64,000 nucleotides of DNA, taken from positions 6,623-70,622 of the forward strand of contig JAOAKO010000002.1 of NCBI GenBank assembly GCA_026413625.1. Reading direction: 5' to 3'. Of the stretch, positions 1 to 64,000 are shown piece by piece. This DNA is from Candidatus Micrarchaeota archaeon. Its GTDB lineage: Archaea; Micrarchaeota; Micrarchaeia; CABMEP01. A program made the translations under genes and the position numbers. Within the stretch, counting starts at the first letter, position 1. The number at the start of each line of letters is the position of its first letter. Below the pieces are notes generated by a model that saw nothing but the letters and a program-made list of their open reading frames with translations, searched no databases and had not been told where the DNA came from.

Positions 1-410
1 AGTCTGTCGCGTACATATCGACCCCGCGGCTTGGTACATCGCTGTCGACCTATCTCATCCTGGGCGTGCAGGAGCGCCCAAGGGTTGGTTTGTTCATCCA
101 TTAAAGAGATACACGAGTTGGGTTCAGTACGTCGCGAGACAGTACGGTAGTATCTACTAGGATTGCATCTGCCTGAGGGGAGCGCCCCACTAGTACGAGA
201 GGAACATGGGACGGGCGCCTCTAGTGTACCGGTTGTAAATAGCATCGCCGGGCAGCCACGCGCCAAATCATAAGACCTGAAAGCATCTAAGGTCGAAGGA
301 TTGCCCAAAACTAGGCAGACGTGAGAGCGGGTAGCAGACCCGTTTGATAGGTCAGTGGTGTAGGCAGCGAGCTTACGCGAGCTGCGAGCCAGCTGATACT
401 AAATCTCCTT
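1..410 (+). rRNA. 23S (large subunit) rRNA, 3'-terminal portion (partial, runs off window start)
   Basis: Sarcin-ricin loop sequence AGTACGAGAGGAAC at about 192-205. Domain V/VI-like conserved stretches (GGTTTGTTCATCCATTAAAGAG, GATAGGTCAGTGGTGTAGGCAGCGAGC). The 3' boundary is estimated from the usual ~240 nt between the SRL and the 23S end. No 5S follows. Confidence 0.8.
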
Positions 411-593
411 ACTCACAAATTTCTTCGTGTCTTTCACTCAAACTATCTTCTTATTTTATTTACATCCTTAGCGAAAGCCGGATTAAAATGACTGATATAT
501 TTATATTCCTTTATCTGCATATAATATTAGTAACGTCTGTTACTTGTGCTATCTGTTTTAAATGGAACAAAAAATCTATCTGTAGGTGAAAAA

Positions 594-1808
594 ATGGCAG
601 TTACTAACAAGTATGATGTGATTATTGTAGGTGCAGGGCCGGCTGGTTCTGTGTGCGCAAATTTCCTTGGAAGAGAAGGAAGAAAGGTCCTTCTTGTTGA
701 CAAGGCAAAATTTCCGAGAGACAAGACGTGCGGAGACGCATGCAGCGGAAAGTCGATCTCTGTTTTAAGGGAATTGGGAATTCTCCCCGAAATAAAGAAG
801 GTTGCGCACGGAGTCAATAACGGAGTCATATTCTCATCTCCGAAAGGAACCATCCTTGAGATAAGGACTGAAAATCAGGATGGGTTTGTATGCAGAAGAG
901 AGATATTGGACAACGTATTGTTTAAGGCCGCTAAGAAGCATGTCGACACTCTTGAAGAATTCACTGTAACTGACCTTATTAAGGATGGAGAACAAGTGAT
1001 AGGCATTGTTGGCAAAGATAAGAACGGAAAAGAGCAGAGATATTATGCAAACATAGTCGTCGGCGCTGACGGTGCGATGTCTGTAGTTGCGCAAAAGGTT
1101 GGCGTATTCGAAGTTGACCCTGCGCACCACTGCGTTGCAGTAAGAGGATATTACGACGGAGTAACTGGAATGAAGGATGTTATTGAGCTTCACTTCACAA
1201 AAACAGCGATACCCGGATACTTCTGGATATTCCCGTATGAAGACGGAACTGCGAATGTCGGGCTTGGAATGCTTACAAAGGATGTGAAAGCGAGAAACAT
1301 CAATCTAAAGGAGCTGATGGAAAGAGAAATTAAGGAAAACCCGATGTTTAAAGAAAGATTCAAGAACGCACGGTTAATCAGTGAGATTAAGGGGTGGAAC
1401 CTCCCGCTAGGTTCGAAAATCAGAAAGCAGATAGCTGGTGATGGATGGATATTGATTGGCGATGCCGCTTCGCTTATAGATCCTTTCTCTGGAGAGGGAA
1501 TGGGGAATGCAATGCTTAGCGGAAAGCTGGCTTTCAGAACAATAAGCAAGGCGCTTAGAATGGGCGTTTTCAGCAAGAAGATACTGTCTGAATATGAAGA
1601 AGAGATAAGAAGAGAGCTGAAGAGCGAGCTCGAAATGAGCTACTTATTGCAGAGGCTCGGAAAGATTGAATTCTTGCTTAACCTAGTGATTGATAAGGCT
1701 GCAAGAAACCCTGAAATAAGAAAAGAGCTCACAACCATGATAGTTAGCGAAGAGGCGAAAAAGAATTTCTCTTCCCCGTTATTTTATTTGAAACTTCTTT
1801 TCAGCTAA
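594..1808 (+). CDS. FAD-dependent geranylgeranyl reductase family oxidoreductase (digeranylgeranylglycerophospholipid reductase-like)
   Basis: N-terminal Rossmann motif YDVIIVGAGPAGS. GGR-family length and motifs (GDAAS..DP.SGEG). Start moved to the ATG at 594, which has a GGTGA SD-like element upstream, because the ORF-track start at 546 would abut the rRNA. Confidence 0.75.
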   Translation: MAVTNKYDVIIVGAGPAGSVCANFLGREGRKVLLVDKAKFPRDKTCGDACSGKSISVLRELGILPEIKKVAHGVNNGVIFSSPKGTILEIRTENQDGFVCRREILDNVLFKAAKKHVDTLEEFTVTDLIKDGEQVIGIVGKDKNGKEQRYYANIVVGADGAMSVVAQKVGVFEVDPAHHCVAVRGYYDGVTGMKDVIELHFTKTAIPGYFWIFPYEDGTANVGLGMLTKDVKARNINLKELMEREIKENPMFKERFKNARLISEIKGWNLPLGSKIRKQIAGDGWILIGDAASLIDPFSGEGMGNAMLSGKLAFRTISKALRMGVFSKKILSEYEEEIRRELKSELEMSYLLQRLGKIEFLLNLVIDKAARNPEIRKELTTMIVSEEAKKNFSSPLFYLKLLFS

Positions 1809-1865
1809 TTTTCTTTTTACTGTTTGTTTTTTTATTTTCACTGTTTTTATTTGTTTAAGAATTAG

Positions 1866-1940
1866 TGCTCCGATCGGGATTTGAACCCGAGTTTCAGCCT
1901 TGAAAGGGCTGCGTCCTTGACCGGACTAGACGATCGGAGC
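1866..1940 (-). tRNA. tRNA-Glu (anticodon UUC)
   Basis: Manual cloverleaf on the reverse complement. Acceptor GCUCCGA/UCGGAGC, anticodon stem CAGCC/GGCUG with loop CUUUCAA, T-arm UCGGG-UUCAAAU-CCCGA, discriminator A. Confidence 0.8.
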
Positions 1941-2010
1941 TTAAAAGAAGTTAGAATATAATATACACGAAAAGAAATAAATACCTTCCCTTAAAAACAA
2001 TTGTCTTTGC

Positions 2011-2601
2011 TCAATGCTTGTGGTTTAGTACCTTCTTAACTATTTCTTGGCTTACTTCCTCAAACGGTTTTGTTGTCTCGATGGTTATCCATTTTGACAG
2101 AAAATTTTCGCTTGCCAATTCTTTGTATCTGAAATTCGCCTTGATTAGAAATTCTTCGTCTCTTTCGAATCTTGTGTATCTTTTCTTTCCTTTTATTCTT
2201 TCAATTGCGATATCTGGAGAAACGGATAGATATATTATATGGTCTGGCCTGATTATGTTTAATGCTGAAATAATCTCTTTTGCCTTGGTGTAGTTTATCC
2301 TTTGAAAGGCGATTGTGGTTAATGCATATCTGTCTGCGATGACCCAATAGCCTTTTTCAAGATCCTTTTTTATAGAATCCTGATCCTTCATAATGTCTGC
2401 CAAAAATAAAAGAAACTGTGACTCTGGTGAAATATCTATGTCTTTATTAAGGAAATTTTTGATTGGCTTTCCGAATATTCCTGCTTTGTCGGGATACTCG
2501 TATAACTTGACTTTTTTACCCCTCTTTTTCAGTTCCTTAATAAACGAATGCACGTGTTTTGTTTTGCCTGAGCCGTTGATTCCTTCAAATACGATAAACA
2601 T
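2011..2601 (-). CDS. tmk: thymidylate kinase
   Basis: P-loop FEGINGSGKTK at the N-terminus, and ~196 aa dTMP-kinase architecture (DRY..S..AFQ-like lid). Confidence 0.7.
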   Translation of the reverse strand: MFIVFEGINGSGKTKHVHSFIKELKKRGKKVKLYEYPDKAGIFGKPIKNFLNKDIDISPESQFLLFLADIMKDQDSIKKDLEKGYWVIADRYALTTIAFQRINYTKAKEIISALNIIRPDHIIYLSVSPDIAIERIKGKKRYTRFERDEEFLIKANFRYKELASENFLSKWITIETTKPFEEVSQEIVKKVLNHKH

Positions 2602-2651
2602 AAAATAAGTTTATTAGATTAATTTAAAAATTTATTGAAAAAGAAAAAAAA

Positions 2652-2969
2652 TTATTTAAGGAATGAAAGATTGGAGGATCCTTCGTCTTCTCTCGAAGAG
2701 ATTGATGGTTGGTAGCTGTATTGCATTTGACTTGCTCCTTTTGAGACCACTATGACATCCTCCAAAGATCTGACATTCTTGTATAAGACTGTCTTCTCTT
2801 TGATGATTCTCTGTGCGTCTTCTCTTGACGCTGTGTGGATGCTCTCGAGAGTAAGTCTCACTACTTCTCCTTTCTCCACGTCAACAATAATATCATATAC
2901 CTTTCCTAGATATTTTCCCGCATCGGAAAATATATCCATTCCATATAGTTTGCTTAAGCGGATTGACAT
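2652..2969 (-). CDS. PRC-barrel domain protein
   Basis: Small ~105 aa protein with the GKYLGKVYDIIVD...GEVVRL pattern typical of archaeal PRC-barrel proteins. Confidence 0.5.
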   Translation of the reverse strand: MSIRLSKLYGMDIFSDAGKYLGKVYDIIVDVEKGEVVRLTLESIHTASREDAQRIIKEKTVLYKNVRSLEDVIVVSKGASQMQYSYQPSISSREDEGSSNLSFLK

Positions 2970-3031
2970 ATCATCGCCTCTAATTTATTATGTAATAATA
3001 TATTTAAAAATATTGCTTCTTTCCTATTAAT

Positions 3032-3373
3032 ATGGGAAAATCAAAGAACAGACTAAAAAATGAATATTTTATTAAGAAAACAAGTGTTATTCTTCTTATG
3101 CTTCTTCAGCATGAAAAGGCGACAATAAGCCAGCTTAGCAAATCAAGCGGTGTAAGCTTCTTGTACTGCGCCAATAAAATCAAAGAGATGGAATCTGCTG
3201 GATTTGTTGTATCTGCAAGGGAAAAAAAATTTAGGTTTGTTTTTTTGACTGAGAAGGGCGTCAGGCTGGCAGAAAAAATTAAGGAAGTTGCAAAATTGAT
3301 TTCGGAAAGCGAGCAGGCCGAAATGGAGACTGCCCCCATCCACTCCGGCGTGAATGAAACAAACAATGATTGA
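3032..3373 (+). CDS. winged-helix transcriptional regulator (ArsR/MarR-like)
   Basis: 113 aa with a central HTH (ISQLSKSSGVSFLYCANKIKEMESAGFV) and a basic N-terminus. Confidence 0.45.
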   Translation: MGKSKNRLKNEYFIKKTSVILLMLLQHEKATISQLSKSSGVSFLYCANKIKEMESAGFVVSAREKKFRFVFLTEKGVRLAEKIKEVAKLISESEQAEMETAPIHSGVNETNND

Positions 3374-3377
3374 TCAA

Positions 3378-3722
3378 TTACAAGAGTTTTAGATCCTTTA
3401 TGTGCTTGTCTATCTCTTCATCGTACCAGGGCCCGATAACCATACAGATTATTGTTCCAGGCTCTACTTGTGTCAAACCCGCATCGCGTATGAGCTGGCA
3501 TGGAATGGTGTTTTTTATTTTTTCGTAAAGCTGTATGAGTTCATGTTCAGAACCGACCTTAAGCACAATCTTTTTTTGTCCGCTATTGAGCCATTCTGAC
3601 GTTATCTTTTTGTTTTTGTTTTCTACGTTTAAGAATCCAGTAATGCCTGCATGCGCTGCATGCGCAGCTATCTTTCCCTTTCCTATCTTCAGATCGGACC
3701 TGAACACTATAACCTGCTTCAT
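3378..3722 (-). CDS. pth2: peptidyl-tRNA hydrolase, archaeal type (Pth2)
   Basis: Start MKQVIVFRSDLKIGKGKIAAHAAHA and end GPWYDEEIDKHIKDLKLL are characteristic of Pth2. I used the internal Met at 3722; the longer ORF to 3785 would almost abut the divergent tRNA-Pro. Confidence 0.75.
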   Translation of the reverse strand: MKQVIVFRSDLKIGKGKIAAHAAHAGITGFLNVENKNKKITSEWLNSGQKKIVLKVGSEHELIQLYEKIKNTIPCQLIRDAGLTQVEPGTIICMVIGPWYDEEIDKHIKDLKLL

Positions 3723-3789
3723 AACTATATAATTGTAGAAACGTTTTAAAAGAGTAATATATAATATATTATAGAAATCGCTCATTTTG

Positions 3790-3861
3790 GGGTCGTGGGC
3801 TAACCTGGTATGCTGACAGCTTTGGGAGCTGTTGATCTGAGTTCAAATCTCAGCGACCCCA
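3790..3861 (+). tRNA. tRNA-Pro (anticodon UGG)
   Basis: Acceptor GGGUCGU/GCGACCC, anticodon stem ACAGC/GCUGU with loop UUUGGGA, T-loop GUUCAAAUC. Confidence 0.75.
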
Positions 3862-3960
3862 TTTGCCGATGGTTTAAGGAGAAAATTGTAAAATTGTGGG
3901 AGTCTGGTTTTAATAATAAAAATTAAAAAAAATAGAAATAAATAAAAAAAATAAATAAAA

Positions 3961-4176
3961 TTACGCGTTCTTCATTTTTGCTTCATATACGTATCCGTCC
4001 TTTCCGACATAGTACATGAAGCCTGGTTTCTTTGTTATCTTCTCTGTACCGACCTTACCCTTCTTTCCTTTCTTGTTTGCCTTCATTGGTGCCTTCCAGA
4101 CGTATCCGTCCTTACCAATGTAGTAGAGATAACCTTCTTCTCTCTTGATTTTTTCATTTCCAACTTTCTTTCCCAT
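3961..4176 (-). CDS. small basic protein with an internal tandem duplication (hypothetical)
   Basis: Two copies of the motif G(Y/F)(L/M)YY(I/V)GKDGYV(W/Y)(K/E)A(P/K)MK separated by a Lys-rich linker. No family recognised. Confidence 0.4.
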   Translation of the reverse strand: MGKKVGNEKIKREEGYLYYIGKDGYVWKAPMKANKKGKKGKVGTEKITKKPGFMYYVGKDGYVYEAKMKNA

Positions 4177-4295
4177 TAAAAACACCTCGTATTTATAATC
4201 ATGTATTAAGTATAATATTTAAAAATCTATTCGATTTCATTCGGAAATCATTCGGAAAACAGAAAGCAATTTAAATATACTACTTCAATAAATAT

Positions 4296-4736
4296 TTGAT
4301 TATCTATTTAGAATTAAGTGATAGTATGGGCATTTTGGATTTGTTTGGCAAAAAGGATGTAAGCAATGTTGCGAAAAAGGTACCTTACGATGTTAAAACT
4401 TCAGTCAATCCAATACGATTATCGGCACACAAAATAGATAGGTGTGATTTAGAGATTAAAATAAAGAATATGACTGAAGAAACGGTGCTTAGCTCTGTTG
4501 TTATAGAGGTAGGAAATGGTTTGGCGATGGATCAGACTGGAATCCATAAGACAAAGGAAATAAGGATAGGATATTTGAATAAAAACGACGAATACACCGT
4601 AATAGTTCCGATCTGGTCAAATGTGATGACAAATCCTGGAAGCATACCTGTAAAAATCAATGTTTACGTTCATTATAGGACTTATTCTTACATTTTAAAT
4701 GGGGTTAAGAAAGAAATTAACATAAGGGTTGTCTGA
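4296..4736 (+). CDS. hypothetical protein
   Basis: 146 aa ORF filling a gap between convergent genes. No recognisable motifs. An internal start at MGILDLF is possible. Confidence 0.35.
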   Translation: MIIYLELSDSMGILDLFGKKDVSNVAKKVPYDVKTSVNPIRLSAHKIDRCDLEIKIKNMTEETVLSSVVIEVGNGLAMDQTGIHKTKEIRIGYLNKNDEYTVIVPIWSNVMTNPGSIPVKINVYVHYRTYSYILNGVKKEINIRVV

Positions 4737-4738
4737 TT

Positions 4739-6763
4739 TTATTTTTTCTCTTTTTTGCTTTCTGTTTCCTCTTTTCTTTTATTTGAAATGCAGTTCTGGT
4801 TCAGGCATTTTTGATATCTTTGTTTTCCTTTAATTATCCATATCTTTGGGGAATTGCATGAATCGCATTGGCCCGCGTATGTAAACAAATATGATGGAGG
4901 CAATGAAAATGTTATTTTGCATTTTGGATAGTTTGTACATCCGAGAAACTTTTTTCCTTTATAATCTATTACTTTTAGGTTGCCTCCGCAGGCGCAGGGA
5001 GCGAATTTTTCTGATTCTTCTAAATTCACCTTAAGCTCTGTTCCTATTTCCTTTTCGTGCTGCAATATGTCGTGTATTATCGAGGTCACTATCTCTTTTG
5101 CGTCGTTTATTGTTTTTTCTTTCGAAATTTCTTTATTTTGAATTTTTTCCATCTCTTCTTCCAATTGTCTTGTTAGGTTTGGATCCAAAATTTTAGGGGA
5201 GTATTTTTTGAAGATTTTGTATATGACCCTACCCAAAGGAGTAACTGTAATTTGCTTTCCTACAACATAACCGCGCTTGTACAACGTATCCAATACAATT
5301 GCTCTTGTTGTTTTTGTGCCTATGTTTTCTTTTTCCATGAGTTGGAGTATGGAAGCTGGGGTGTATCTTTGCGGTGGTGTGGTTTCTTTTTCTTTCATTG
5401 TTACTTTAGATATTGAAACTTCCTCCCCGTCGATAAATGGGTTTGTTTCCTTTTTTTCCTGTAAATAAGGATAAAATTTTTGCCATCCTTCTTTCACAGT
5501 TTCAGATATTTTTGTCGAGTATATCTCTGTTGCATCCAATGTTATGTTGTTTTCCTTTATTTCTGCATAGTCTGCAAAACAAGAGAGAAATCTATGTACT
5601 ATTAAATTGTATATTTTTTCCTCATCTGTGGAAATTTTATCTGTTTCGCCAGTTGGGTGAATTGCAGGATGAACATCTTCTTTCTTGCCTTCTTTTGGTT
5701 TGAATTTGTTTTCTTCGATTAACTCTTTTGCAAGTTTAGAGAATTTTGGGTTTTCTGACAATTTGTAAATTATTGATTTTACATTGATTTGTGGTGGAAG
5801 TTTTTGCGACGCTGATCTCGGATAGCTTATCATTCCCTTTTCATATAAAGATTGTGAAATTTCTTGGGTTTTTACTGGGATAAATCCATATATCCTATAC
5901 GCCTCAGTCTGTAATGTGGTAAAGTCAAATGGTGGGGGTGGTGGTATTTTTTTGATCGTGGAATTTATTTTTATTTTTCCTTTTTTTGATGTGTTTTCCT
6001 TTGCGGTTTCTGCTTCTTTTTTGCTTTTGAAGGGATTTTTTGTGTGTGAAAATTGCACGTCTTTAGCGATAATGTTTAAAACCCAATAAAGTTCTGGTTT
6101 AAAGTTTTCTATTTCTTCTTCTCTCTTAACTAAAAAGTGGAGCATCGGTCCCTGCACTCTTCCTATTGAAAGGGATTTATATCTTCCTGATTTTTTGATG
6201 GCGTTCATTACAGACCTGCTTAAGTTAATTCCATAAAACCAATCTATTGTATGTCTCGCTTCCCCAGCATAAGCGTTATCTATGTCGAAGTCGATTAAAT
6301 TTTTGTATGCTTCATAGAGTTCTTGGGGTGTGACTGTTGAAAACTTCATCCTTTTTGCTTTTCTTACATCTCCGTATTTCTTGATTATATTATATCCTAT
6401 TAAACTGCCTTCAATATCAAAATCTGTTGCGTTTATTACCAAATCTGCGTTTTTTATCAGGTTGACGATATTATCCAAATAGTCTTTGATATAATATGAA
6501 GATTTGTTAACTAAGTATGAAGGTACCCATTCTAACTCAAATACAGGTATTGTATTTTGTTTTTCTTTTAACGAAAAAAGATGCCCTACTGCAGGGGTTA
6601 TGAATAAATCTGTGTTTTCGTTTTTAAGTTCATAATAAGTTACTCTTTTGTGTTGTTTTTTTGTTAGCGTTTGAAAGTCTTTTTTTAATGCATATGCTAT
6701 CTTTTGAGCTACAGATGGTTTTTCAGTGATGATTAATATCCTCATTCGATCACTATATAACAA
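4739..6763 (-). CDS. topA: DNA topoisomerase I (type IA) with C-terminal zinc ribbons
   Basis: Toprim start (ILIITEKPSVAQKIA), type IA core, and a C-terminal Cys4 zinc ribbon (CACGGNL...CTNYPKC, CDSC..KC..NC). The true start may be the Met 6 codons downstream (MRILIITEKPS). Confidence 0.8.
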   Translation of the reverse strand: MLYSDRMRILIITEKPSVAQKIAYALKKDFQTLTKKQHKRVTYYELKNENTDLFITPAVGHLFSLKEKQNTIPVFELEWVPSYLVNKSSYYIKDYLDNIVNLIKNADLVINATDFDIEGSLIGYNIIKKYGDVRKAKRMKFSTVTPQELYEAYKNLIDFDIDNAYAGEARHTIDWFYGINLSRSVMNAIKKSGRYKSLSIGRVQGPMLHFLVKREEEIENFKPELYWVLNIIAKDVQFSHTKNPFKSKKEAETAKENTSKKGKIKINSTIKKIPPPPPFDFTTLQTEAYRIYGFIPVKTQEISQSLYEKGMISYPRSASQKLPPQINVKSIIYKLSENPKFSKLAKELIEENKFKPKEGKKEDVHPAIHPTGETDKISTDEEKIYNLIVHRFLSCFADYAEIKENNITLDATEIYSTKISETVKEGWQKFYPYLQEKKETNPFIDGEEVSISKVTMKEKETTPPQRYTPASILQLMEKENIGTKTTRAIVLDTLYKRGYVVGKQITVTPLGRVIYKIFKKYSPKILDPNLTRQLEEEMEKIQNKEISKEKTINDAKEIVTSIIHDILQHEKEIGTELKVNLEESEKFAPCACGGNLKVIDYKGKKFLGCTNYPKCKITFSLPPSYLFTYAGQCDSCNSPKIWIIKGKQRYQKCLNQNCISNKRKEETESKKEKK

Positions 6764-6846
6764 ATATATGATAAATATGGTTTTGCAAAATTTAGTTTAG
6801 AATAATGTAATAGAAAAATAAAGTATTTAAATAATAACATATTTTG

Positions 6847-7196
6847 TGTGGGGTGGGGGGGTTCTATTCCATTATTTTTGGTTTTCTGTAATAAACTCTA
6901 TATGTCCTATTTTTAATTCATAATATTCTATCCAAGGTAAAAATTCTTTCATAAAATCATCTATAATTTCTTTGTTTTTTTGATCAATGAGGAAAATTTG
7001 TTGTTTTTTAAATAATTTTAATTTTATAATTTTGTTTAATTTATTATAATTATAGTAAAATCTCCTTTTAATGTTGTTTAAAATGTTTTTATTCGTGTTT
7101 TTAAATCTAAAAACATATAAAATATACATATTGTAACTTTAGTTACAAAAATTTAAATTAATTTCTATATTACTGGAAGTAAACCCTCTCCCCCTA
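6847..7196. repeat. inverted pair of G-string/GGAA elements (ORB-like) flanking an AT-rich segment
   Basis: Minus-strand reading at 6873-6847 is AATGGAATAGAACCCCCCCACCCC. Plus-strand at 7172-7195 is ACTGGAAGTAAACCCTCTCCCCC. The ~300 bp between them is more than 85% AT and includes the palindrome TGTAACTTTAGTTACA at 7132-7147. Confidence 0.35.
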
Positions 7197-7312
7197 CTTT
7201 TTTATTAAAACCATGTTTATTTTATATAAAAATCATATATTAAAATTAGACATACTTTCTAAATCACATCCTGAAATATATATTTAATTTATCATTGACG
7301 GTTTTTATCTTT

Positions 7313-9244
7313 TTACTGTTGATTTTTGTTACTATCTTCACTTATTTTTTGTTCTACACCTATATTCTGAATGTATTTGTCAACATTATCTTTATTTTCA
7401 AATCTTTTTGCTTTAGGCAATACAATGCTAAAAACACTTCCTTTACCTACTTCAGAATTAACTATAATATCACTATCATGCAGTTTCATAATTTCTTTAG
7501 CGATCGCCAAACCCAATCCACTACCTTCCTTTTTATATAGCTTAGATATACTGCTTCTTTGGAATCTTTCAAATATCGCCTGCTGTTCCTTTTTAGGTAT
7601 CCCAGGGCCGGTATCGATAACATCGACTTGGATGTTATTTCGATCCTTTTCAAAAGCATTTATAGTGACTGAACCTTTATCTGTAAATTTAATGGCGTTA
7701 TTAACTAAATTCATAAGCACTTGGGCGATTCTTTCAGGATCCCCATAAACTTCCCCCAAACTGTCCGGAGTATTCCATATCAAAGTCAACCCTTTACTTT
7801 CCGCCATATTCCTTAATGAACATTTATCTTCCAAATCTTTGAGTTTAAACGGTCGCTTGTGCAAAGTTATTGCCCCTGCATCTAATTTGGACAAATCAAG
7901 CAAATCATTTATCAACTTGGCAAGACGCTTGGATTCTTTGTCAATTATCTCAGCCGCTTCTTGTTGTTTCGGTGTGTTTGGCCCTAAAACCTTGTTCCTT
8001 AAAAGCGACGCATAACCTTGTATATTTGTTAACGGCGTCTTAAGGTCGTGAGAAACCATACTCACGAATTCGGTCTTCATTCTATTAATTTCAGAAAGAC
8101 GTTTATAATCCTCCTTTAATTTTTCTCTTTCCTCAACCGTCTTATCCTCGCTTTTTTTCTTTTCAGTTATATTTCTTAACGTCATACTGTACTCTATTGA
8201 TGAATTTTCATGCGTCAGAGGCAAAGCACTTACGGCAAAGTAAATCATTTTTCTTTTGTTGTTATATATTCTAAACTCCTTATCTTGAAAACCCTTCCTG
8301 ACTTTCTCGCATTCTGTGAGAGACCTTACAAAAACAGGCATGTCTTCAGGATGTATAATCTGAAATATTGTTGGGTAAGGCTCTTTGTATCCAAGCTGTT
8401 TTTCAAACTGTTTGTTAACAAACTTAAATTTACCATTTTTATCAATTATACAAATAATATCCGTCGTGTTATTAACTATCTGCTCATACTGTTCTCTTAC
8501 AACCCTTATCTCTTCTGCAAGCTTTACTTCCTGGCTTTTATTATTAAATATCAAAATCAAATTTTCCCCGTTAGGTACTATTTTAACCGAAACAAGCAAC
8601 GATCCGTTGTAGATAATACCATCAGTTTCAACCCTAGCATTATTTTCAACACATTCCTTTATCTTTTGGTTAAATTTATTGATCTTCACATAGTCTTTGA
8701 TATTTACATCTTCTTTAATTTCAGGTATAATCTTTCTAGAAAATTCATTGCAGGAGACAACCTTTCCGTTTCTTTTTATTTCAATTATACACATATCTAT
8801 ATTTTCCAATGCCTTAAGTTTTCGGAGAACCATCTCATTCATTTTTTCTTTAGAAACATCAATAAATTCAACTAAGGTTGTAAGGCCCAGGTTAATTTCT
8901 TTAGTCTCAACATTTATTTTTTTTCCATTTGAAAAAAGATGATTATTTTTCAATATTTTACTTATTTTATTTCCTTTAATTTCTTCTTCATTTATCTTAA
9001 ATTCCTGTATAAATCTTTCATTGACAAACAAAATATTTTTTTTATCATCTATTATTACTGCCGGATAATTTAAGTTTTTAAATAAAGTATATAATGAATC
9101 ATTTACAATATGAACATTTCGTATATTCGTTTTCTTTTCAATCTCATTATTTTTTACATTAACATTTTCAAATATTTTTTCATCAGAATCAGCCAAATCT
9201 AGAATGGTAGTTTGTTTATCTTTGTGTTCTATCTCATCTGCCAT
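7313..9244 (-). CDS. PAS-domain sensor histidine kinase
   Basis: H-box SHDLKTPLTNIQGYASLL, N/G boxes (NLVNNAIKFT, DTGPGIP, GSGLGLAIAK), and PAS-like repeats upstream. Confidence 0.8.
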   Translation of the reverse strand: MADEIEHKDKQTTILDLADSDEKIFENVNVKNNEIEKKTNIRNVHIVNDSLYTLFKNLNYPAVIIDDKKNILFVNERFIQEFKINEEEIKGNKISKILKNNHLFSNGKKINVETKEINLGLTTLVEFIDVSKEKMNEMVLRKLKALENIDMCIIEIKRNGKVVSCNEFSRKIIPEIKEDVNIKDYVKINKFNQKIKECVENNARVETDGIIYNGSLLVSVKIVPNGENLILIFNNKSQEVKLAEEIRVVREQYEQIVNNTTDIICIIDKNGKFKFVNKQFEKQLGYKEPYPTIFQIIHPEDMPVFVRSLTECEKVRKGFQDKEFRIYNNKRKMIYFAVSALPLTHENSSIEYSMTLRNITEKKKSEDKTVEEREKLKEDYKRLSEINRMKTEFVSMVSHDLKTPLTNIQGYASLLRNKVLGPNTPKQQEAAEIIDKESKRLAKLINDLLDLSKLDAGAITLHKRPFKLKDLEDKCSLRNMAESKGLTLIWNTPDSLGEVYGDPERIAQVLMNLVNNAIKFTDKGSVTINAFEKDRNNIQVDVIDTGPGIPKKEQQAIFERFQRSSISKLYKKEGSGLGLAIAKEIMKLHDSDIIVNSEVGKGSVFSIVLPKAKRFENKDNVDKYIQNIGVEQKISEDSNKNQQ

Positions 9245-9300
9245 AATATAATTTCAATAATAAGATTTTAATTCTTTTATACTAAGATATATCTGATATT

Positions 9301-10509
9301 ATGGAGATAGATGACCTTAGGTTAGAGCAAGACATTGTTTCTTTTCTTAAAGCTAGGGACAAAGCCATGGAAACAAATGAAATATTGAAAGAATTTTCGA
9401 ATGTTCCGGCAGAAGAAGTCAAGGGAGCACTCGTAAGACTGAAAACAAAAAACAAACTAGAGGCAAGAAACATAGGAAAATTCGATTTTTGGTATGTTTT
9501 AGAGTCAGTCAAGCCTAAAAAAATATTGATAATCGAGGACGATAAAGACATCAACAATCTGATCCGCCTTAGCCTCGGAGAAGAGAATTATGAAATCAAA
9601 TCAGCTTATGACGGAGATGAGGGATTGAAAGAAATAAACATCTTCAAGCCAGATCTAGTCATTTTAGATTTGATGTTGCCTGGTACTGACGGATTAGAAA
9701 TTTGTAAAAAAATAAAGCTAAATGCTGAAACAAAAAATATAATCGTAGTCATAGTATCTGCCGCAGATGCGACAGTCAACAGATTTTTCGGAATTCAATA
9801 CGGTGCCGACTACTACATCAAAAAACCATTCGATCCAATGGAACTAAGGGCGCTTGTCAACATATTCCTGAACAAAAGCGGAGAGCTTTTTGATCCGTTA
9901 GTGGATCTGCCAGATGTGGAAAGATTAGTTAATAATCTGAAGATATACTTGAATGAAGAAAACAGCAAATTCGTCAAGTTAGAGATAGAAGGCATAGCTG
10001 AATATGAAAAAGTATACGGCGAGAAAGCAAAAATGAAACTAGTAAGGCTTATTTCTCAAATGACTCAAGACAAGATAGCGGATTTCAATGAAAAAATTTT
10101 CATCTCATATTTAGGCGATTCGTCATTCGTTCTAGTTTCAGAAAGCGACGTCATATACACTCTACTTTCAGAGCTCGAGGCAGAATTCAGAAGGGTAAAC
10201 CAATTTATAAAACAAAAACAGTTATCTAAATCACTGTATCAAAAATTAGAATCAACAAAAATAGAAAACGACCATCCAATAAGATTGGTATATTATGACA
10301 TAAATATTGACGCCTTCAAGAAGCAGTTTGAACAAACGATAATAAAAGATTATTCAGAAGAAGCAATCAAAGCAAACATCGCAGCGGTAAGAAACTATTC
10401 TCTAGACCAAATAAGAGCTTGCTTTGAGAATTCAAAGAATGTCGACATAACGATCAAAGAAGTGGGCGGAACCTTAAGAATAACCGCAGGAAAGGAAGGG
10501 AAAAGATAG
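9301..10509 (+). CDS. response regulator: wHTH, receiver, then degenerate GGDEF-like domain
   Basis: Receiver domain KKILIIEDDKDINNL...DLVILDLMLPGTDGLEICKKIK. The C-terminal domain follows the GGDEF layout (DPLVDLPDV..., YLGDSSF in place of RxGGDEF). Divergent from the histidine kinase. Confidence 0.65.
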   Translation: MEIDDLRLEQDIVSFLKARDKAMETNEILKEFSNVPAEEVKGALVRLKTKNKLEARNIGKFDFWYVLESVKPKKILIIEDDKDINNLIRLSLGEENYEIKSAYDGDEGLKEINIFKPDLVILDLMLPGTDGLEICKKIKLNAETKNIIVVIVSAADATVNRFFGIQYGADYYIKKPFDPMELRALVNIFLNKSGELFDPLVDLPDVERLVNNLKIYLNEENSKFVKLEIEGIAEYEKVYGEKAKMKLVRLISQMTQDKIADFNEKIFISYLGDSSFVLVSESDVIYTLLSELEAEFRRVNQFIKQKQLSKSLYQKLESTKIENDHPIRLVYYDINIDAFKKQFEQTIIKDYSEEAIKANIAAVRNYSLDQIRACFENSKNVDITIKEVGGTLRITAGKEGKR

Positions 10510-10511
10510 GA

Positions 10512-10835
10512 TCAACGAGAAAGGACTACAACATCTCCCTTTTCAATTTTCATTTTTTTAATAAAACCAGGTTCAGTCTCTAGGACATATCTGTACTTGC
10601 ATTTAGGTTTGATTATCTTAGGGCTGTCTACAAAATAAAATTCGTTAATCTTCATATTTCTATCAAGAAACAAAATTTCAAATTCAGGGCAGAAAAAGGA
10701 GTGGAACGGATAACAAACATCCTCATCAAAAACAAAAAGCAACCTGCTGCAAACATTTTTACAAAACATCAAACCCTTCATTTTTTCCTTTACATTCCTC
10801 AAAATTCTATATTTTTTAACTTTTATTCTTTTCAT
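10512..10835 (-). CDS. DUF192 (COG1430)-like protein
   Basis: ~107 aa with the YVLE...GD.V signature of DUF192. Confidence 0.4.
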   Translation of the reverse strand: MKRIKVKKYRILRNVKEKMKGLMFCKNVCSRLLFVFDEDVCYPFHSFFCPEFEILFLDRNMKINEFYFVDSPKIIKPKCKYRYVLETEPGFIKKMKIEKGDVVVLSR

Positions 10836-10960
10836 TTCATCACTTACCCACTATCTGATGCTAACGTTAAGTTTATATATACTACTGTTTATATTATAAT
10901 AGGCTAATTAAATTAAGGCGACTAAATTTCTTTAATCTTAAACTATCTTTTGGTGATCAA

Positions 10961-11611
10961 TTGGACACTAATGTTAAGACAGGAACTACAACGGTAGGTT
11001 TAGTTTGCACTGATGGAATAATAATCGCCGCAGAAAAAAGAGTTACTGCAGGCGGAATGGTCGTAATCTCAGAAGACATAGAAAAAGTAAGAACCCCTGA
11101 AAAGCACATCGCATTTGCAGCAGCGGGTTTGGCCGGAGATCTAGAGGCATTGGATAGAATACTTTCAGTAGAATTCAGGCTTTTTAGAATTAGGGAAGGA
11201 AGGCCGATTTCGGTTGATGCTGCAGTTTCATTCCTACAAAATCTGTTATACCAGTATAAATTCATGCCCTTTTACGTTGCTATAATAATAGGTGGTGTAG
11301 ATAAAGACGGAACACCAAAATTATACACATTAGATCCATCTGGTTCGGTGACACCTGTAAAAGACCACACAGCATATGGTGGAAGCGGCTGGTTTTCTGC
11401 ACAGGCAGTCTTAGACGACATTTATGAAAAGACATCAATAAACGAGGCAATTCCGATAGTGGCGAGAGCCATCAATGCTGCAAAGAAAAGGGACACTGCA
11501 TCCGGAGGAGGAATAGACATTGTGGCAATAACAAAAGACGGCATTAGAAAATTCAAACCTGAAGAAGTAGAAAAAATACTAGAAAAATCAAAAGAAAAAA
11601 AGAAGAAATAA
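10961..11611 (+). CDS. psmB: proteasome subunit beta
   Basis: Propeptide then G|TTTVGL with active-site Thr, and an Ntn-hydrolase beta-subunit pattern. Confidence 0.85.
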   Translation: MDTNVKTGTTTVGLVCTDGIIIAAEKRVTAGGMVVISEDIEKVRTPEKHIAFAAAGLAGDLEALDRILSVEFRLFRIREGRPISVDAAVSFLQNLLYQYKFMPFYVAIIIGGVDKDGTPKLYTLDPSGSVTPVKDHTAYGGSGWFSAQAVLDDIYEKTSINEAIPIVARAINAAKKRDTASGGGIDIVAITKDGIRKFKPEEVEKILEKSKEKKKK

Positions 11612-11656
11612 CAATTGATCCTATTCAACTATTTTAACTGTTTTAAAGTGTGAAAA

Positions 11657-13558
11657 ATGCAAAACTTACTTTCAGACATTACAAAGAAAATAGAACAGTT
11701 TATTCCAACTGGTTGCTCTATAGCAAAAATCGAAGCCGAAGGTCCAGATATTATTCTATATATAGATGATATAGAGAAATTTTATGCTGTAGACAATCCA
11801 GTTAAGGATATAGCGAACGCACTAAAGAAAAAAATAATCGTTAGGGCCGCACCCCAGCTTCTAATGAAGCCAGATGAAGCAAAGGAAACGATTTCAAAAC
11901 TGATCCAGGCAGAAGCGGGAGTCAATGAAATTAGATTTTCACCCGAATTTCACGAAGTATGGATAGAGGCTTACAAACCGGGCCTCGTAATCGGAAAAGG
12001 GGGAACAACCCTTAAAGAAATAATCAAGTCGACAGGGTGGGCGCCAAAGGTATTAAGAACTCCGACGCTACCTTCAGAAGTTGTTAAAAGCATTAGGTCA
12101 ACAATGCTAAAAGAGGCGGAATTAAGGAAGAAATTTTTACTTAAAACCGGAAAAAGAATATTTTCCAATGTAGAGAAAACCTCATGGATAAAAATAACTG
12201 CATTGGGAGGTTTTAAAGAAGTCGGAAGGTCATGCATATTCTTGGAGACATCAAACGATAAAATAGTGCTTGATGCGGGTCTTAAGTTCGAAGCAACAGA
12301 TACAGCAAAAGACTTTTATCCATACGTATCGACGCTAAATATTCCATTTGACGAGATCAATGCCATAGTGCTTTCGCACAGCCACTTAGACCATTGCGGC
12401 TTCATTCCATATTTCTTTGCAATGGGTTACGAGGGCCCCATCTATTGCACCCCTCCAAGCAGAGATCTCATGGCACTTTTGACATTCGATTATATAAAAG
12501 TCATGAAGAAACAGGGATTAACGCCCCTCTACGAAGAGAAAGACGTTAGAAAAGCGCTTTTACACTGCATAACCCGCGATTTCGGAGAAGTAACAGACAT
12601 AAGTCCGGAAATAAAACTAACCTTACACAATTCAGGCCACATATTGGGCAGTTCTGTAGTGCATCTGCACATTAGCGATGGTTTGCACAATTTAGTTTAT
12701 AGCGGCGATCTTAAGTTCAGCCACACTAAACTACTTAATCCGGCAGTAAACACATTTCCAAGGGTAGAAACATTAATATTAGAAAGCACTTACGGCGGGA
12801 AGGAAGATTTCCATCATCCACGGCCTCAAGCAGAGGAAAAAGTCATTAAAATCGTAACCGAGACAATAGCTAAGGGAGGAAAAGTTTTAATCCCCGTATT
12901 TTCAGTCGGCAGATCTCAAGATATAATGTTAGTATTCGAAGAATTTGCAAGAAGAAACCCAGATAAGGCAAATTTCAAAGTTTACATAGACGGAATGATT
13001 CTTGAAGCATCGGCAATACATACAGTATATCCGGAGTACTTAAAGGACAGCTTGCAGAGAATGATTTTAAGCGGGAAGAGCCCGTTCGAGTCGCCAATCT
13101 TTGAAGTGGTTAAAGGAAACCGTCAAGAAGTAATAGACGGAGAGCCGTGCGTAATACTCGCTCCTTCAGGTATGATGACTGGAGGTCCTTCAGTAGAGTA
13201 TTTCAAGGCATTGGCTGGCGATCCAAAGAATTCAATAATATTTGTCGGTTTCAATACGAATTATTCGCTGGGAAGAAAGATACAGAAAGGAGAGAAAGAA
13301 GTTGCTATAGTTGGCGAAGATGGTAGATTGGAAACAATTCAGGTAAAACTTAGAGTCGAAACGGCAGAAGGATTTAGCGGCCACAGCGATAGAAGGCAAC
13401 TCACAAACTATGTCAAATCAATGAAGCCGAAACCGTCGCTTGTTCTTATAGATCACGGCGAGCCTAAGAAATGCGAAGAGCTGGCGCATTCTCTCTCAAG
13501 GCTATTAGGCATAGATGTTAGGGCTCCAATGGACCTGGATTCTATCAGGCTAAAATAA
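11657..13558 (+). CDS. archaeal CPSF1/FttA (KH, metallo-beta-lactamase, beta-CASP ribonuclease)
   Basis: N-terminal KH domains (VIGKGGTTLKEII), MBL motif HSHLDHCG, beta-CASP region. ~633 aa as in aCPSF1. Confidence 0.85.
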   Translation: MQNLLSDITKKIEQFIPTGCSIAKIEAEGPDIILYIDDIEKFYAVDNPVKDIANALKKKIIVRAAPQLLMKPDEAKETISKLIQAEAGVNEIRFSPEFHEVWIEAYKPGLVIGKGGTTLKEIIKSTGWAPKVLRTPTLPSEVVKSIRSTMLKEAELRKKFLLKTGKRIFSNVEKTSWIKITALGGFKEVGRSCIFLETSNDKIVLDAGLKFEATDTAKDFYPYVSTLNIPFDEINAIVLSHSHLDHCGFIPYFFAMGYEGPIYCTPPSRDLMALLTFDYIKVMKKQGLTPLYEEKDVRKALLHCITRDFGEVTDISPEIKLTLHNSGHILGSSVVHLHISDGLHNLVYSGDLKFSHTKLLNPAVNTFPRVETLILESTYGGKEDFHHPRPQAEEKVIKIVTETIAKGGKVLIPVFSVGRSQDIMLVFEEFARRNPDKANFKVYIDGMILEASAIHTVYPEYLKDSLQRMILSGKSPFESPIFEVVKGNRQEVIDGEPCVILAPSGMMTGGPSVEYFKALAGDPKNSIIFVGFNTNYSLGRKIQKGEKEVAIVGEDGRLETIQVKLRVETAEGFSGHSDRRQLTNYVKSMKPKPSLVLIDHGEPKKCEELAHSLSRLLGIDVRAPMDLDSIRLK

Positions 13559-13593
13559 GTAAAATTTAAAAATAATATTCTCATTATAATCTT

Positions 13594-13827
13594 ATGAATA
13601 GGAATCTTAAAGGTCAACTCTCCATAGAGTTGATCATAATTCTTGCAATTTTGCTAGGAGTGGTTTTCCTAGTAGCTTCTAAGATGAGAGAATCCGCAAG
13701 CAAGGCAGCGGCATCCATAGACAATACAACTGAAAAGATCCATGAACAGATCGAACAGACAACAGAATCAACAGGAACGGCTGCACCAAGCACCCCACAT
13801 GATATAGGGCACTTTGTTTCACTATAG
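13594..13827 (+). CDS. archaeal type IV pilin-like protein (class III signal peptide)
   Basis: N-terminus LKGQLSIELIIILAIL: a KG|Q cleavage motif followed by a hydrophobic helix. Confidence 0.6.
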   Translation: MNRNLKGQLSIELIIILAILLGVVFLVASKMRESASKAAASIDNTTEKIHEQIEQTTESTGTAAPSTPHDIGHFVSL

Positions 13828-13840
13828 TCCGTGGTGGCTA

Positions 13841-14254
13841 ATGGATGGATTTTTTCAAAGCAAGAAAGGACAGCTATCCATAGAGTTCATTTTAATTTTC
13901 GCTATTTTTCTCTCGGTATTACTTATATTCATAGGGCAGTTTAACAAAATAAAAGACAGAGCCCAAACAGACATACAGAAAAACCTGGTCAGAAAAACTT
14001 CTATAGACATCGAAAATGCAATAAACTCAATTTGCATTTTGGGGGACAATAACATCCGCGAGCTAGATTTTTATTTCTTGGAGAAAACATTCCTAATGAA
14101 AGAAAACGACAGACTAATACTTGCGTCTGATTCAGCAAACGTCACACTGTCTACCAAATGTACGGTTCAGTTTTCATCTCCGCTCGAATTGAACAAAAAA
14201 ATAAAAATAGAAGGAAAAGACAGCACGGTAAAGATATACGCTAAAGACTCATAA
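13841..14254 (+). CDS. archaeal type IV pilin-like protein (class III signal peptide)
   Basis: From the internal Met: MDGFFQSKKGQLSIEFILIFAIFL. Second pilin paralog directly downstream of the first. Confidence 0.55.
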   Translation: MDGFFQSKKGQLSIEFILIFAIFLSVLLIFIGQFNKIKDRAQTDIQKNLVRKTSIDIENAINSICILGDNNIRELDFYFLEKTFLMKENDRLILASDSANVTLSTKCTVQFSSPLELNKKIKIEGKDSTVKIYAKDS

Positions 14255-14776
14255 CCCTAGCATCGAGGCAATAGTTTCTGGATTAAAAATAGACAAATTG
14301 CTTATATCGCCTATTGCTCCAGAAACGACAAGTGACACAAGGTACACGACAGAAGCAACTAAAATCGCCACTGCAACATTTCCTTTCTTTATTTCACCCA
14401 ATTCATCGATGCCTACAGTCATAGAGTCAAGTATTCTTATTGCAATATATATGGTGAGTATTGCTATTAAAATGACAATCCCAAGGTGTACAATCGCTAA
14501 TATGAATGAAACAATAAACAATGGGAGCGACACCCCTTTGAGGAGTATATTGTCAAACTGTTTCACTCCCTGCTGCACAATATTACCTATAGACAATATC
14601 AAAGCTGCAAGTATTATCGCAACAGCAGGATTTCCTCTTTTGAGCTCCTTGATTTCATCGATACCTTTTGTCATTTTGTCATAAAACCTTAAACCTAAAT
14701 ATACGGAAAGAATCGCAAACAATATTCCAATGAAAATTTGAAGTAAGAACACTATTACTGAAAAACCAATATCCAT
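14249..14776 (-). CDS. DUF350-like membrane protein (internally duplicated)
   Basis: Two repeats of TM helices each containing ...GIDE(I/L)(K/G)E(L/I)K(R/K)GN(P/V)AVAI..., as in the YjfL/DUF350 family. Confidence 0.5.
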   Translation of the reverse strand: MDIGFSVIVFLLQIFIGILFAILSVYLGLRFYDKMTKGIDEIKELKRGNPAVAIILAALILSIGNIVQQGVKQFDNILLKGVSLPLFIVSFILAIVHLGIVILIAILTIYIAIRILDSMTVGIDELGEIKKGNVAVAILVASVVYLVSLVVSGAIGDISNLSIFNPETIASMLGL

Positions 14777-14859
14777 AACCTCACCTTTTATATTCCTATA
14801 CTGTAATACTTTTATAGGAATATATTTTTATTTCTTTCAGATGCACGAAGGTAGATTAA

Positions 14860-16023
14860 ATGTTAATAGGCATAACTGGAAAGCCATCAAGCGGGAAATC
14901 AACGTTCTTTTCAGCTGCAACTTTAATAGACGTTCCAATAAGTCCGCGTCCATTCACAACTATAGATCCAAACAAAGGTGTAACATACGTTCAAATAGAT
15001 TGTCCGTGCAAAAGTTTAGGTGTGCACTGCAATCCCAAGAATGGAAAATGCGAAAACGGCAAAAGATTCGTTCCAATTAATCTTTTGGACATCGCCGGCT
15101 TGGTGCCGGGGGCGCACAAAGGCAAAGGTTTGGGCAACAGATTCTTAGACGATATAAGGTCGGCAGACGTGCTTATACAGGTAGTCGACGCAAGCGGAAA
15201 AACAGACTCGGAAGGAAACCCAACAGACAATTTTGATCCTGCCGAAGAAATAATCTTCCTTGAGGAAGAAATATCCTATTGGATCGAAGGAATAATATTG
15301 CGAGGCTGGAATAAGGTTAAAGGAAGAGACATCAAATCCCTTTATGATATACTTACAGGTTTGAATATTTCAGAGTCGGAAATAGAACGAGTCGCCAAAA
15401 ATCTTTCTCTCCCATTAGAGCGAATAAATTGGACTGAAGAGCAGATATCTTTATTCAGCAGAAACATTAAGAAAGAAGTAATGCCAATCATAGTCGCTGC
15501 AAATAAAATAGATTTACCTGGGGCAAGAGAAAATTTTACCAGACTGAGGGAAAAGTTCCCAGATAAATTAATAATAGGAACGTATGCGGACGGGGAGCTC
15601 GCATTGAGAAAGGCAGCAAAAAACAACATAGTCAAATATACGCCCGGCGAAAGGAGTTTTGAAATAATAAATGCGAACGATCAGCAGAAGAAAGCACTTG
15701 AAAAAATCAAAAAAGTGTTGGACGAAAACGGTGGAACAGGCGTTCAAGAAATAATAGACAAGGCAGTATTCGAATTTCTAGGTTTGATTGTTGTGTTTCC
15801 TGTGAGTGACGAGCATAAATATTCCGACAACTTCGGAAACGTTCTTCCCGATGCGATACTGGTAAAGAAAGGAACGACAGCAATTCAACTTGCAGGAAAG
15901 ATACACTCAGACCTCGCTAAAACCTTTCTTTATGCGATAGATGCAAAAAGGAAACTGAGAATAGGTAAAGACCAAATTCTCAACAACGGAGACATTATAA
16001 AAATAGTTTCCGCATCGAAATAA
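14860..16023 (+). CDS. Obg-family GTPase, YchF/Ygr210-like, with C-terminal TGS domain
   Basis: G1 GKPSSGKST, G3 DIAGLV, and G4 NKID; TGS-like C-terminus. Confidence 0.75.
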   Translation: MLIGITGKPSSGKSTFFSAATLIDVPISPRPFTTIDPNKGVTYVQIDCPCKSLGVHCNPKNGKCENGKRFVPINLLDIAGLVPGAHKGKGLGNRFLDDIRSADVLIQVVDASGKTDSEGNPTDNFDPAEEIIFLEEEISYWIEGIILRGWNKVKGRDIKSLYDILTGLNISESEIERVAKNLSLPLERINWTEEQISLFSRNIKKEVMPIIVAANKIDLPGARENFTRLREKFPDKLIIGTYADGELALRKAAKNNIVKYTPGERSFEIINANDQQKKALEKIKKVLDENGGTGVQEIIDKAVFEFLGLIVVFPVSDEHKYSDNFGNVLPDAILVKKGTTAIQLAGKIHSDLAKTFLYAIDAKRKLRIGKDQILNNGDIIKIVSASK

Positions 16024-16024
16024 G

Positions 16025-16339
16025 CTATAATCTATATATCTGAATATGCGGCACCTTTTCCTTTCCTATCAGTCTACAATTTTTCACATCGAATCCTTTC
16101 TTTTCAATGAACTCTACCGACAATTTTCCGACGACATTTATAACTGCCGCTTCCTTGAGTTTGAGATCGATGTCCTCAATTTTTTCCAATTCCTCGCCCA
16201 AATAGAATTTCCTATATTTATCTAAATCAAGACAAATTTTGCCGTCAGTGTATTTTTTTCCTATTAAGGAAGAGTCACATACGGCGATTATGGTCCATTT
16301 GCCTTTTTTCATTATGTTGATCAATATTCTATTTTCCAT
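16025..16339 (-). CDS. hypothetical protein (possibly DUF424-like)
   Basis: 104 aa ORF tightly packed after the GTPase. Weak resemblance to archaeal DUF424 only. Confidence 0.3.
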   Translation of the reverse strand: MENRILINIMKKGKWTIIAVCDSSLIGKKYTDGKICLDLDKYRKFYLGEELEKIEDIDLKLKEAAVINVVGKLSVEFIEKKGFDVKNCRLIGKEKVPHIQIYRL

Positions 16340-16349
16340 TGAGAGACAC

Positions 16350-17042
16350 CTAACTTAACTTCGATATCAATTCATTTTCACCCATAAATCCATAGTACAC
16401 CTTTTCATTAATAACAATTGCAGGAAGCCGCCCTGAATCAATCCGGTATTTGCTTATCAAAGCTCTGTTTAAAGTAGAGTTTATAGCAAGATCGAACGTA
16501 TACACTTTTGTATTGGTTTTCATTCTTACGGAAGTTATAATTTCACCCTGCTGCCTGCACAGCCTGCACTCGTCGCTATTAACAAAATAAAGGATTAAAT
16601 TTCGAGTGTCTCCACAAATCTGCTTAACTTTTTTATTAAGCAAGTAATCTCTCAGTTCAAGCTCCATATAATTCGCCTTTATGTAATCATCGGCCCCTCT
16701 CTTTTCTTCCATAAATTCGATCTGCTTTCCCAATTCATATGTTTCTTCCCAGAATTTAGAGAGTTCATTATTAAGATATTCGCAATATTCGCTTTCATTT
16801 TCTAAAAGAGTCAGCACACTCAAAGTGGCAAGCTTATTTCCTATGGCTTGTATTCTTTCGTTCATCTGTTCGGATACTGTTTTTTCAATTTGCAGTCCAA
16901 ACCAGATTCCAACGCTAAAAATAACCAATGAGATTATAAATGCAGCTAAGTATATGTTCCAACTTATCTTTCTTTCTATCTTTTTTAGAACCATAATATC
17001 ACCATCTCTGCTTCTCCCCTTTAAGCTCTTTAAATATGGCAA
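16350..17042 (-). CDS. membrane-anchored thioredoxin-fold protein (CxxC)
   Basis: N-terminal TM (IYLAAFIISLVIFSVGIWF). The C-terminal region has CRLC followed by LPAIVIN, which looks like the cis-Pro loop of a thioredoxin fold. Overlaps the upstream GT2 gene by 44 nt. Start may be the Met at 16994. Confidence 0.4.
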   Translation of the reverse strand: MPYLKSLKGRSRDGDIMVLKKIERKISWNIYLAAFIISLVIFSVGIWFGLQIEKTVSEQMNERIQAIGNKLATLSVLTLLENESEYCEYLNNELSKFWEETYELGKQIEFMEEKRGADDYIKANYMELELRDYLLNKKVKQICGDTRNLILYFVNSDECRLCRQQGEIITSVRMKTNTKVYTFDLAINSTLNRALISKYRIDSGRLPAIVINEKVYYGFMGENELISKLS

Positions 17043-18180
17043 TGAACATAAATAAAGTTATCAAGTAACAGTATAGGAGCGTGTAAATAAGAAGGTATCT
17101 CTTTCTTATCCTGCTCTCTTTCATTTCTTTGAGCGCCAAAACAGTCCAGAACAAAGTAATCGCCAAAACTATGACGGATAAAATATGGATGGGCTCTACT
17201 GTCAGAAGGAATTTGTCTAAAACTAAGAAATTACCTTTAGAAACTGCGGTGGCGACTGCCATGGAAACAACAACCAAAAGCACTATCGATAGTATGCTGT
17301 ATAGCATCACAAACATTCCGAAATCTCCGTATTTAGGGTTTACGGTATAGCGATATTTGAGGATGTTTCTAAATCCTCCCCTGTGCCACCGTTCACGCTG
17401 TCTCATAAATGAAGAGAAATCCTTCGGAACGTCCGTATATACAACAGCGTCCATGCAGCTCTCTATTTTGTAATTAGCGGCCTGTATTCTTAGCGCTATT
17501 TCCTGGTCTTCCATAATGTTATTCGGATCAAAACCCCCCACTTCATCAAAAATTTCCCTTCTGAATGCACTGAAGGGACCGGGAGTTACATAAACTCCGT
17601 TGATCATGGCGAAGAGCCTTCTGTTGAATATCGTAAACAAATATTCGAGCCTCTGAAGCTTTTCCAGAAAAGTCATATTCTCTCTTTCCCTTACTTTAAC
17701 TGCAGATGTAACCGCAGCCACGTCTTCTTTAAAGTAGGCGAGCATTTTTCTGAGGCTGTCCTTTTCAATATAAGAATCAGCATCCAGCGTCACGATTATC
17801 TCTCCTTTAGCCTCCTTTATCCCCCTATTCAACGAGTCAGCCTTCCCGCTATTTTGCTTGTTTATCAATCTAACTCTCTTATCTTTTATAGACTTTACAA
17901 CTTCTGCGGTTTTATCTTTAGAGCCGTCGTTAACAACGATGACCTCTAATTTATTTTTAGGATAATCGGAATTTAAGACAGACTTTATAGTTTCCAATAT
18001 GGTATTTTCTTCATTGTAAGCCGGAATTACGAAACTGACCGTGGGTTCAAATCTCGTTGTTTTGGGGATTTCTCTAACTTTTTGACGGTTTTTCAAATAT
18101 ATCAGTAGCATAGTTGTTGTAAAGAAAAGCACCAAGAACATCATTATATATTCTATTATTCTAGTTGGAGAAAGATCCAT
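16999..18180 (-). CDS. processive family-2 glycosyltransferase (cellulose/chitin/PNAG-synthase-like; DxD and QxxRW)
   Basis: N-terminal TM, GT-A core VSFVIPAYNEE...VIVVNDGSKD...TLDADS, the QRERW (QxxRW) motif, and C-terminal TM helices. Confidence 0.7.
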   Translation of the reverse strand: MDLSPTRIIEYIMMFLVLFFTTTMLLIYLKNRQKVREIPKTTRFEPTVSFVIPAYNEENTILETIKSVLNSDYPKNKLEVIVVNDGSKDKTAEVVKSIKDKRVRLINKQNSGKADSLNRGIKEAKGEIIVTLDADSYIEKDSLRKMLAYFKEDVAAVTSAVKVRERENMTFLEKLQRLEYLFTIFNRRLFAMINGVYVTPGPFSAFRREIFDEVGGFDPNNIMEDQEIALRIQAANYKIESCMDAVVYTDVPKDFSSFMRQRERWHRGGFRNILKYRYTVNPKYGDFGMFVMLYSILSIVLLVVVSMAVATAVSKGNFLVLDKFLLTVEPIHILSVIVLAITLFWTVLALKEMKESRIRKRYLLIYTLLYCYLITLFMFIAIFKELKGEKQRW

Positions 18181-18189
18181 CGAATCATC

Positions 18190-19332
18190 TTATATTCTTT
18201 TAACATCCAAAAGCTCTCGAAGCGCGCTGGTTGCATACGCACCTTTTGTAAGATTGAATTCCAATACGTAATCTTTATCTTTACTAATATTTAAATCCTT
18301 TACATTTACTAACAGAGGCCTCCAAGAACCCCTACATCCTACTTCGGGGAAATCCCTGACTTTAAAATCACCTATTTCAATTCCTTCCTTCCACAATATA
18401 TCCAACGCTATCTCATTCGGCCTGCTGTCATAGCCTATAATCTGAATACACGTTACTTTATTTCCGCCAACATCTACATCAACATACCCGTATTTGTTGA
18501 AATCGCAAGTCTTATCATTTTCAATCGGATCTAAGAGCTTGTTTTTAATTCTATAGCTTAACTCAAGATTAAAAAGATATGACTGGTAGGCTTCTATTAT
18601 TATCTTCAAAATTTTAGAAGGAATTAATTTAACCGCCTTTTTAAAGCGCTCTTTATCATTATTAGCTCTAATATATTCACTGATTCTATTTTCATAATAA
18701 CCAAGTTCGGTTGATTCATTTTCAGATGCCAACAATCCATTAACAGCCCCCTCATAATCTTTCAGAAGGATTCTTTTTCCGATTTCTGCATTGCTGAACC
18801 TTGAACCAAATCTCTGCGGCCCAAAATAATTAGGTACAAAACCATTCGTGTCCTTCAATATCTCATAGATGCGATCTATGTCCTCCACATCCTGCAAAGT
18901 TATTTGAAATTTATTTCCTGTAAGAAAACCAGTCGCAATTCTATTTTTAGTTTCCCAGATCTTAACAATCCTTATCCTTCTCAACTTGCTATTGACTCCG
19001 ATGAAATCTTCTTTTGTCAAGGAATCCTTTCTACAAGAAACAAGCTGGAAAGTGACAGCGTTTTTATCTTTTTGTCCTGCAACGCTAAACCTTTCAGGTT
19101 TAATCCCTAAACTTTTAGCTAACATTCTTACAGCATCTAAAGTAGTAACCCCGTTTTTGTACAATATGAATGTAAAATAATCTCCGGCTTCATCTAGCCG
19201 CTTCAATTTATTTATGGGCGTTCCGTCAAATATCTCCTCTACTATAAAGCATTCGTTTCCATCTTTTCTCTTTCCGCCGCATCCCTTTAGCTTGGAAAGA
19301 TGAGACAATTTATCAAACATAATATCACTCAT
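18190..19332 (-). CDS. truD: tRNA pseudouridine(13) synthase TruD
   Basis: TruD catalytic motif FSVAGQKDKNAVTFQ (GxKD), and ~380 aa archaeal TruD length. Confidence 0.65.
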   Translation of the reverse strand: MSDIMFDKLSHLSKLKGCGGKRKDGNECFIVEEIFDGTPINKLKRLDEAGDYFTFILYKNGVTTLDAVRMLAKSLGIKPERFSVAGQKDKNAVTFQLVSCRKDSLTKEDFIGVNSKLRRIRIVKIWETKNRIATGFLTGNKFQITLQDVEDIDRIYEILKDTNGFVPNYFGPQRFGSRFSNAEIGKRILLKDYEGAVNGLLASENESTELGYYENRISEYIRANNDKERFKKAVKLIPSKILKIIIEAYQSYLFNLELSYRIKNKLLDPIENDKTCDFNKYGYVDVDVGGNKVTCIQIIGYDSRPNEIALDILWKEGIEIGDFKVRDFPEVGCRGSWRPLLVNVKDLNISKDKDYVLEFNLTKGAYATSALRELLDVKRI

Positions 19333-19558
19333 ATTTGTTCCTCAATTCATTTCAACGTTTTGCATACAAAATACTTGAAGAAAGGGGTTTAACATACTAT
19401 TCTAACTCTCGGATTTTAGTGGAAGTATGTGAAGGCAGGATAAAAGAAAAAGTATTTATACTAATTATATTTCATTAGTAAGATTTATAAATCTTTTAGA
19501 TATTATACTTATAGAGGGTACATCGAATTTTGTACATCTGCCTCAAATTGGTCGCCTC

Positions 19559-19578
19559 GCCAGTGCGAATGCACTGGC
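19559..19578. other. perfect GC-rich hairpin (8 bp stem, 4 nt loop) in a divergent intergenic region
   Basis: GCCAGTGC-GAAT-GCACTGGC followed by CTCTTTCT, ~40 bp upstream of the rtcA ATG. Confidence 0.3.
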
Positions 19579-19616
19579 CTCTTTCTATTTACTTTCCTTT
19601 CCTTTAATGTGATGAG

Positions 19617-20627
19617 ATGGATTCAATAACAATAGACGGTTCTAAAGGAGAAGGCGGAGGCCAAATACTTAGAACAGCCTTAGCACTTTCATGCATAACC
19701 AAAATTCCCTTCACTATAAATGAAATAAGAGCCAAAAGGCCAAAGCCAGGTTTACAAGCACAACACGTTACATGCGCAAATGCGCTCTCATCAATATCCC
19801 AGGCGGAAATAAGCGGAAATAAAATCGGATCGAAAGAACTCTATTTCAATCCGAAAAAGATAATCGGCGGCTATTACGAATTTGACATAGGGACAGCAGG
19901 TTCGATATCTTTGCTGATCCAAGCAATACTGCCCGTCTTGCTTAATGCAGATAGGCCTTGCAAGACAACAATAATCGGGGGCACGCACGTATCACATTCA
20001 CCATCGATAGATTACTTTGAAAACGTGTTTCTGCCAATTATTCGAAAGATGGGAGCGAACGCAGAGATAGCGGTTGAAAGGCTAGGATGGTATCCTAAAG
20101 GCAATGGGAAAGTTACCTTATTCACAAAACAATCTAAACTAAATCAAATTAACATTACAGAAAAGATAGATCTGAAATCAATAAACGGAATAATCTCGCA
20201 ATCAAACCTTCCAGAAGAAATAATGGAAAGAGAGGAAGAGCGAATTAGGAAAACATTTCCAGGTATATTGATAACAAAACAGAACAAACAGTCAGATTCT
20301 CCAGGCAATGCTTTGACGCTTTGGGCAGAATATGACAATACGGTTTTAGGTTGCAGTCTATTGGGTGAAAAAGGGCTCAAGGCAGAAGATCTTGCCGATT
20401 CGGCTGCTTTGCAGCTTAATAAATTAATAAACGGAAACGGAGCTGTAGATCCATGGATGGGAGACCAGTTATTAATATACATGGCATTGGCCAAGGGAGA
20501 ATCTAGAATCAAAGTAAGTAGAATAACTTCCCATATGAAAACATGCATGGAGATAATCCCTCTCTTTACCAAAAAAGAATTTAAAATAAACGACAAATTA
20601 ATATCTGTGGAAGGAATAGGCAATTAG
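19617..20627 (+). CDS. rtcA: RNA 3'-terminal phosphate cyclase
   Basis: N-terminus IDGSKGEGGGQILRTALALS is typical of RtcA. ~336 aa. Confidence 0.8.
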   Translation: MDSITIDGSKGEGGGQILRTALALSCITKIPFTINEIRAKRPKPGLQAQHVTCANALSSISQAEISGNKIGSKELYFNPKKIIGGYYEFDIGTAGSISLLIQAILPVLLNADRPCKTTIIGGTHVSHSPSIDYFENVFLPIIRKMGANAEIAVERLGWYPKGNGKVTLFTKQSKLNQINITEKIDLKSINGIISQSNLPEEIMEREEERIRKTFPGILITKQNKQSDSPGNALTLWAEYDNTVLGCSLLGEKGLKAEDLADSAALQLNKLINGNGAVDPWMGDQLLIYMALAKGESRIKVSRITSHMKTCMEIIPLFTKKEFKINDKLISVEGIGN

Positions 20628-20634
20628 TGGTTTT

Positions 20635-21279
20635 ATGAGGTTTCTTCTTTTAGATGCTGTAGGAATAACATCAGTCCTGTTGGCCGCCTTTTTTGTATTC
20701 ATTCTTTCAGGAATTTATGCAATTCAAAATTTACTGATCGCACTCGCGTTTTTAGTTATTGGAGTCGGCATAACTAAATACATGTATGAAGAAAAGAAGG
20801 AAAAAGGGGTTTACGAGCACGAGAGAAGCTGGCAGAACGTATTATCTAATTCTTTATTTCCTCTTATTTCATGCGGATTATACTTCTTTACTCAAGATTC
20901 TAAATGGATAATGGCATACGTAGCGTCATTCGCAGGTGCAATGGCAGACAAATTCGGTTCTGAATTGGGTGTTCTGTCGCCAAATCCCGTCTCATTAAGC
21001 AATTTAAAGCCGGTTAGGCAAGGCACTTCAGGCGCCATCTCACTTCTTGGCACGTATCTTTCTTTTATAGGCGCGTTGATAATCGGATTGATCGGATATG
21101 TAGTATACAACTATAATCCCATGAATATTCTTTTAATAGGTTTCTTCGGATTTATTGGAAGCATATCAGATTCGATAGCGGGGGTTTTTGAAGAAAAGGG
21201 ATTTGGGACAAAAAGCACTTCTAACTTTATCTGTACTCTTGTTGCGGGCATACTGGGATATTTATTTCTCAGCTTATAA
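20635..21279 (+). CDS. DUF92 (COG1836) integral membrane protein
   Basis: Polytopic membrane protein with a Gly/Ser-rich G.SGAIS..GT motif. Confidence 0.45.
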   Translation: MRFLLLDAVGITSVLLAAFFVFILSGIYAIQNLLIALAFLVIGVGITKYMYEEKKEKGVYEHERSWQNVLSNSLFPLISCGLYFFTQDSKWIMAYVASFAGAMADKFGSELGVLSPNPVSLSNLKPVRQGTSGAISLLGTYLSFIGALIIGLIGYVVYNYNPMNILLIGFFGFIGSISDSIAGVFEEKGFGTKSTSNFICTLVAGILGYLFLSL

Positions 21280-21318
21280 TTCATTTAGTCTTTTATTACT
21301 TTCTATCTAAATTTATAT

Positions 21319-22833
21319 GTGAAAAATATGCCGAATAGTTCTTCGAATATAAACAGATTGATAATGTCATCCTTTTGGGCATATTTCGGTATTTTTATAG
21401 TCCTAGCATTAAGCCTTGTTTCCACAGTAATACTTGCAAGACTTTTAGATAAAGAAAATTGGGGAATTCTTTCAACGGTAATAGCAGTTGTATCTTTCCT
21501 GTCATCGATATCGGAAGTAGGTTTGAATTACTATATAGTTTACATATCATCAAAATACGACAAAAGGATAAAGACCCTAAAAAATAAAATAGGGTTGCCG
21601 TTAAAATGGAAGTTCGGAATAATTTTGCTAACAACATTATTGATTGTTTTTTTTGCAAACAGCCTTGCACAATTTTTCAGCATTGATAACGGCGCAAGAT
21701 ATTTTCTGGCAGGGGCGCTTTATTTCTTTCTCTACAACATATTTATTGTATTTGTAGGAATTCTTAACGGACTTAAGAAATTTAGGGAAGATTCCATCAT
21801 TTCAAGCTCAAACCAAATTCTGAGACTGGTGTTTTCTTCAATTTTTGTCCTTTTGGGTTTCGGCGTTGATGGTGCTTTGGCCGGATACATACTGGCAATT
21901 TCAATAAGCGTATTGGTCCAGACCTATATACTGAGAAGTTTCATTTCCTTAAGGGGAAGAACCAAAGATTCGGTTCGAGAAATGTTTTCATTCGGCTTCT
22001 TTTATGGAATAACCTCGATAGCAGCTACGTTTACGATGTGGACCGATTCAGTAATGCTAGGATTTTTTGTCGGAACAACTTCAGTTGGAATTTACAGGAT
22101 AGCAGTTTCGCTTGCAAGCGCTACTTCTTCCCTGCTCAATGGTATAAGTAAGGTGTCTTTTCCATATTTCACTTCCTATGAAACCGCAGGAAAAGATTCT
22201 TTAGACAACCTAAACAAAGTAATGAAATACATTTTGTTCATTGCAGTTCCAGCTGTATTCGGATTAGCAATGCTTTCTGACGCAATAGTTAACGTATTCT
22301 TCGGCCAACAGTACATTGAGGCAGCGATACCTCTAACCATTTTATCTTACTTTGTATTGGACGGGGTTGTAACCGGAATAATAAACTCATATCTCGGGGC
22401 AAAAAAACTAACAAAACTCATAGGCATTTCGGCATTAGCAGCGGCGATCATTAACGTGGTTATGAACATTTTGCTAATTCCACTATTTGGCATGGTAGGC
22501 GCTGCAGTAGCATCTGTGGTTTCAAGAGCCTTCGGTCTGACTCTGATGGTCAAGAAGAGTGAAGAAATATTAAATATAAAATTCACGTTTCCAATCGCCA
22601 TTCCCTTTGTGGCATCAGCTATAATGGCGCTTATAATATGGACAGCAAGGTTTTTCATAGATCCGAATTCATCGATTTTACATCTGTTTCTATTAATCTT
22701 CTTAGGCATCGGCTGCTATGTACTGGTCGCATATAGGCTGGGTTTCGATGTCATCGGTTTTGCAAATAAGATATTTAAAGCCGTATTACCTAAAAAAATT
22801 TTAGATCTAAATTCAGTTAACAAGATTCAATAG
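21319..22833 (+). CDS. MOP-superfamily oligo/polysaccharide flippase (Wzx-like)
   Basis: ~500 aa with ~12-14 TM helices and the typical MOP/Wzx profile. Adjacent to the cis-prenyltransferase. Confidence 0.6.
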   Translation: MKNMPNSSSNINRLIMSSFWAYFGIFIVLALSLVSTVILARLLDKENWGILSTVIAVVSFLSSISEVGLNYYIVYISSKYDKRIKTLKNKIGLPLKWKFGIILLTTLLIVFFANSLAQFFSIDNGARYFLAGALYFFLYNIFIVFVGILNGLKKFREDSIISSSNQILRLVFSSIFVLLGFGVDGALAGYILAISISVLVQTYILRSFISLRGRTKDSVREMFSFGFFYGITSIAATFTMWTDSVMLGFFVGTTSVGIYRIAVSLASATSSLLNGISKVSFPYFTSYETAGKDSLDNLNKVMKYILFIAVPAVFGLAMLSDAIVNVFFGQQYIEAAIPLTILSYFVLDGVVTGIINSYLGAKKLTKLIGISALAAAIINVVMNILLIPLFGMVGAAVASVVSRAFGLTLMVKKSEEILNIKFTFPIAIPFVASAIMALIIWTARFFIDPNSSILHLFLLIFLGIGCYVLVAYRLGFDVIGFANKIFKAVLPKKILDLNSVNKIQ

Positions 22834-22841
22834 GAGATAGG

Positions 22842-23537
22842 ATGGGAATACATTTAGCTATAATACCGGATGGGAATAGAAGATGGGCGAAAAAACACAA
22901 GAAATCGATTAAGGAAGGATATCGGGCAGGCATTCAGAAACTTAAGAGATTGGTAGAATGGTGTAAAGACCTTAACATTTCAACGCTTTCGGTTTGGATA
23001 CTTTCAACCGAGAATATGAAGCGAAGTAAGATGGAAATAGACGTACTTTTCGATCTTTTCGATAAAATGCTCGATGAGCTATTATATGGAGATGAATTTA
23101 AGAAGGCAAGGGACGAAGTAAGGATAAAGTTCGTTGGCAACATCACAAACTTTCCAGCTCATTTGAAAGAAAAGATATTAAAAATAGAGAATCTTACACA
23201 AAAAAACGCAAAATACACATTGGCTATATTTTGTAACTATGGTGGAAGAAAAGAAATAGTAGATACTGTTAATAAAATAATCTTAGAAGCGAAATCAGGT
23301 AAAATAAAAGAGGTAAATGAACAGTTATTCGCTAAATATCTCTACGCGCCAGAAATAGGAGAACCGGATTTAATTTTTAGGTCAGGTGGGGAAAAGAGAC
23401 TTAGCGGATTTTTACCTTGGCAGTCAGTCTATTCAGAATTCTACTTTACAAACAAACTATGGCCAGACGTTTCAAAGAAAGATATTTATACTGCGATTGA
23501 GGAATTTAAAAAGAGAGAGAGAAGGTTCGGAAGATAA
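22842..23537 (+). CDS. uppS: cis-prenyltransferase (undecaprenyl/dolichyl diphosphate synthase family)
   Basis: HLAIIPDGNRRWAKK active-site start, and C-terminal RFG. Confidence 0.85.
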   Translation: MGIHLAIIPDGNRRWAKKHKKSIKEGYRAGIQKLKRLVEWCKDLNISTLSVWILSTENMKRSKMEIDVLFDLFDKMLDELLYGDEFKKARDEVRIKFVGNITNFPAHLKEKILKIENLTQKNAKYTLAIFCNYGGRKEIVDTVNKIILEAKSGKIKEVNEQLFAKYLYAPEIGEPDLIFRSGGEKRLSGFLPWQSVYSEFYFTNKLWPDVSKKDIYTAIEEFKKRERRFGR

Positions 23538-23554
23538 ATCTTCAAGATGATACT

Positions 23555-24961
23555 ATGCTCGGATGGGAAATAGTAAATGAAAAGAAAGATTATAATTTGT
23601 CTATACCGCCAATATCAAAGCAGGAAGAGGAGATAATAAACGAATTGACAAAGCTTTTTAAGGAGGAGTCTAAGGATAAAGACATTTCTTCAAAGAATAT
23701 AAGAAAAGAAATTGCGGAACTTTTGATCGACTATTGTAAGTATCATCATATTTCCCTAGAGCCGGACCAGGAAAAATATTTTGTAGATTACTTAATGTAT
23801 AACATCTACGGTTTTAATGGCATTGAAGAGTTTCTCAGCGATCACCAAATCGAAGAAATCGCAGTAATCGGAATCGACAAGCCGGTTTATGTATACCATA
23901 CGGAAAGAGGCTGGCTCGAAACAAACCTAAAATTCAGGAGCGAAGAGACAGTCATAGCGGTCATAAATAAAATAGCAAGGCAAGTTGGAAGGAGAATCAC
24001 ATATCAAAACCCGAAGATAAATGCAGTACTTCCAGACGGCTCGAGACTTCATGCGTCCATCCCGCCAATATCCAATGTCGAGATAACCATAAGAAAATTC
24101 AGATCAAATCCAGTTACTCCAGTAGAGCTTTTCGAGAAAAATATATATTCAAAAGATGCAATCGCATTTCTTTCTCTCGTATTCCAATCTGATTTTAACA
24201 TACTTATTGCAGGCAATACAGCGAGCGGAAAAACGACAACATTAAACGCGTTATTTTCATTTGTCCCTTTGTCCGATAGGATACTGGTAATAGAAGAGAC
24301 GCCAGAAATCAACATCCCACATCCCCATAAAATAAAACTGCTTTCAAATCCAGAGCTTAAAATAAGCATGAAAAATTTGGTGGAAGACAGTTTAAGGATG
24401 AGGCCGGATAGAGTTGTAGTGGGGGAAATAAGAACAGAAGAGGAAACAGAATCGTTCATAGAAACTATTTTAAGCGGCCAGGCAAGGGGAAGCTATGCGA
24501 CTTTTCATGCTCAGTCTTCGGACGAAGTTATAAAAAGAATGTTGAATTTAGGCGTTTCTGCATATGACGTAGCCTCAATCGATTTTATAATAATCCAAAG
24601 GAGGCTCATGAGGTATGATTCAAATACGCGCAGATATTGGGAAGAAAGGAAAGGAATAGAAATTTCTGAAACATCAAGAGAAGGAGGCGTAAACAAATTA
24701 TTTTCGCTGGACATGAAATCCGGGAATTTTTCCGGAGACCCGTCAAAATCTAATAAGTATGAAGACATTGCATCTAGTTTTGGAATGACTAAAAAAGAGC
24801 TTAACGAGGAAATCGATTTCAGGAAAGGAATACTTTCATCTATAAAATACAATTCGTACAACGAGTTCGTATTTAAGCTGCAGGAAAAATTATTTTCAAA
24901 CATAAATTTAAAAGATATTATTCACAAAAAGGAAGCTGACGAAAGCAAGGTGAATAGGTGA
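23555..24961 (+). CDS. type II/IV secretion-family ATPase (FlaI/TadA/CpaF-like archaeal pilus assembly ATPase)
   Basis: Walker A GNTASGKTT, Asp box, and His box. The 4 nt overlap with the downstream platform gene suggests co-translation. Confidence 0.8.
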   Translation: MLGWEIVNEKKDYNLSIPPISKQEEEIINELTKLFKEESKDKDISSKNIRKEIAELLIDYCKYHHISLEPDQEKYFVDYLMYNIYGFNGIEEFLSDHQIEEIAVIGIDKPVYVYHTERGWLETNLKFRSEETVIAVINKIARQVGRRITYQNPKINAVLPDGSRLHASIPPISNVEITIRKFRSNPVTPVELFEKNIYSKDAIAFLSLVFQSDFNILIAGNTASGKTTTLNALFSFVPLSDRILVIEETPEINIPHPHKIKLLSNPELKISMKNLVEDSLRMRPDRVVVGEIRTEEETESFIETILSGQARGSYATFHAQSSDEVIKRMLNLGVSAYDVASIDFIIIQRRLMRYDSNTRRYWEERKGIEISETSREGGVNKLFSLDMKSGNFSGDPSKSNKYEDIASSFGMTKKELNEEIDFRKGILSSIKYNSYNEFVFKLQEKLFSNINLKDIIHKKEADESKVNR

Positions 24962-26634
24962 ATCTAAAATACAGCAGATATATGAGACAATTGGAGCAGG
25001 AGTTAAGGGCGCACCTATATAAAGCAGATTTGGACATTCCTGTCTCTGTTTATATTAAATATTCTATTCTATCCTGCATAATCCTAAGTCTTTTAGCAAC
25101 ATTGATGATTTCAACATTTTCTTTTGACCCGCTAACCCTTTTTCTTATTTTTATTTTGCTATTCATAGCGTTTTTCTTAATCTCTAAAAACATTCCAATC
25201 ACAATTGCGAAAGCAAGAGCAGCAGAGATAGAATCGGATCTTCCTATAGCAATCAGATCGATCGGAATACAGTTGAATATGAAAGTTCCTTTCGAAAAAG
25301 CAATAGAGAATATAGCAAACTCTAATTATAAGTGCTCTGGCGAATTCAGAAAGGCAGTTAACATGATAGACAGCGGAACCTCTATTCCAGATGCATTAAG
25401 AAAAATAGCTGAGAGAGTGGATTCCCAGACGGTTAAGAAGCTAGTGGTTCAACTCATCCATGTTTACTTAGAGGGAATGGACGGAACAGAACTCAAACAC
25501 AGCGCAGATGAGTTGATCAATGCACAAAGATTCAAATTCAAGGAATTTTCTGCAAAACTCAGCTTTTTAAGTTTGATGTTTATCGCTGTTTCTTCCATAG
25601 CCCCCACAATGTATCTTGCATATCTTGTTGTGGCGGGCACCTATTTGGAAACTCCCACATCAGCGTCAGACATATGGTTTGCCTTTTTGTTTATTTTTCC
25701 TCTAATCAATATAATTCTGATTCTTTATATCAAGTACTCAACGCCTCCTGTTCTTTCCAACATTTCCGAAAAATTTTTGTCTGAACGAGAAATGATAATT
25801 CTAAACGAGCAGCTAAAGAATTTCGGATTCAAATTAAAATTTAAGCAGCTAATGATTTATTTGTCTCTTCTTTCACTTGCGGCTGCGCTAATTCTGTACC
25901 TCTTTATTGGAGGGTACTCTCTTGTAATTTTGGCTTTACCTTTAGTTGTTTATTTTGCTATGCTTTGGTCGGTAGAAAAGAGAGCAAATGAGATAGAGCA
26001 ACATCTTCCTGACGCTTTGCTATACGCCGCTACGTTAGAATTGGGCATGCCTATGGAAAAAATAGTTGAAAACATAGGAGATGCTGGATATGGGCCGCTG
26101 TCTGACGAGTTCAAGAAAGCCGGGCGCCAAATAAAAATCGGAATCAGCGTGAGTCACGCTCTTTTAAACATGAAAGATAGGAACAACTCCTTGCTTTTGG
26201 ACAGGGTGATCTCCCTGCTTATCCAATGCTATAAAACCGGGAGAGATGTGCACAAGGCAATAAAGGAGACAGCAGAAGACATATTTGAGCTAAACATGCT
26301 GAAAAAGGAACAAGCTTCATCCCTGGCTCTCCAAAAATATACCATTCTTTTAGGCGGGGGGATTTTCGTTCCAATAATAATGTCTGTGATATTAAATATA
26401 ATCTATGGAATACAGCCTATTGACACCAACGTTGCAAGCGTGAAAATCAGAGAAGAGATACTCAATGTTGCATATCAGGCAATACAAGTTTACCTTGTAA
26501 TTTATGTGCTGCTCTCCTCTTTGTTCGTTGCGATGCAAGAGGGTAGAATGAGAACGTTTATAGGTTATTTCTTGCTGCTGCTTCCAGTTTCCTTGATTCT
26601 ATTCACTTTTGGAAAGGATTTCCTGACGTTTTAA
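24958..26634 (+). CDS. FlaJ/TadC-like pilus assembly platform membrane protein
   Basis: Two T2SS-F-like cytoplasmic domains separated by TM helices. Overlaps the ATPase gene. Confidence 0.7.
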   Translation: MNLKYSRYMRQLEQELRAHLYKADLDIPVSVYIKYSILSCIILSLLATLMISTFSFDPLTLFLIFILLFIAFFLISKNIPITIAKARAAEIESDLPIAIRSIGIQLNMKVPFEKAIENIANSNYKCSGEFRKAVNMIDSGTSIPDALRKIAERVDSQTVKKLVVQLIHVYLEGMDGTELKHSADELINAQRFKFKEFSAKLSFLSLMFIAVSSIAPTMYLAYLVVAGTYLETPTSASDIWFAFLFIFPLINIILILYIKYSTPPVLSNISEKFLSEREMIILNEQLKNFGFKLKFKQLMIYLSLLSLAAALILYLFIGGYSLVILALPLVVYFAMLWSVEKRANEIEQHLPDALLYAATLELGMPMEKIVENIGDAGYGPLSDEFKKAGRQIKIGISVSHALLNMKDRNNSLLLDRVISLLIQCYKTGRDVHKAIKETAEDIFELNMLKKEQASSLALQKYTILLGGGIFVPIIMSVILNIIYGIQPIDTNVASVKIREEILNVAYQAIQVYLVIYVLLSSLFVAMQEGRMRTFIGYFLLLLPVSLILFTFGKDFLTF

Positions 26635-26637
26635 GGA

Positions 26638-26709
26638 AGCCTCAGGCGAGAATTGAACTCGCGACCTCTACCTTACCAAGGTAGCGCTCTACCCCTGAGC
26701 TACTGAGGC
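26638..26709 (-). tRNA. tRNA-Thr (anticodon GGU)
   Basis: Acceptor GCCUCAG/CUGAGGC, anticodon stem CUACC/GGUAG with loop UUGGUAA, T-arm GCGAG-UUCAAUU-CUCGC. Confidence 0.75.
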
Positions 26710-26774
26710 ATCAAAACATAGCTGGTAAATATATAACACTAAAGACATTAAAATATTATCATTCTATCTATTTT

Positions 26775-27377
26775 ATGGCAAGACGAAAAAAGTCATACGA
26801 TTTTAGATTTCCGCCTATACTGCAAAAGCTTAAGCGCGGTCCGCAGATAATATTACCTAAGGATTTAGGCGCAATAGTTGCGTATACCGGAATGAATAAG
26901 GAAAGCATAGTTGTTGACGCAGGAACCGGCAGCGGATTTGCCACCATTTTTTTCGCTTCCATCGCAAAGAAAGTATACTCATTCGAAAACAAGCGCGAAT
27001 TTTATGAGTTCTCCCAGAAGAATATAAAACGCTCGGGATTAACGAACATTATTCATACTTTTGATTCAGTATTTGACGGAATCTCTAAAATAGAGGATCA
27101 AATTGACATAATTCATTTAGACGTTCCGAACCCTGAAACAATATTCAGTTCAAAATTCAACCTTAAAGAAGACGGATACATAGTTGCATATCTTCCGCAT
27201 ACAGAGCAGGTTTCGAAATTTGTGAAAACAGCAGTAGAAAACAAATTTACATGCTTTACAATAGAGATAATCGCAAGAGAAATAATTTCGCGAGATAGGG
27301 GAACCAGACCGCAGAATACAGGCATAATCCATACTGCATATCTGACCTTTTGCAGAAGAGAAAACACTGGGGAATAA
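26775..27377 (+). CDS. trmI: tRNA (adenine57/58-N1)-methyltransferase TrmI
   Basis: SAM-binding VVDAGTGSGFAT, and Gcd14/TrmI family layout. Confidence 0.65.
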   Translation: MARRKKSYDFRFPPILQKLKRGPQIILPKDLGAIVAYTGMNKESIVVDAGTGSGFATIFFASIAKKVYSFENKREFYEFSQKNIKRSGLTNIIHTFDSVFDGISKIEDQIDIIHLDVPNPETIFSSKFNLKEDGYIVAYLPHTEQVSKFVKTAVENKFTCFTIEIIAREIISRDRGTRPQNTGIIHTAYLTFCRRENTGE

Positions 27378-27396
27378 AGGAGGAAGTGGTGGTTAG

Positions 27397-28554
27397 ATGG
27401 ACTTGGGGGAAATAGAATTTGACAATTTGGGTCCTGAAAAGATATTATTCGTTTATGACAGAAAGACTGGGATGAAGGGATGCGTAGTTATAGACAACAC
27501 TCTGCTTGGAATTGGAAAAGGAGGAATAAGAATGACTCCTTCAGTAACTGTAGGGGAAGTATGCAGACTCGCTCGAGCAATGACCCTTAAAAATTCATTA
27601 GCGGGCCTTCCATTCGGAGGCGCAAAAGCGGGAATTATGGCTTCCCAAGATGTGATCAAAGACTCAAGCAAAAAGAAAGAGTATATCGTGGCATTTGCAA
27701 AGGCGATCAAAGCAATTTGTCCTAAAATTTATGTGGCAGGCCCGGACATAAACACCGGAGAAGAAGAGATGAGATGGTTTGTCGAAGCAAATGGTTCCTG
27801 GAAATCCGCCACAGGAAAGCCGAAAGACATGTGCACCGGAAAAGATAAGACTAAATGCGGCATTCCCCATGAATACGGTTCCACTGGTTTTGGAGTTTGT
27901 CAAGCAGCCTTGGTGGCAATAAATTTTAAGAAAATGGATGTGAAAAGCATAAGCTTTGCAATTGAAGGATTCGGCAATGTCGGATACTTCGCTGCAAAGT
28001 ATTTAACTGAAAATGGGGCAAGGATGGTTGCAGTTAGCGATAGCAAAGGAACGCTCTACAATAGCGACGGAATCGATTTTTATAAGTTAGAAAAAGTAAA
28101 AAAAGAAACAGGCAGCGTGATAAATTATAGGCCGGGCCGGGTGCTTAAAACATCCGACTTGTTTGAGTTGGATGCGGACGTTCTTATTACAGCCGCTGTT
28201 CCGGACGTTATTAATAAGGACAACGTAGAAAAGATAAAAGCCAGGATAGTGGTAGAGGGCTCAAACATCCCAACAAGGCCAGAATACGAAGAAATCCTCC
28301 ACAATAAAGGAATATTGGTAGTCCCCGATTTTGTTGCGAATGCAGGGGGAGTGATATCTTCTTATGCAGAATACAAAGGGAAAAAGCCGGAAGACATGTT
28401 CAAACTAGTACAGAAAAAGATAACTAAAAATACAAAAGAAGTCCTAGAGCTGTCCAAAAAAGAAGGAATAAAGCCGAGGGATGCGGCAATGAAGATTGCG
28501 ATTAGCAGAATAAAAAGGAAACTGACATCTTCTAATGCAGGGGGTGGGATTTGA
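27397..28554 (+). CDS. Glu/Leu/Phe/Val amino-acid dehydrogenase family protein
   Basis: Catalytic GIGKGGIRM, and NAD-binding GFGNVG. Short for a GDH (385 aa). The 3' end overlaps the tRNA-Leu on the opposite strand. Confidence 0.75.
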   Translation: MDLGEIEFDNLGPEKILFVYDRKTGMKGCVVIDNTLLGIGKGGIRMTPSVTVGEVCRLARAMTLKNSLAGLPFGGAKAGIMASQDVIKDSSKKKEYIVAFAKAIKAICPKIYVAGPDINTGEEEMRWFVEANGSWKSATGKPKDMCTGKDKTKCGIPHEYGSTGFGVCQAALVAINFKKMDVKSISFAIEGFGNVGYFAAKYLTENGARMVAVSDSKGTLYNSDGIDFYKLEKVKKETGSVINYRPGRVLKTSDLFELDADVLITAAVPDVINKDNVEKIKARIVVEGSNIPTRPEYEEILHNKGILVVPDFVANAGGVISSYAEYKGKKPEDMFKLVQKKITKNTKEVLELSKKEGIKPRDAAMKIAISRIKRKLTSSNAGGGI

Positions 28555-28622
28555 ACCCACGAAGCGCCTATGCGCATAGGGTCCTAAGCCCTACCCTTTA
28601 GACCAAGCTCGGGCACCCCTGC
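28536..28622 (-). tRNA. tRNA-Leu (anticodon UAG), class II with long variable arm
   Basis: Acceptor GCAGGGG/CCCCUGC, anticodon stem UAGGG/CCCUA with loop CUUAGGA, variable arm GCGCAUAGGCGC, T-arm GUGGG-UUCAAAU-CCCAC. Confidence 0.75.
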
Positions 28623-28633
28623 AGAAAAATAAT

Positions 28634-29356
28634 TTATCTATACATTGGAGATTGAATCTGTTCGTACGTTTTTTTCGCTTCTCTGCTTTCCTTAATCAAC
28701 TTCTTTATTTTCTCTTCTATTTCCTCCCCCTCTTTCTTAAGCTTTTGAGTATCGATATCAATGTGCAAGAGCTGACTAAGCTTATCGAGCACATTTGCAG
28801 CTCCGATTAGATTTATACTCATTCCTCTGCTGGAAGTTAGCATTGCAGCGGCAGGAAACTTTCTGACATAGGCATTCGCCAATATAAGTCCAGTCACGCC
28901 GGTGGTAACCCCTTCCTTAACAATAGTTACCCCTATGTCCTTTAGGTCAGCCTTCAAACCTTCGGTCGACGCGATTCCAAAGACGACATCTTTTGCAGCC
29001 TCAATTCCCACTCCGCCAAGAGAGATGATCGCACTCAGCTTCTTGTCTTCGCCCCAAAGCACAATTTCATTAGCAACCGAATTCACGGCAGGCATTGGAA
29101 TTACAAATTCTGAGAATAAAACAAGCACATTGTGCTTTTTCGATTGATAGATGCGCGCAGCAGGCAGCGGCTCTTCATTATGCACCGTGCACAAAGGCGG
29201 AAAAGCTTCGGAATCTATATAACCAACTAATTCCATATTCCACTCTTTAACCAAATGCATCGCAGCAATGGTGCCGATCATTCCAACTCCAGGGAATCCT
29301 TCGATCAATATTGGATTTTTAAGTTTTATCGGTGCGACTTCAACTATTTTTGCCAT
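28634..29356 (-). CDS. PAC2-family (proteasome assembly chaperone 2-like, COG1938) protein
   Basis: N-terminal PILIEGFPGVGMIG, the signature of the PAC2/DUF75 family. Confidence 0.65.
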   Translation of the reverse strand: MAKIVEVAPIKLKNPILIEGFPGVGMIGTIAAMHLVKEWNMELVGYIDSEAFPPLCTVHNEEPLPAARIYQSKKHNVLVLFSEFVIPMPAVNSVANEIVLWGEDKKLSAIISLGGVGIEAAKDVVFGIASTEGLKADLKDIGVTIVKEGVTTGVTGLILANAYVRKFPAAAMLTSSRGMSINLIGAANVLDKLSQLLHIDIDTQKLKKEGEEIEEKIKKLIKESREAKKTYEQIQSPMYR

Positions 29357-29404
29357 ATCTATATATTATTGGTTGGCTTTTTAAAGCTTTGATGTGTTCA
29401 GCCA

Positions 29405-30289
29405 TCAGAACACTGTTTCAGCCGAATCTTTGCCGACAATTACTGTATGCTCAAACTGGGATACTGCGGATTTGCTTACTTCCCTAAGCACAGGATAGGC
29501 GATTAGCGAGCCGTTTCTTACCAGTTCAATCAGCGCTATCTTTTCAGCCCTGCTCGAGGCGTAATGCCTTTCTGCGAAAGGAAGGGTTTTCCTCTCAGAG
29601 AATATTTTCTCAATAAGTCTCCTAGCATCCCTATTTCTTGTCGGCTCTATGCTGTCCGCACTAAATATTTCGCATCTATCCATTTCGCTGACATGGCCAG
29701 CGGCATTTCCGTAAGTCGCAAACGGCTCAATGGCGACAATGTCGCCTTCCTTTAGCTGGACACTTTTTTTCGTTTCGAAATTTGGTATGATCGGATTAGA
29801 ATGTATGATGTAACGCCCCAAGGCATGGCCGGTCAAATTGTCTATCGGCTTAAATCCGTACTTCTTTAAAGTAGTTTCTATTTCTTTTCCGATCTCGGAA
29901 GTGAAAACCCCGTCTTTGATCACTGAAATTGCATTTTCTAAGGCTCTAATGTTCGCGTCCATGAGCTTGCCGTGCTCTCCGCTAAGGTCAAAAGTAGCAG
30001 ATCCGTCCGCAATGAAGCCATCTTTGTGAACACCAATGTCTATCTTGACTAAGTCCTTTTCAGTAAAAACACGTTCATCGTCCACAGATGCGGTGTCGTG
30101 AGCAGTTATTTCATTGACAGAGACGTTTACTGGGAAGGCATACTCACACCCCATCTCCTTCATTTTCATTTCCAAATTTTTGCACAATTCAAGAATAGAA
30201 TCTCCCTCTTTAATCTTGATCGTTTTCCGTATTTCTTTTGCCACCTTGCCCGCTTCGATCGTTTTCTTTATTCTTTCGTCTGTTTCCAT
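29405..30289 (-). CDS. map: methionine aminopeptidase, type 2
   Basis: Pita-bread metal ligands (D..D..H..E..E pattern, HGIG-like), and ~294 aa archaeal MAP2 length. Confidence 0.8.
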   Translation of the reverse strand: METDERIKKTIEAGKVAKEIRKTIKIKEGDSILELCKNLEMKMKEMGCEYAFPVNVSVNEITAHDTASVDDERVFTEKDLVKIDIGVHKDGFIADGSATFDLSGEHGKLMDANIRALENAISVIKDGVFTSEIGKEIETTLKKYGFKPIDNLTGHALGRYIIHSNPIIPNFETKKSVQLKEGDIVAIEPFATYGNAAGHVSEMDRCEIFSADSIEPTRNRDARRLIEKIFSERKTLPFAERHYASSRAEKIALIELVRNGSLIAYPVLREVSKSAVSQFEHTVIVGKDSAETVF

Positions 30290-30308
30290 GCAAACACCTT
30301 CTAAAAAT

Positions 30309-32702
30309 TTACATCCAATCAGAAAGGGAAGACTGCTTGCCCTCGAACTTTATATCTTCCTCGCTGTAACCCAATTCTCCGATTATTTTCATAACTGCTG
30401 GAAGAACCTGATGATTTATGTAGTATTCCGAATCATAGTCCTCCGCGTAATCCAAAAGTTCAGCCTTTTCCGATATAGTCTTTCCTTTTCGGGTTATGAT
30501 ATACCCAATTATCGAGCCGACCTTTATTTCATGGCCTCTTTTTCTAGCCTTCTCAACTGCGGAAAACTCAGGAGAGATGACTTCGTACTCCTCCTTTCTG
30601 AGCTGAGTGTATATAACCAGTTCGTCTTTCGGAACGTTGCCTTCCGCAAGCCTCTTTACAACATCCCTAACTATCTGCAAGGCTTTTTCTTTGCTTCCGT
30701 CAATCAAAATCGCCTCCAGCACTTTCTTTTGCGTCTCACGCGCTATCTTAGACCAGTCCCTTCTGACCAACTCAAATCCCCTTATCTTTATCTTTCCGTC
30801 TTCGCTTACCAGCGCATATTTTTTCTTGGCGCCAGTCTCCTTTTCCTGCTTCTTAGATACAAACACCCCTCTCTTATAAATATTTTCAAGCTCAAGCTCC
30901 ATAGTTTCAGGCAGCCATTCATTGATCTCCTCCATAAAATTCATCGCATCTTGTTCTGTTTTATTGCCCAGTAGGATGAAAATGCTGTCCGTGTCGCTGT
31001 AGAGGACACTAAATCCTTTATTTTCGGCTCTTTTTGCAACCTCCTGGATATAATTTCTCCCGAAAGCAGTTATGGACTCTGCGCACTCGCGGGAATACCA
31101 TCTAGACTTGGGATAGTTGAGCATTCCATATACGGTATTAAGTACGATTTTTAAGGCAGCCACCCTGGCATTCAAAACAGCTATCTCCCCAGAACTTCCT
31201 TTCCTTTGCGCTTCCTTCAGTTCGGATTTTATTTTCTTTCTCAATTCGAGCAAGTGAAGAATCGCAGATGGAACAAGACCCTTTTCCTTTGTGCAAAAAT
31301 AGAATCCGTTCGGGGCTCTGTTTCTTCCAAATTTACACGCTTCATGCCCGCAATTTATAGTATATGGATCTATATTGTGGGAAGTAATTATCGAAGGATA
31401 GAGGCTTCTGAAGTCAAACACCGCGATTCTTTCGTAAATTCCTGGAGAGGGAAGCTTGACATACGCTCCCTGTATGGGTTTGGAAAAATCATGGGCCCAT
31501 GCCGGCTTTTGCGGTATTAAATAGCCTCTTTTATAGCTTTCATCCATAAGCAAAGATTCAACCATCTGCCCGGTTGTAGAACCGCTGATGTTTGGGAGAG
31601 TTATCTTTGTAAGCCTTGCAAGCTCTACCTCAAGCGGATACAACTTTCTAAAAATCTCATGCGCAGCCTTCGCATCCTTTATCGCATATTCAACCAATTC
31701 TTTTCTTTTCCCGTCATCATCCCACATTTGGTATATGGAAAGCATGTCGACTTTCCAATCGCTTCCACCGATCATCTCCTTATAAACTTCCTCGAGGGTG
31801 TGGCGCTCAAGCTTTATCGCCTGTGCAGCAGCAAGGATCCTAACCAAGTAATATATATCCGTATGTACTCTTCCCTCTATTTTTGCATGTGTAGTCATTC
31901 CAATTTTCTTTATTTTAGGTTCGCTTCCGCCTCTTCCGAGCTTCAGCTTAATGCCTAACTCATTTGCCCTCGCCTTAAGATATGGGATGTCGAAGACAGA
32001 AGAATTGTAACCTGCGACTATATCGACATCTTTCTGCTGCAAGATTTCACAGAATTTTTCGATCATTTCCTTTTCGTTTTTAGCATTGGCAACCCCGTCT
32101 ATATCGCTTTCTTTCCAGGTTATCGCCCCCACGCCAAGGTCGTCTGCATAGCTTATGATTATTGCCGGGTCCTCGTCTTCTCTAGGTATTCCGTGCGGAT
32201 TATAAACCTCTATGTCAAACGTCAAAGCGTTAAGCCTATTCACATCGAGCTTTGGTCCGATATCCCTTATAGACTTGACATATCTGCCTTCGTACTCTAT
32301 TTCTACCGTATTCATCGGCCTAAGGCCCTTGTCTATAAGATATCTTTTATTGAATTTTATATCCTTCTCATACACCTTTCCGAATTCGCCAAGCGCTTTT
32401 GCAATCAAAGGTATTTCTTTAGGGTCGGAGCATGTGATCTTCTTTAAAACCTTTTCTTCAGGCCCGATTCTTTTTCTCACTTCTTCGACGCCAATGATTT
32501 CAATTCCATTATAAACTCCTTTTTTGATCTCCTTATCAGTCTCCATATAGAAATAAGGATAGAAGTCCTTGTCGTACATCTTAAACATTTTTTTCCTTTT
32601 CAAAACGAGCCGTATTATGCTTCTGTTGTCTTTTGTAACAACATCTACATCAATGAGTATGGCACTAATTTTCTTCATAGCACTACCTGGAATTAAAGGC
32701 AA
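30309..32702 (-). CDS. polB: family B DNA polymerase
   Basis: Exo I FDIE, Pol motif C LYSDTDSIFI (YxDTDS), and KKKYA motif. 797 aa with no intein. Confidence 0.9.
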   Translation of the reverse strand: MPLIPGSAMKKISAILIDVDVVTKDNRSIIRLVLKRKKMFKMYDKDFYPYFYMETDKEIKKGVYNGIEIIGVEEVRKRIGPEEKVLKKITCSDPKEIPLIAKALGEFGKVYEKDIKFNKRYLIDKGLRPMNTVEIEYEGRYVKSIRDIGPKLDVNRLNALTFDIEVYNPHGIPREDEDPAIIISYADDLGVGAITWKESDIDGVANAKNEKEMIEKFCEILQQKDVDIVAGYNSSVFDIPYLKARANELGIKLKLGRGGSEPKIKKIGMTTHAKIEGRVHTDIYYLVRILAAAQAIKLERHTLEEVYKEMIGGSDWKVDMLSIYQMWDDDGKRKELVEYAIKDAKAAHEIFRKLYPLEVELARLTKITLPNISGSTTGQMVESLLMDESYKRGYLIPQKPAWAHDFSKPIQGAYVKLPSPGIYERIAVFDFRSLYPSIITSHNIDPYTINCGHEACKFGRNRAPNGFYFCTKEKGLVPSAILHLLELRKKIKSELKEAQRKGSSGEIAVLNARVAALKIVLNTVYGMLNYPKSRWYSRECAESITAFGRNYIQEVAKRAENKGFSVLYSDTDSIFILLGNKTEQDAMNFMEEINEWLPETMELELENIYKRGVFVSKKQEKETGAKKKYALVSEDGKIKIRGFELVRRDWSKIARETQKKVLEAILIDGSKEKALQIVRDVVKRLAEGNVPKDELVIYTQLRKEEYEVISPEFSAVEKARKRGHEIKVGSIIGYIITRKGKTISEKAELLDYAEDYDSEYYINHQVLPAVMKIIGELGYSEEDIKFEGKQSSLSDWM

Positions 32703-32721
32703 AATAATTTAAAATAAGAGA

Positions 32722-33225
32722 TTACTTTTTCCTCTTGATAGCGGCAATGTCTCCGAGGGAGAATTGCTCTACCGCCGCCTCTTTGATCTTTCTTCTAGCC
32801 GAGACACGCTTTTCTTGCTTCAATGCGTCGATTTCCTCATTTATCTCATCTATCTCCTTTTTAATCTTGTCCCTTTCGTTTTTCAGTTGGGAGATTTTGC
32901 CTTCCATTTCCTTGAGAACGCCCATTTTCTGCTTCAATTCCCTTATTTTCTTCAGGCGCTCCTCTAAAGAATGTATTTTCTTCGCTATTTCTTTTTCTAC
33001 CTTTAATGGAAGATTCTTAGCAGTAGATATCTTGAAGTCCAGTTGATTTATTTGCTTCATTATTCTTTTCTCTTCGTCAGCCGATCCAAGACCGCTAGTC
33101 TTTCTTATCTTTTCTATCTCGCTGGCTAGCGCCCTTATTTCCTCGCTGATCTTCTTTACGCTTTCAAGCTTTTCCTTTTTTTCTGCTTCTAACTCTTGCA
33201 TTTGTTGGGTAATTGTGTCGTTCAT
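32722..33225 (-). CDS. coiled-coil protein (hypothetical)
   Basis: 167 aa, almost entirely E/K-rich heptad repeats. Confidence 0.4.
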   Translation of the reverse strand: MNDTITQQMQELEAEKKEKLESVKKISEEIRALASEIEKIRKTSGLGSADEEKRIMKQINQLDFKISTAKNLPLKVEKEIAKKIHSLEERLKKIRELKQKMGVLKEMEGKISQLKNERDKIKKEIDEINEEIDALKQEKRVSARRKIKEAAVEQFSLGDIAAIKRKK

Positions 33226-33349
33226 CTATAAAATATGTCTAATTACATTTAAAAAGATTTTTTTGTCAATAATTAGCTTTTTAAAGCATTCTATTCCTTA
33301 AATTTGCAGCTTCAGCTATCTTTTTATAATTTCGTCAGCAATTACCAAT

Positions 33350-35968
33350 ATGGTCGAAGCCCACCATCTACTATCGGTAAATGAAACATTCAGAATATTA
33401 AACACTTCTAAAAAAGGTCTAAGCTCTTCAGAAGCAAAATCAAGACTTTCAAAATACGGATTCAATGAAATCCAGGAAAAGAGAAAGAAATCAGACATTG
33501 AGATTTTTATAGACCAGTTCAGAAGTTTTCTAATTTTAATACTTATAGCAGCCACAATTTTATCTTTTGCATTCGGAGAGTATATAGACGCAGTGCTTAT
33601 CTCTTTAATCATACTGCTTAACGCCTCTTTAGGGTTCATACAGGCAAAAAAAGCCGAAGAGGCGGTTGCTGCATTGAAGAAGCTAACGGTCCCTACAGTC
33701 AAAGTGCTCAGAGACGGAGAAGTAAAAACAGTTTCCTCAAGGGAAATCGTTCCAGGGGATATAGTTATTTTAGATACTGGCGACAGAGTGCCTGCAGATT
33801 GCAGGATAATAAGCCACATAAACCTTAAAGTGGACGAGTCAGTTCTTACCGGAGAATCTGTGCCGATATCAAAGACTTCGGATCAATTGAAGTCGCCTCA
33901 ACCGATCCAAAACCAATCCAATATGGTTTTCATGGGGACTTCGATTGTATACGGGAGATGCGAAGCCGTAGTTGTAACCACCGGAATGAACACTGAATTC
34001 GGAAAGATCGCATTATCAATTCAGCAGGGGGAAGAGATCACTCCACTCCAGAAAAAGCTTGATGACTTCGGAAAATTTATAGGCAAGGTGTTTTTGTTTA
34101 TCTGCGGTGTAGTTTTTGTAATCGGCTTAATTAACGGGATGGAGTTTATTACAATATCGCTTACAGCAATATCATTGGCCGTAGCTGCAGTACCTGAGGG
34201 CCTTTTGGCTTCAATAACCATAGCGCTTTCCCTTGGAGTAAGCACAATGGCGAAGCACAAGGCGATAGTAAGAAAATTAACTGCGGTGGAGGGATTGGGA
34301 AGCGTCACTGTGATATGCACAGATAAGACAGGCACCCTTACTGTGAATGAAATGACAGTCAAAAGAATATGGACAATGGATAAAGAATATTCCCTAACCG
34401 GAGAGGGCTATAAAAAAGATGGGAAAATACTTTTCAGAAACAAGGAAATTAAACAAATCCCCAAAGATTTGGAGTTGACGCTTAAAAGCGGTTTATACTG
34501 CAACAATGCATTTGTAAATGGGGACCCCATAGGGGATCCGACTGAAATCGCACTAATCATTTCAGCCAGGAAAGCAGGATTAGAAGACAAAAGGCCAGAT
34601 GCGGCCAGGCTTGATGAAATTCAGTTTGATTCTGAAAGAAAAATGATGTCGGTCTTATACAAAGAAGATTCAAGAAACACGATATGGGTCAAAGGCGCGA
34701 CAGAAAGGGTGATCAACAGATGCAGATATGTGATGAAGGAAGGCAGGTTAGTAAGATTAACCGACTCATACAAGAAAAAAATATTGGAAAAAGAAAAGGA
34801 ATACGCCTCGTCAAGCTTCAGGGTTCTTGCATTTGCGATGAAATCAACAACCTCCAATAAAATAGTGGAAAACAACCTCGTATTTTTAGGAATGCAAGCC
34901 ATGATAGACCCGCCCAGACCAGAAGTCAAAGACGCAATAGCAACCTGCAAGAAAGCAGGAATAGACGTCATCATGATAACTGGAGACCACAAGGAAACAG
35001 CCATAGCAATAGGTAAAGAGCTGGGAATTTTGAATAACGGATTGGCTATTACGGGAGCAGAATTGGATGCGATGAGCGATTCAGAGCTAAAGGAAAAGAT
35101 TTCCGATGTGAAGGTATTCGCTAGAGTGTCTCCCGAACACAAAGTCAGAATAACAAGAATACTGAAAGAAAAGGGCCATATAGTCGCAATGACTGGAGAC
35201 GGAATAAATGACGCGCCTGCTTTGAAAGCAGCAGATATAGGGGTTGCGATGGGACAGACCGGAACTGATGTTACAAGGGAAGTGGCGGACCTGGTAATTG
35301 CGGATGACAACTTCGCTACAATAGTTAAGGCAGTGGAGCAAGGAAGAGGAATCTACGACAACATCAAAAAGACAGTGGCATTCCTTTTATCTGGAAACAT
35401 TGCTGAAATACTTATAATTTTCCTCGCGGTACTGATAGGCCTGCCCCTTCCTTTGGTCGCAATCCAGATACTGTGGATAAATCTTGTTACAGACGGTCTG
35501 CCCGCACTCGCTTTGGCGGTAGATCCAATCTCCAGAGACGTGATGAACAAAAAGCCAAGAAACCCAAAAGAGGACATAACTTACAATTTGGACATCTATC
35601 TAATACATTATCCCATAATATTGACTTTCTTTTCGCTGCTTGTTTTCATATATTTCCTTCAAACATCGGACAATCTGGCGAAGGCGCAAACAGCCACATT
35701 CACGCTTGTTGTTTTATTTGAAATATTCCAATCATTTGCCTGCCGTTCATTAGATGCGCCAGTAGGAAGAGAGTTTGCAAACAACAAATATCTTTTAATC
35801 GCCGCAGGCGTTGCATTCGTTCTTCAGATGTTCATATTGTATTTCGAGCCAATGCAAATTTTATTTGACACACGACCCCTTACAATTTCAGAATTAATGG
35901 CGCTAATAGGAATTTCGCTAATCGGATTTGCGTACATCGAATTCGCGAAGTATAAGGCGAAAAAATAA
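33350..35968 (+). CDS. cation-transporting P-type ATPase (type II, Ca2+/cation pump-like)
   Basis: DKTGTLT phosphorylation motif, TGES, MTGDGINDAPAL, and 10 predicted TM helices. 872 aa. Confidence 0.9.
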   Translation: MVEAHHLLSVNETFRILNTSKKGLSSSEAKSRLSKYGFNEIQEKRKKSDIEIFIDQFRSFLILILIAATILSFAFGEYIDAVLISLIILLNASLGFIQAKKAEEAVAALKKLTVPTVKVLRDGEVKTVSSREIVPGDIVILDTGDRVPADCRIISHINLKVDESVLTGESVPISKTSDQLKSPQPIQNQSNMVFMGTSIVYGRCEAVVVTTGMNTEFGKIALSIQQGEEITPLQKKLDDFGKFIGKVFLFICGVVFVIGLINGMEFITISLTAISLAVAAVPEGLLASITIALSLGVSTMAKHKAIVRKLTAVEGLGSVTVICTDKTGTLTVNEMTVKRIWTMDKEYSLTGEGYKKDGKILFRNKEIKQIPKDLELTLKSGLYCNNAFVNGDPIGDPTEIALIISARKAGLEDKRPDAARLDEIQFDSERKMMSVLYKEDSRNTIWVKGATERVINRCRYVMKEGRLVRLTDSYKKKILEKEKEYASSSFRVLAFAMKSTTSNKIVENNLVFLGMQAMIDPPRPEVKDAIATCKKAGIDVIMITGDHKETAIAIGKELGILNNGLAITGAELDAMSDSELKEKISDVKVFARVSPEHKVRITRILKEKGHIVAMTGDGINDAPALKAADIGVAMGQTGTDVTREVADLVIADDNFATIVKAVEQGRGIYDNIKKTVAFLLSGNIAEILIIFLAVLIGLPLPLVAIQILWINLVTDGLPALALAVDPISRDVMNKKPRNPKEDITYNLDIYLIHYPIILTFFSLLVFIYFLQTSDNLAKAQTATFTLVVLFEIFQSFACRSLDAPVGREFANNKYLLIAAGVAFVLQMFILYFEPMQILFDTRPLTISELMALIGISLIGFAYIEFAKYKAKK

Positions 35969-35999
35969 AGAAACAAATCACCAGGCATCAAGGACTAAA

Positions 36000-37334
36000 T
36001 TAAAAGCCAAGCCCCTTTCCTTTAAACATTCTTTGCAGATTTCTTTGCATTCCTTTATTTCTCTGCAACTGCTCGTATAATTTCTTCATTTTTCCAAATT
36101 GGCTTATAAATTCTTTAATCGTAGAAGCAGGAATTCCCGAACCTTTCGATATTCTTTCGATTCTCGCCTGGCTTTTTCTTACCAAGTCTGGATTTTTTCT
36201 CTCTGCCTTTGTCATTGAGTTGATGATCGCCTCGTATTGCTCCATTTTTTGCTCTCCCTGTTCAAGAACTTCTTTCGGAACATTTACCATCCCAAGGGTT
36301 TCAAATATTCCTTTGAGCGGACCCATATTCTTTGCAGCTTTAAGCTGCTTATAGAAAGTTTCTATATTGAATTCTTCAGGCATCTCTTCCATTCCTTCCG
36401 GAATTGCCGCCTTCACTTTTTCAATCAAGGCTTCAAAATCAGGGACGCCCAAAATACGTCCAACGAATTTTGAGGGGTTAAACTCCTCAAGGTCCGCTAT
36501 CTTTTCTCCAACGCCTATAAACACTATCTTAACTCCGGCCGCAGCACAGGCAGTAAGCGCACCCCCGCCCTTCCCACTTCCATCCATTTTAGTTATCACA
36601 ACTCCAGTCAGCCCGATAGCACCGTTAAACTCTTCCGCCTGCTTTTTTGCAATCTGCCCTATGTCTGCAGATATTACAAGTATTTTTTCATCTGGTTTCG
36701 CCACTTCATTTATTTCTTTCAGCTCCGATATAAGCTCTTCGTCAAGCGCATCCCTACCGGACGTATCTATAATTATAACATCGTTTTTGAGGGTTTCAAG
36801 CCCTTCTTTTACAACATCTCTCGCCTTTACTCCGGCCCCTTTTCTGCCGTAGAAGTTGCACCCCACTTGCTTCGACAGCTGTTCAAGCTGCTCATACGCC
36901 GCAGGCCTCATCATGTCGGCAGCAATAACACCTACGCTCATCCCACGCTGCTTTAGGTAATAAGCAATTTTTCCTATTTGGGTTGTCTTTCCAGATCCAA
37001 AAAGCCCGCATACCATGATTCTTTGCGGCTTTAGCTCGAGCTTCCTTCCTTCGCCCATTATCTTAGTGAGTTCCTCGTAAACAATCGCATGGATGTGTTC
37101 GCTCATGCTTCGTCCGGCCGGAGGCTTTTCGTTGAGCGCCCTGTTCTCAATTTGCTTTGAAAGCCTATACACCAATTCTATATTTACATCGGACAATATT
37201 AGCGCTCTTTGTATATCCTTGATCATTGATTTTATCGCTGACTCGTCGATTATCGCCTTTCCTGTGATCTTAGCCAATGCTTTTCTTATTCCTTCTCCAA
37301 TGTTCATCTTATCACTCTTCACGGCTGAATCCAT
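36000..37334 (-). CDS. srp54: signal recognition particle protein Srp54
   Basis: N domain, G domain GLFGSGKTT, and a Met-rich M domain. Overlaps endA by 16 nt. Confidence 0.9.
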   Translation of the reverse strand: MDSAVKSDKMNIGEGIRKALAKITGKAIIDESAIKSMIKDIQRALILSDVNIELVYRLSKQIENRALNEKPPAGRSMSEHIHAIVYEELTKIMGEGRKLELKPQRIMVCGLFGSGKTTQIGKIAYYLKQRGMSVGVIAADMMRPAAYEQLEQLSKQVGCNFYGRKGAGVKARDVVKEGLETLKNDVIIIDTSGRDALDEELISELKEINEVAKPDEKILVISADIGQIAKKQAEEFNGAIGLTGVVITKMDGSGKGGGALTACAAAGVKIVFIGVGEKIADLEEFNPSKFVGRILGVPDFEALIEKVKAAIPEGMEEMPEEFNIETFYKQLKAAKNMGPLKGIFETLGMVNVPKEVLEQGEQKMEQYEAIINSMTKAERKNPDLVRKSQARIERISKGSGIPASTIKEFISQFGKMKKLYEQLQRNKGMQRNLQRMFKGKGLGF

Positions 37335-38464
37335 TCTATTTCATAATACTCGTATTTGCTGTTGGGCAATTCTATCCTCTTGACCCTGTAGTAAGTTACC
37401 GACGTTTCCCTATCCACTATTCCAAGCATGACGTCCAATCCGAGCCCCTTTGCCTCCTCTATCGCGCCGGCAAGCTCGTTTCCACCTATCATTTCCTCTT
37501 CGCTCAAGGAAACAAGCGCAAACGAAGGAGTGTCTTTATCCGGAGTCTCTATGTTATTGTTCTTTCTATGGTAAAGAAAGAAGCTTATAAGCCCTTTTTC
37601 AGACTTTGTTTTTTTGCCAGGTATCGCAAGTATAAAAGTTTTCCTAACTCCGTGCGCAACTCTTATCGCCCTGGCCCATTCAGCTATCAACATTCTCTTA
37701 TTCCTTGGAAACACATGGAGTACGTGCTTTGAATGGGTCCAGTCTTTGCCCTTGCCCGGGAGGGCTCCAGGGAAATAGATTCTAAAGTGCGTTCCGAACT
37801 TGAAGCCTGTCTTAACAACAAATCCGTTCATTCTCCAATCTTCATATACGTTGTACATGGATTCGAAGTCCTTGTCTTCGTTCAGGAAACTTTCAAATTC
37901 TTTTTTCGCCATATTGGCGATATTCAGGCCGCAATTCTTGACAAGAAAATACGTCTCGAATTTATCCAATTTAAGAAATTTGCCTCTTCCCTCTGCTTTG
38001 TAAGATCCGTATTGGCCTATCCAATAATTGTAATACAATTCCTTTCCGATTTTTTCATCCTCCAATACTGCCATCATGTCATCTTTGAAAAAGATCGCTT
38101 CCGTATGTATTTTCGGGAATTTGGTTTCCCTGCTGGGATATTTGACAGTCGGATTCTTCTCGTATTTTCCATCCTTTTTGTACGGCTTTATAACCAGTCC
38201 TCTTTCGCGCCAGTCCCTGAATGTCATGTATTCGGCGAACAGCTTGTCCCTGCTGAATCTGCTAGCAAGCTCGGAAAAGCTGACGTTTCTTCCGTTTTCA
38301 GTGCAAACCGCGTTTCTTACTTCGATCAGATACATCGCTTCTTCCGGAGTTAGCACTATCTCTCCTTTTTGCTTTTCACCGTAGTGCGACTTTCTAAGCG
38401 CTTCGTAATCCTCGGGGTTCTTTATTTTCAGAACGTTGTTTTCCATGAAAATAGCGATAGGCAT
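37319..38464 (-). CDS. endA: tRNA-splicing endonuclease (long form with duplicated domain)
   Basis: 381 aa, the size of a two-repeat (alpha2-type) EndA, and a C-terminal catalytic-domain pattern. Its position in an operon with srp54 is not informative. Confidence 0.6.
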   Translation of the reverse strand: MPIAIFMENNVLKIKNPEDYEALRKSHYGEKQKGEIVLTPEEAMYLIEVRNAVCTENGRNVSFSELASRFSRDKLFAEYMTFRDWRERGLVIKPYKKDGKYEKNPTVKYPSRETKFPKIHTEAIFFKDDMMAVLEDEKIGKELYYNYWIGQYGSYKAEGRGKFLKLDKFETYFLVKNCGLNIANMAKKEFESFLNEDKDFESMYNVYEDWRMNGFVVKTGFKFGTHFRIYFPGALPGKGKDWTHSKHVLHVFPRNKRMLIAEWARAIRVAHGVRKTFILAIPGKKTKSEKGLISFFLYHRKNNNIETPDKDTPSFALVSLSEEEMIGGNELAGAIEEAKGLGLDVMLGIVDRETSVTYYRVKRIELPNSKYEYYEIEWIQP

Positions 38465-38514
38465 AATTAATTATACCAGGTTAGCTTTAAATAAGATTCT
38501 TTTAATAGTGTATC

Positions 38515-38985
38515 ATGGCAGGAAAAAGGGAAAAGACCAGAAAGGGAATAAGCGCAGTAATATTCAGAATGAAAGGCAAGGAACCCGAGTTTTTGATACT
38601 GCACAGGATTAAGAGATGGACAGGATGGGAAATGCTTAAGGGGGGGAGGATTGGAAGGGAAAAGCCGCTGAATAATCTGAAGAGAGAGCTTAGGGAAGAG
38701 ATCCACGCAGAGGAATCAAAGATAGGAGCAGTTATAATCTTGCCCTTTAAGCTTAGCTTCAAGACTCCTCCAGAGTACGTTAAGAAATACAAATACACTG
38801 CAATGGAATTTCAGTCTTTTTTAGTGGAGTATAATGGAAAAGTTTCAATAAAGGGAAACAGCGTCTTGGAGCATGATGGTTACGAATGGGTTTCTTTCGA
38901 AAAAGCAGAGAAGATGCTGACACATGATTCAAGCAAAGATCTTCTTAGGAAGGCGTACAAAGTTATTTTAGATATTTTCAGCTAA
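38515..38985 (+). CDS. NUDIX hydrolase
   Basis: Nudix box GGRIGREKPLNNLKRELREEIHAE. Confidence 0.75.
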   Translation: MAGKREKTRKGISAVIFRMKGKEPEFLILHRIKRWTGWEMLKGGRIGREKPLNNLKRELREEIHAEESKIGAVIILPFKLSFKTPPEYVKKYKYTAMEFQSFLVEYNGKVSIKGNSVLEHDGYEWVSFEKAEKMLTHDSSKDLLRKAYKVILDIFS

Positions 38986-38988
38986 TCG

Positions 38989-39393
38989 CTATCTGCAAAC
39001 CACAATCACATTTCTTTCCCTAGGGCCGTCAAATTCGCAGAGCATTATCCCCTGCCAGGTGCCTAAAAGGAGCCTCCCGTCTTTTATAGGTATTGTCACA
39101 GAAGGGCCGATTATAGCCGCCTTAACATGCGCGTCTCCATTCCCGTCGACTTTGTCGTGTCTCCACTTTCCTTTCGGTATAAGTTCGGCTAGGGCCGCCA
39201 TAAAGTCATCGCAGACTGAAGGGTCCCAGTTCTCATTTATTGTCAGGGCGGCAGTTGCATGAGGCACGTAGACAAGACATATCCCTTCCTTCATTTCTTT
39301 TCTTTTCATTTCCTTTTCCACGATTCTTTGCACTTCTTCAGTGATGTTTACCACTTGATTTTTGCCCGCAGTCCGGATAACGATTTCGTCCAT
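38989..39393 (-). CDS. YjbQ/UPF0047 family protein (secondary thiamine-phosphate synthase-like)
   Basis: CLVYVPHATAALTINEN...DAHVKAAIIGPS matches the UPF0047 signature. Confidence 0.75.
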   Translation of the reverse strand: MDEIVIRTAGKNQVVNITEEVQRIVEKEMKRKEMKEGICLVYVPHATAALTINENWDPSVCDDFMAALAELIPKGKWRHDKVDGNGDAHVKAAIIGPSVTIPIKDGRLLLGTWQGIMLCEFDGPRERNVIVVCR

Positions 39394-39474
39394 ATTCCTA
39401 TTTATGAGTTAATTATTTAAACTTCAATAATCTTATGTTTATTACATCCATTAATCTATCGCGGGCGAATTAAT

Positions 39475-40464
39475 ATGATTTCAGAGGAGCTAAAATCATT
39501 GCTCAAAAAGCAAAAATACAGATTTGCAGGCAGCCATTCGCTAGTTAAAATATGCCATTATACGCAGTCTTCGATGACAAAAAATCAATGGTGCTACAAA
39601 AATCAATTTTACGGAATCAAAAGCCACCAATGCCTGCAGTGCACAACAACCCCATTCTGCTTCAATCAATGCATATTCTGCTGGAGGGCGCAGCCAGGGG
39701 AAGTGAATGCAGGCACTGATGACAGCAATGGCATGGAGTGCGACAACCCGGAAGAAATAATAGAAAAAATGCTGGAGGCGCAAAGAAAGCTGCTCTCTGG
39801 AATAGGGGGACACTATAGCGTGAACAGCGAGCTATGGAGAGAAGCGCAAAATCCTAAGCACGTCGCACTGAGCGTGCTTGGAGAACCGATCGCATATCCG
39901 AAACTCAAGGAGCTGCTTTCAGAATTCCATAAGAGGGGAATGAGCACTTTTCTTGTTACAGCCGGAGGGGCGCCAGGCGCGATTAGGAACATGATTAAGG
40001 AGAATTATTTTCCGACCCAGCTTTACATCTCCATGGCAGCGTTTGACGAGGACAGCTTCAATAGGATAATGAGGCCAAAAAACAAAGACGGATGGAAAAG
40101 ATATCTGCAGTCTTTGAAATTGATGAAGGAAGCAGGCAAGCACACCAGAACAGTCGTAAGAATGACGCTCATTAAGGGCTTGAACATGGATTTGGATTAT
40201 GTCAAAGACTATGGAAATCTTATACGGATCGCAGAGCCGCATTACGTTGAAGTCAAGGCATATATGGCTGTAGGTTTTTCAAGAAAAAGAGTCGGGCTCC
40301 AAGGAATGCCGTATATGGAGGAGATAAGAGAATTTGCAGAAAAGCTAGGAAAGGAAATCAACTACATAATGACCGACGAGCACAAGGATTCAAGAGTCGT
40401 CCTGCTATCAAAAGACGAGAACGCAAAGAAAAACAGGTTTATAGATTTCACAAAAATAAGATGA
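39475..40464 (+). CDS. taw1: tRNA 4-demethylwyosine synthase Taw1/TYW1 (radical SAM)
   Basis: Radical-SAM cluster motif CFNQCIFCWR, an additional N-terminal Cys motif, and ~330 aa archaeal Taw1 size. Confidence 0.7.
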   Translation: MISEELKSLLKKQKYRFAGSHSLVKICHYTQSSMTKNQWCYKNQFYGIKSHQCLQCTTTPFCFNQCIFCWRAQPGEVNAGTDDSNGMECDNPEEIIEKMLEAQRKLLSGIGGHYSVNSELWREAQNPKHVALSVLGEPIAYPKLKELLSEFHKRGMSTFLVTAGGAPGAIRNMIKENYFPTQLYISMAAFDEDSFNRIMRPKNKDGWKRYLQSLKLMKEAGKHTRTVVRMTLIKGLNMDLDYVKDYGNLIRIAEPHYVEVKAYMAVGFSRKRVGLQGMPYMEEIREFAEKLGKEINYIMTDEHKDSRVVLLSKDENAKKNRFIDFTKIR

Positions 40465-40470
40465 TCGGAG

Positions 40471-40935
40471 CTATTTGAGCACCTTCTCGAGCGTCCCTAT
40501 CAAGCTGTCAAGGAGAAGATTGTCCGCTCTTTTGATGACAGCAATCATCTTTCTTCGGGCAACCAGCGGAAATCTGTTTTCCAATATTTCGTCAATGGTT
40601 CTTATTTCCTTATCTTCAAAAACAGGCTTTCCGTCCTTTCCTCTATTCTTTGCATTTTTGAATATCTTTATTATTATTTTAAGGTCATCTGCGTTCAAAG
40701 CCGCAAGCTCTATTCCTGTAGACAACCCTTGGACAAATATGATGTCGCGCTCTATCCCGTCCGCCATCAATCTTTTTACATGGGTGTATTCAGCAGGCGC
40801 AAGCTTTCCCTTGATAAGCGTAAGAACAGATTTGATAATGTCCAATCTTTTTCTGACCTCTCTTTTCGCATCCTTCTTAATATCTTTTTTCTCCTTAAAC
40901 ATCTCGGCCATAAATCCACCTATATTTGTATACAT
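40471..40935 (-). CDS. hypothetical protein
   Basis: 154 aa charged alpha-helical ORF. No motif recognised. Start may be the Met at 40911. Confidence 0.35.
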   Translation of the reverse strand: MYTNIGGFMAEMFKEKKDIKKDAKREVRKRLDIIKSVLTLIKGKLAPAEYTHVKRLMADGIERDIIFVQGLSTGIELAALNADDLKIIIKIFKNAKNRGKDGKPVFEDKEIRTIDEILENRFPLVARRKMIAVIKRADNLLLDSLIGTLEKVLK

Positions 40936-40977
40936 TATAGTTCAAATTTTAATACTTTTCTAAGTTAGGTTAGCGTG

Positions 40978-43461
40978 TTAAATTTCTAAATATATTGCAG
41001 GCTTTCCAGGCTTTGCCTTTTGCGCCTTATTTTGCGGATCGTATTTTTCTTTTTCATTTACGGCATACACCTGAATATCCATTTCAATGCTTCGCTTAAC
41101 CATCTCTAGATTATCCATATATCCTTGTTTTTCGTTAGGCAAGCAGTATACGTAAGCCTTCTTTATCTTAGCTCCTTTACCTTTTATCAATTTAGCAACA
41201 TTGTTTATGTCTGCGGCAAGGTTCTTTGCCATCTGCTCTTCCTTTTCATACTGGAGATTAATTTTATTTTCGTCTGCCTTTGGCCATTCCGACAGCGAAA
41301 TAAACTCCTTTCCGCTTTTGTTATTCCCGATCTTTTCCCAAAGCTCTTCCGTAATATGCGGGCAGAAAGGATGTAATAACTTAAGAAATGAGGAGAGCAC
41401 ATCCTTGCTTTCTGTTTTTTCCTCCTTGTCTTCAAGGTATTCGAAGAACTGCCTAAGCTTAATGACTGCAATGTTGTACTTGAATTCTTCAACCGAAGAA
41501 GTAACTTCCCTTATTAGGATATTAAGCTTGCTTTCTGTTTTTTTATCGCTCATCCCGATTTTCACATTTGAGAAATAGAGCTTTATTCTTTCAACGAATC
41601 TATAAGAAGACTGGATCGTTTCGTCGCTCCAGATGAAATCCTTGTCGGGCCCTGCAGTTGAGACAAGATAAATTCTAAGGGTGTCAACATTGTACTTTTC
41701 TATCATTTCAAGAGGGTCCACCACGTTTCCTCTCGATTTGCTCATTACAACTCCATCAGGGCCGTGCACCATTCCCTGGTTAAAAAGCCTTTTCACAGGT
41801 TCCCTGTAATTTATCAGCCCTATGTCTCTAAGGAATTTTGTGTAAAATCTGAAGTATATCAGGTGCATACAGGCGTGCTCTGCTCCTCCGATATAGGTGT
41901 CAACAGGAGTCCAATACGACGCCTTTTCTTTGCTGAATATCTCCTTCTCATTATTCGGGTCGGTGTACCTAAGGAAATACCAGGAAGAATTAACAAAAGT
42001 GTCCATCGTATCTGTTTCTCTTCTTGCGGCCCCTCCGCATTTCGGACACTTTGTCCTTATGAATTCTTCATTAGTGAGCAAGGGATTGCCCTCCCCAAAT
42101 CTTACTCTTTCCGGAAGCGTAACGGGAAGGTCTTCTTCAGGCACGGGAACAGTTCCGCACCTTTCACAATATATTATGGGTATCGGGGTGCCCCAGTATC
42201 TCTGCCTTGATATCAGCCAATCTCTCAGCTTATACATGATAGCTTTTTTCCCGATTCCTTTCTTGCTAAGATACTCGGTTATTTTGCCAATCGCCTCTCT
42301 GCTATTCATTCCGGTAAATTGTTCGGAATTAACAAGATTCCCTTCTTCCGTGTATGCTCTCTTCATTTCTTCAGCTTTCAGCTCCCTATCCTTTGGCTGG
42401 ATTACCACTTTTATCGGAATGCTGTATTTCTTGGCAAACTCAAAATCCCTTTGATCGTGGGCCGGAACAGCCATAACCATTCCGCTTCCATACTCCGCAA
42501 CTACAAAGTTGCCCGCATATACGGGAATCTTTTCCCCTGTAAGCGGATGTAGCGCATAGCTTCCGGTGAACACGCCTTCCTTTTCCATTGTCTCAATGTC
42601 TTCTTCTTTGACTGTTTTCAATGACTTAATGTATCTGTCAACCGATTCCCTGTTCTCCGGCGTTACCAATTCATAAAGGTGGGGATGGTGCGCAGAAATT
42701 ACAAGGAAGGTGACGCCGTAAATAGTGTCAGGCCTTGTGGTGAATATCCTCCAAGGCTTTCCGTTTATCATAAACTGAATTTCAGTTCCTTCGCTTTTTC
42801 CTATCCAGTTTTTCTGCATTGCCTTTATTCTTTCAGGCCATTCCTTGAGGTTGTCTATTTCGTTGTACAACTCCTCGACATAGTCGGTTATTTTAAAGAA
42901 CCACTGCTCAAGGTATTTTATTTCGACGTCTGTATCTTTGTGCCTCCAGCATTTGCCATCGTGAATCTGCTCATTCGCAAGCACAGTCTGGCACTTAGGG
43001 CAATAGCTGACAGGCGCCTTCTTTTTGTACGCCAATCCCTTTTTGAACATCTGCAAAAATATCCACTGGTCCCACTTGTAGTATTCGGGAGTGTGGGTTT
43101 TAATTATTCTATTCCAGTCATAGCTAAGGCCGAGTTTTTTCTGCTGCCTTATAAAGTTAGAGATCGCTTTTTCGGTGTATTCCTTTGGATGGACGCCCTC
43201 TTTAATAGCTGCGTTTTCCGCAGGCAGTCCGAAGCTGTCGTACCCCATTGGATAAAGGACGTTATATCCGTTCATTCTTTTGTACCTTGCATAAATGTCT
43301 CCAATCGTGTAGTTAAAAGCATGTCCCATGTGCAAGCCAGAACCGGAAGGATAGGGGAACATCTCCAGGCAATAGAACTTCGGCTTTCGTGGGTCTTCGT
43401 GCACTTCAAATGCCATTTCTTCCTCCCATTTTCTCTGCCACTTCTCTGCTATTTCATCCAT
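40978..43461 (-). CDS. leuS: leucyl-tRNA synthetase, bacterial-type
   Basis: HMGHAFNYTIGDIYARYKRMNGYNVLYPMGYDSFGLPAENAA closely parallels bacterial LeuRS (HMGH...GWDAFGLPAE). KMSKS motif present. 827 aa. Confidence 0.8.
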   Translation of the reverse strand: MDEIAEKWQRKWEEEMAFEVHEDPRKPKFYCLEMFPYPSGSGLHMGHAFNYTIGDIYARYKRMNGYNVLYPMGYDSFGLPAENAAIKEGVHPKEYTEKAISNFIRQQKKLGLSYDWNRIIKTHTPEYYKWDQWIFLQMFKKGLAYKKKAPVSYCPKCQTVLANEQIHDGKCWRHKDTDVEIKYLEQWFFKITDYVEELYNEIDNLKEWPERIKAMQKNWIGKSEGTEIQFMINGKPWRIFTTRPDTIYGVTFLVISAHHPHLYELVTPENRESVDRYIKSLKTVKEEDIETMEKEGVFTGSYALHPLTGEKIPVYAGNFVVAEYGSGMVMAVPAHDQRDFEFAKKYSIPIKVVIQPKDRELKAEEMKRAYTEEGNLVNSEQFTGMNSREAIGKITEYLSKKGIGKKAIMYKLRDWLISRQRYWGTPIPIIYCERCGTVPVPEEDLPVTLPERVRFGEGNPLLTNEEFIRTKCPKCGGAARRETDTMDTFVNSSWYFLRYTDPNNEKEIFSKEKASYWTPVDTYIGGAEHACMHLIYFRFYTKFLRDIGLINYREPVKRLFNQGMVHGPDGVVMSKSRGNVVDPLEMIEKYNVDTLRIYLVSTAGPDKDFIWSDETIQSSYRFVERIKLYFSNVKIGMSDKKTESKLNILIREVTSSVEEFKYNIAVIKLRQFFEYLEDKEEKTESKDVLSSFLKLLHPFCPHITEELWEKIGNNKSGKEFISLSEWPKADENKINLQYEKEEQMAKNLAADINNVAKLIKGKGAKIKKAYVYCLPNEKQGYMDNLEMVKRSIEMDIQVYAVNEKEKYDPQNKAQKAKPGKPAIYLEI

Positions 43462-43499
43462 TTTACCACGCCATAGTTGGAACGCAAAAGCAACATAAA

Positions 43500-43585
43500 A
43501 GCAATATATAATATATAAATAGAAATGAATTTAATTCTATTTTACTAATGTATTTAAGATATTGCCGCTCATTTCAAGTGATTAG
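43500..43585 (+). promoter_or_regulatory. putative archaeal promoter region (TATA-like boxes) ahead of the eight-gene membrane-protein operon
   Basis: Extremely AT-rich 86 bp between divergent leuS and paralog A, with ATATATAA and TTTAAGATA elements 25-80 bp upstream of the ATG. No experimental TSS. Confidence 0.25.
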
Positions 43586-45241
43586 ATGGTAGCAACGCTG
43601 CAGGAAATATTAGATCATTCGATAGCTACAGTTTTTAATACAGACTGGTTCGGAACATCGATATTAGCCCTTATTCTTTCTGCAGCTTTAAGCGCATTGG
43701 CATGGATGCTTTCTTCCGCGTTTCAATCAAACGAACTTAAGGGATGGGCCAGAAAAGAGCTAAGCGAATTCATAGTTTCAGCCTTGATCCTTGTTTTAAC
43801 AGTTCCTTTACTTATGGTTATTACAGGCATAACAATTGCATATGCAACAAGCGCTGATCCAAACATACAATACGGAAAAGCAGATCCCTTCTCCATTGCC
43901 AAAAGTTATTTGGATAAAGTTGAGCAACAATTGGTTTCGGTTTATACAGAAGTTTCAGGTTCTATCATTGTACTGACCGCTATTTCTTCTTTTAGCATAG
44001 ACCTTGGGCTGATAGCAAAGCTGTTGATCACTTTTCTGGCGTCTTTATTTTCCGGGGGAGCTGCAGCGATACCCGCATTCTTTACCAAATTCAGCGTTTT
44101 AATCGGAATGGGATCTCCATTTTCAACAATAACGAATTTTCTTGAAACAATCCAGTCTGCAATGATTGTAATACTCCTGGCCTTTTTTGTGCAAAAGGAA
44201 ATTTTATTTTTTATACAGGCGGCGGCATTGCCTGTATTGATGCCAACAGGAGTGCTGTTGCGCGCGTTTCCCTTGACTCGAAGAGCAGGCTCTACCTTGA
44301 TTGCATTGGCGCTGACATTGTTTATAGTCTATCCCTTGACTCTTGCGTTTGTTGGCCACATGTATGAAACCACGTATAATGCTGTGGTTTCGGAACAGCC
44401 AGCTCTGCAACCGCAAGGAGAGCTGCATCTTTTGGTAGAAAGGGAGCTTCCGTTATCGGGGGATTACTATCTTGACTATAAGCAGGAATTCAGATGGCTG
44501 ACATATTACAATATCACTTATTCCATATGGCACGATATTAATTGCAATCAGGCCGGCAGTTATTTTGATTCCCAGATAATGGGCAACAACCTGGCAATAC
44601 CTCCAGACAACCATAATTATTGGAGAATTACAAGCGAGGAAACGGTTTGGACTACAACGCCAGATGGAGTACCATTGCCGAATGTAATAACATCTTCAAA
44701 ATGCTATAAGAAGTTTATATACGGGGTTTCCGCAAGCAGTCAAACAATCGGATTCGTATTGACAAAAGATTATTATCCAGAAAAGGATTACAAAAACCAT
44801 TCCATAATACTGGTTGCAAAATTGAATGAAAACGCGCAGGCAATGCAAACAAATGTGGAAATATTCAATTTCTACCTAGGAAATCCATGTGAAAAATATC
44901 CGTTGCTATGCAAGCTTGGAATAGTCGGAGGGGAGGTTCCAATAAACGACGTGAGCTACGGTACAATCGCAATTGACGCCGCAATTTCAGGGTTGAAAGG
45001 AATGACTAAAACATTTGCAACAGTTGGCGGAAGAACGATTACAAACATCGGACTGACACCTTATGCCGCAGGATATGTGTTTTACGATTTCACAAACAGC
45101 CTGCCTTTGATGGTTCTTCCATTCTTGATTGTGCTATTCAGTTTTGTCGTAATACTTATGGTTTCAGTTTCATCTTTCAAGTCAATATCCACCACTCTAG
45201 GTGGGGAGACTAAACTTATAGAATTAGGCAGATTAATCTAG
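43586..45241 (+). CDS. paralog A of a novel polytopic membrane protein family (large extracellular insert)
   Basis: N-terminal TM then WARKEL amphipathic segment then TM. Central LMPTGVLLRAFPLTRRAGSTLIALALTLFIVYPLTLAF. C-terminal TM followed by LGGETKLIELGRLI. Shares three motifs with ORFs B-F. Confidence 0.7.
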   Translation: MVATLQEILDHSIATVFNTDWFGTSILALILSAALSALAWMLSSAFQSNELKGWARKELSEFIVSALILVLTVPLLMVITGITIAYATSADPNIQYGKADPFSIAKSYLDKVEQQLVSVYTEVSGSIIVLTAISSFSIDLGLIAKLLITFLASLFSGGAAAIPAFFTKFSVLIGMGSPFSTITNFLETIQSAMIVILLAFFVQKEILFFIQAAALPVLMPTGVLLRAFPLTRRAGSTLIALALTLFIVYPLTLAFVGHMYETTYNAVVSEQPALQPQGELHLLVERELPLSGDYYLDYKQEFRWLTYYNITYSIWHDINCNQAGSYFDSQIMGNNLAIPPDNHNYWRITSEETVWTTTPDGVPLPNVITSSKCYKKFIYGVSASSQTIGFVLTKDYYPEKDYKNHSIILVAKLNENAQAMQTNVEIFNFYLGNPCEKYPLLCKLGIVGGEVPINDVSYGTIAIDAAISGLKGMTKTFATVGGRTITNIGLTPYAAGYVFYDFTNSLPLMVLPFLIVLFSFVVILMVSVSSFKSISTTLGGETKLIELGRLI

Positions 45242-45248
45242 TGATGCA

Positions 45249-46127
45249 ATGAGCGGAACGTGTACAGCAGTAATAGACATCTGGCCGTTTATAGGCTTAG
45301 CGTCAGCTCTAACAATAGCCATAATAGCATTGCTATATTTGATAGGAAGAATAATGCAAAAGAGCGAGTTTGAGGCGGTTGCAAAAAAGGAATTGAACCA
45401 GTTCTTCCTTTCATTCTTAATAATATTGGGCGTTTTAGGCCTTGCAGGCATAGTGTGCAATGCAACTCCTTTGATAGCACAGGACATATTCGCAAGAGGA
45501 GATCACTTCTCAGTGTCTGAGGAATATCTCAATACGCTCGTCTATGGCAGAGGATTGCCGACAATCCAGAGGCTTTGGCTTTCATCGTTTATTTTGGAAT
45601 CTCTCTCAACAATCGAATATTCTACCATTCTGCCTTTAGGCAAGCTAAAATTCAGCCCTGGCGCAGTTCTTTTGCCTTTTGCAAAGTCAATAAGCGTATT
45701 TGATTCTCTTTTCACTATTTTAGTGGGAAGCATCCAGGCTCAGTTGGTCTTTTTGCAATTAGCCGAAGCATTTGCGCTTACACTTGTGCTGCCGATAGGG
45801 CTGATATTAAGGACCATACCTGGCTTAAGGAAAGGAGGCTCCTTCCTCATCGCTTTTTCATTTGGATTTTACGTGGTGTTTCCATTGACATATGTGATGA
45901 ACTATGCGATATATAGGCAAATAGATCCAAGCTTTGATTCATTGGTGCAATCGCCAATCTCTCCATTGGAAACGTTTAAACTTTCTTCAGATATCCTGTT
46001 AATATTTAAATATTTCAATGAATTTTCAATATTAATACCGCAGGCCACATTCCTTCCGATATTGAATCTTACCATAACCAGGTCATTTATAATCATATTT
46101 GCAAAATTCCTAAGCGATATTGAGTGA
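45249..46127 (+). CDS. paralog B, the shortest core of the same family
   Basis: AVAKKELNQF N-terminal motif. Central LVLPIGLILRTIPGLRKGGSFLIAFSFGFYVVFPLTYVM. Lacks the C-terminal KLI tail. 8 nt overlap with paralog C. Confidence 0.65.
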   Translation: MSGTCTAVIDIWPFIGLASALTIAIIALLYLIGRIMQKSEFEAVAKKELNQFFLSFLIILGVLGLAGIVCNATPLIAQDIFARGDHFSVSEEYLNTLVYGRGLPTIQRLWLSSFILESLSTIEYSTILPLGKLKFSPGAVLLPFAKSISVFDSLFTILVGSIQAQLVFLQLAEAFALTLVLPIGLILRTIPGLRKGGSFLIAFSFGFYVVFPLTYVMNYAIYRQIDPSFDSLVQSPISPLETFKLSSDILLIFKYFNEFSILIPQATFLPILNLTITRSFIIIFAKFLSDIE

Positions 46128-47304
46128 TAAGATGTTTGAATTATTATTTGCAGGATGGTTTCAACTGGCTGTTCTTGTAATATTCATCTCTTTGACTTTA
46201 GTTGCCATAATATACATGATTTCAAGCATGCTTCAGAATGATAACTTCAAGAAATGGGCTCAAAATGAATTATATCAAGTGCTGGCATCTGCGATGTTGC
46301 TTGGGTCGGTTTTCCTATTTTTAGGAATCATCGACAATATTGTTTTGAATCTGATCGCATTGATCAATCCAAGCCTCAATTTTCAATGCACCGGTTCGGT
46401 ATGCAGTTTCTCTGTAGAAAGATTCAATGAATTCGTGATAGGCCAGAATTTAGCTTCCCTTAAAATCGAGCGCATAGAATGCAACCAGGGATATTGCCAT
46501 ATTGAAGTTGCAAAGTCGCTTGTGAATAACTTCTATGACGTAATCAGATACTATACTGCAAACAAGATTGTCGACATAGGGTGGGTTTCCATATTCAGGT
46601 CCATGACAATCACCATCTATAATTCGTTCACTATTCAGCCTTTAGCGGGTCTGCAGCCTATCTTAGACATATACAAATCGTTCATCAGCTACATCGCATA
46701 TATCTTAATCTGGCTGAAAACAAACGAGATATTTCTGACATTCGTCTCAGTCGCGCTGTTTCCTTCATTTCTAGTTGCAGGAATAGCGCTCAGGTCCATC
46801 TCCATAATGAGAGGATTGGGAGGCTTGTTGCTTTCGATCGCGGTCGGGTCATTTTTTATATATCCGATGCTTCTGATTTTTGTTACCACAATCATATCCC
46901 CAGATCCGAATTATCACGTTATATCATTTTCAGATTCCAGCGGATTTGCAGCCAATATTCCGGAAATATCGGATAGCGGTTCGGCCGGTACTGGAAACAT
47001 AATATCCAGCAGATCAACAATAGACTCACAGAAGGAATCTGCAAACAGCTTGATCAGATTCTTTGAAAAGATGTTTTCCTTTGTATTAATCAAGCATGAG
47101 GACGGCTCCACATCCGACATATTTACTCATTTGATGTTTCGGACGATCGAGCCGGGGGGCTTCTTGGACAGCATAGCATTCTTATCCGTATGGGTGATAG
47201 TTCCTGCAGTGATTTCAATATACGGAACATTGGTGTTCATAAAAGAGTTTTCAACATTTTTAGGGGGAGATATAGACATAGCCGGGCTGTCAAAGTTAAT
47301 ATAG
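46120..47304 (+). CDS. paralog C of the same family
   Basis: KKWAQNELYQV. Central FLVAGIALRSISIMRGLGGLLLSIAVGSFFIYPML. C-terminal FLGGDIDIAGLSKLI. Confidence 0.7.
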   Translation: MSDKMFELLFAGWFQLAVLVIFISLTLVAIIYMISSMLQNDNFKKWAQNELYQVLASAMLLGSVFLFLGIIDNIVLNLIALINPSLNFQCTGSVCSFSVERFNEFVIGQNLASLKIERIECNQGYCHIEVAKSLVNNFYDVIRYYTANKIVDIGWVSIFRSMTITIYNSFTIQPLAGLQPILDIYKSFISYIAYILIWLKTNEIFLTFVSVALFPSFLVAGIALRSISIMRGLGGLLLSIAVGSFFIYPMLLIFVTTIISPDPNYHVISFSDSSGFAANIPEISDSGSAGTGNIISSRSTIDSQKESANSLIRFFEKMFSFVLIKHEDGSTSDIFTHLMFRTIEPGGFLDSIAFLSVWVIVPAVISIYGTLVFIKEFSTFLGGDIDIAGLSKLI

Positions 47305-47322
47305 CTTAACAACAGTGATAAT

Positions 47323-48474
47323 ATGGGGGAACTGAATTATAGAAATTTCATATTGGCATTTCTCCTTACTTTAAGTTCTATTCCTTTCTCATTTGCGCAG
47401 GATACAATTACTCTAAGAAACGTACCTTGGATGCTGACCGTAATCGCAGCCTTATTGGTTGTTTTGTCTTTAATTGTTATAGGATATTTATTCTCTAAAT
47501 TCTTTAATATAAAAGAGCTTGCATCATGGGCAAACAATGAGCTGTATCAGATAATAATGATGAGCCTGATCGTATTTTTCATATTCGGCTTGTTGAGGCT
47601 GGAAAGCTTCATATTCGAAGCATACGGCTTTACACCTTCTATGAGGGGGGAGAACCCTTCGATAGACAATGCTAAATTATATCTGAATTCAGTAAGGTCA
47701 TACTTAACTTTTGTTTTGGGCGGTTTGCTTATAGAGAAGAACGCGCTTTCGCTGTCAAACAGCCTCTTAGAGCAAGCCATTGACTCGGGAAGCAAGGGAA
47801 TACTAAAGGCATTGCAAAACAACAAATATTTCTCAGGATTTAAAATATTCAAGATAGACAACAAAGCGATTGCTAAATCATTCACAAATGTATTCTCTTC
47901 AGTTCTAGAAAAGGCGTTAGCCCCCTTTACATTTGTATACGCTTTCAATTCAATGCAACTTTACTTTCTTGAATTTATAGAGAGATATGCATTCCATTTC
48001 TTCCTTCCTTTCGGGCTTTTCTTTAGGGTGTTTAGCTTTAGTAGAAAGTTTGGAAACATCCTTATCGCACTTTCAATTGGATTTTATATTGTTTTCCCGC
48101 TAACATATCTTATAAGCCAAAGCATAGTGGATTCAGTTTTAAACTTCGGCAAAGTCGGAAACCAATACAGTTGGAAAGACATACTTGGAGCAAGAATGGG
48201 CCAAACGAACAACGCTGTAAGCGACCTTTCAGGCTCCAGTTGGGTTGACAGGCTAAAAGAAGAGTTAACTAGAGAAATCGCAAATCCAATCGCAAACGGA
48301 ATAAGCTTTGCTATAAAATTAGTTTTCGCCTTATTTAGCGAGGCGGCATTTGCATTTGTGCTATTCACTTTGGTGCCGATAATAGGTTTTACAATCACGG
48401 TAAGCGTTGTGAGGGATTTAGGTTCATTGCTTGGTTCAGATATCGCGGTGAACGATCTGCTTAAGATGCTATAG
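47323..48474 (+). CDS. paralog D of the same family
   Basis: ASWANNELYQI. Central FFLPFGLFFRVFSFSRKFGNILIALSIGFYIVFPLTYL. C-terminal LLGSDIAVNDLLKML. Confidence 0.7.
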   Translation: MGELNYRNFILAFLLTLSSIPFSFAQDTITLRNVPWMLTVIAALLVVLSLIVIGYLFSKFFNIKELASWANNELYQIIMMSLIVFFIFGLLRLESFIFEAYGFTPSMRGENPSIDNAKLYLNSVRSYLTFVLGGLLIEKNALSLSNSLLEQAIDSGSKGILKALQNNKYFSGFKIFKIDNKAIAKSFTNVFSSVLEKALAPFTFVYAFNSMQLYFLEFIERYAFHFFLPFGLFFRVFSFSRKFGNILIALSIGFYIVFPLTYLISQSIVDSVLNFGKVGNQYSWKDILGARMGQTNNAVSDLSGSSWVDRLKEELTREIANPIANGISFAIKLVFALFSEAAFAFVLFTLVPIIGFTITVSVVRDLGSLLGSDIAVNDLLKML

Positions 48475-48487
48475 TTGGTGAAAGAAT

Positions 48488-50116
48488 ATGTCAAATAAAG
48501 AACGATTCGTGTTCAAAATGCTAATAATGCTAACGCTAGCATCGGCATTCCTGCTTGCACAGGGAGAGTCTGATCCACTGAATAAAATAATCACTGCAGA
48601 TCAAAAGGCGTGCAATTTTATGCTTTCAACCGATGACTGGAGAATATTGAGCGCCATTGCATTGTTTTTGAGCGCTATGTTCATAGCGGGAATGTACATA
48701 TACGGTTCTGTAATAGACTCTTCATTTATAGATAGGGCGAAAACCGAATCTTATCAACTGGTGTTCACCGGAATTTTAATTGTTTTCTTCGGACTTATAT
48801 TATCTCTAATGTGCGGGGATTTTATTTCCAGCATTTTCCAGTCTCAAGGCTCTGCGTATGTGGCTTCCTATAATTACCTTAACACATTGGCAAAAGATTA
48901 CATACAAAAAACAACAATAAACCTTGCAATTGCAGCCTCAATACTTTCCCTGGTCAGCAGTACCGAGATAGAAGGCTACCAAAAGACGGGAACTTTGCTT
49001 TCCTGGATCTCCGATCCAATTTCGTTCTTTTCTGATTCGCTCTTCCTTTTGTTCGGCTCATTGGTATTTGCATACGTTGTAACAATAACTCAGATTAACA
49101 TACTTGCTATAATACCGTATCTTTCCCTAATGTTTTTCATACCTGTCGGGATGGTTTTCCGTTCGCTATATCCATTTAGAAAGTTCGGAGGCGCACTGAT
49201 AGGATTAGGAATCGGATTGTATGTATTTGTGCCGATAGTGCTGCTATTCAACAACATGATAATGCAGGTTTTCACACCGCCAGATCTAAGCTTCGAACCG
49301 CTTCAATTACAATGCATCGACAACAGCGATTGCTATTCGCATATGTGCGAATATTCCTCTCCGCCAGGGTTCAAAATATGCAAGCCGATGAAGAAGGCCG
49401 GGGAATTTTGTAATTCAAATTTCGAATGCAAATCGGGCATATGCGCCTTGACATCGACAGGTAGGAAATGCTTGGAATGCGGCATAGAAGGCTCGAACAA
49501 TCCGATATGCTGCCCAGGATTCATAAGAAACGAGTCAACAGGATTATGCGCATTCGCCAAATCAAGCAACGAGTTATGTAAAAGCGACAGCGAATGCATA
49601 TCCGGGCGATGCATTCCTTCAGTGAGCGAGACTACAGGCGACCTGCAAACCATATGCGCGCCTAAACTGAAGCTTGGCGAAAGATGCAATTCCGATAGCG
49701 ATTGCATCTCCAATTCATGCGGCGGAGTCGCACCGAATAAAGTATGCAAGAAAACGTTAGTAAATGAAGAGGATAAGCAGATCATACTTGCGAATTATGC
49801 AAACTATCTGAGCAAAGAGCCGAGCAGTTACGTCTCTTCGAATTATGAGGTTTCGGTTTCAGGCATGACCACTGCAAAAGCGGTGCTAGACCAAAGCACT
49901 GTTGAGCAATTTCTAAGTTCGGAATTAGACTTGGGCAAAGAAAAGGTGTCATTGGGGTTGCTTTATGATTTGATAATCGCGCCGATAGTTTTGGTATTTA
50001 TACTTGGCGTATTGCTTCCGCTCCTAAACATAACACTGATTTCAAAAGCAGTTTCAGACTTGTCTGAAACATTTGGCGCAGAAATAGAGATAGCTGAAAT
50101 ATGGAGACTAATATGA
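48488..50116 (+). CDS. paralog E of the same family, with a Cys-rich extracellular repeat insert
   Basis: RAKTESYQL. Central FFIPVGMVFRSLYPFRKFGGALIGLGIGLYVFVPIVLL. ~150 aa insert with four or more Cx5Cx4C repeats (CNSNFECKSGIC, CKSDSECISGRC, CNSDSDCISNSC). C-terminal FGAEIEIAEIWRLI. Confidence 0.7.
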   Translation: MSNKERFVFKMLIMLTLASAFLLAQGESDPLNKIITADQKACNFMLSTDDWRILSAIALFLSAMFIAGMYIYGSVIDSSFIDRAKTESYQLVFTGILIVFFGLILSLMCGDFISSIFQSQGSAYVASYNYLNTLAKDYIQKTTINLAIAASILSLVSSTEIEGYQKTGTLLSWISDPISFFSDSLFLLFGSLVFAYVVTITQINILAIIPYLSLMFFIPVGMVFRSLYPFRKFGGALIGLGIGLYVFVPIVLLFNNMIMQVFTPPDLSFEPLQLQCIDNSDCYSHMCEYSSPPGFKICKPMKKAGEFCNSNFECKSGICALTSTGRKCLECGIEGSNNPICCPGFIRNESTGLCAFAKSSNELCKSDSECISGRCIPSVSETTGDLQTICAPKLKLGERCNSDSDCISNSCGGVAPNKVCKKTLVNEEDKQIILANYANYLSKEPSSYVSSNYEVSVSGMTTAKAVLDQSTVEQFLSSELDLGKEKVSLGLLYDLIIAPIVLVFILGVLLPLLNITLISKAVSDLSETFGAEIEIAEIWRLI

Positions 50117-50164
50117 TTTAATATTTATGTTCAATATAAGTATAAATGCAAAAAGGAAGATAAG

Positions 50165-51355
50165 ATGAGATTCACCAAGATATTGCCGATAGTATTCATG
50201 CTTTTAATTCCATTCATAAACGCCCAGCTGCAAAGCGAAGTCGGAAAGCAGTTCCAAGCAGTATGGCAGTCTTCAGGCTTTCCATGGGAACTTTTGGCAA
50301 TAGTTGCAGTGTTTATCGGCTTCAGCTATTCAGCGCTTTCATTCATGCTCTCAAAACTGTTCTCATCCAGCGATCTTGAAAAGATTGCGAAATATGAATT
50401 TCTTTACGCGATTTCGTCCTTGTTTTTAGTCGTTTTCATGATCTTTGTGATAGATATACTTGCCGTAAAATCGGGCCAGTATGTCTACCTCCTGTCACTA
50501 AATCTCGGGGACTCGCCATTCATGCAGAATTTAAAGGCCTACGCCGCAAGTTCGGGATACTCCCCGTTTGTCGTTGCGAAATTTTACCTTGACAGCTCAG
50601 CTGTAATCGCTAGGATGAGGTACCAGGAGGCCTTCTGCGCCGCCTTTCCTTTGATGGCGGTTTCTTCTCTAAGCAAGGAAAAGGGAGCAGACCTTTCGAA
50701 GGTTCCGGACAGCAAAATAAAAGACATGTTTTCATTTTTGACATCAAAAGGGCCTCTGTCTCAGACCGCAATCGCAGGGATAGGTCTATTAATAACTTCT
50801 CTACAGAAGGCAATGTCGAATTTGGCCTATTTGATATATTCAATATATTTCCAACAGCATCTGCTTAGTTTCATACAGAGCACCATGCTCACAATATTTT
50901 TGCCTGCAGGTTTGGTTTTAAGGTCTTTTCCATTCGTTAGGTCTATAGGAAATCTCCTGATCGCCATAGCAATAGGGTTGTATTTCGTGTATCCGATATC
51001 TTACAGCCTGTTCATAGTTATTTCTTCCCAAGGGAATACCCAATTAGGAAAGGTGTTCATAAGCGGGGAGGAGGCGAATATTCCGCTGACATGCGTCAGA
51101 ACCCTAGTTCCGGATTTAATCGTTTCCACCACAACTACAGTTTTCAAAATGATACAGGCTCCGTTTACAGAAAAAATATCGGTTGCTAGCGTGTTGAACG
51201 AGCAGATAAACAGGCTAATAACCGAGCTGATAATGCTTGGATTCGTGTTTCCATTCTTAGCCGCAGTATTAACATACACTTTCATAAAGTCATTCGGAAT
51301 GGTGCTGAACGCAGACATCCAAGAGTTTGCAGAAGGATTAGTCAAATTGATATGA
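50165..51355 (+). CDS. paralog F of the same family
   Basis: EKIAKYEFLYA. Central IFLPAGLVLRSFPFVRSIGNLLIAIAIGLYFVYPISY. C-terminal LNADIQEFAEGLVKLI. Confidence 0.7.
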   Translation: MRFTKILPIVFMLLIPFINAQLQSEVGKQFQAVWQSSGFPWELLAIVAVFIGFSYSALSFMLSKLFSSSDLEKIAKYEFLYAISSLFLVVFMIFVIDILAVKSGQYVYLLSLNLGDSPFMQNLKAYAASSGYSPFVVAKFYLDSSAVIARMRYQEAFCAAFPLMAVSSLSKEKGADLSKVPDSKIKDMFSFLTSKGPLSQTAIAGIGLLITSLQKAMSNLAYLIYSIYFQQHLLSFIQSTMLTIFLPAGLVLRSFPFVRSIGNLLIAIAIGLYFVYPISYSLFIVISSQGNTQLGKVFISGEEANIPLTCVRTLVPDLIVSTTTTVFKMIQAPFTEKISVASVLNEQINRLITELIMLGFVFPFLAAVLTYTFIKSFGMVLNADIQEFAEGLVKLI

Positions 51356-51414
51356 TTCATAGCAGATAAAAAGTTTATATATAAAATAAGCGTAATAAAA
51401 TCAATGGTGTTTGA

Positions 51415-53862
51415 ATGAAGGCGCGCACTATCATATTGGCATTGGCTTTTACATTGCAGCTTCTCGCATTCATATCTGCACAAGTAAAGACGCAGACCCT
51501 TCTATTGGAATTGAATTACCTTAAGCTGGACAACGATAACTATAATTTTTCAGCCAAGCTTGTTTCAATTTACATTCCGGAATCTAGTCAGACGCTGAAA
51601 GACCAGATAGAGACCGGGAAAGCAGACCCGTCCCAGCTTGTTAGCAAATTTGATTATTCTCCTTTGCCAAGCCAGGAAATAAAAGTCTATTCTATAAGTT
51701 CTTATGACGAGAATGTAAGGGAGCTGCTTTGCATAATGAAAACAGATGAAAATGGAGTTGGAAGTTGTGTGGCCAGAGCGACAGCCGCGACAGATAGGGA
51801 AATCCGCTTTGTCTATGAAGGAGATGAGACCCATGTCAGAACCCAAGGCTCCTTTGCAATAACAGGTTCATTTTCGTCTCCGCCTTTGAAGGATCTAATC
51901 GATGCAAGCTGGATAATTCTATTTATAATAATAGGCGTCTCCATAGCTGCGCTCTATGCTTCAGGAAGAGACCCAACTAGCATTTTAGATATAACCACTC
52001 CAAAAATAAAGGGGGTTAAATCGCCCAAGGCCCAAAAATTAAAATTTGAAGGGAAAGGAAAAGCGATATTAGCCGCATCCTCAGCATTGGCAGGAACAAC
52101 CGCCTTCTTAGGAAGAATGTACTGGAAAGGAAATTTAAACATAAGCGTTCTTAAGACTCTAAACACCACTGAGAAATACCTGTCTCCGCAAGAGAGAAGG
52201 GAAATAAAATCACTATACAACACCACTTCAGTGTTTGCAACTGCAAAGATAGCAGAGAAAGCAGCGGCAGTTAGACCAAAGCTGATTAAAATGATAAACA
52301 GCACCAACAGAAAGCTTCTAAGCAAACAAAAAGCGAAAGCAAAGCTACAGGAACTTAAGAACAGGCTAAAAACAGAAGGGGAGCAATGGAGGCTCCAGGA
52401 AATGGAGAAGAAGATAGATCGCGATATAGAGAGATATACGAGAGAGATACAAACATATGAAAAAGACCTAAGAGCAATGTCTTCAGAGGCATTGATTTCA
52501 TCCATCGGCCTCAACGATATTATTATCGATAGGTTTAAGGAGACAAAAGACACAATTGACAGCAAGATATTGTCTTCATTAATTCAATATATCAATGATC
52601 CAAGGAATGCAAAGCTTAATATCAAGGAAATCAAGGAGTATTCAATATTCTCGACCGATGCAATGGGAATAAAAGACATAGAAGCGGAAAACAGGGTGCA
52701 TTCGGTTTTTCTTGCTAAAATAGAATTAGAGCGCCTTTACATAGCGGAAGCAATAAAGGTACTGAATATAGTTTCAAACAAGTTCGATTCGCTATCCGGG
52801 GAAGAGAAAGCCAAATACTACAAAATATTAAACCTGCTTGAACCAGAAAAAGAAAGGCTTAATCATATAAAGGAAATCTATAAAAACAAGGAGATAATCA
52901 AGGAAAGCATAAAGGATTTAGGGATTGATTATTATCTGAATGAGTTAAAGAACAAGCTGAATTCGCTCAGCGCTGAATCAGAGGAATACAAAAAGCTTAG
53001 CTCCTTAATCGAGCAATTAAAAAACAAAAGCGACGAGGAGAAAATTAAAGAACTTGCAGATGTGCACCATCAAACAGGCGTAAAGCTTCATGATTCATTT
53101 TTGAGCGAAATTGCCAAAGCAAGAGAGAGCTTGAATAACTCAATAAACAACTTTTATTCTGAATATGAAAAGTATCACAAGAAAGAAACAACGGATATTG
53201 AGCAGACCGCTTTGAAGACAATCATAGAGTTTGGAGTTATGTCAAAAAAGGCAGCCGATTACTTTGCTGACATCAATTCAGGAAGAGTTCCTTATAGCCA
53301 TGACTATCCAAAATTGGATCAGGAGTCGGCAAAGAAGATATTTGATATAATCGCAATCAAATACGATCCAGAAATAAATTTCGAAATTTTGTACAACGCG
53401 TATATCTCTCCCTTCATGAAAGAGCACACGGTTGAATTTGCAAAAGAAAGAATTAGATATTTTGAAGACGAAGAAGTCGGAAGGACTGTTTTCGAAAAGC
53501 TGTTCAATGACATATGGTATCTGAGGATAGATCCAAAGGAGGAATATTACAACTTAGATATGAAGCTGATCGGCTATTACGGAGTTGAGAAAGCCTTGCA
53601 AAAGATGGAGACAGAGAAGATTATCCTCCGGGGCGAGCCGGATTGGGAAGGCAAGAAGGCAGCGCTCGACTATGCCGAATACTTCATAAGAACTTACAGT
53701 CCCGATAAGTTGGGCTATGATGAAAAGAAACAGATCGGCTATGAGGAGAAGAAACTTATCGGCTATGAGCAAAAGAAACAAATCGGATACGAATCAAAAA
53801 AACTAATCGAGTATAAAGGGAAAAAGAAGGAAAATTCAAAAGATGATAAGGACAAAGAGTGA
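51415..53862 (+). CDS. signal-peptide and single-TM protein with a ~600 aa K/E-rich coiled-coil domain and C-terminal octapeptide repeats
   Basis: N-terminal signal MKARTIILALAFTLQLLAFISAQ, a ~150 aa ectodomain, a TM helix WIILFIIIGVSIAALYA, a long heptad-rich region, then the C-terminal repeats LGYDEKKQIGYEEKKLIGYEQKKQIGYESKKLIEY. Confidence 0.65.
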   Translation: MKARTIILALAFTLQLLAFISAQVKTQTLLLELNYLKLDNDNYNFSAKLVSIYIPESSQTLKDQIETGKADPSQLVSKFDYSPLPSQEIKVYSISSYDENVRELLCIMKTDENGVGSCVARATAATDREIRFVYEGDETHVRTQGSFAITGSFSSPPLKDLIDASWIILFIIIGVSIAALYASGRDPTSILDITTPKIKGVKSPKAQKLKFEGKGKAILAASSALAGTTAFLGRMYWKGNLNISVLKTLNTTEKYLSPQERREIKSLYNTTSVFATAKIAEKAAAVRPKLIKMINSTNRKLLSKQKAKAKLQELKNRLKTEGEQWRLQEMEKKIDRDIERYTREIQTYEKDLRAMSSEALISSIGLNDIIIDRFKETKDTIDSKILSSLIQYINDPRNAKLNIKEIKEYSIFSTDAMGIKDIEAENRVHSVFLAKIELERLYIAEAIKVLNIVSNKFDSLSGEEKAKYYKILNLLEPEKERLNHIKEIYKNKEIIKESIKDLGIDYYLNELKNKLNSLSAESEEYKKLSSLIEQLKNKSDEEKIKELADVHHQTGVKLHDSFLSEIAKARESLNNSINNFYSEYEKYHKKETTDIEQTALKTIIEFGVMSKKAADYFADINSGRVPYSHDYPKLDQESAKKIFDIIAIKYDPEINFEILYNAYISPFMKEHTVEFAKERIRYFEDEEVGRTVFEKLFNDIWYLRIDPKEEYYNLDMKLIGYYGVEKALQKMETEKIILRGEPDWEGKKAALDYAEYFIRTYSPDKLGYDEKKQIGYEEKKLIGYEQKKQIGYESKKLIEYKGKKKENSKDDKDKE
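53713..53811 (+). repeat. four 24 bp tandem repeats (GGCTATGA.GA.AAGAAACA.ATC) encoding G-Y-(D/E)-E-K-K-(Q/L)-I
   Basis: Read directly in the sequence at the 3' end of ORF 51415-53862. Confidence 0.7.
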
Positions 53863-53868
53863 TCGTAT

Positions 53869-55938
53869 ATGCGCAAAAAATTATTTCTTTTTTCAGTGTT
53901 AGCAATCTTTTTTATTTTGCTGTCTGGCTGCATTAAGAAGGCAGAGCCAATGAGCAGCTATCTTACCGTGGAGCAAGTGAAATATCTTGAGCAGAAGTAT
54001 TCTTCAGTCAACGAATGCACGGCCATGGTGTGCAAATACGAGTCAAAAATTCAATCTATTTGGGATTGGTTCAAAGGAATTTTTACAGGAGTAGAATATC
54101 CTAATATAAAGAATTGCGAATTTAAGAGTTTTAACGTTGAGGCACAGAAAGACAAAAATACTCTTGACATGCTTACTGGAAAATACGGATTGACAAGTTC
54201 AAATAGCGAATTTGTTCAGTCCACAATGGTGGGCGTGGGAGATACGGTATCCGCAGGAGAAGACATGTTCGCAAAATGCAACGGAAATCTAGGCATAAAC
54301 CTCATCGACATATCAGAAATTCCTAAAGTGGGAAATGAAGCACCGTTCAAAACCAAGTTTTTGAATATGCAGTCATGCATTCTAAAGTCTGGAACCATTC
54401 CGTTTTATAAATACGGAAAGGTTGCAATGGACACATCTCTTTTAGGCAACATGCTTAGCAAAATGGGGCCGGTCTTCATTTCGCCAGGCTATGAATACAG
54501 CAAAGCCAGCTTCGACCCATCAATAGTACCGCCCACAGCCGCATTTTCTCAGCTAAATAGCACATGCAGCAACTGCATAATCACCGCAACCATAAAGTAC
54601 GGGGATTTCGACACGATAGAATCATACCGTTCTTCTGGTTTGTTGGTTTGGGAAAGCATTGACGTCATAGCATTTACAGTCAACATAAGTTCCTTTAGCT
54701 CATGCGATCCGTTCATTGTAATCAACAACGAAACAGACTCAATAAAGTGGTTTGCCCAAAATCTAACCGAAAGATATCACAAACCAGTAATAGTCATCGC
54801 TCACGGTAGGGAAGGAAGAAACTCGGCCAATACTTGCGAATGGACAAACAATTCGATCGCAAGATTTTACGAATATCTCATTAAGTACATTCCAGAGCTG
54901 ACATCTTCTGGAGTCATCGCAGTCATCGCTCCAGACGCTTCCCAGCTTCCATCTGACGCATATAAATCGCTCGGATTTTTCTGTACAATTTACTATTCCC
55001 CGGGAGGAACGGCCAGGAATTTTGCATCGTATGCAATTTTCTCAAAGCAAGGCGACAAACCTTCCCTATGCGGAGAATACAACGCTCCGATTAGAATGTT
55101 TTACGAGCCGATAAATTACAGCGCATTGCCTTCCCTTAATGCTAAAAAAGACGAGTCATGCAGCGCAAAGATGGCCCTAGATCTTAGCAGATTTAATGCA
55201 GGCACCTCTTCCAGCGGCATTTGTGCAAAAAACAATCTCACCATCCAAAATATGGCGGCAAAGCATTTCATAGATTCGTCACTTTATATGGCGGTTCTTC
55301 AGAAACTGGGATATTACCAATCTCAGTTTAGCCAAATTCAGCAGTACGAGAAACATTGCGGAACTAAATGCAACGCATATGCAAATGATGAGCAGAAAGA
55401 TCTGTGCTGTCTTGCCGAAACAATGGCATACTACCAAAACAAAACCATAAGCAAAAAAACGAGCATAGGCGATGGCGATCTTGCTTATTTCATTGCCTAC
55501 GGAACACTTAAGGGCGAATCTTCATATAATCAAGAATTCAACAGATACTCCCCGATTCAAATGGCCGAGGAAAGCGATTCGAAACAAATTTCATTGTCTT
55601 TCGCCTCTTCTTCCACGAATTCAAAATCAGCTTATCTGCAAACAGCGCAATGCGACCTGTATATGGCGCTTTGCAAGGATTATAAATTGTTAAGCTATTG
55701 CCAGCTTTATGATCAAATGTGCAAATACCAAACGCCTACGATACCTCCAACGCCAACACCTCCAACACCGCCAGGAAAACCCACTCCACCCGAAACGCCA
55801 ACTTCACCAACTCAACCAACCCAGCCAACCCAGCCCGGAACACCGCCGACAGGTGTAGACCAATTCGTTTATGATCCCAATGTAAAACAAGTACTGAACG
55901 ACGCAGTTGCAATAAGGATTGCCTGCGGCTTCAAATGA
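53869..55938 (+). CDS. large Cys-rich lipoprotein with C-terminal Pro/Thr-rich linker
   Basis: Lipobox-like LLSGC after a signal peptide. ~30 Cys residues. C-terminal PTIPPTPTPPTPPGKPTPPETPTSPTQPTQPTQPGTPPTG, then a short conserved-looking tail. Confidence 0.65.
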   Translation: MRKKLFLFSVLAIFFILLSGCIKKAEPMSSYLTVEQVKYLEQKYSSVNECTAMVCKYESKIQSIWDWFKGIFTGVEYPNIKNCEFKSFNVEAQKDKNTLDMLTGKYGLTSSNSEFVQSTMVGVGDTVSAGEDMFAKCNGNLGINLIDISEIPKVGNEAPFKTKFLNMQSCILKSGTIPFYKYGKVAMDTSLLGNMLSKMGPVFISPGYEYSKASFDPSIVPPTAAFSQLNSTCSNCIITATIKYGDFDTIESYRSSGLLVWESIDVIAFTVNISSFSSCDPFIVINNETDSIKWFAQNLTERYHKPVIVIAHGREGRNSANTCEWTNNSIARFYEYLIKYIPELTSSGVIAVIAPDASQLPSDAYKSLGFFCTIYYSPGGTARNFASYAIFSKQGDKPSLCGEYNAPIRMFYEPINYSALPSLNAKKDESCSAKMALDLSRFNAGTSSSGICAKNNLTIQNMAAKHFIDSSLYMAVLQKLGYYQSQFSQIQQYEKHCGTKCNAYANDEQKDLCCLAETMAYYQNKTISKKTSIGDGDLAYFIAYGTLKGESSYNQEFNRYSPIQMAEESDSKQISLSFASSSTNSKSAYLQTAQCDLYMALCKDYKLLSYCQLYDQMCKYQTPTIPPTPTPPTPPGKPTPPETPTSPTQPTQPTQPGTPPTGVDQFVYDPNVKQVLNDAVAIRIACGFK

Positions 55939-55970
55939 TTAAATGCGGCAAAAACAATAAAAAGCAGCTT

Positions 55971-56489
55971 TCATCTCTTAGGTATTATCGTTCTTAATAT
56001 TCCTCCGAATTTCTCCCTTGCCTTTCTAAATATGCCTATCTTTTCTGGGACATAGTTCTCCCAGAACCTGAACACTTTTTCAGCGTCTTTAGTGTCGAAA
56101 AAGAATATTATTGAGTCAAAAGCAGAGGTTACAGCGACTATGTTTATTCTTTGCTTTGCAAGAGGGGCAGTAAGCTTATTCAGCAAGCCCGGAGTGGTAA
56201 CCAGCTCAGGGCCGTTAACGCTTATCATACCGAGCCCCCTTCTTACAGCTATGCTTTCGAATGAACTTTCGGCGGCCTCTTCTGTCAAATATAAGATCGC
56301 CTTGTCGCTTTCCGCCTCGTCTATGAAAATTATCACTTCTTTTTCTCCTGTGGAAATCGCATAAATTTGAATCTTTTTATCCGCCAGCGGTTTAAGAAAT
56401 TTTCCAAGCACTGAAGGGGTGATTCTAGACCTCTCCCCAGTTATGCTTATTGCCGCTATCGGCCTTCGGTAATGTTTGATTGTCAACAT
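55971..56489 (-). CDS. tandem ACT-domain protein (stand-alone aspartokinase-regulatory-like)
   Basis: Two ACT-like beta-alpha-beta-beta-alpha-beta repeats (IAAISITGE..., GMISVNGPEL...), the same layout as the C-terminal regulatory region of aspartate kinases. No kinase domain. Confidence 0.5.
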   Translation of the reverse strand: MLTIKHYRRPIAAISITGERSRITPSVLGKFLKPLADKKIQIYAISTGEKEVIIFIDEAESDKAILYLTEEAAESSFESIAVRRGLGMISVNGPELVTTPGLLNKLTAPLAKQRINIVAVTSAFDSIIFFFDTKDAEKVFRFWENYVPEKIGIFRKAREKFGGILRTIIPKR

Positions 56490-56517
56490 ACTATAACCTC
56501 TTGCTTTTAACCATACA

Positions 56518-57417
56518 CTAAGAAAACAAAGCCTTAATTCTCTTCTTTAGACTTGGGTGAGTACTTATTATCTCTAGAGGGTTGTCCGGTTCCTTTTCAA
56601 CCGCAGCTAGAATGGCATTCGGATCGTTTTTTGATACCGCGCTAATCAGATTTGTCGAAACAGCGCCGTGTTCTGCAACATACAAAGTACTCAGCGATTC
56701 GTTAGCCCCTTCCTTTGGAATGTCGTATGTTATTTTGACCAATGCCCTTGCAAGCGGCATAGAATCCTTCATGATGTATGCGCTGTGCGCATCTGCGTAG
56801 TATTCTCTCTGCCTTGAAAGCCAGAGAACCACTAACTGACCGAGCAGTCTTGCAAGGATTGCACCTAAAAAGACAGCTATGGGATTCGGCCTTTCGTCTC
56901 TTCCGCTCATGTATGCGACAACTAGATAGTATAACAAAACAGGTATTACGCTTGCTATCGTCATTATGATGACATCGTTGTGCTTAATGTGGCCGACTTC
57001 ATGAGCAATCACTGCCTCCACTTCTTGCTTGTCAAGCCTTCTTAGCAATCCAGTATGAATTGCTATCCCAGCGTCGCTTTTCCCTCTTCCGAATGCAAAT
57101 GCATTTGGTATCGGGCTCTCTACAACATACAGCTTTGGCTTTGGAATCCCAGACTGCTTTGCTATTCTTTCTAATGCGGCATGAAGCTCAGGAGCTTCTG
57201 AAACGGAAACTTCTCTTGCGCCGCTTACCCATCTAACTATTATGGGTCCAAGATACCATTGTATCCCTAAAAAGATAAGACTGAAAAAGAAAACAGTCAG
57301 AACAGATATCTGACCGCCTGTCATTAGCATAATCACTCCAAGAATACCTGCAATAAGACCAAATACCAATGCAGTTGAAATCCATACCTGAATATCTGGG
57401 GAACCCTTTATCATCAT
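56518..57417 (-). CDS. htpX: M48 zinc metalloprotease HtpX
   Basis: HEVGHIKHND (HExxH), N-terminal TM helices, and ~299 aa. Confidence 0.85.
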   Translation of the reverse strand: MMIKGSPDIQVWISTALVFGLIAGILGVIMLMTGGQISVLTVFFFSLIFLGIQWYLGPIIVRWVSGAREVSVSEAPELHAALERIAKQSGIPKPKLYVVESPIPNAFAFGRGKSDAGIAIHTGLLRRLDKQEVEAVIAHEVGHIKHNDVIIMTIASVIPVLLYYLVVAYMSGRDERPNPIAVFLGAILARLLGQLVVLWLSRQREYYADAHSAYIMKDSMPLARALVKITYDIPKEGANESLSTLYVAEHGAVSTNLISAVSKNDPNAILAAVEKEPDNPLEIISTHPSLKKRIKALFS

Positions 57418-57445
57418 ATCACCTCTTTTTTATGCTCATTCTTGT

Positions 57446-57964
57446 TTATTTGATATTTATTCTTTTTTTCTTTTCGTCTTCCTTGGAAGGCTCTATCTTT
57501 TCGATAGTAACCTCCAAAACACCGTTATTATACTTAGCATCAGCTGTTTCAGGCTTTATTTTTGCAGGAAGTTCAAGTTTCTTGTAGTACTTTCTTTCCG
57601 GAGCGTCTACCTTTATTTCAAGACTTTTTTCTGTGGCGTTTAAATCTATGTCTTCCTTTCTTACCCCGGGCAGTTCTGCAATTATCTTTATGTTTTTCTT
57701 CTCATTGATTATATCGACAAGGGGCTCTCTTTTTTCTTCAAGCCCTTTTGGAGTCATCTGCGGTTTGTCTCCGAATTCCTGTATTATAGGTTTGCCGTCT
57801 GGACCTATCGTAATGGAAAATCCCCTTACAAATGACTTTCCTTCTCTTGCCCTCCTTTCAAGCTCATCGAAATCCTCAAATCCTCTCGTCATTTCTTCCA
57901 TCATTCTTTCAATCATTCTCTCAAAATCATCATCAAAAAAACTGAACCTTCTTCTTTTAACCAA
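57446..57964 (-). CDS. small heat-shock protein (Hsp20/alpha-crystallin family)
   Basis: Alpha-crystallin domain pattern IKIIAELPGVRKEDIDL...LEIKVD...GVLEVTIEK. Confidence 0.6.
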   Translation of the reverse strand: MVKRRRFSFFDDDFERMIERMMEEMTRGFEDFDELERRAREGKSFVRGFSITIGPDGKPIIQEFGDKPQMTPKGLEEKREPLVDIINEKKNIKIIAELPGVRKEDIDLNATEKSLEIKVDAPERKYYKKLELPAKIKPETADAKYNNGVLEVTIEKIEPSKEDEKKKRINIK

Positions 57965-58035
57965 ACTCCCACCTATAATATATTGTTTCTATACATTTTT
58001 ATTTTTATCTCTGCAAACTACTATCATCTTAGCCG

Positions 58036-58554
58036 GTGTTAGGAATGGGAAATTGGATAGTTCATTCAATAATAGGCATACTACTCGGTATCTTATGCAT
58101 ATTAACAAATTCAGGAATGGAGCAGAACGTATTGTTTGCAGCAGTGGTTGCAACAGTTTTAGGTTCCTTAATACCAGATATAGATCATAAAAAGAGCAAG
58201 ATTCGCAATTTTTTCAGGTGGCTGACCATAATAGCATTGCTGATTATAATCTATCTTACATTGTCAAACTATTTTAAAATAAGTGTGGACATTTCCTCAA
58301 TATTATCTAAGGATACAGCCGTATTATTTTTAGTATTCGCAATTTCTGTTTTTATTGCGTCGGTAATCACTTCTTTTATCGAGTCGCTCATTCCAAAACA
58401 CAGGGGCCCGATACATAGAATATTCGCTTCATTGATGTATTCCTTTTTAGTTTTTGCGGCAGCCTCATTTTTCGGCTTTAGCGAAGCTATGATAATTGCG
58501 TTCTGGGGGTTCGTAGGCTATCTTTCGCACATATTCATGGACATTCTTATATGA
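58036..58554 (+). CDS. DUF457-family membrane-bound metal-dependent hydrolase
   Basis: MGNWIVHSIIG start, conserved His residues, C-terminal HIFMDIL, and four TM helices. Confidence 0.55.
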   Translation: MLGMGNWIVHSIIGILLGILCILTNSGMEQNVLFAAVVATVLGSLIPDIDHKKSKIRNFFRWLTIIALLIIIYLTLSNYFKISVDISSILSKDTAVLFLVFAISVFIASVITSFIESLIPKHRGPIHRIFASLMYSFLVFAAASFFGFSEAMIIAFWGFVGYLSHIFMDILI

Positions 58555-58564
58555 GTTTAAAAAA

Positions 58565-58679
58565 GCGCGGGGTATGGGATTCGAACCCATATACCCTTTC
58601 GGGAACTGGTTTTCCCTTTGTTTAATTAGGGTAAAACAGAAATTCGAGACCAGCGCACTACCAGGTTATGCGAACCCCG
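58565..58679 (-). tRNA. intron-containing class II tRNA, most likely tRNA-Ser (anticodon CGA) with a ~31 nt intron 3' of position 37
   Basis: Acceptor GCGGGGU/ACCCCGC, D-arm, anticodon stem CUGGU...ACCAG interrupted after CUCGAA by a ~31 nt insert (UUUCUGUUUUACCCUAAUUAAACAAAGGGAA), a long variable arm UUCCCGAAAGGGUAU, T-arm AUGGG-UUCGAAU-CCCAU, discriminator G. Confidence 0.65.
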
Positions 58680-58749
58680 CACTGAATATAATATGCACTA
58701 ACTGCTTAAAAATCTTAAGCACAAAAGCATTTAAAAAAAGAAATGCTGA

Positions 58750-58971
58750 TCAGAATCTTCTCTGCTGTTTCTTCTTTCTTTCGTATACTCCAAGGCTTTT
58801 TCCACAGGATACGCAGTAGTAAACCTTCCGCTTTTCCATATATCTCAAATCATCAGCGCTCCTGAGATCCGTAGTATAAACTATCGGCCTGTAGTCAACC
58901 ACCGCCTTTCCTCTCGGGACGCTACGTCCGCAAGCATTGCATCTTACTAATGTTGTTTTTCCTCTTCCCAT
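58750..58971 (-). CDS. rps26e: 30S ribosomal protein S26e (eS26)
   Basis: Zinc-ribbon pattern VRCNACGRSVPRGKAV...YYCVSCGKS matches eS26 (CxxC...PKDKA...YCVSCA). SD-like AGGAGG upstream. Confidence 0.7.
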   Translation of the reverse strand: MGRGKTTLVRCNACGRSVPRGKAVVDYRPIVYTTDLRSADDLRYMEKRKVYYCVSCGKSLGVYERKKKQQRRF

Positions 58972-58998
58972 TTTATAACCTCCTGTGCGGTGAAATAA

Positions 58999-59769
58999 TC
59001 ATATTTTTATCTGCGTTCCGTCCAGCAGAAAAACCTCAATTTCGTTTATTTTCATAATTCTATCCTTCAACAAAGGGCCCAGGAATTTTTCCTTTTCGTT
59101 TATCGGGGAGCCAGTTATCAAAGGATTGAAAACTGGAAGGATGATAACAGAAATGTCCTTATTAATATTGGGATATTGGGTTTTTAATTCTTTTGAATCC
59201 AGAGTTCCTTTTACCCATGCCTTCTGCTTTGTCTTGTATCCGAATTGGTCCTTAAATATCACTGCAGGGTGGGAATGAGCCACGATTAGGGTGTCAATGG
59301 CTTCCATCATCTCTTTCGAAGGCCATTTGTGGCTGTGGACTATCCCTATATTTTCTATGGTGATCTCTTCTGCGGTTTCAAAGTAGCTCTTTAGGCCCCC
59401 GTCGTGGTTTCCAGGTATAATCCTAACATCGGCATGCTTTTTAAGCCTGAAAAGGATCTCGGGAATCTCAATTGAGATTCTGTGCTCAACCTCCTCTTCC
59501 TCACTCAGCTGCTGCCAATATTCTTTTTCTTTCGGTAATTTATGCCTTATGTCTCCGACAAGCACAACGCTCCCAGATTTTGTTTCCTCTATAAGCTTTA
59601 TTATTTTTTCAACAAGGTCATTTATTGCTTTTTTTGCGATCTTTTCAGTCCCTAACTGCGCTTCGATTCCGATGTGCAGATCTCCGATGACCAATGTTTT
59701 TTCCTTTTTGCTTTCGATTATAAGGGCAGGCTCATTCGCAATAATCTTGATTTTAGCCATACTAAACAT
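58999..59769 (-). CDS. calcineurin-like metallophosphoesterase (COG1407-like)
   Basis: Motifs GDLHIG, VLVGDIRH, GNHD, and SHPAV. The start could be the Met 3 codons downstream. Confidence 0.65.
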   Translation of the reverse strand: MFSMAKIKIIANEPALIIESKKEKTLVIGDLHIGIEAQLGTEKIAKKAINDLVEKIIKLIEETKSGSVVLVGDIRHKLPKEKEYWQQLSEEEEVEHRISIEIPEILFRLKKHADVRIIPGNHDGGLKSYFETAEEITIENIGIVHSHKWPSKEMMEAIDTLIVAHSHPAVIFKDQFGYKTKQKAWVKGTLDSKELKTQYPNINKDISVIILPVFNPLITGSPINEKEKFLGPLLKDRIMKINEIEVFLLDGTQIKI

Positions 59770-59810
59770 AAATGAAAAAACTATTTATTCCTTTATATTG
59801 AATAGATTGC

Positions 59811-60455
59811 ATGAAATCAAGGAAAACAGTTCTAAAAATCATAAGCCTGCTTAAGAAAGAGTATCCTGATGAATTCAACGGCTCAAACATAAGCGAAGAG
59901 CCGTTTAAGGTTTTGATAGGAACAGTCCTTTCGCATCAAACAAGGGACGAAAGGACGATAATGGCGAGCAGAAATCTGTTTAGAAAGTTCGATACACCAG
60001 ATAGGCTTGCAAATGCAAGCGTCAAAGAGATAAGAGAATGCATTAGGGATGTAGGAATGTACAACGTTAAGGCGAAAAGGATTAAAGAAATAAGCAAGCT
60101 TTTGACGGAAAAATACGGAGGGAAAGTTCCTGAAAACTATGAAGAGATTCTTTCTCTTCCAGGGGTCGGAAGGAAAACTGCAAACATTCTTTTTACATAC
60201 GCATTCGGGAAGAAAGACTACATTGCGGTCGATACGCATGTGCACAAGGTTTCAAACAGGATCGGAATAGTAAACACCAAGACGCCAGAGAAAACAGAGC
60301 AAATGCTTTACAAGGTAATTCCGAAAAGAGAGTGGAGATACATCAATGAGCTTTTTGTCCAGCACGGCCAGAATATATGCAAGGCAAGGCCTTTGTGCGA
60401 CAGATGCGTAATTTCCAGGTACTGCGATTATTATACATCTAAAGCCAGGGCATAA
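59811..60455 (+). CDS. nth: endonuclease III (HhH-GPD DNA glycosylase with 4Fe-4S cluster)
   Basis: HhH LPGVGRKTANIL, catalytic Lys/Asp region, and C-terminal CKARPLCDRCVISRYC (Cx6Cx2Cx5C). Confidence 0.85.
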   Translation: MKSRKTVLKIISLLKKEYPDEFNGSNISEEPFKVLIGTVLSHQTRDERTIMASRNLFRKFDTPDRLANASVKEIRECIRDVGMYNVKAKRIKEISKLLTEKYGGKVPENYEEILSLPGVGRKTANILFTYAFGKKDYIAVDTHVHKVSNRIGIVNTKTPEKTEQMLYKVIPKREWRYINELFVQHGQNICKARPLCDRCVISRYCDYYTSKARA

Positions 60456-60506
60456 AATTATTAGGGTTTTTAAATTTAATCTATAAAGTATTTATAAGGT
60501 GAAATT

Positions 60507-60962
60507 ATGGCTATTAGGAAAGGTCAGGCAGCCATGGAATACCTAATGACATATGGCTGGGCAATTTTGATAGTACTTGCAATCATGGGAATACTGGTTT
60601 ACCTGGTAAGGCCGCAACAGGTTGAAACATGCCAAGTAACAACCCCGTTTCAATGCGAGCAAGACAAGTACACAATAAATTCCTCTAACTTTGTTAAGAT
60701 AAGCCTGAGAAATCTTGGCGCAGTTGCGTATAACATCAGTTCAGTCCAATGCGGAACAAAGGTAGATCCTGCAGGTGTAATAATTACGCCGGGAAGCAGC
60801 GGAGTATTAACATTTAATTGTGCAAGCTCTTCTTCAGCATTGCAGTCTCCGCAACCAGGAAAGGATACATTCAAGGACAAGCTCATAATCAAATACTATC
60901 CGGTGGGATCTCCTGAGTTTATTAAAACGCAAGAGATAGAGATCGTTGTAAGATACAGCTAA
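60507..60962 (+). CDS. archaeal type IV pilin (class III signal peptide, QxxxEY type)
   Basis: MAIRKG|QAAMEYLMTYGWAILIVLAIMGILVYL: a canonical archaeal prepilin N-terminus followed by a beta-rich domain. Confidence 0.7.
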   Translation: MAIRKGQAAMEYLMTYGWAILIVLAIMGILVYLVRPQQVETCQVTTPFQCEQDKYTINSSNFVKISLRNLGAVAYNISSVQCGTKVDPAGVIITPGSSGVLTFNCASSSSALQSPQPGKDTFKDKLIIKYYPVGSPEFIKTQEIEIVVRYS

Positions 60963-61034
60963 TCTCTTTTTTATTTTATTCTTTCATTCTTGCAAATTCA
61001 AATTGTTTAAAAACATTCTTCTCTAACTAATCTT

Positions 61035-63449
61035 ATGAAGCACGTGTACTGGTTTGAGGAATTAAATAAAGGCAATCTTCCTATTGCCGGCGGAAAGGGC
61101 GCCAATCTTGGAGAGATGTCAAATGCAGGTTTTCCGATCCCGCCAGGATTTGTGCTGTCAGCCGATTCTTACTTCCAATTCATAACCGAGCATGGAATAG
61201 ACAAATTGATAGAGAGCACTCTTTCCAGGCTCGACGTAGAGGATACGAACAAGCTTAACGAGGCGTCCAAAAAGATATCCGAGGCGATTCTCTCGTACGA
61301 AATGCCTGAAGAGATTAAAAGCCAATTGGTCCAGGCATATCTGGAATTGAAGGAAAAAACAAATGCAAAGATCGAATACGTGGCGGTAAGGAGCAGCGCA
61401 ACCGCCGAAGACGTCCCAAGCGCATCTTTTGCCGGGCAGCAGGCGTCGTTTCTCAATGTTTACGGGGAGCAGGCGTTATTGGATGCAGTAAAGAGATGCT
61501 GGGCGTCCCTGTTCACTCCAAGGGCCATATATTACAGGGTGCAGCAGGGATTCGAGCATTCCAAAGTGAAAATAGCCGTCGTCGTCCAGCATATGGTCCA
61601 GTCAGAGAAATCAGGGGTTTTCTTTACGGTTGATCCCGTGACGCAGGATCCAAACAGAATGGTAATAGAGGCGGCTTTCGGCCTTGGAGAGACTGTCGTT
61701 TCAGGAGCAGTAACGCCAGATACCTATGTAGTCGATAAGGATACGCTTGACATCGTAAGCAAACACGTGGCAAGACAGGAATGGATGCTTGTGAGGTCTG
61801 AGAATGCAAACGTAAAGGTCGGGATAAAGCAAGAATACCAAAAGGTGCAGAAGCTGAGCGACGATAAAATAGTCGAATTGGCAAAGATAGGGCGGGAGAT
61901 AGAGAAGCATTACAGGTGGCCGCAAGACATCGAGTGGGCGATTGAAGGAAATAAGATTTTCATCGTCCAGTCAAGGCCTGTCACAACTTTGAAAAAAGAA
62001 GTGAAGGAAAAATTTGTGAGAGAAATGGAAGAAAAAGAGCTCGAGCAGCCAGCAGTTCAAGGGAGTCCGACAATGGTAAAGGAGGAAAAGGTGGAGAAAA
62101 TGGAGGAGAAAACATCAGGGTCGATCATTCTTAAGGGTTTGCCCGCAAGCCCCGGCTTTGCGACGGGGAAAGTCAGAATCATATTAGACATTTCCGAGCT
62201 TCCTTCCATGCAGTCGGGAGAGATTCTGGTAACTAAGATGACAACACCGGATTTCGTTCCGGCAATGAGAAAGGCGTCGGCAATCATTACGGATGAGGGC
62301 GGATTGACCTCTCATGCTGCAATAGTAAGCAGGGAATTGGGAGTTCCTGCAGTCATAGGAACAGAAAAGGCAACCTCAGTTCTTAAGAACGGAACGCTAA
62401 TAACCGTCGATGCGATTAAGGGATTGATTTACGAAGGAAAGGTTGATTTGACAGAGACGCCTAAGCAGCCAGCCACCATTTCAGGAGAGATTCTTCCGGT
62501 AACGGCAACAAAGATTTATGTTAACCTGGCAGAGCCTGAAATTGCGGAAAAAATAGCAAAGCTTCAAGTCGACGGAGTGGGATTGCTCAGGGCTGAATTT
62601 ATGATTGCATCGATAGGGGAGCATCCTAAAAAGATGCTAAGGGAAGGAAGGGAGAAAGAATTCGTAGAAAGGCTTGCGGAGGGGATAGCAAGGATTGCTG
62701 GCGCATTCTATCCGAGGCCGGTGGTATATAGGGCGACAGACTTCAAGACAAACGAATACAGGAATCTCAGGGGCGGAGAGGAATTTGAGCCAAGAGAAGA
62801 GAATCCAATGATAGGGTACAGGGGGGCAATGAGGTACATAAGGGAACCAGAGCTGTTCAAGATGGAGCTGAAGGCGATCAAGAAGGTAAGGGAGGAATTT
62901 CAGCTAAAGAACTTATGGCTGATGATTCCTTTTGTAAGAAGAACAGAACAGGTTGTCAAGATAAAGAAAATGCTGGAAGAAGAGGGACTGCACCAGTCAA
63001 AGGACTTTAAGCTTTGGATAATGGTAGAGGTGCCAAGCACCGTATTCATGATAGAGGAGATGTGCCAGACGGGAATAGACGGGATTTCAATCGGAAGCAA
63101 CGATCTTACCCAGCTTATTCTTGGCCTAGATAGGGACAACGCGTTTATAGCATCAGAGTTCGATGAGAGAAGCACTGCGGTCTTAAGGGCAATTCAGCAC
63201 GTCACAAAGGTATGCAGAAAGCACAACGTTACGGTCTCCATTTGCGGCCAAGCACCTTCCGTTTATCCCGAAATCGCAGAGAGGCTTGTCGAGTTCGGCG
63301 CCACAAGCATTTCGGTCAATCCGGATGCAATCGAAAGAACAAGAAAGATAGTCGCAGCGGCAGAGCAGAAAGTGCTTCTTGAAAGGACAAGAAAAATAGC
63401 GGAGAGGATGGGAATCGAGGAGGAAGAGGTTAAGCATACTAAAAGCTGA
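61035..63449 (+). CDS. ppsA: phosphoenolpyruvate synthase (pyruvate, water dikinase)
   Basis: N-terminal ATP-grasp IAGGKGANLGEMSNAGFPIPPGF, phosphohistidine domain GGLTSHAAIVSRELGVP, and a C-terminal PEP-utilising domain. 804 aa. Confidence 0.9.
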   Translation: MKHVYWFEELNKGNLPIAGGKGANLGEMSNAGFPIPPGFVLSADSYFQFITEHGIDKLIESTLSRLDVEDTNKLNEASKKISEAILSYEMPEEIKSQLVQAYLELKEKTNAKIEYVAVRSSATAEDVPSASFAGQQASFLNVYGEQALLDAVKRCWASLFTPRAIYYRVQQGFEHSKVKIAVVVQHMVQSEKSGVFFTVDPVTQDPNRMVIEAAFGLGETVVSGAVTPDTYVVDKDTLDIVSKHVARQEWMLVRSENANVKVGIKQEYQKVQKLSDDKIVELAKIGREIEKHYRWPQDIEWAIEGNKIFIVQSRPVTTLKKEVKEKFVREMEEKELEQPAVQGSPTMVKEEKVEKMEEKTSGSIILKGLPASPGFATGKVRIILDISELPSMQSGEILVTKMTTPDFVPAMRKASAIITDEGGLTSHAAIVSRELGVPAVIGTEKATSVLKNGTLITVDAIKGLIYEGKVDLTETPKQPATISGEILPVTATKIYVNLAEPEIAEKIAKLQVDGVGLLRAEFMIASIGEHPKKMLREGREKEFVERLAEGIARIAGAFYPRPVVYRATDFKTNEYRNLRGGEEFEPREENPMIGYRGAMRYIREPELFKMELKAIKKVREEFQLKNLWLMIPFVRRTEQVVKIKKMLEEEGLHQSKDFKLWIMVEVPSTVFMIEEMCQTGIDGISIGSNDLTQLILGLDRDNAFIASEFDERSTAVLRAIQHVTKVCRKHNVTVSICGQAPSVYPEIAERLVEFGATSISVNPDAIERTRKIVAAAEQKVLLERTRKIAERMGIEEEEVKHTKS

Positions 63450-63478
63450 TTCCCGATTTGTTCAGCATAAGTGATGCT

Positions 63479-64000
63479 ATGGTCATTTACGTGGGTCTCT
63501 CGGGAACAATGCTAAGCGGGAAGGGATTGATAAGGGAGATTATCAAGAAAAATTTCAAAACATATGACATTGGACTGTCAGACATGCTAAGGGAGGAGGC
63601 AGACAGGAGAGGAATTGAAAAGACAAGAGACAACCTTAGGGATTTGGCAGACGAGCTCAGATTAAAAAACGGGCCAGGAATACTTGCAGAGCTTGCAATA
63701 AAAAAATTTCAGTCTCTAGGAGACAAGGTCCTGGATTATGACGTAATAGTAATAGATTCGATAAGAAATCCCTGGGAAGCCGAGGCGCTAAGGCAGACAT
63801 TCAAGCGCTACTTCTACCTGATCTTTGTGGATGCTGACGTGAAAACAAGGTACGAAAGGGCGCTGCAAAGGAAGAGAGAGGGAGAGGAAGCAGTGGATTT
63901 TGAAGCGTTTAGGAAAAGCGACGAGATAGAATTCAAGGGAAGGGAAGACAGAAAGATCGAGGATAAGGAAAGCGAGCACGGAGGGACAATAGACTACGGA
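63479..64000 (+). CDS. P-loop nucleotide/nucleoside kinase-like protein (partial, runs off window end)
   Basis: MVIYVGLSGTMLSGKG has a Walker A-like motif with small-kinase (adenylate/dephospho-CoA kinase-like) organisation. It is absent from the ORF track because there is no stop codon inside the window. Confidence 0.45.
   Translation, partial: MVIYVGLSGTMLSGKGLIREIIKKNFKTYDIGLSDMLREEADRRGIEKTRDNLRDLADELRLKNGPGILAELAIKKFQSLGDKVLDYDVIVIDSIRNPWEAEALRQTFKRYFYLIFVDADVKTRYERALQRKREGEEAVDFEAFRKSDEIEFKGREDRKIEDKESEHGGTIDYG

Follow-up and report, generated by a model that had tools for sequence, protein, structure and literature searches.

A Micrarchaeota response regulator with winged-helix, receiver and degenerate GGDEF-like domains

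Introduction

Response regulators with GGDEF domains are generally missing from archaea (Galperin et al. 2018, PMC5847659). The same census recorded, in Candidatus Micrarchaeum, regulators of the order winged helix-turn-helix (wHTH), receiver (REC), GGDEF, as well as regulators described as 'REC with inactivated GGDEF' (PMC5847659). Its Table S3 lists UNLARM2_0239 (EET90385) of Ca. Micrarchaeum acidiphilum ARMAN-2 as wHTH-REC-GGDEF, with a kinase at a distance of two genes, and lists OJI07771 of ARMAN-1 and OJT93977 of AZ1 as 'REC-GGDEF'; one response regulator and usually one histidine kinase were counted per Micrarchaeota genome (PMC5847659). Whether the GGDEF-type response regulator genes of Micrarchaeum were contamination was left open in 2018 (PMC5847659). 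A BLAST survey has since reported more than 300 archaeal GGDEF hits, many of them in DPANN and Asgard archaea, and cited YybT as an example of a degenerate GGDEF domain (Braun et al. 2021, PMC8646023). Some members of the family studied here already carry the names 'GGDEF domain-containing protein' or 'PleD family response regulator', given by JGI or NCBI.

Here we analyze a regulator of this kind in a 64-kb stretch of Micrarchaeia DNA, called the window below. An earlier note, made from the letters of the sequence, had described an open reading frame at 9301-10509 on the plus strand as a response regulator with wHTH, receiver and degenerate GGDEF-like architecture, divergently paired with a PAS histidine kinase at 7313-9244, and had presented a GGDEF-like output domain on an archaeal regulator as noteworthy in itself. 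The reading frame was confirmed (402 aa, ATG start), and the architecture is supported by the Pfam receiver match, the AF2 model, a 99% hhalign probability and Foldseek. The novelty was overstated, as wHTH-REC-GGDEF is already in the 2018 census (PMC5847659). By domain order, phylum and nearby kinase, the window protein fits the Micrarchaeota wHTH-REC-GGDEF regulator class, and it is a further, unusually degenerate member of a catalogued, experimentally unstudied Micrarchaeota regulator family.

The features of the locus are as follows.

7313-9244, minus strand: putative cognate sensor histidine kinase, PAS-PAS-HisKA-HATPase_c, 643 aa (Pfam)
9245-9300, no strand: divergent intergenic region, with an invariant TTTAATT core at 9267-9273 and TTTTATAC at 9275-9282 (six orthologous spacers aligned)
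9301-10509, plus strand: response-regulator gene, wHTH-REC-degenerate GGDEF-tail, 402 aa, ATG start (open reading frame list)
9301-9510, plus strand: N-terminal winged helix, residues 1-70 (AF2 topology and weak wHTH profile matches)
9517-9873, plus strand: receiver, residues 73-191 (PF00072), with the phospho-acceptor Asp123 at 9667-9669
9886-10221, plus strand: degenerate GGDEF-like core (α0-β1-α1-α2-β2-β3-α3), residues 196-307 (hhalign, AF2, Foldseek)
10114-10128, plus strand: GDSSF, residues 272-276, replacing GG(D/E)EF on the β2-β3 hairpin (alignment register)
10222-10506, plus strand: C-terminal tail, residues 308-402, 95 aa, conserved within the family (AF2 pLDDT 39-65)

Results and discussion

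Family distribution and archaeal host

The regulator belongs to a family that is widespread in Micrarchaeota. With one genome taken for each GTDB species, a scan gave at least 178 relatives. The best 80 of these come nearly all from Candidatus Micrarchaeota or Micrarchaeia metagenome-assembled genomes, and among them is Ca. Micrarchaeum sp. A_DKE, whose chromosome is closed. Among the best 80, the closest relatives are hot-spring Micrarchaeia at 82-85% identity, and the closest loci share the gene order of the window: TopA, a small open reading frame, the histidine kinase, the divergent response regulator, DUF192, PsmB and aCPSF1. Full-length orthologs (n = 81) measure 391-418 aa, all complete orthologs have the N-terminal wHTH, and the ATG start of the window gene is kept in the orthologous loci L002-L006, as judged by spacer alignment. 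No second REC or GGDEF-like gene was found in the 64-kb window, which holds one of each, or in the flanks of the 80 loci.

The window starts with the 3' end of an archaeal 23S rRNA. Neighbors of the regulator are archaeal housekeeping genes for geranylgeranyl reductase, thymidylate kinase, Pth2, topoisomerase IA, proteasome β, FttA/aCPSF1, a class III signal-peptide pilin-like protein (13814-14254) and an Obg-like GTPase. Because the archaeal 23S rRNA and the housekeeping neighbors lie on the same contig, the host is an archaeon (Micrarchaeia, DPANN), as the earlier note had assumed. These genes, the conserved synteny and the closed A_DKE chromosome argue against bacterial contamination, which we reject. 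Though of bacterial type, this REC-GGDEF regulator is encoded by a true archaeal gene, conserved by vertical descent, which answers the contamination doubt of 2018.

Partner kinase and the divergent spacer

The kinase and the response regulator are divergent and separated by 56 bp, and the linkage recurs in the family: a histidine kinase lies about 1-3 kb upstream of the regulator in roughly 60 of 80 loci (the best 80 of the 178 relatives). The layout in Ca. Micrarchaeum A_DKE is kinase, one intervening gene, regulator, the intervening gene encoding an S/T-rich membrane protein. No hydrophobic segment of transmembrane grade was found in the window kinase (7313-9244), where the maximum 19-residue Kyte-Doolittle hydropathy is 1.37, and the kinase is therefore predicted to be cytoplasmic.

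We infer that the spacer holds back-to-back TATA-type promoters, which would give leaderless mRNAs. An inverted-repeat search of the spacer between kinase and regulator found no regulator-binding palindrome, and no conserved operator emerged from the alignment of orthologous spacers or from k-mer enrichment upstream of 71 distant orthologs. These upstream searches yielded only TATA-like AT boxes, the TTTAATT core that does not vary among the spacers and, always at -9/-10, a GGCGATC element that we read as a putative Shine-Dalgarno-like ribosome-binding site.

Receiver and winged helix

For the receiver, PF00072 matches residues 75-186 with an E value of 2e-25 and 89.6 bits, against a cut-off of 30.2 bits, and residues 73-191 form a canonical receiver in the AF2 model. 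Residues E79, D80, D81, D123, S153, Y172 and K175 are invariant in 81/81 orthologs; because these key residues are invariant, the receiver is very probably phosphorylated. In NCBIfam and PDB sequence searches of the response regulator, the receiver alone was matched: PleD models cover residues 74-187 only, and all NCBIfam scores were far under their cut-offs. Membership in the OmpR/PhoB family, the name that JGI gives to P0001 and P0034, was considered and rejected, as the window protein gave no Trans_reg_C match after the receiver and only its receiver matches OmpR/PhoB models.

For the N-terminus (residues 1-67), AF2 predicts a helix-helix-helix-strand-strand order (helices 5-19, 25-31 and 37-49, strands 53-58 and 61-67) at a pLDDT of 80-95. 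A profile of 78 N-terminal sequences matched CodY, Rv0081 and SmtB (ArsR family), BlaI/MecI, TFE and Zα in the PDB at E values from 7e-4 to 0.05; these wHTH matches are individually weak, the best specific one having an E value of about 7e-4. Scanned singly, family members match many different wHTH families in Pfam, with none above the curated cut-off for the window protein. The N-terminal domain is a generic wHTH that belongs to no named family, and we infer from its similarities that it is likely to bind DNA.

Homology and fold of the C-terminal domain

Scans of the window protein by itself did not reveal a GGDEF domain, and family profiles were needed to detect it. Pfam returned only the receiver and a weak wHTH-type match at the N-terminus, and PF00990 (gathering score 23.8 bits) was not matched at E≤10 by the full-length protein or by the isolated C-terminal region. 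With the C-terminal region as a single query, Pfam and NCBIfam scans were likewise negative for GGDEF. The window's subclade escapes the Pfam and NCBIfam GGDEF models, so that its annotation label would be 'response regulator' only. The C-terminal 212 aa found one relative only in a word-indexed database of 5.8 billion proteins. An exhaustive HMMER search of 1.84 billion representatives with the family profile gave 19 matches and retrieved Pfam-valid GGDEF proteins at E values of 5e-5 to 1e-3. Thirteen of the 19 matches belong to the same family, as wHTH-REC-C-terminal proteins or fragments. Four of the remaining six were scanned, all of them GGDEF proteins by the Pfam threshold (E 7e-8 to 4e-15), and most of the six have GGDDF or a near variant.

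Family-level comparison identified the domain clearly. Aligned with true GGDEF domains by hhalign, the family's C-terminal profile reached a probability of 99.0% with an E value of 4e-18 over 110 columns; this probability was reached with 14-sequence and 81-sequence profiles alike and covers only the part from α0 to α3. All three motif correspondences proposed in the earlier note recur in the same register in the profile-profile alignments: FDPLVDLPD aligns with nPLTxLPg, LEIEGIAEYEKVYGEKAKMK with DIDxFKxYNDxYGfxxGD, and YLGDSSF with gHiGGDDF. The window reading frame scores 53 bits against an HMM built from six true GGDEF domains, and the motif correspondences are far beyond chance. When the 81 orthologous C-terminal domains were scanned singly, 45 matched PF00990 at E≤0.1 (best 1.6e-6), and no other family was matched by more than three. 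The profile check on which the earlier claim depended was thus negative for the single sequence and positive for the family.

Matches in the PDB point the same way by sequence and by structure. The best sequence matches of the family profile are diguanylate cyclases (6eib at E 4e-4 and DosC at 3e-3, followed by 3mtk and DosP). An AF2 model built from a 15-sequence alignment had a mean pLDDT of 78.9 and a pTM of 0.74, compared with a pLDDT of 43.6 for an earlier, unusable model from a two-sequence alignment. In the newer model, residues 206-307 are arranged as β1-α-α-β2-β3-α3, with GDSSF on the β2-β3 hairpin in GGDEF-like fashion; the elements of the core (strands 223-230, 267-272 and 275-280, helices 232-239, 241-262 and 284-307) have a pLDDT of 77-90. 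The top 15 Foldseek matches in the PDB are all REC-GGDEF chains, namely WspR (3bre, E 4e-14), PleD and DgcR. Foldseek alignments to REC-GGDEF chains span 285-475 columns and rank above all receiver-only structures.

Other identities were tried and rejected. The luminal domain of the (pro)renin receptor ATP6AP2 was matched at E 3e-4 with a two-sequence profile, but this match was gone with 14-sequence and 81-sequence profiles and is put down to chance. Adenylate/guanylate cyclase, the Cas10 palm and PucR-type GGDEF_2 were absent from the Pfam matches of the 81 members.

The domain's nearest true GGDEF relatives are bacterial REC-GGDEF proteins of Chloroflexota, Ca. Acididesulfobacter and Deltaproteobacteria, which would fit an ancient acquisition from bacteria.

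The description of the whole C-terminal domain as GGDEF-like holds for part of its length. Homology detectable by profile comparison is limited to the first ~110 residues (α0 to α3), and the last ~95 aa are not detectably GGDEF. For the tail (residues 308-402), no relatives outside the family were found in the PDB or Pfam, and its alignment with the second half of GGDEF (β4-α4-β5) was not significant (hhalign E 0.41). The order of strands and helices that AF2 predicts there, in a low-confidence model, fits β4, an inserted helix pair, α4 and β5. The tail may correspond to the second half of the GGDEF fold, in diverged form and with inserted helices; as a low-confidence segment without homologs, it may also mean that the fold is incomplete. 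The second half of a GGDEF domain is where the phosphate-binding Lys and Arg reside.

Signature and active-site residues

The signature is altered in different ways across the family. Among the 81 orthologs, its five columns are Asn in 54 and Gly in 13, Ser in 31 and Gly in 26, Asp in 50 and Ser in 10, Asp in 43 and Glu in 20, and Phe in all 81. N[GS]D[DE]F is the reading in most members and G[D/E/N]SSF that in the window's clade. The acidic pair kept by most members may allow residual nucleotide or metal binding in those proteins.

Residues that serve catalysis in PleD are also replaced. The equivalent of the metal-binding D327 is Arg in 39 and Lys in 24 (63/81 together); an acidic residue stands there in the window's clade alone, as E228 in the window protein. 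In place of the guanine-binding N335 there is Ala in 60 of 81 orthologs and E236 in the window protein, and in place of the guanine-binding D344 there is Ile in 38, Met in 24 and Val in 8, with M245 in the window protein; N335 and D344 have no equivalent in any family member. The c-di-GMP inhibitory site (I-site) of diguanylate cyclases is an RxxD motif five residues upstream of the signature. The corresponding positions, 263-266, are N-E-K-I in the window protein and are not conserved across the family.

No clade has the full catalytic set. The window's clade is acidic at the D327 position but carries GDSSF, and the main clade has the DD or DE pair but Arg or Lys at D327, so that the two metal ligands are lost in a complementary pattern between the clades. 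With GDSSF at the signature, neither guanine-binding residue (Asn, Asp) kept and no RxxD I-site, the window protein is very unlikely, judged from its residues, to have cyclase activity, in agreement with the loss of activity that had been predicted from GDSSF. Because no clade keeps a complete cyclase active site, the regulator is no evidence for c-di-GMP synthesis in archaea.

Other parts of the domain are well conserved. The FDPLxDLP motif at the domain entry and a polar face on α2 (R249, S252, Q253, Q256 and D257) are maintained in the family about as strongly as the receiver, a pattern that points to a retained non-catalytic function.

Proposed function and alternative explanations

Our preferred reading, which we consider moderately probable, is that the protein acts as a phosphorylation-controlled transcription factor, with the dead GGDEF domain as a scaffold or regulatory module, in a lineage-typical Micrarchaeia response regulator. 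Its footing is the demonstrated domain identities, intact phospho-acceptor site, loss of cyclase and I-site residues, and recurring kinase linkage. The PAS kinase would phosphorylate Asp123, and phosphorylation would alter the oligomeric state or domain packing, by analogy with WspR, PleD and DgcR. The regulator would then control transcription through binding of its wHTH to DNA, rather than by making c-di-GMP. The dead GGDEF domain and tail could serve as a dimerization, scaffold or secondary-input module, a role suggested because the α2 polar face and FDPLxDLP, both invariant, are under strong constraint. Such a protein might have originated when an ancestral micrarchaeon acquired a bacterial REC-GGDEF regulator that was fused to a wHTH and inactivated.

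Micrarchaeota are tiny symbiotic archaea, and their genomes are about 1 Mb in size. Because these ~1-Mb genomes typically hold one kinase and one response regulator according to the census, regulators of the window type are probably the main phospho-relay output of Micrarchaeota, and they may govern the response of these archaea to their host or environment.

An alternative is that the wHTH does not bind DNA and that the regulator works purely by protein-protein contacts, for example in the control of pili or host attachment. Galperin et al. argued that such contacts are the prevailing mode of archaeal two-component systems (PMC5847659), and the lack of an operator motif in our searches, the pilin-like gene near the regulator and the S/T-rich membrane-protein gene between kinase and regulator in A_DKE would all suit this explanation. 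We nevertheless think it unlikely: among the matches of the N-terminal profile are genuine DNA-binding wHTH repressors, the response regulator of Micrarchaeota figures as HTH-containing in the census, and wHTH-REC regulators such as LtrR are taken as transcription factors (PMC5847659).

The C-terminal domain could instead bind, as a receptor, a nucleotide second messenger: c-di-GMP, a different cyclic di- or oligonucleotide, GTP or ATP. Ligand and phosphorylation would then jointly gate the regulator, as in PopA, PelD and the ATP-binding GGDEF domain of GdpP/YybT. Degenerate GGDEF domains are often receptors, and the strong conservation of the polar α2 residues and the acidic signature pair of most members are compatible with ligand binding, as is the report of GGDEF proteins in DPANN and Asgard archaea in BLAST surveys (PMC8646023). 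Set against this are the unconserved RxxD positions, the lost guanine-contacting Asn and Asp, and the two serines that stand at the acidic pair in the window's clade. A second GGDEF gene was found neither in the window nor beside the 80 family loci, and the census has no other Micrarchaeota GGDEF (PMC5847659). The search of this genome covered 64 kb, and other c-di-GMP components may lie elsewhere in it. We regard a receptor role as quite unlikely.

Two further functions seem improbable to us, namely that the dead GGDEF domain and 95-aa tail form a new ligand- or partner-sensing module, or that members with N[GS]D[DE]F are unconventional nucleotidyl-transferases. If the former were true, Micrarchaeota would have a sole two-component regulator that combines phosphorylation with a further input, for instance a nucleotide or metabolite from the host, and sets transcription accordingly during episymbiosis. 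If the latter were true, it would be the first signaling enzyme of this kind in DPANN archaea.

An active non-canonical nucleotidyl cyclase of the PleD/WspR type, with a variant active site, is highly improbable. The fold and the REC-GGDEF order do resemble WspR and PleD, typical members carry N[GS]D[DE]F, and NCBI names one of them 'PleD family', but the catalytic set is incomplete in every clade, the N335 and D344 equivalents are missing throughout, the second half with its phosphate-binding Lys and Arg is unrecognizable, and Galperin et al. also judged the GGDEF domain to be inactivated (PMC5847659).

Finally, the idea that the GGDEF resemblance is spurious, reflecting an unrelated lineage-specific α/β domain, or that the gene is bacterial contamination, can draw on the missing PF00990 match of the window protein alone, the two-sequence renin-receptor match (E 3e-4) and the doubt raised by Galperin et al. 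(PMC5847659), but it is essentially refuted by the 99% hhalign probability, PF00990 in 45/81 members, diguanylate cyclases as top PDB matches by sequence and fold, the disappearance of the renin-receptor match with deeper profiles, and the archaeal rRNA and housekeeping genes, synteny and closed chromosome described above.

Comparison with known systems

The bacterial regulators WspR (3bre), PleD (1w25, 2v0n) and DgcR (6zxb) resemble the window protein in having a receiver followed by a GGDEF-fold domain, with a common DxLTxLP-type entry and β1-α-α-β2-β3 core, and with the signature placed on the hairpin of β2 and β3. The window protein differs from them in lacking GG(D/E)EF, the guanine-binding Asn and Asp, and RxxD, in its unrecognizable second half, and in its extra wHTH. 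A bacterial subgroup of GGDDF-type REC-GGDEF and HAMP-GGDEF proteins (P0014, P0016-P0020), made up of the nearest true GGDEF relatives by profile search, from the three bacterial groups named above, has the NPLTxLP motif and the pattern F-x-G-H/F-h-G/N-G-D-D-F-V-I in common with the window family. Unlike the window protein, these bacterial proteins keep DID, YND, GD and GGDDF and pass the Pfam threshold, and they have no wHTH.

Catalytically dead GGDEF folds serve as regulatory or binding modules in PopA, PelD, GdpP/YybT and CsrD. The c-di-GMP binders among them rely on an intact RxxD I-site, a site absent from the window protein.

Among archaeal regulators, LtrR of Methanococcoides burtonii resembles the window protein by domain order, with an N-terminal HTH before the receiver, and has a cytoplasmic kinase partner (PMC5847659). 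Proteins of the LtrR type stop after the receiver, however, and lack the GGDEF-like C-terminal module.

The closest counterpart is ARMAN-2 EET90385, which shares with the window protein its phylum, domain order, inactivated GGDEF domain, single response regulator and a kinase one or two genes away, a likeness drawn from its entry in the census. Compared with the ARMAN type, the window's clade is more degenerate, with G[DEN]SSF rather than N[GS]D[DE]F, and escapes detection by Pfam; its kinase is directly divergent from the regulator, unlike that of ARMAN-type loci. The A_DKE ortholog (L066) can be aligned with the window protein from end to end. The value of the regulator lies in being a defined experimental target in Ca. 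Micrarchaeum A_DKE co-culture, rather than in a new principle.

Sequences upstream of the response regulator

Among the 71 distant orthologs of the response regulator (RR) used for upstream k-mer enrichment, 20 (loci L010, L011, L015, L018, L020 and 15 others) carry GGCGATC at -9/-10 from the RR start codon, with fixed spacing to the ATG. This element looks like a Shine-Dalgarno-type site. In contrast, the window's clade (the subgroup reading G[D/E/N]SSF) lacks GGCGATC; its TATA-like box, some 20-26 nt ahead of the RR ATG, suggests that mRNAs of this clade are leaderless. Given these different upstream elements, translation initiation may thus differ between the window's clade and the GGCGATC-bearing orthologs.

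Neighbouring genes

Protein-coding features near the kinase-regulator pair, the second of them in Ca. Micrarchaeum A_DKE:

Window 6872-7129 (-): 85-aa ORF between TopA and the kinase
L066 8296-9315 (-): 339-aa Ser/Thr-rich protein between kinase and regulator, A_DKE
Window 13814-14254 (+): 146-aa protein with an archaeal class III (type IV pilin-like) signal peptide

The 85-aa ORF matched no Pfam family. Its counterparts in L002-L007 occupy the same position at 36-55% identity and, because both sequence and position are conserved in these orthologous loci, comparative analysis identifies it as a real small conserved gene. The A_DKE protein, which has a hydrophobic segment at its N-terminus, is probably located at the cell surface and is possibly a target or partner of the kinase-regulator system. 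Downstream of the RR gene, the distance to the class III signal-peptide gene is about 3 kb.

rRNA and tRNA genes

Window 1-421 (+): archaeal 23S rRNA 3' end
Window 546-1808: geranylgeranyl reductase gene, directly after the 23S rRNA 3' end
Window 58566-58680 (-): 115-nt tRNA (Rfam, 44 bits)

The first gene past the 23S rRNA 3' end is protein-coding. Since Rfam detected no 5S rRNA across the whole 64 kb, the 5S gene appears to be unlinked from the 23S gene. The tRNA, although called by Rfam, was absent from ARAGORN output; it is probably an archaeal, intron-containing tRNA.

Relatives and likenesses of the response regulator

With a two-sequence profile, RR residues 200-285 (window 9871-10155) matched vertebrate ATP6AP2/(pro)renin receptor in its luminal domain (E 3e-4), in an alignment that included LELxGLDExxxxYGE. 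This likeness was lost with deeper profiles, and the match is most likely due to chance.

A few RR family members occur in bins labelled as phyla other than Micrarchaeota.

L008: Aenigmatarchaeota
L011, L026, L045, L047: Marsarchaeota
L040: Iainarchaeum
L081: Ca. Acidoferrum (bacterial)

The RR-PsmB-aCPSF1 synteny of the window is kept in L008. The explanation is either mislabelling or mis-binning, or an RR family that reaches beyond Micrarchaeota.

Follow-up and report, generated by a model that had tools for sequence, protein, structure and literature searches.

Type IV secretion systems (T4SSs) and their domesticated derivatives are the closest described counterparts of the gene cluster analyzed here. 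VirB6 has five transmembrane helices (TMs), with an outside N terminus, an inside C terminus, and a large outside loop (PMC7648143). In the VirB6/TrbL family, which includes R388 TrwI (PDB 7o3v/8rt9) and works with a VirB2 pilin, the protein forms a homopentamer, and the T4SSs with VirB6 are plasmid or ICE borne. Ced and Ted are domesticated, chromosomal, minimal archaeal derivatives of T4SSs, made up of channels (CedA, CedE, and TedA), pilins (CedA1 and TedC), and ATPases (CedB, CedD, and TedB). Their VirB6-like membrane proteins have 5 to 7 TMs, and in both CedA/CedA1 and VirB6/VirB2 the N-terminal region of the channel protein is reported to be homologous to the two-TM pilin (PMC9905601). 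CedA and CedE are paralogous channel proteins, and genes for the Ced components lie dispersed across the genome (PMC11868833).

Tandem VirB6 arrays are known from bacteria. The rvh T4SS of the Rickettsiales has four VirB6 paralogs in Anaplasmataceae and five in Rickettsiaceae, conserved in number and order throughout the Rickettsiales; such arrays are a hallmark of these obligately host-associated organisms, and the paralogs carry differing extra domains, some of them surface exposed (PMC7648143). The Trw system of Bartonella also contains a tandem VirB6-type array. Among DPANN archaea, SPEARE-type giant proteins of Nanohaloarchaeota have been proposed to belong to a T4SS-like device for host interaction (PMC10266531).

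We examined a 64-kb stretch of DNA (the window) that begins with the 3' end of an archaeal 23S rRNA gene (positions 1 to 421). Two of its proteins (B and C below) are identical to N3G74_00700 and N3G74_00705 of a Candidatus Micrarchaeota MAG at NCBI, which agrees with the initial annotation of the source as a probably host-dependent archaeon, here a member of the DPANN. All eight open reading frames (ORFs) of the cluster that had been called from the sequence were present and codirectional:

43462..43585, + strand, AT-rich intergenic region, likely promoter region of the cluster (predicted by eye)
43586..45241, + strand, paralog A, position 1, 551 aa (family HMM, 4e-70)
45249..46127, + strand, paralog B, position 2, 292 aa (AF2 pLDDT, 90.7)
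46120..47304, + strand, paralog C, position 3, 394 aa (overlaps B by 8 nt)
47323..48474, + strand, paralog D, position 4, 383 aa (N-terminal signal-like helix ending FAQ)
48488..50116, + strand, paralog E, position 5, 542 aa (family HMM, 2e-56)
50165..51355, + strand, paralog F, position 6, 396 aa (family HMM, 2e-85; AF2 pLDDT, 86.1)
51415..53862, + strand, G, 815 aa, recurrent seventh component
53869..55938, + strand, H, 689 aa, lipobox lipoprotein

The intergenic gaps from A to H were 7, -8, 18, 13, 48, 59, and 6 nt, so the measured range (-8 to 59 nt) matched the spacing of -8 to +60 nt noted earlier, and the tight spacing and overlaps bear out the reading as a single operon-like cluster. 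The region at 43462..43585 separates gene A from a divergent LeuRS gene and, by eye, holds TATA-like elements (TATATAAATA and ATTTAAGA) ∼30 nt before the gene A ATG; it is likely the cluster promoter region. Another TATA-like element, TTTATATATAAAA, lies ∼35 nt upstream of G and suggests a possible internal promoter. A divergent LeuRS gene also lies upstream of the six genes in four other loci (L002, L015, L018, and L055). Across loci, the neighbors are housekeeping genes (LeuRS, AspRS, SerRS, and FtsZ), with two FtsZ genes directly 3' of the cluster in one clade, and no family member was detected on viral contigs. The compact layout, the housekeeping neighborhood, and the lack of viral-contig matches are together consistent with a core cellular machine.

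The proteins A to F are true paralogs of a five-TM protein. In BLASTP comparisons among them (database size set to 1e8), E values ranged from 8e-13 (A/F) to 1e-4, and the most divergent paralog, E, was still recovered by the family HMM (2e-56). Three colinear signatures had been proposed for all six. The first is TM1 followed by a W-A-x-x-E segment with an invariant E and then TM2, and the second is a central block with the consensus FLPxGIxLRxFPxTRxxGxxLIAxAIGLYxVYP; both were recovered as described. Over 149 family members, the G, R, G, and P of the central block were invariant, and its second R was kept in at least 90%. The third signature, the last TM with an acidic tail ending LxKLI, held for every paralog except B, which ends FAKFLSDIE. 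This difference recurs elsewhere, with the tail absent from position-2 proteins and present in position-3 proteins in 34 of 34 loci each.

Five TMs were obtained from hydropathy analysis and from the AF2 models alike. The TM3-TM4 loop has 2 to 3 K/R and no D/E, the N termini either are acidic or follow a signal-like helix, and the second insert of E contains 20 Cys. The core thus has its N terminus outside, its C terminus inside, and a large outside loop, and the inserts between the conserved blocks are extracytoplasmic, as had been claimed. Conservation was centered on the central TMs and the cytoplasmic TM3-TM4 loop, as is also described for VirB6 (PMC7648143), and the AF2 models showed long extracytoplasmic helices.

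The individual subunits differ mainly in what they add to this core. Paralog A, with orthologs at position 1 of other loci, has a second extracytoplasmic insert of ∼250 aa and the acidic tail; B is a minimal core almost without inserts. The best-conserved orthogroup is that of C (tail, GGD(I/V)(D/E)IAGLxKLI), for which NCBI places the start codon at 46132 (ATG; 390 aa). Both E and F have signal-like N termini. The second insert of E (242 aa) has Cys residues in a knottin/EGF-like spacing, with subthreshold matches to Toxin_29 and Dickkopf_N, and F has very long extracytoplasmic helices.

The family comprises 2,865 clusters at 50% identity, and every named source is a member of the Micrarchaeota. 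In all 27 arrays that were bounded on both sides, there were exactly six family genes (27/27), with no recent duplicates, pseudogenes, or copy number variation seen in the arrays. For positional comparison, we used 34 loci with six genes each, drawn from MAGs of Micrarchaeota and from metagenomes (GC content, 0.27 to 0.61). Over 5,995 comparisons, the best distant match lay at the same ordinal position in 68.4% of cases, compared with 16.7% by chance; this value reached 84 to 90% for positions 2, 3, and 6 (90% for position 3). The inserts are position specific and alignable among orthologs, and they evolve faster than the core. These results overturn the initial description of a diversifying paralog array. 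The invariant copy number and conserved ordinal position point instead to an ancient, fixed six-subunit hetero-oligomer.

None of the eight proteins had a match in Pfam, NCBIfam, PHROG, or PDB sequences, and we found no description of the cluster in the literature; the initial description as an unrecognized membrane-protein family is supported. No profile search placed the core confidently in a characterized family. There were no Pfam or NCBIfam matches to T2SSF/GspF/TadC/ArlJ, FtsX-type ABC permeases, or MmpL/RND, in line with the initial annotation, and a genuine T2SSF protein at 24958-26634 of the window was detected (E value, 1.6e-20), indicating that the profile search works on this genome. 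Pfam TrbL/VirB6 (PF04610) was not matched by A to F at E values up to 1 or by 67 family members at E values up to 0.01. Alignment of the family with a narrow, 25-sequence TrwI/VirB6 alignment (Neff, 2.7), a depth at which very remote homology could be missed, gave an hhalign probability of 0.2%, and the AF2 model of paralog F did not recover VirB6. The statement that these proteins are not obviously VirB6 therefore holds for profile searches, but type IV secretion (VirB6/VirB2) is the only connection for which there is positive evidence.

That evidence comes from genes and modules beside the six. In one locus (L043), a gene for a two-TM hairpin lies directly upstream and matches Pfam T4SS_pilin at 27.8 bits (E value, 2.7e-6), above the gathering score of 26.6 bits. 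Another locus (L004) has three hairpin genes, and homologous hairpins lie upstream of the six there, with TrbC/VirB2 as the best Pfam match at an E value of 0.006. In a clade other than that of the window, two tandem T4SS-pilin-like hairpins are fused to the position-2 subunit (L030, L032, L036, L040, L041, and L044; E values, 2.6e-12 to 5e-5). Among 14 hairpin modules, 7 matched T4SS_pilin and 3 matched TrbC. The hairpin profile aligned in register to TM1-loop-TM2 of the family (columns 17 to 73; hhalign E value, 0.002, with a probability of only 14%), and the N termini of B and D had weak matches to pilin-like conjugal families (NF045849, E value of 0.14; DUF2976, E value of 0.07). The window contained no hairpin ORF of at least 40 aa matching the hairpin HMM, and most loci lacked a pilin-like gene within ±10 kb. 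An ATPase gene was found two genes downstream of the six in L053, with CedD (9e-19), CedB (1e-16), and VirB4-like families as its best NCBIfam matches; the 64-kb window and the ±10-kb surroundings of the other loci yielded no VirB4/CedB-like ATPase.

The cluster shares the topology of VirB6 but differs from conjugative T4SSs in having six distinct subunits in place of a homopentamer, in lacking VirB3, VirB4, VirB5, and VirB8 genes in the operon, and in being chromosomal and vertically inherited across the phylum. Compared by description, it resembles Ced and Ted as a chromosomal system, and the L053 ATPase scores best on their ATPases, although this link was seen in that one locus. In contrast to the six genes in fixed order here, channel paralogs number one or two in Ced and Ted, which lack a G-like coiled-coil partner and occur in Thermoproteota rather than DPANN. 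The rvh and Trw arrays are similar in their tandem VirB6-type genes, which in rvh form one operon in obligately host-associated organisms. The rvh paralogs, however, carry the TrbL/VirB6 Pfam domain, adjoin virB3/virB4, and belong to diderm bacteria, whereas six genes make up the Micrarchaeota set, which lacks an adjacent ATPase and any detectable TrbL domain.

G has a signal peptide-like N-terminal helix, an ectodomain of ∼140 aa, a single TM around residue 170, and a cytoplasmic part of ∼630 residues that is long, helical, and rich in K/E (115 K+R and 107 D+E), much as initially described. Its juxtamembrane motif, ASGRDPxSILDITTPK, is conserved and is followed by a Lys-rich segment, with IGYEEKK repeats at the C terminus. 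With a motif HMM, G-like genes adjacent to the six were identified in L013, L021, L022, L059, and L060 as well as in the window clade; genes sharing the motif adjoin the six in five separate lineages, in either orientation. SPEARE proteins resemble G in their signal peptide, ectodomain, single TM, and large cytoplasmic part with coiled coil, and they too are from DPANN. They differ in having a cytoplasmic VirB4/TraG-like ATPase, whereas G and its relatives contain no detectable ATPase or other domain and the G ectodomain is small. H is a Cys-rich lipoprotein, as annotated, with a lipobox (LLSGC), 23 Cys, and a Pro/Thr-rich linker near its C terminus. H-like genes follow G in the window clade only (L003 and L006 to L011), and H is a clade-specific part of the system. 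Hence, of the proposed gene order A-F/G/H, the order of A to F is fixed and G recurs, but H is confined to the window clade.

The initial suggestion of an envelope, cell-contact, or channel apparatus is a reasonable one. Our preferred reading, to which we give a probability of roughly 0.45, is a domesticated envelope conduit derived from a T4SS, new in architecture and with a predicted function. Each of the six genes would encode a different subunit of a single hetero-oligomeric complex located in the cytoplasmic membrane, most economically arranged as a pseudosymmetric ring with one copy of each. Every subunit would cross the membrane five times, N terminus outside and C terminus inside, and its long helices would reach ∼5 to 6 nm into the space under the S-layer, each with a position-specific insert. 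The cytoplasmic face would present the invariant basic TM3-TM4 loops and, in five of the six subunits, the acidic C-terminal tail. G would join as a seventh part linking the complex to the cytoplasm, possibly by contact with these tails, and H would be an outer lipoprotein accessory of its clade. We infer that the machine may be a chromosomal, vertically inherited derivative of a T4SS mating channel, like the Ced and Ted DNA import systems, with a VirB6/CedA-like subunit whose first two helices would correspond to the VirB2-type pilin hairpin. Its likeliest job would be as an envelope-spanning conduit for the exchange of macromolecules (DNA or protein) or bulk metabolites with the host.

The same genes could also serve as a structural scaffold without transfer, in which the six proteins and G anchor or space the S-layer or organize cell shape or division, their tall helical bundles acting as stalks in the pseudoperiplasm, analogous to SlaB in Sulfolobales. 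How Ca. Micrarchaeum harzensis anchors its S-layer is expressly described as unknown, with a second membrane stalk protein put forward (bioRxiv 10.1101/2021.04.28.441871; PMC8975820). Such a role would suit the long helices of the models, the phylum-wide chromosomal occurrence amid housekeeping genes, including the two FtsZ genes, and the lack of an ATPase in most operons. We nevertheless consider it unlikely, because six ordered subunits with conserved cytoplasmic motifs seem more than a passive anchor would need, FtsZ genes adjoin the cluster in one clade only, and the adjacent or fused pilin modules and the CedD/CedB-like ATPase would be left unexplained. Rather improbable, in our estimation, is a new host-contact or docking pore not descended from T4SSs, whose extracytoplasmic helical bundles, tipped by a beta-hairpin, would act with the variable inserts to recognize the host membrane or a host-derived nanotube, insert into it or dock with it, and open a cytoplasmic bridge. 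ClyA-type alpha pore-forming toxins (AhlB, NheA, Hbl, and PaxB) are characterized by an elongated helical bundle and a hydrophobic beta-tongue head.

A multisubunit solute or lipid transporter or permease scavenging from the host would fit a metabolically host-dependent organism and polytopic proteins with conserved charged residues (the E in loop 1 and two R in the TM3-TM4 loop). It is very unlikely, given that none of the transporter families in Pfam, NCBIfam, or PDB resembles these proteins, that the operon has no ATP-binding or substrate-binding partner, that the invariant residues lie at the cytoplasmic face rather than within the membrane, and that large structured ectodomains are atypical for permeases. 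We reject a surface adhesin or antigen array diversifying by tandem duplication and divergence as extremely improbable. The extracytoplasmic inserts do vary from one paralog to the next and change more rapidly than the core, but this reading is contradicted by the invariant copy number (six in 27/27 arrays) and by order and orthogroups conserved across the phylum, which argue for a stoichiometric multisubunit machine rather than for antigenic or adhesin diversification.

A domesticated, T4SS-derived conduit in Micrarchaeota would carry the range of such systems (Ced and Ted) beyond Thermoproteota into DPANN and would provide the first example of six distinct paralogs being fixed for one channel-type subunit. 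A ring of six different subunits would be an architecture unknown in any secretion system and would bear on the evolution of asymmetric hetero-oligomers from symmetric machines. Cryo-ET of DPANN has shown bridges, nanotubes, and a docking barrel to which no genes have been assigned (PMC11329633 and PMC8975820). More speculatively, and in our judgment unlikely in this specific form, the six proteins and G may be the DPANN-side portal, a pseudohexameric, envelope-spanning ring of VirB6-like proteins for docking and for uptake of DNA, lipids, or metabolites. If so, the portal could equal the barrel-shaped complex under the ARM-1 S-layer where host nanotubes enter, and it would be a phylum-defining machine behind the symbiotic lifestyle. 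Some 2,900 "hypothetical" sequence clusters could receive a family name and a position label (1 to 6). The question of how DPANN acquire host lipids, nucleotides, and DNA can now be addressed with a testable, phylum-wide gene set: seven proteins with defined topology, conserved cytoplasmic motifs, and an evolutionary thread to type IV secretion.

All eight ORFs that the initial annotation had described as an operon were recovered, every one on the plus strand, with intergenic spacing from A to H of 7, -8, 18, 13, 48, 59, and 6 nt.

43586-51355, plus strand, six tandem 5-TM membrane paralogs (A to F, array positions 1 to 6)
51415-53862, plus strand, bitopic coiled-coil protein (G)
53869-55938, plus strand, Cys-rich lipoprotein (H)

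AT-rich TATA-like elements were seen by eye 5′ of both A and G, so the single transcription unit proposed earlier is plausible, but an internal promoter ahead of G is possible. The homology among A to F held in all-versus-all comparison: pairwise BLASTP E values went down to 8e-13 (nominal database, 1e8 residues), and the family HMM scored each protein at E values of 2e-56 to 2e-85. This HMM found no seventh member in the 64-kb window. The three signatures reported as common to the paralogs are real, except that the acidic C-terminal tail is missing from B.

Hydropathy, charge distribution, and high-confidence AlphaFold2 models of B (pLDDT, 90.7) and F (pLDDT, 86.1) gave a common plan for the six proteins. 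The N-terminus lies outside, preceded by a signal-like helix in D, E, and F, and TM1 leads through a short amphipathic cytoplasmic segment with an invariant Glu to TM2. An extracytoplasmic bundle of 35- to 57-residue helices follows, with a beta-hairpin at its tip in B, and then TM3, a cytoplasmic loop whose charges are strictly basic (LRxFPxxRxxG), TM4, another extracytoplasmic insert (29 to 250 residues), TM5, and a tail in the cytoplasm. The extracytoplasmic insert of paralog E (window positions 49300-49900) contains 20 Cys and has subthreshold matches to knottin-like families (Toxin_29, E value of 2.5e-4; Dickkopf_N; DUF7107), suggestive of small repeats rich in disulfides.

Proteins A to H, scanned against Pfam, NCBIfam, and PHROG, returned nothing above noise, and PDB sequences gave no match to the family profile, G, H, or two G-like proteins. 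None of 67 sampled family members carried a Pfam domain (0/67), and Pfam revealed no informative fusions in these, in long members, in G-like proteins, or in neighbors. Some ORFs of the family and of the G-like type were flagged for a Walker A motif, which was rejected, as no ATPase profile supported it. A word-index search found only close relatives; the size of the family became visible only when the core alignment was searched exhaustively with HMMER against 1.84 billion cluster representatives, which retrieved 2,865 of them at an E value of ≤1e-3 and 1,734 at ≤1e-10. Sources named to organism were Micrarchaeota or Micrarchaeia without exception, B and C being identical to hypothetical proteins of one Candidatus Micrarchaeota MAG, and our literature search found neither the family nor the gene cluster described. 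The archaeal origin of the window is confirmed by an rRNA gene end.

1-421, plus strand, 3′ end of archaeal large-subunit (23S) rRNA (Rfam RF02540, 337 bits), clipped by the window edge

To define array size and order, every ORF was scanned with the family HMM in 17 loci from species-representative genomes and 43 from metagenomes, plus loci L001 to L005. Arrays flanked by other sequence on both sides had exactly six members in 27/27 cases, and six-gene loci in total (n = 34) spanned a GC content of 0.27 to 0.61. The third gene was invariably the one matched by the position-3 query. When distant loci were compared (5,995 comparisons; bit score, <150), the best match lay at the same ordinal position in 68.4%, versus 16.7% expected, rising to 84 to 90% for positions 2, 3, and 6. 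Position 2 was a short subunit without a tail, and position 3 carried the tail GGD(V/I)EIAGLxRLI, each in 34/34 loci. Within the window's clade, inserts can be aligned between orthologs but evolve faster than the core; between the window and L003, for instance, per-position identity was 51 to 62% in the cores and 28 to 42% in the inserts. The earlier description of the array as diversifying is thus contradicted by its constant number and order. Together with the position-specific traits, these results indicate that the array is ancient and consists of six orthologous groups that have stayed fixed. Such a pattern is what subunits of one stoichiometric hetero-oligomer would be expected to show, and we put the probability that all six proteins assemble into a single hetero-oligomeric complex in the membrane at roughly 0.8; its subunits would be arranged as a ring. 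One MAG (DRTY-6_201705_bins_89) holds two six-gene arrays, L007 and L013, on separate scaffolds; they belong to different clades, are only ∼25% identical, and represent either two systems per genome or a mixed bin.

G consists of a signal peptide, an ectodomain of ∼140 aa, one TM helix, and ∼630 charged helical cytoplasmic residues. With an HMM of its TM and juxtamembrane motif, ASG(R/K)(D/N)PxxxLDITxP(K/R), proteins of this architecture were found adjoining the six genes in the window's clade and at L013, L021, L022, and L059 (divergent, upstream) and L060 (downstream). Their cytoplasmic parts range from ∼400 to >1,000 residues and contain no recognizable domain. G is likely to belong to the six-protein complex. 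Its Lys-rich juxtamembrane segment and the acidic tails of the subunits share the cytoplasmic face, and our guess is that the two make contact. The C-terminus of G (∼53700-53830) has four to five short tandem repeats, IGY(E/D)(E/Q)KK(Q/L), before a Lys/Asp-rich end, and shorter orthologs (587 to 588 aa; L003 and L007 to L010) align by BLASTP only to the N-terminal ∼460 to 500 residues of the window's G. At L006 (∼11800-11950), a run of N (XXXX in translation) divides the G ortholog into two ORFs; this is an assembly gap and not a biological frameshift. H carries a lipobox and contains 23 Cys, and its orthologs are confined to the window's clade.

The six genes have housekeeping genes as neighbors. 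The LeuRS gene is upstream and divergent in the window and at L002, L015, L018, and L055, and AspRS/AsnRS-type or SerRS genes are among the other neighbors. Given these neighbors and the absence of any compositional break or integrase at the cluster or any relative on IMG/VR viral contigs, the cluster is core and chromosomal. A mobile-element origin was rejected on the same grounds and also because synteny with genes for aminoacyl-tRNA synthetases runs deep. In one clade, two FtsZ paralogs and the gene for a DUF2070 membrane protein come after the six (L015, 11058-13220; L018, 10984-14974; L038, 15574-19570, with a 910-aa ORF upstream of the six); this adjacency is confined to that clade, and we took it as synteny. 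Directly 3′ of the six at L020 (11709-16915), an ORF6N/Rha-domain protein, of a type typical for mobile elements, is encoded together with a secreted Cys-rich protein of 1,444 aa that has no Pfam match.

Several features elsewhere in the window were recorded.

7313-9244, minus strand, PAS-HisKA-HATPase histidine kinase
9301-10509, plus strand, response-regulator receiver protein, adjoining the kinase
23555-24961, plus strand, T2SSE-family ATPase (profile match)
24958-26634, plus strand, T2SSF platform protein (profile match)
26638-26709, minus strand, tRNA-Thr, just 3′ of the T2SSF gene
58566-58680, minus strand, tRNA (Rfam tRNA model, 44 bits; missed by ARAGORN)

The T2SSE and T2SSF genes form a pair for assembly of a type IV pilus or an archaellum-like structure. 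They were set aside as candidate parts of the system: they lie 17 kb upstream of the cluster (23.5-26.6 kb), housekeeping genes, among them those for DNA polymerase B (30309-32702), a cation ATPase, and SRP54, stand in between, and the other loci do not have them. Two unannotated ORFs beyond tRNA-Thr (26775-28554) are possible pilins. The second tRNA, at 115 nt, probably contains an intron, consistent with a tRNA-intron endonuclease gene expected at 37319-38464 from synteny with L003. For a reduced DPANN genome, the two-component system (7313-10509) comes as something of a surprise.

The only positive leads on what the family resembles point to type IV secretion. At L004, a distant locus, the family genes have three genes upstream that encode, or terminate in, a 2-TM hairpin whose top Pfam match is TrbC/VirB2 (E value of 0.006, below threshold). 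At L043, a homologous hairpin gene immediately 5′ of position 1 matches Pfam T4SS_pilin over its full length (27.8 bits; gathering score, 26.6; E value of 2.7e-6). The N-terminus of position 2 is fused to two tandem hairpin copies at L030, L032, L036, L040, L041, and L044 (E values, 2.6e-12 to 5e-5), and among the hairpin modules 7/14 match T4SS_pilin and 3/14 match TrbC. Aligned to the family, the hairpin profile falls in register on TM1-loop-TM2 (hhalign E value of 0.002; probability, 14%), echoing the homologies reported between the CedA N-terminus and the pilin CedA1 and between VirB6 and VirB2 (PMC9905601). One L004 product (1672-3321), a secreted 549-aa Ser/Thr/Cys-rich protein, ends in the pilin-like hairpin of its two small neighbors and appears to be a pilin module with a large extracellular domain.

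An ATPase two genes 3′ of the six at L053 best matches CedD (9e-19) and CedB (1e-16) in NCBIfam, followed by VirB4-like families and HerA. It belongs to a codirectional block (7511-14182), downstream of an array with unusually short subunits, which also encodes two single- or double-TM proteins, a 2-TM protein, a coiled-coil protein, a 574-aa surface protein with a C-terminal TM, and a 99-aa protein resembling the ATPase (phmmer, 3e-16); the block may be a fuller form of the machine. No such ATPase was found in the window or within 10 kb at loci other than L053; in Sulfolobales genomes, the Ced genes are likewise scattered (PMC11868833).

The family shares the described topology and site of conservation of VirB6, and the obligately host-associated Rickettsiales are characterized by conserved arrays in which four or five VirB6 paralogs stand in tandem (PMC7648143). 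It fails the sequence membership test for VirB6/TrbL and is therefore not filed there: in agreement with the initial annotation, hhalign found nothing against an alignment of TrwI, the VirB6 of R388 (probability, 0.2%), although that alignment is narrow. When the fold search was repeated with paralog F, only generic coiled coils came back. The family probably works like, and is probably descended from, proteins of the VirB6/TrbL kind.

Descent of the subunit from the VirB6/VirB2 module stands, in our estimate, at even odds, the strongest argument being pilin adjacency and fusion and the main objections that the profile comparison was negative and that the fold match was not replicated. If true, the system would be a domesticated T4SS derivative comparable to Ced and Ted. 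The complex would then be a conduit exchanging DNA, protein, or metabolites with a host; ancestry and conduit function combined are held more tentatively, a little short of even, because the function is deduced from ancestry and lifestyle. Among rival readings, the diversifying adhesin array is contradicted by the fixed set of six. S-layer anchoring or an envelope scaffold is another such reading (the anchoring mechanism in Micrarchaeum is not known; bioRxiv 10.1101/2021.04.28.441871), and a docking or pore device of non-T4SS origin has an attractive target in the 21-nm barrel of no known identity in ARM-1 (PMC11329633); a transporter is a further alternative. For the T4SS-derived complex that we tentatively prefer, what is new lies in the architecture: six paralogs in a fixed set, a bitopic partner with a coiled coil, an operon that lacks an ATPase, and vertical inheritance across a whole DPANN phylum.
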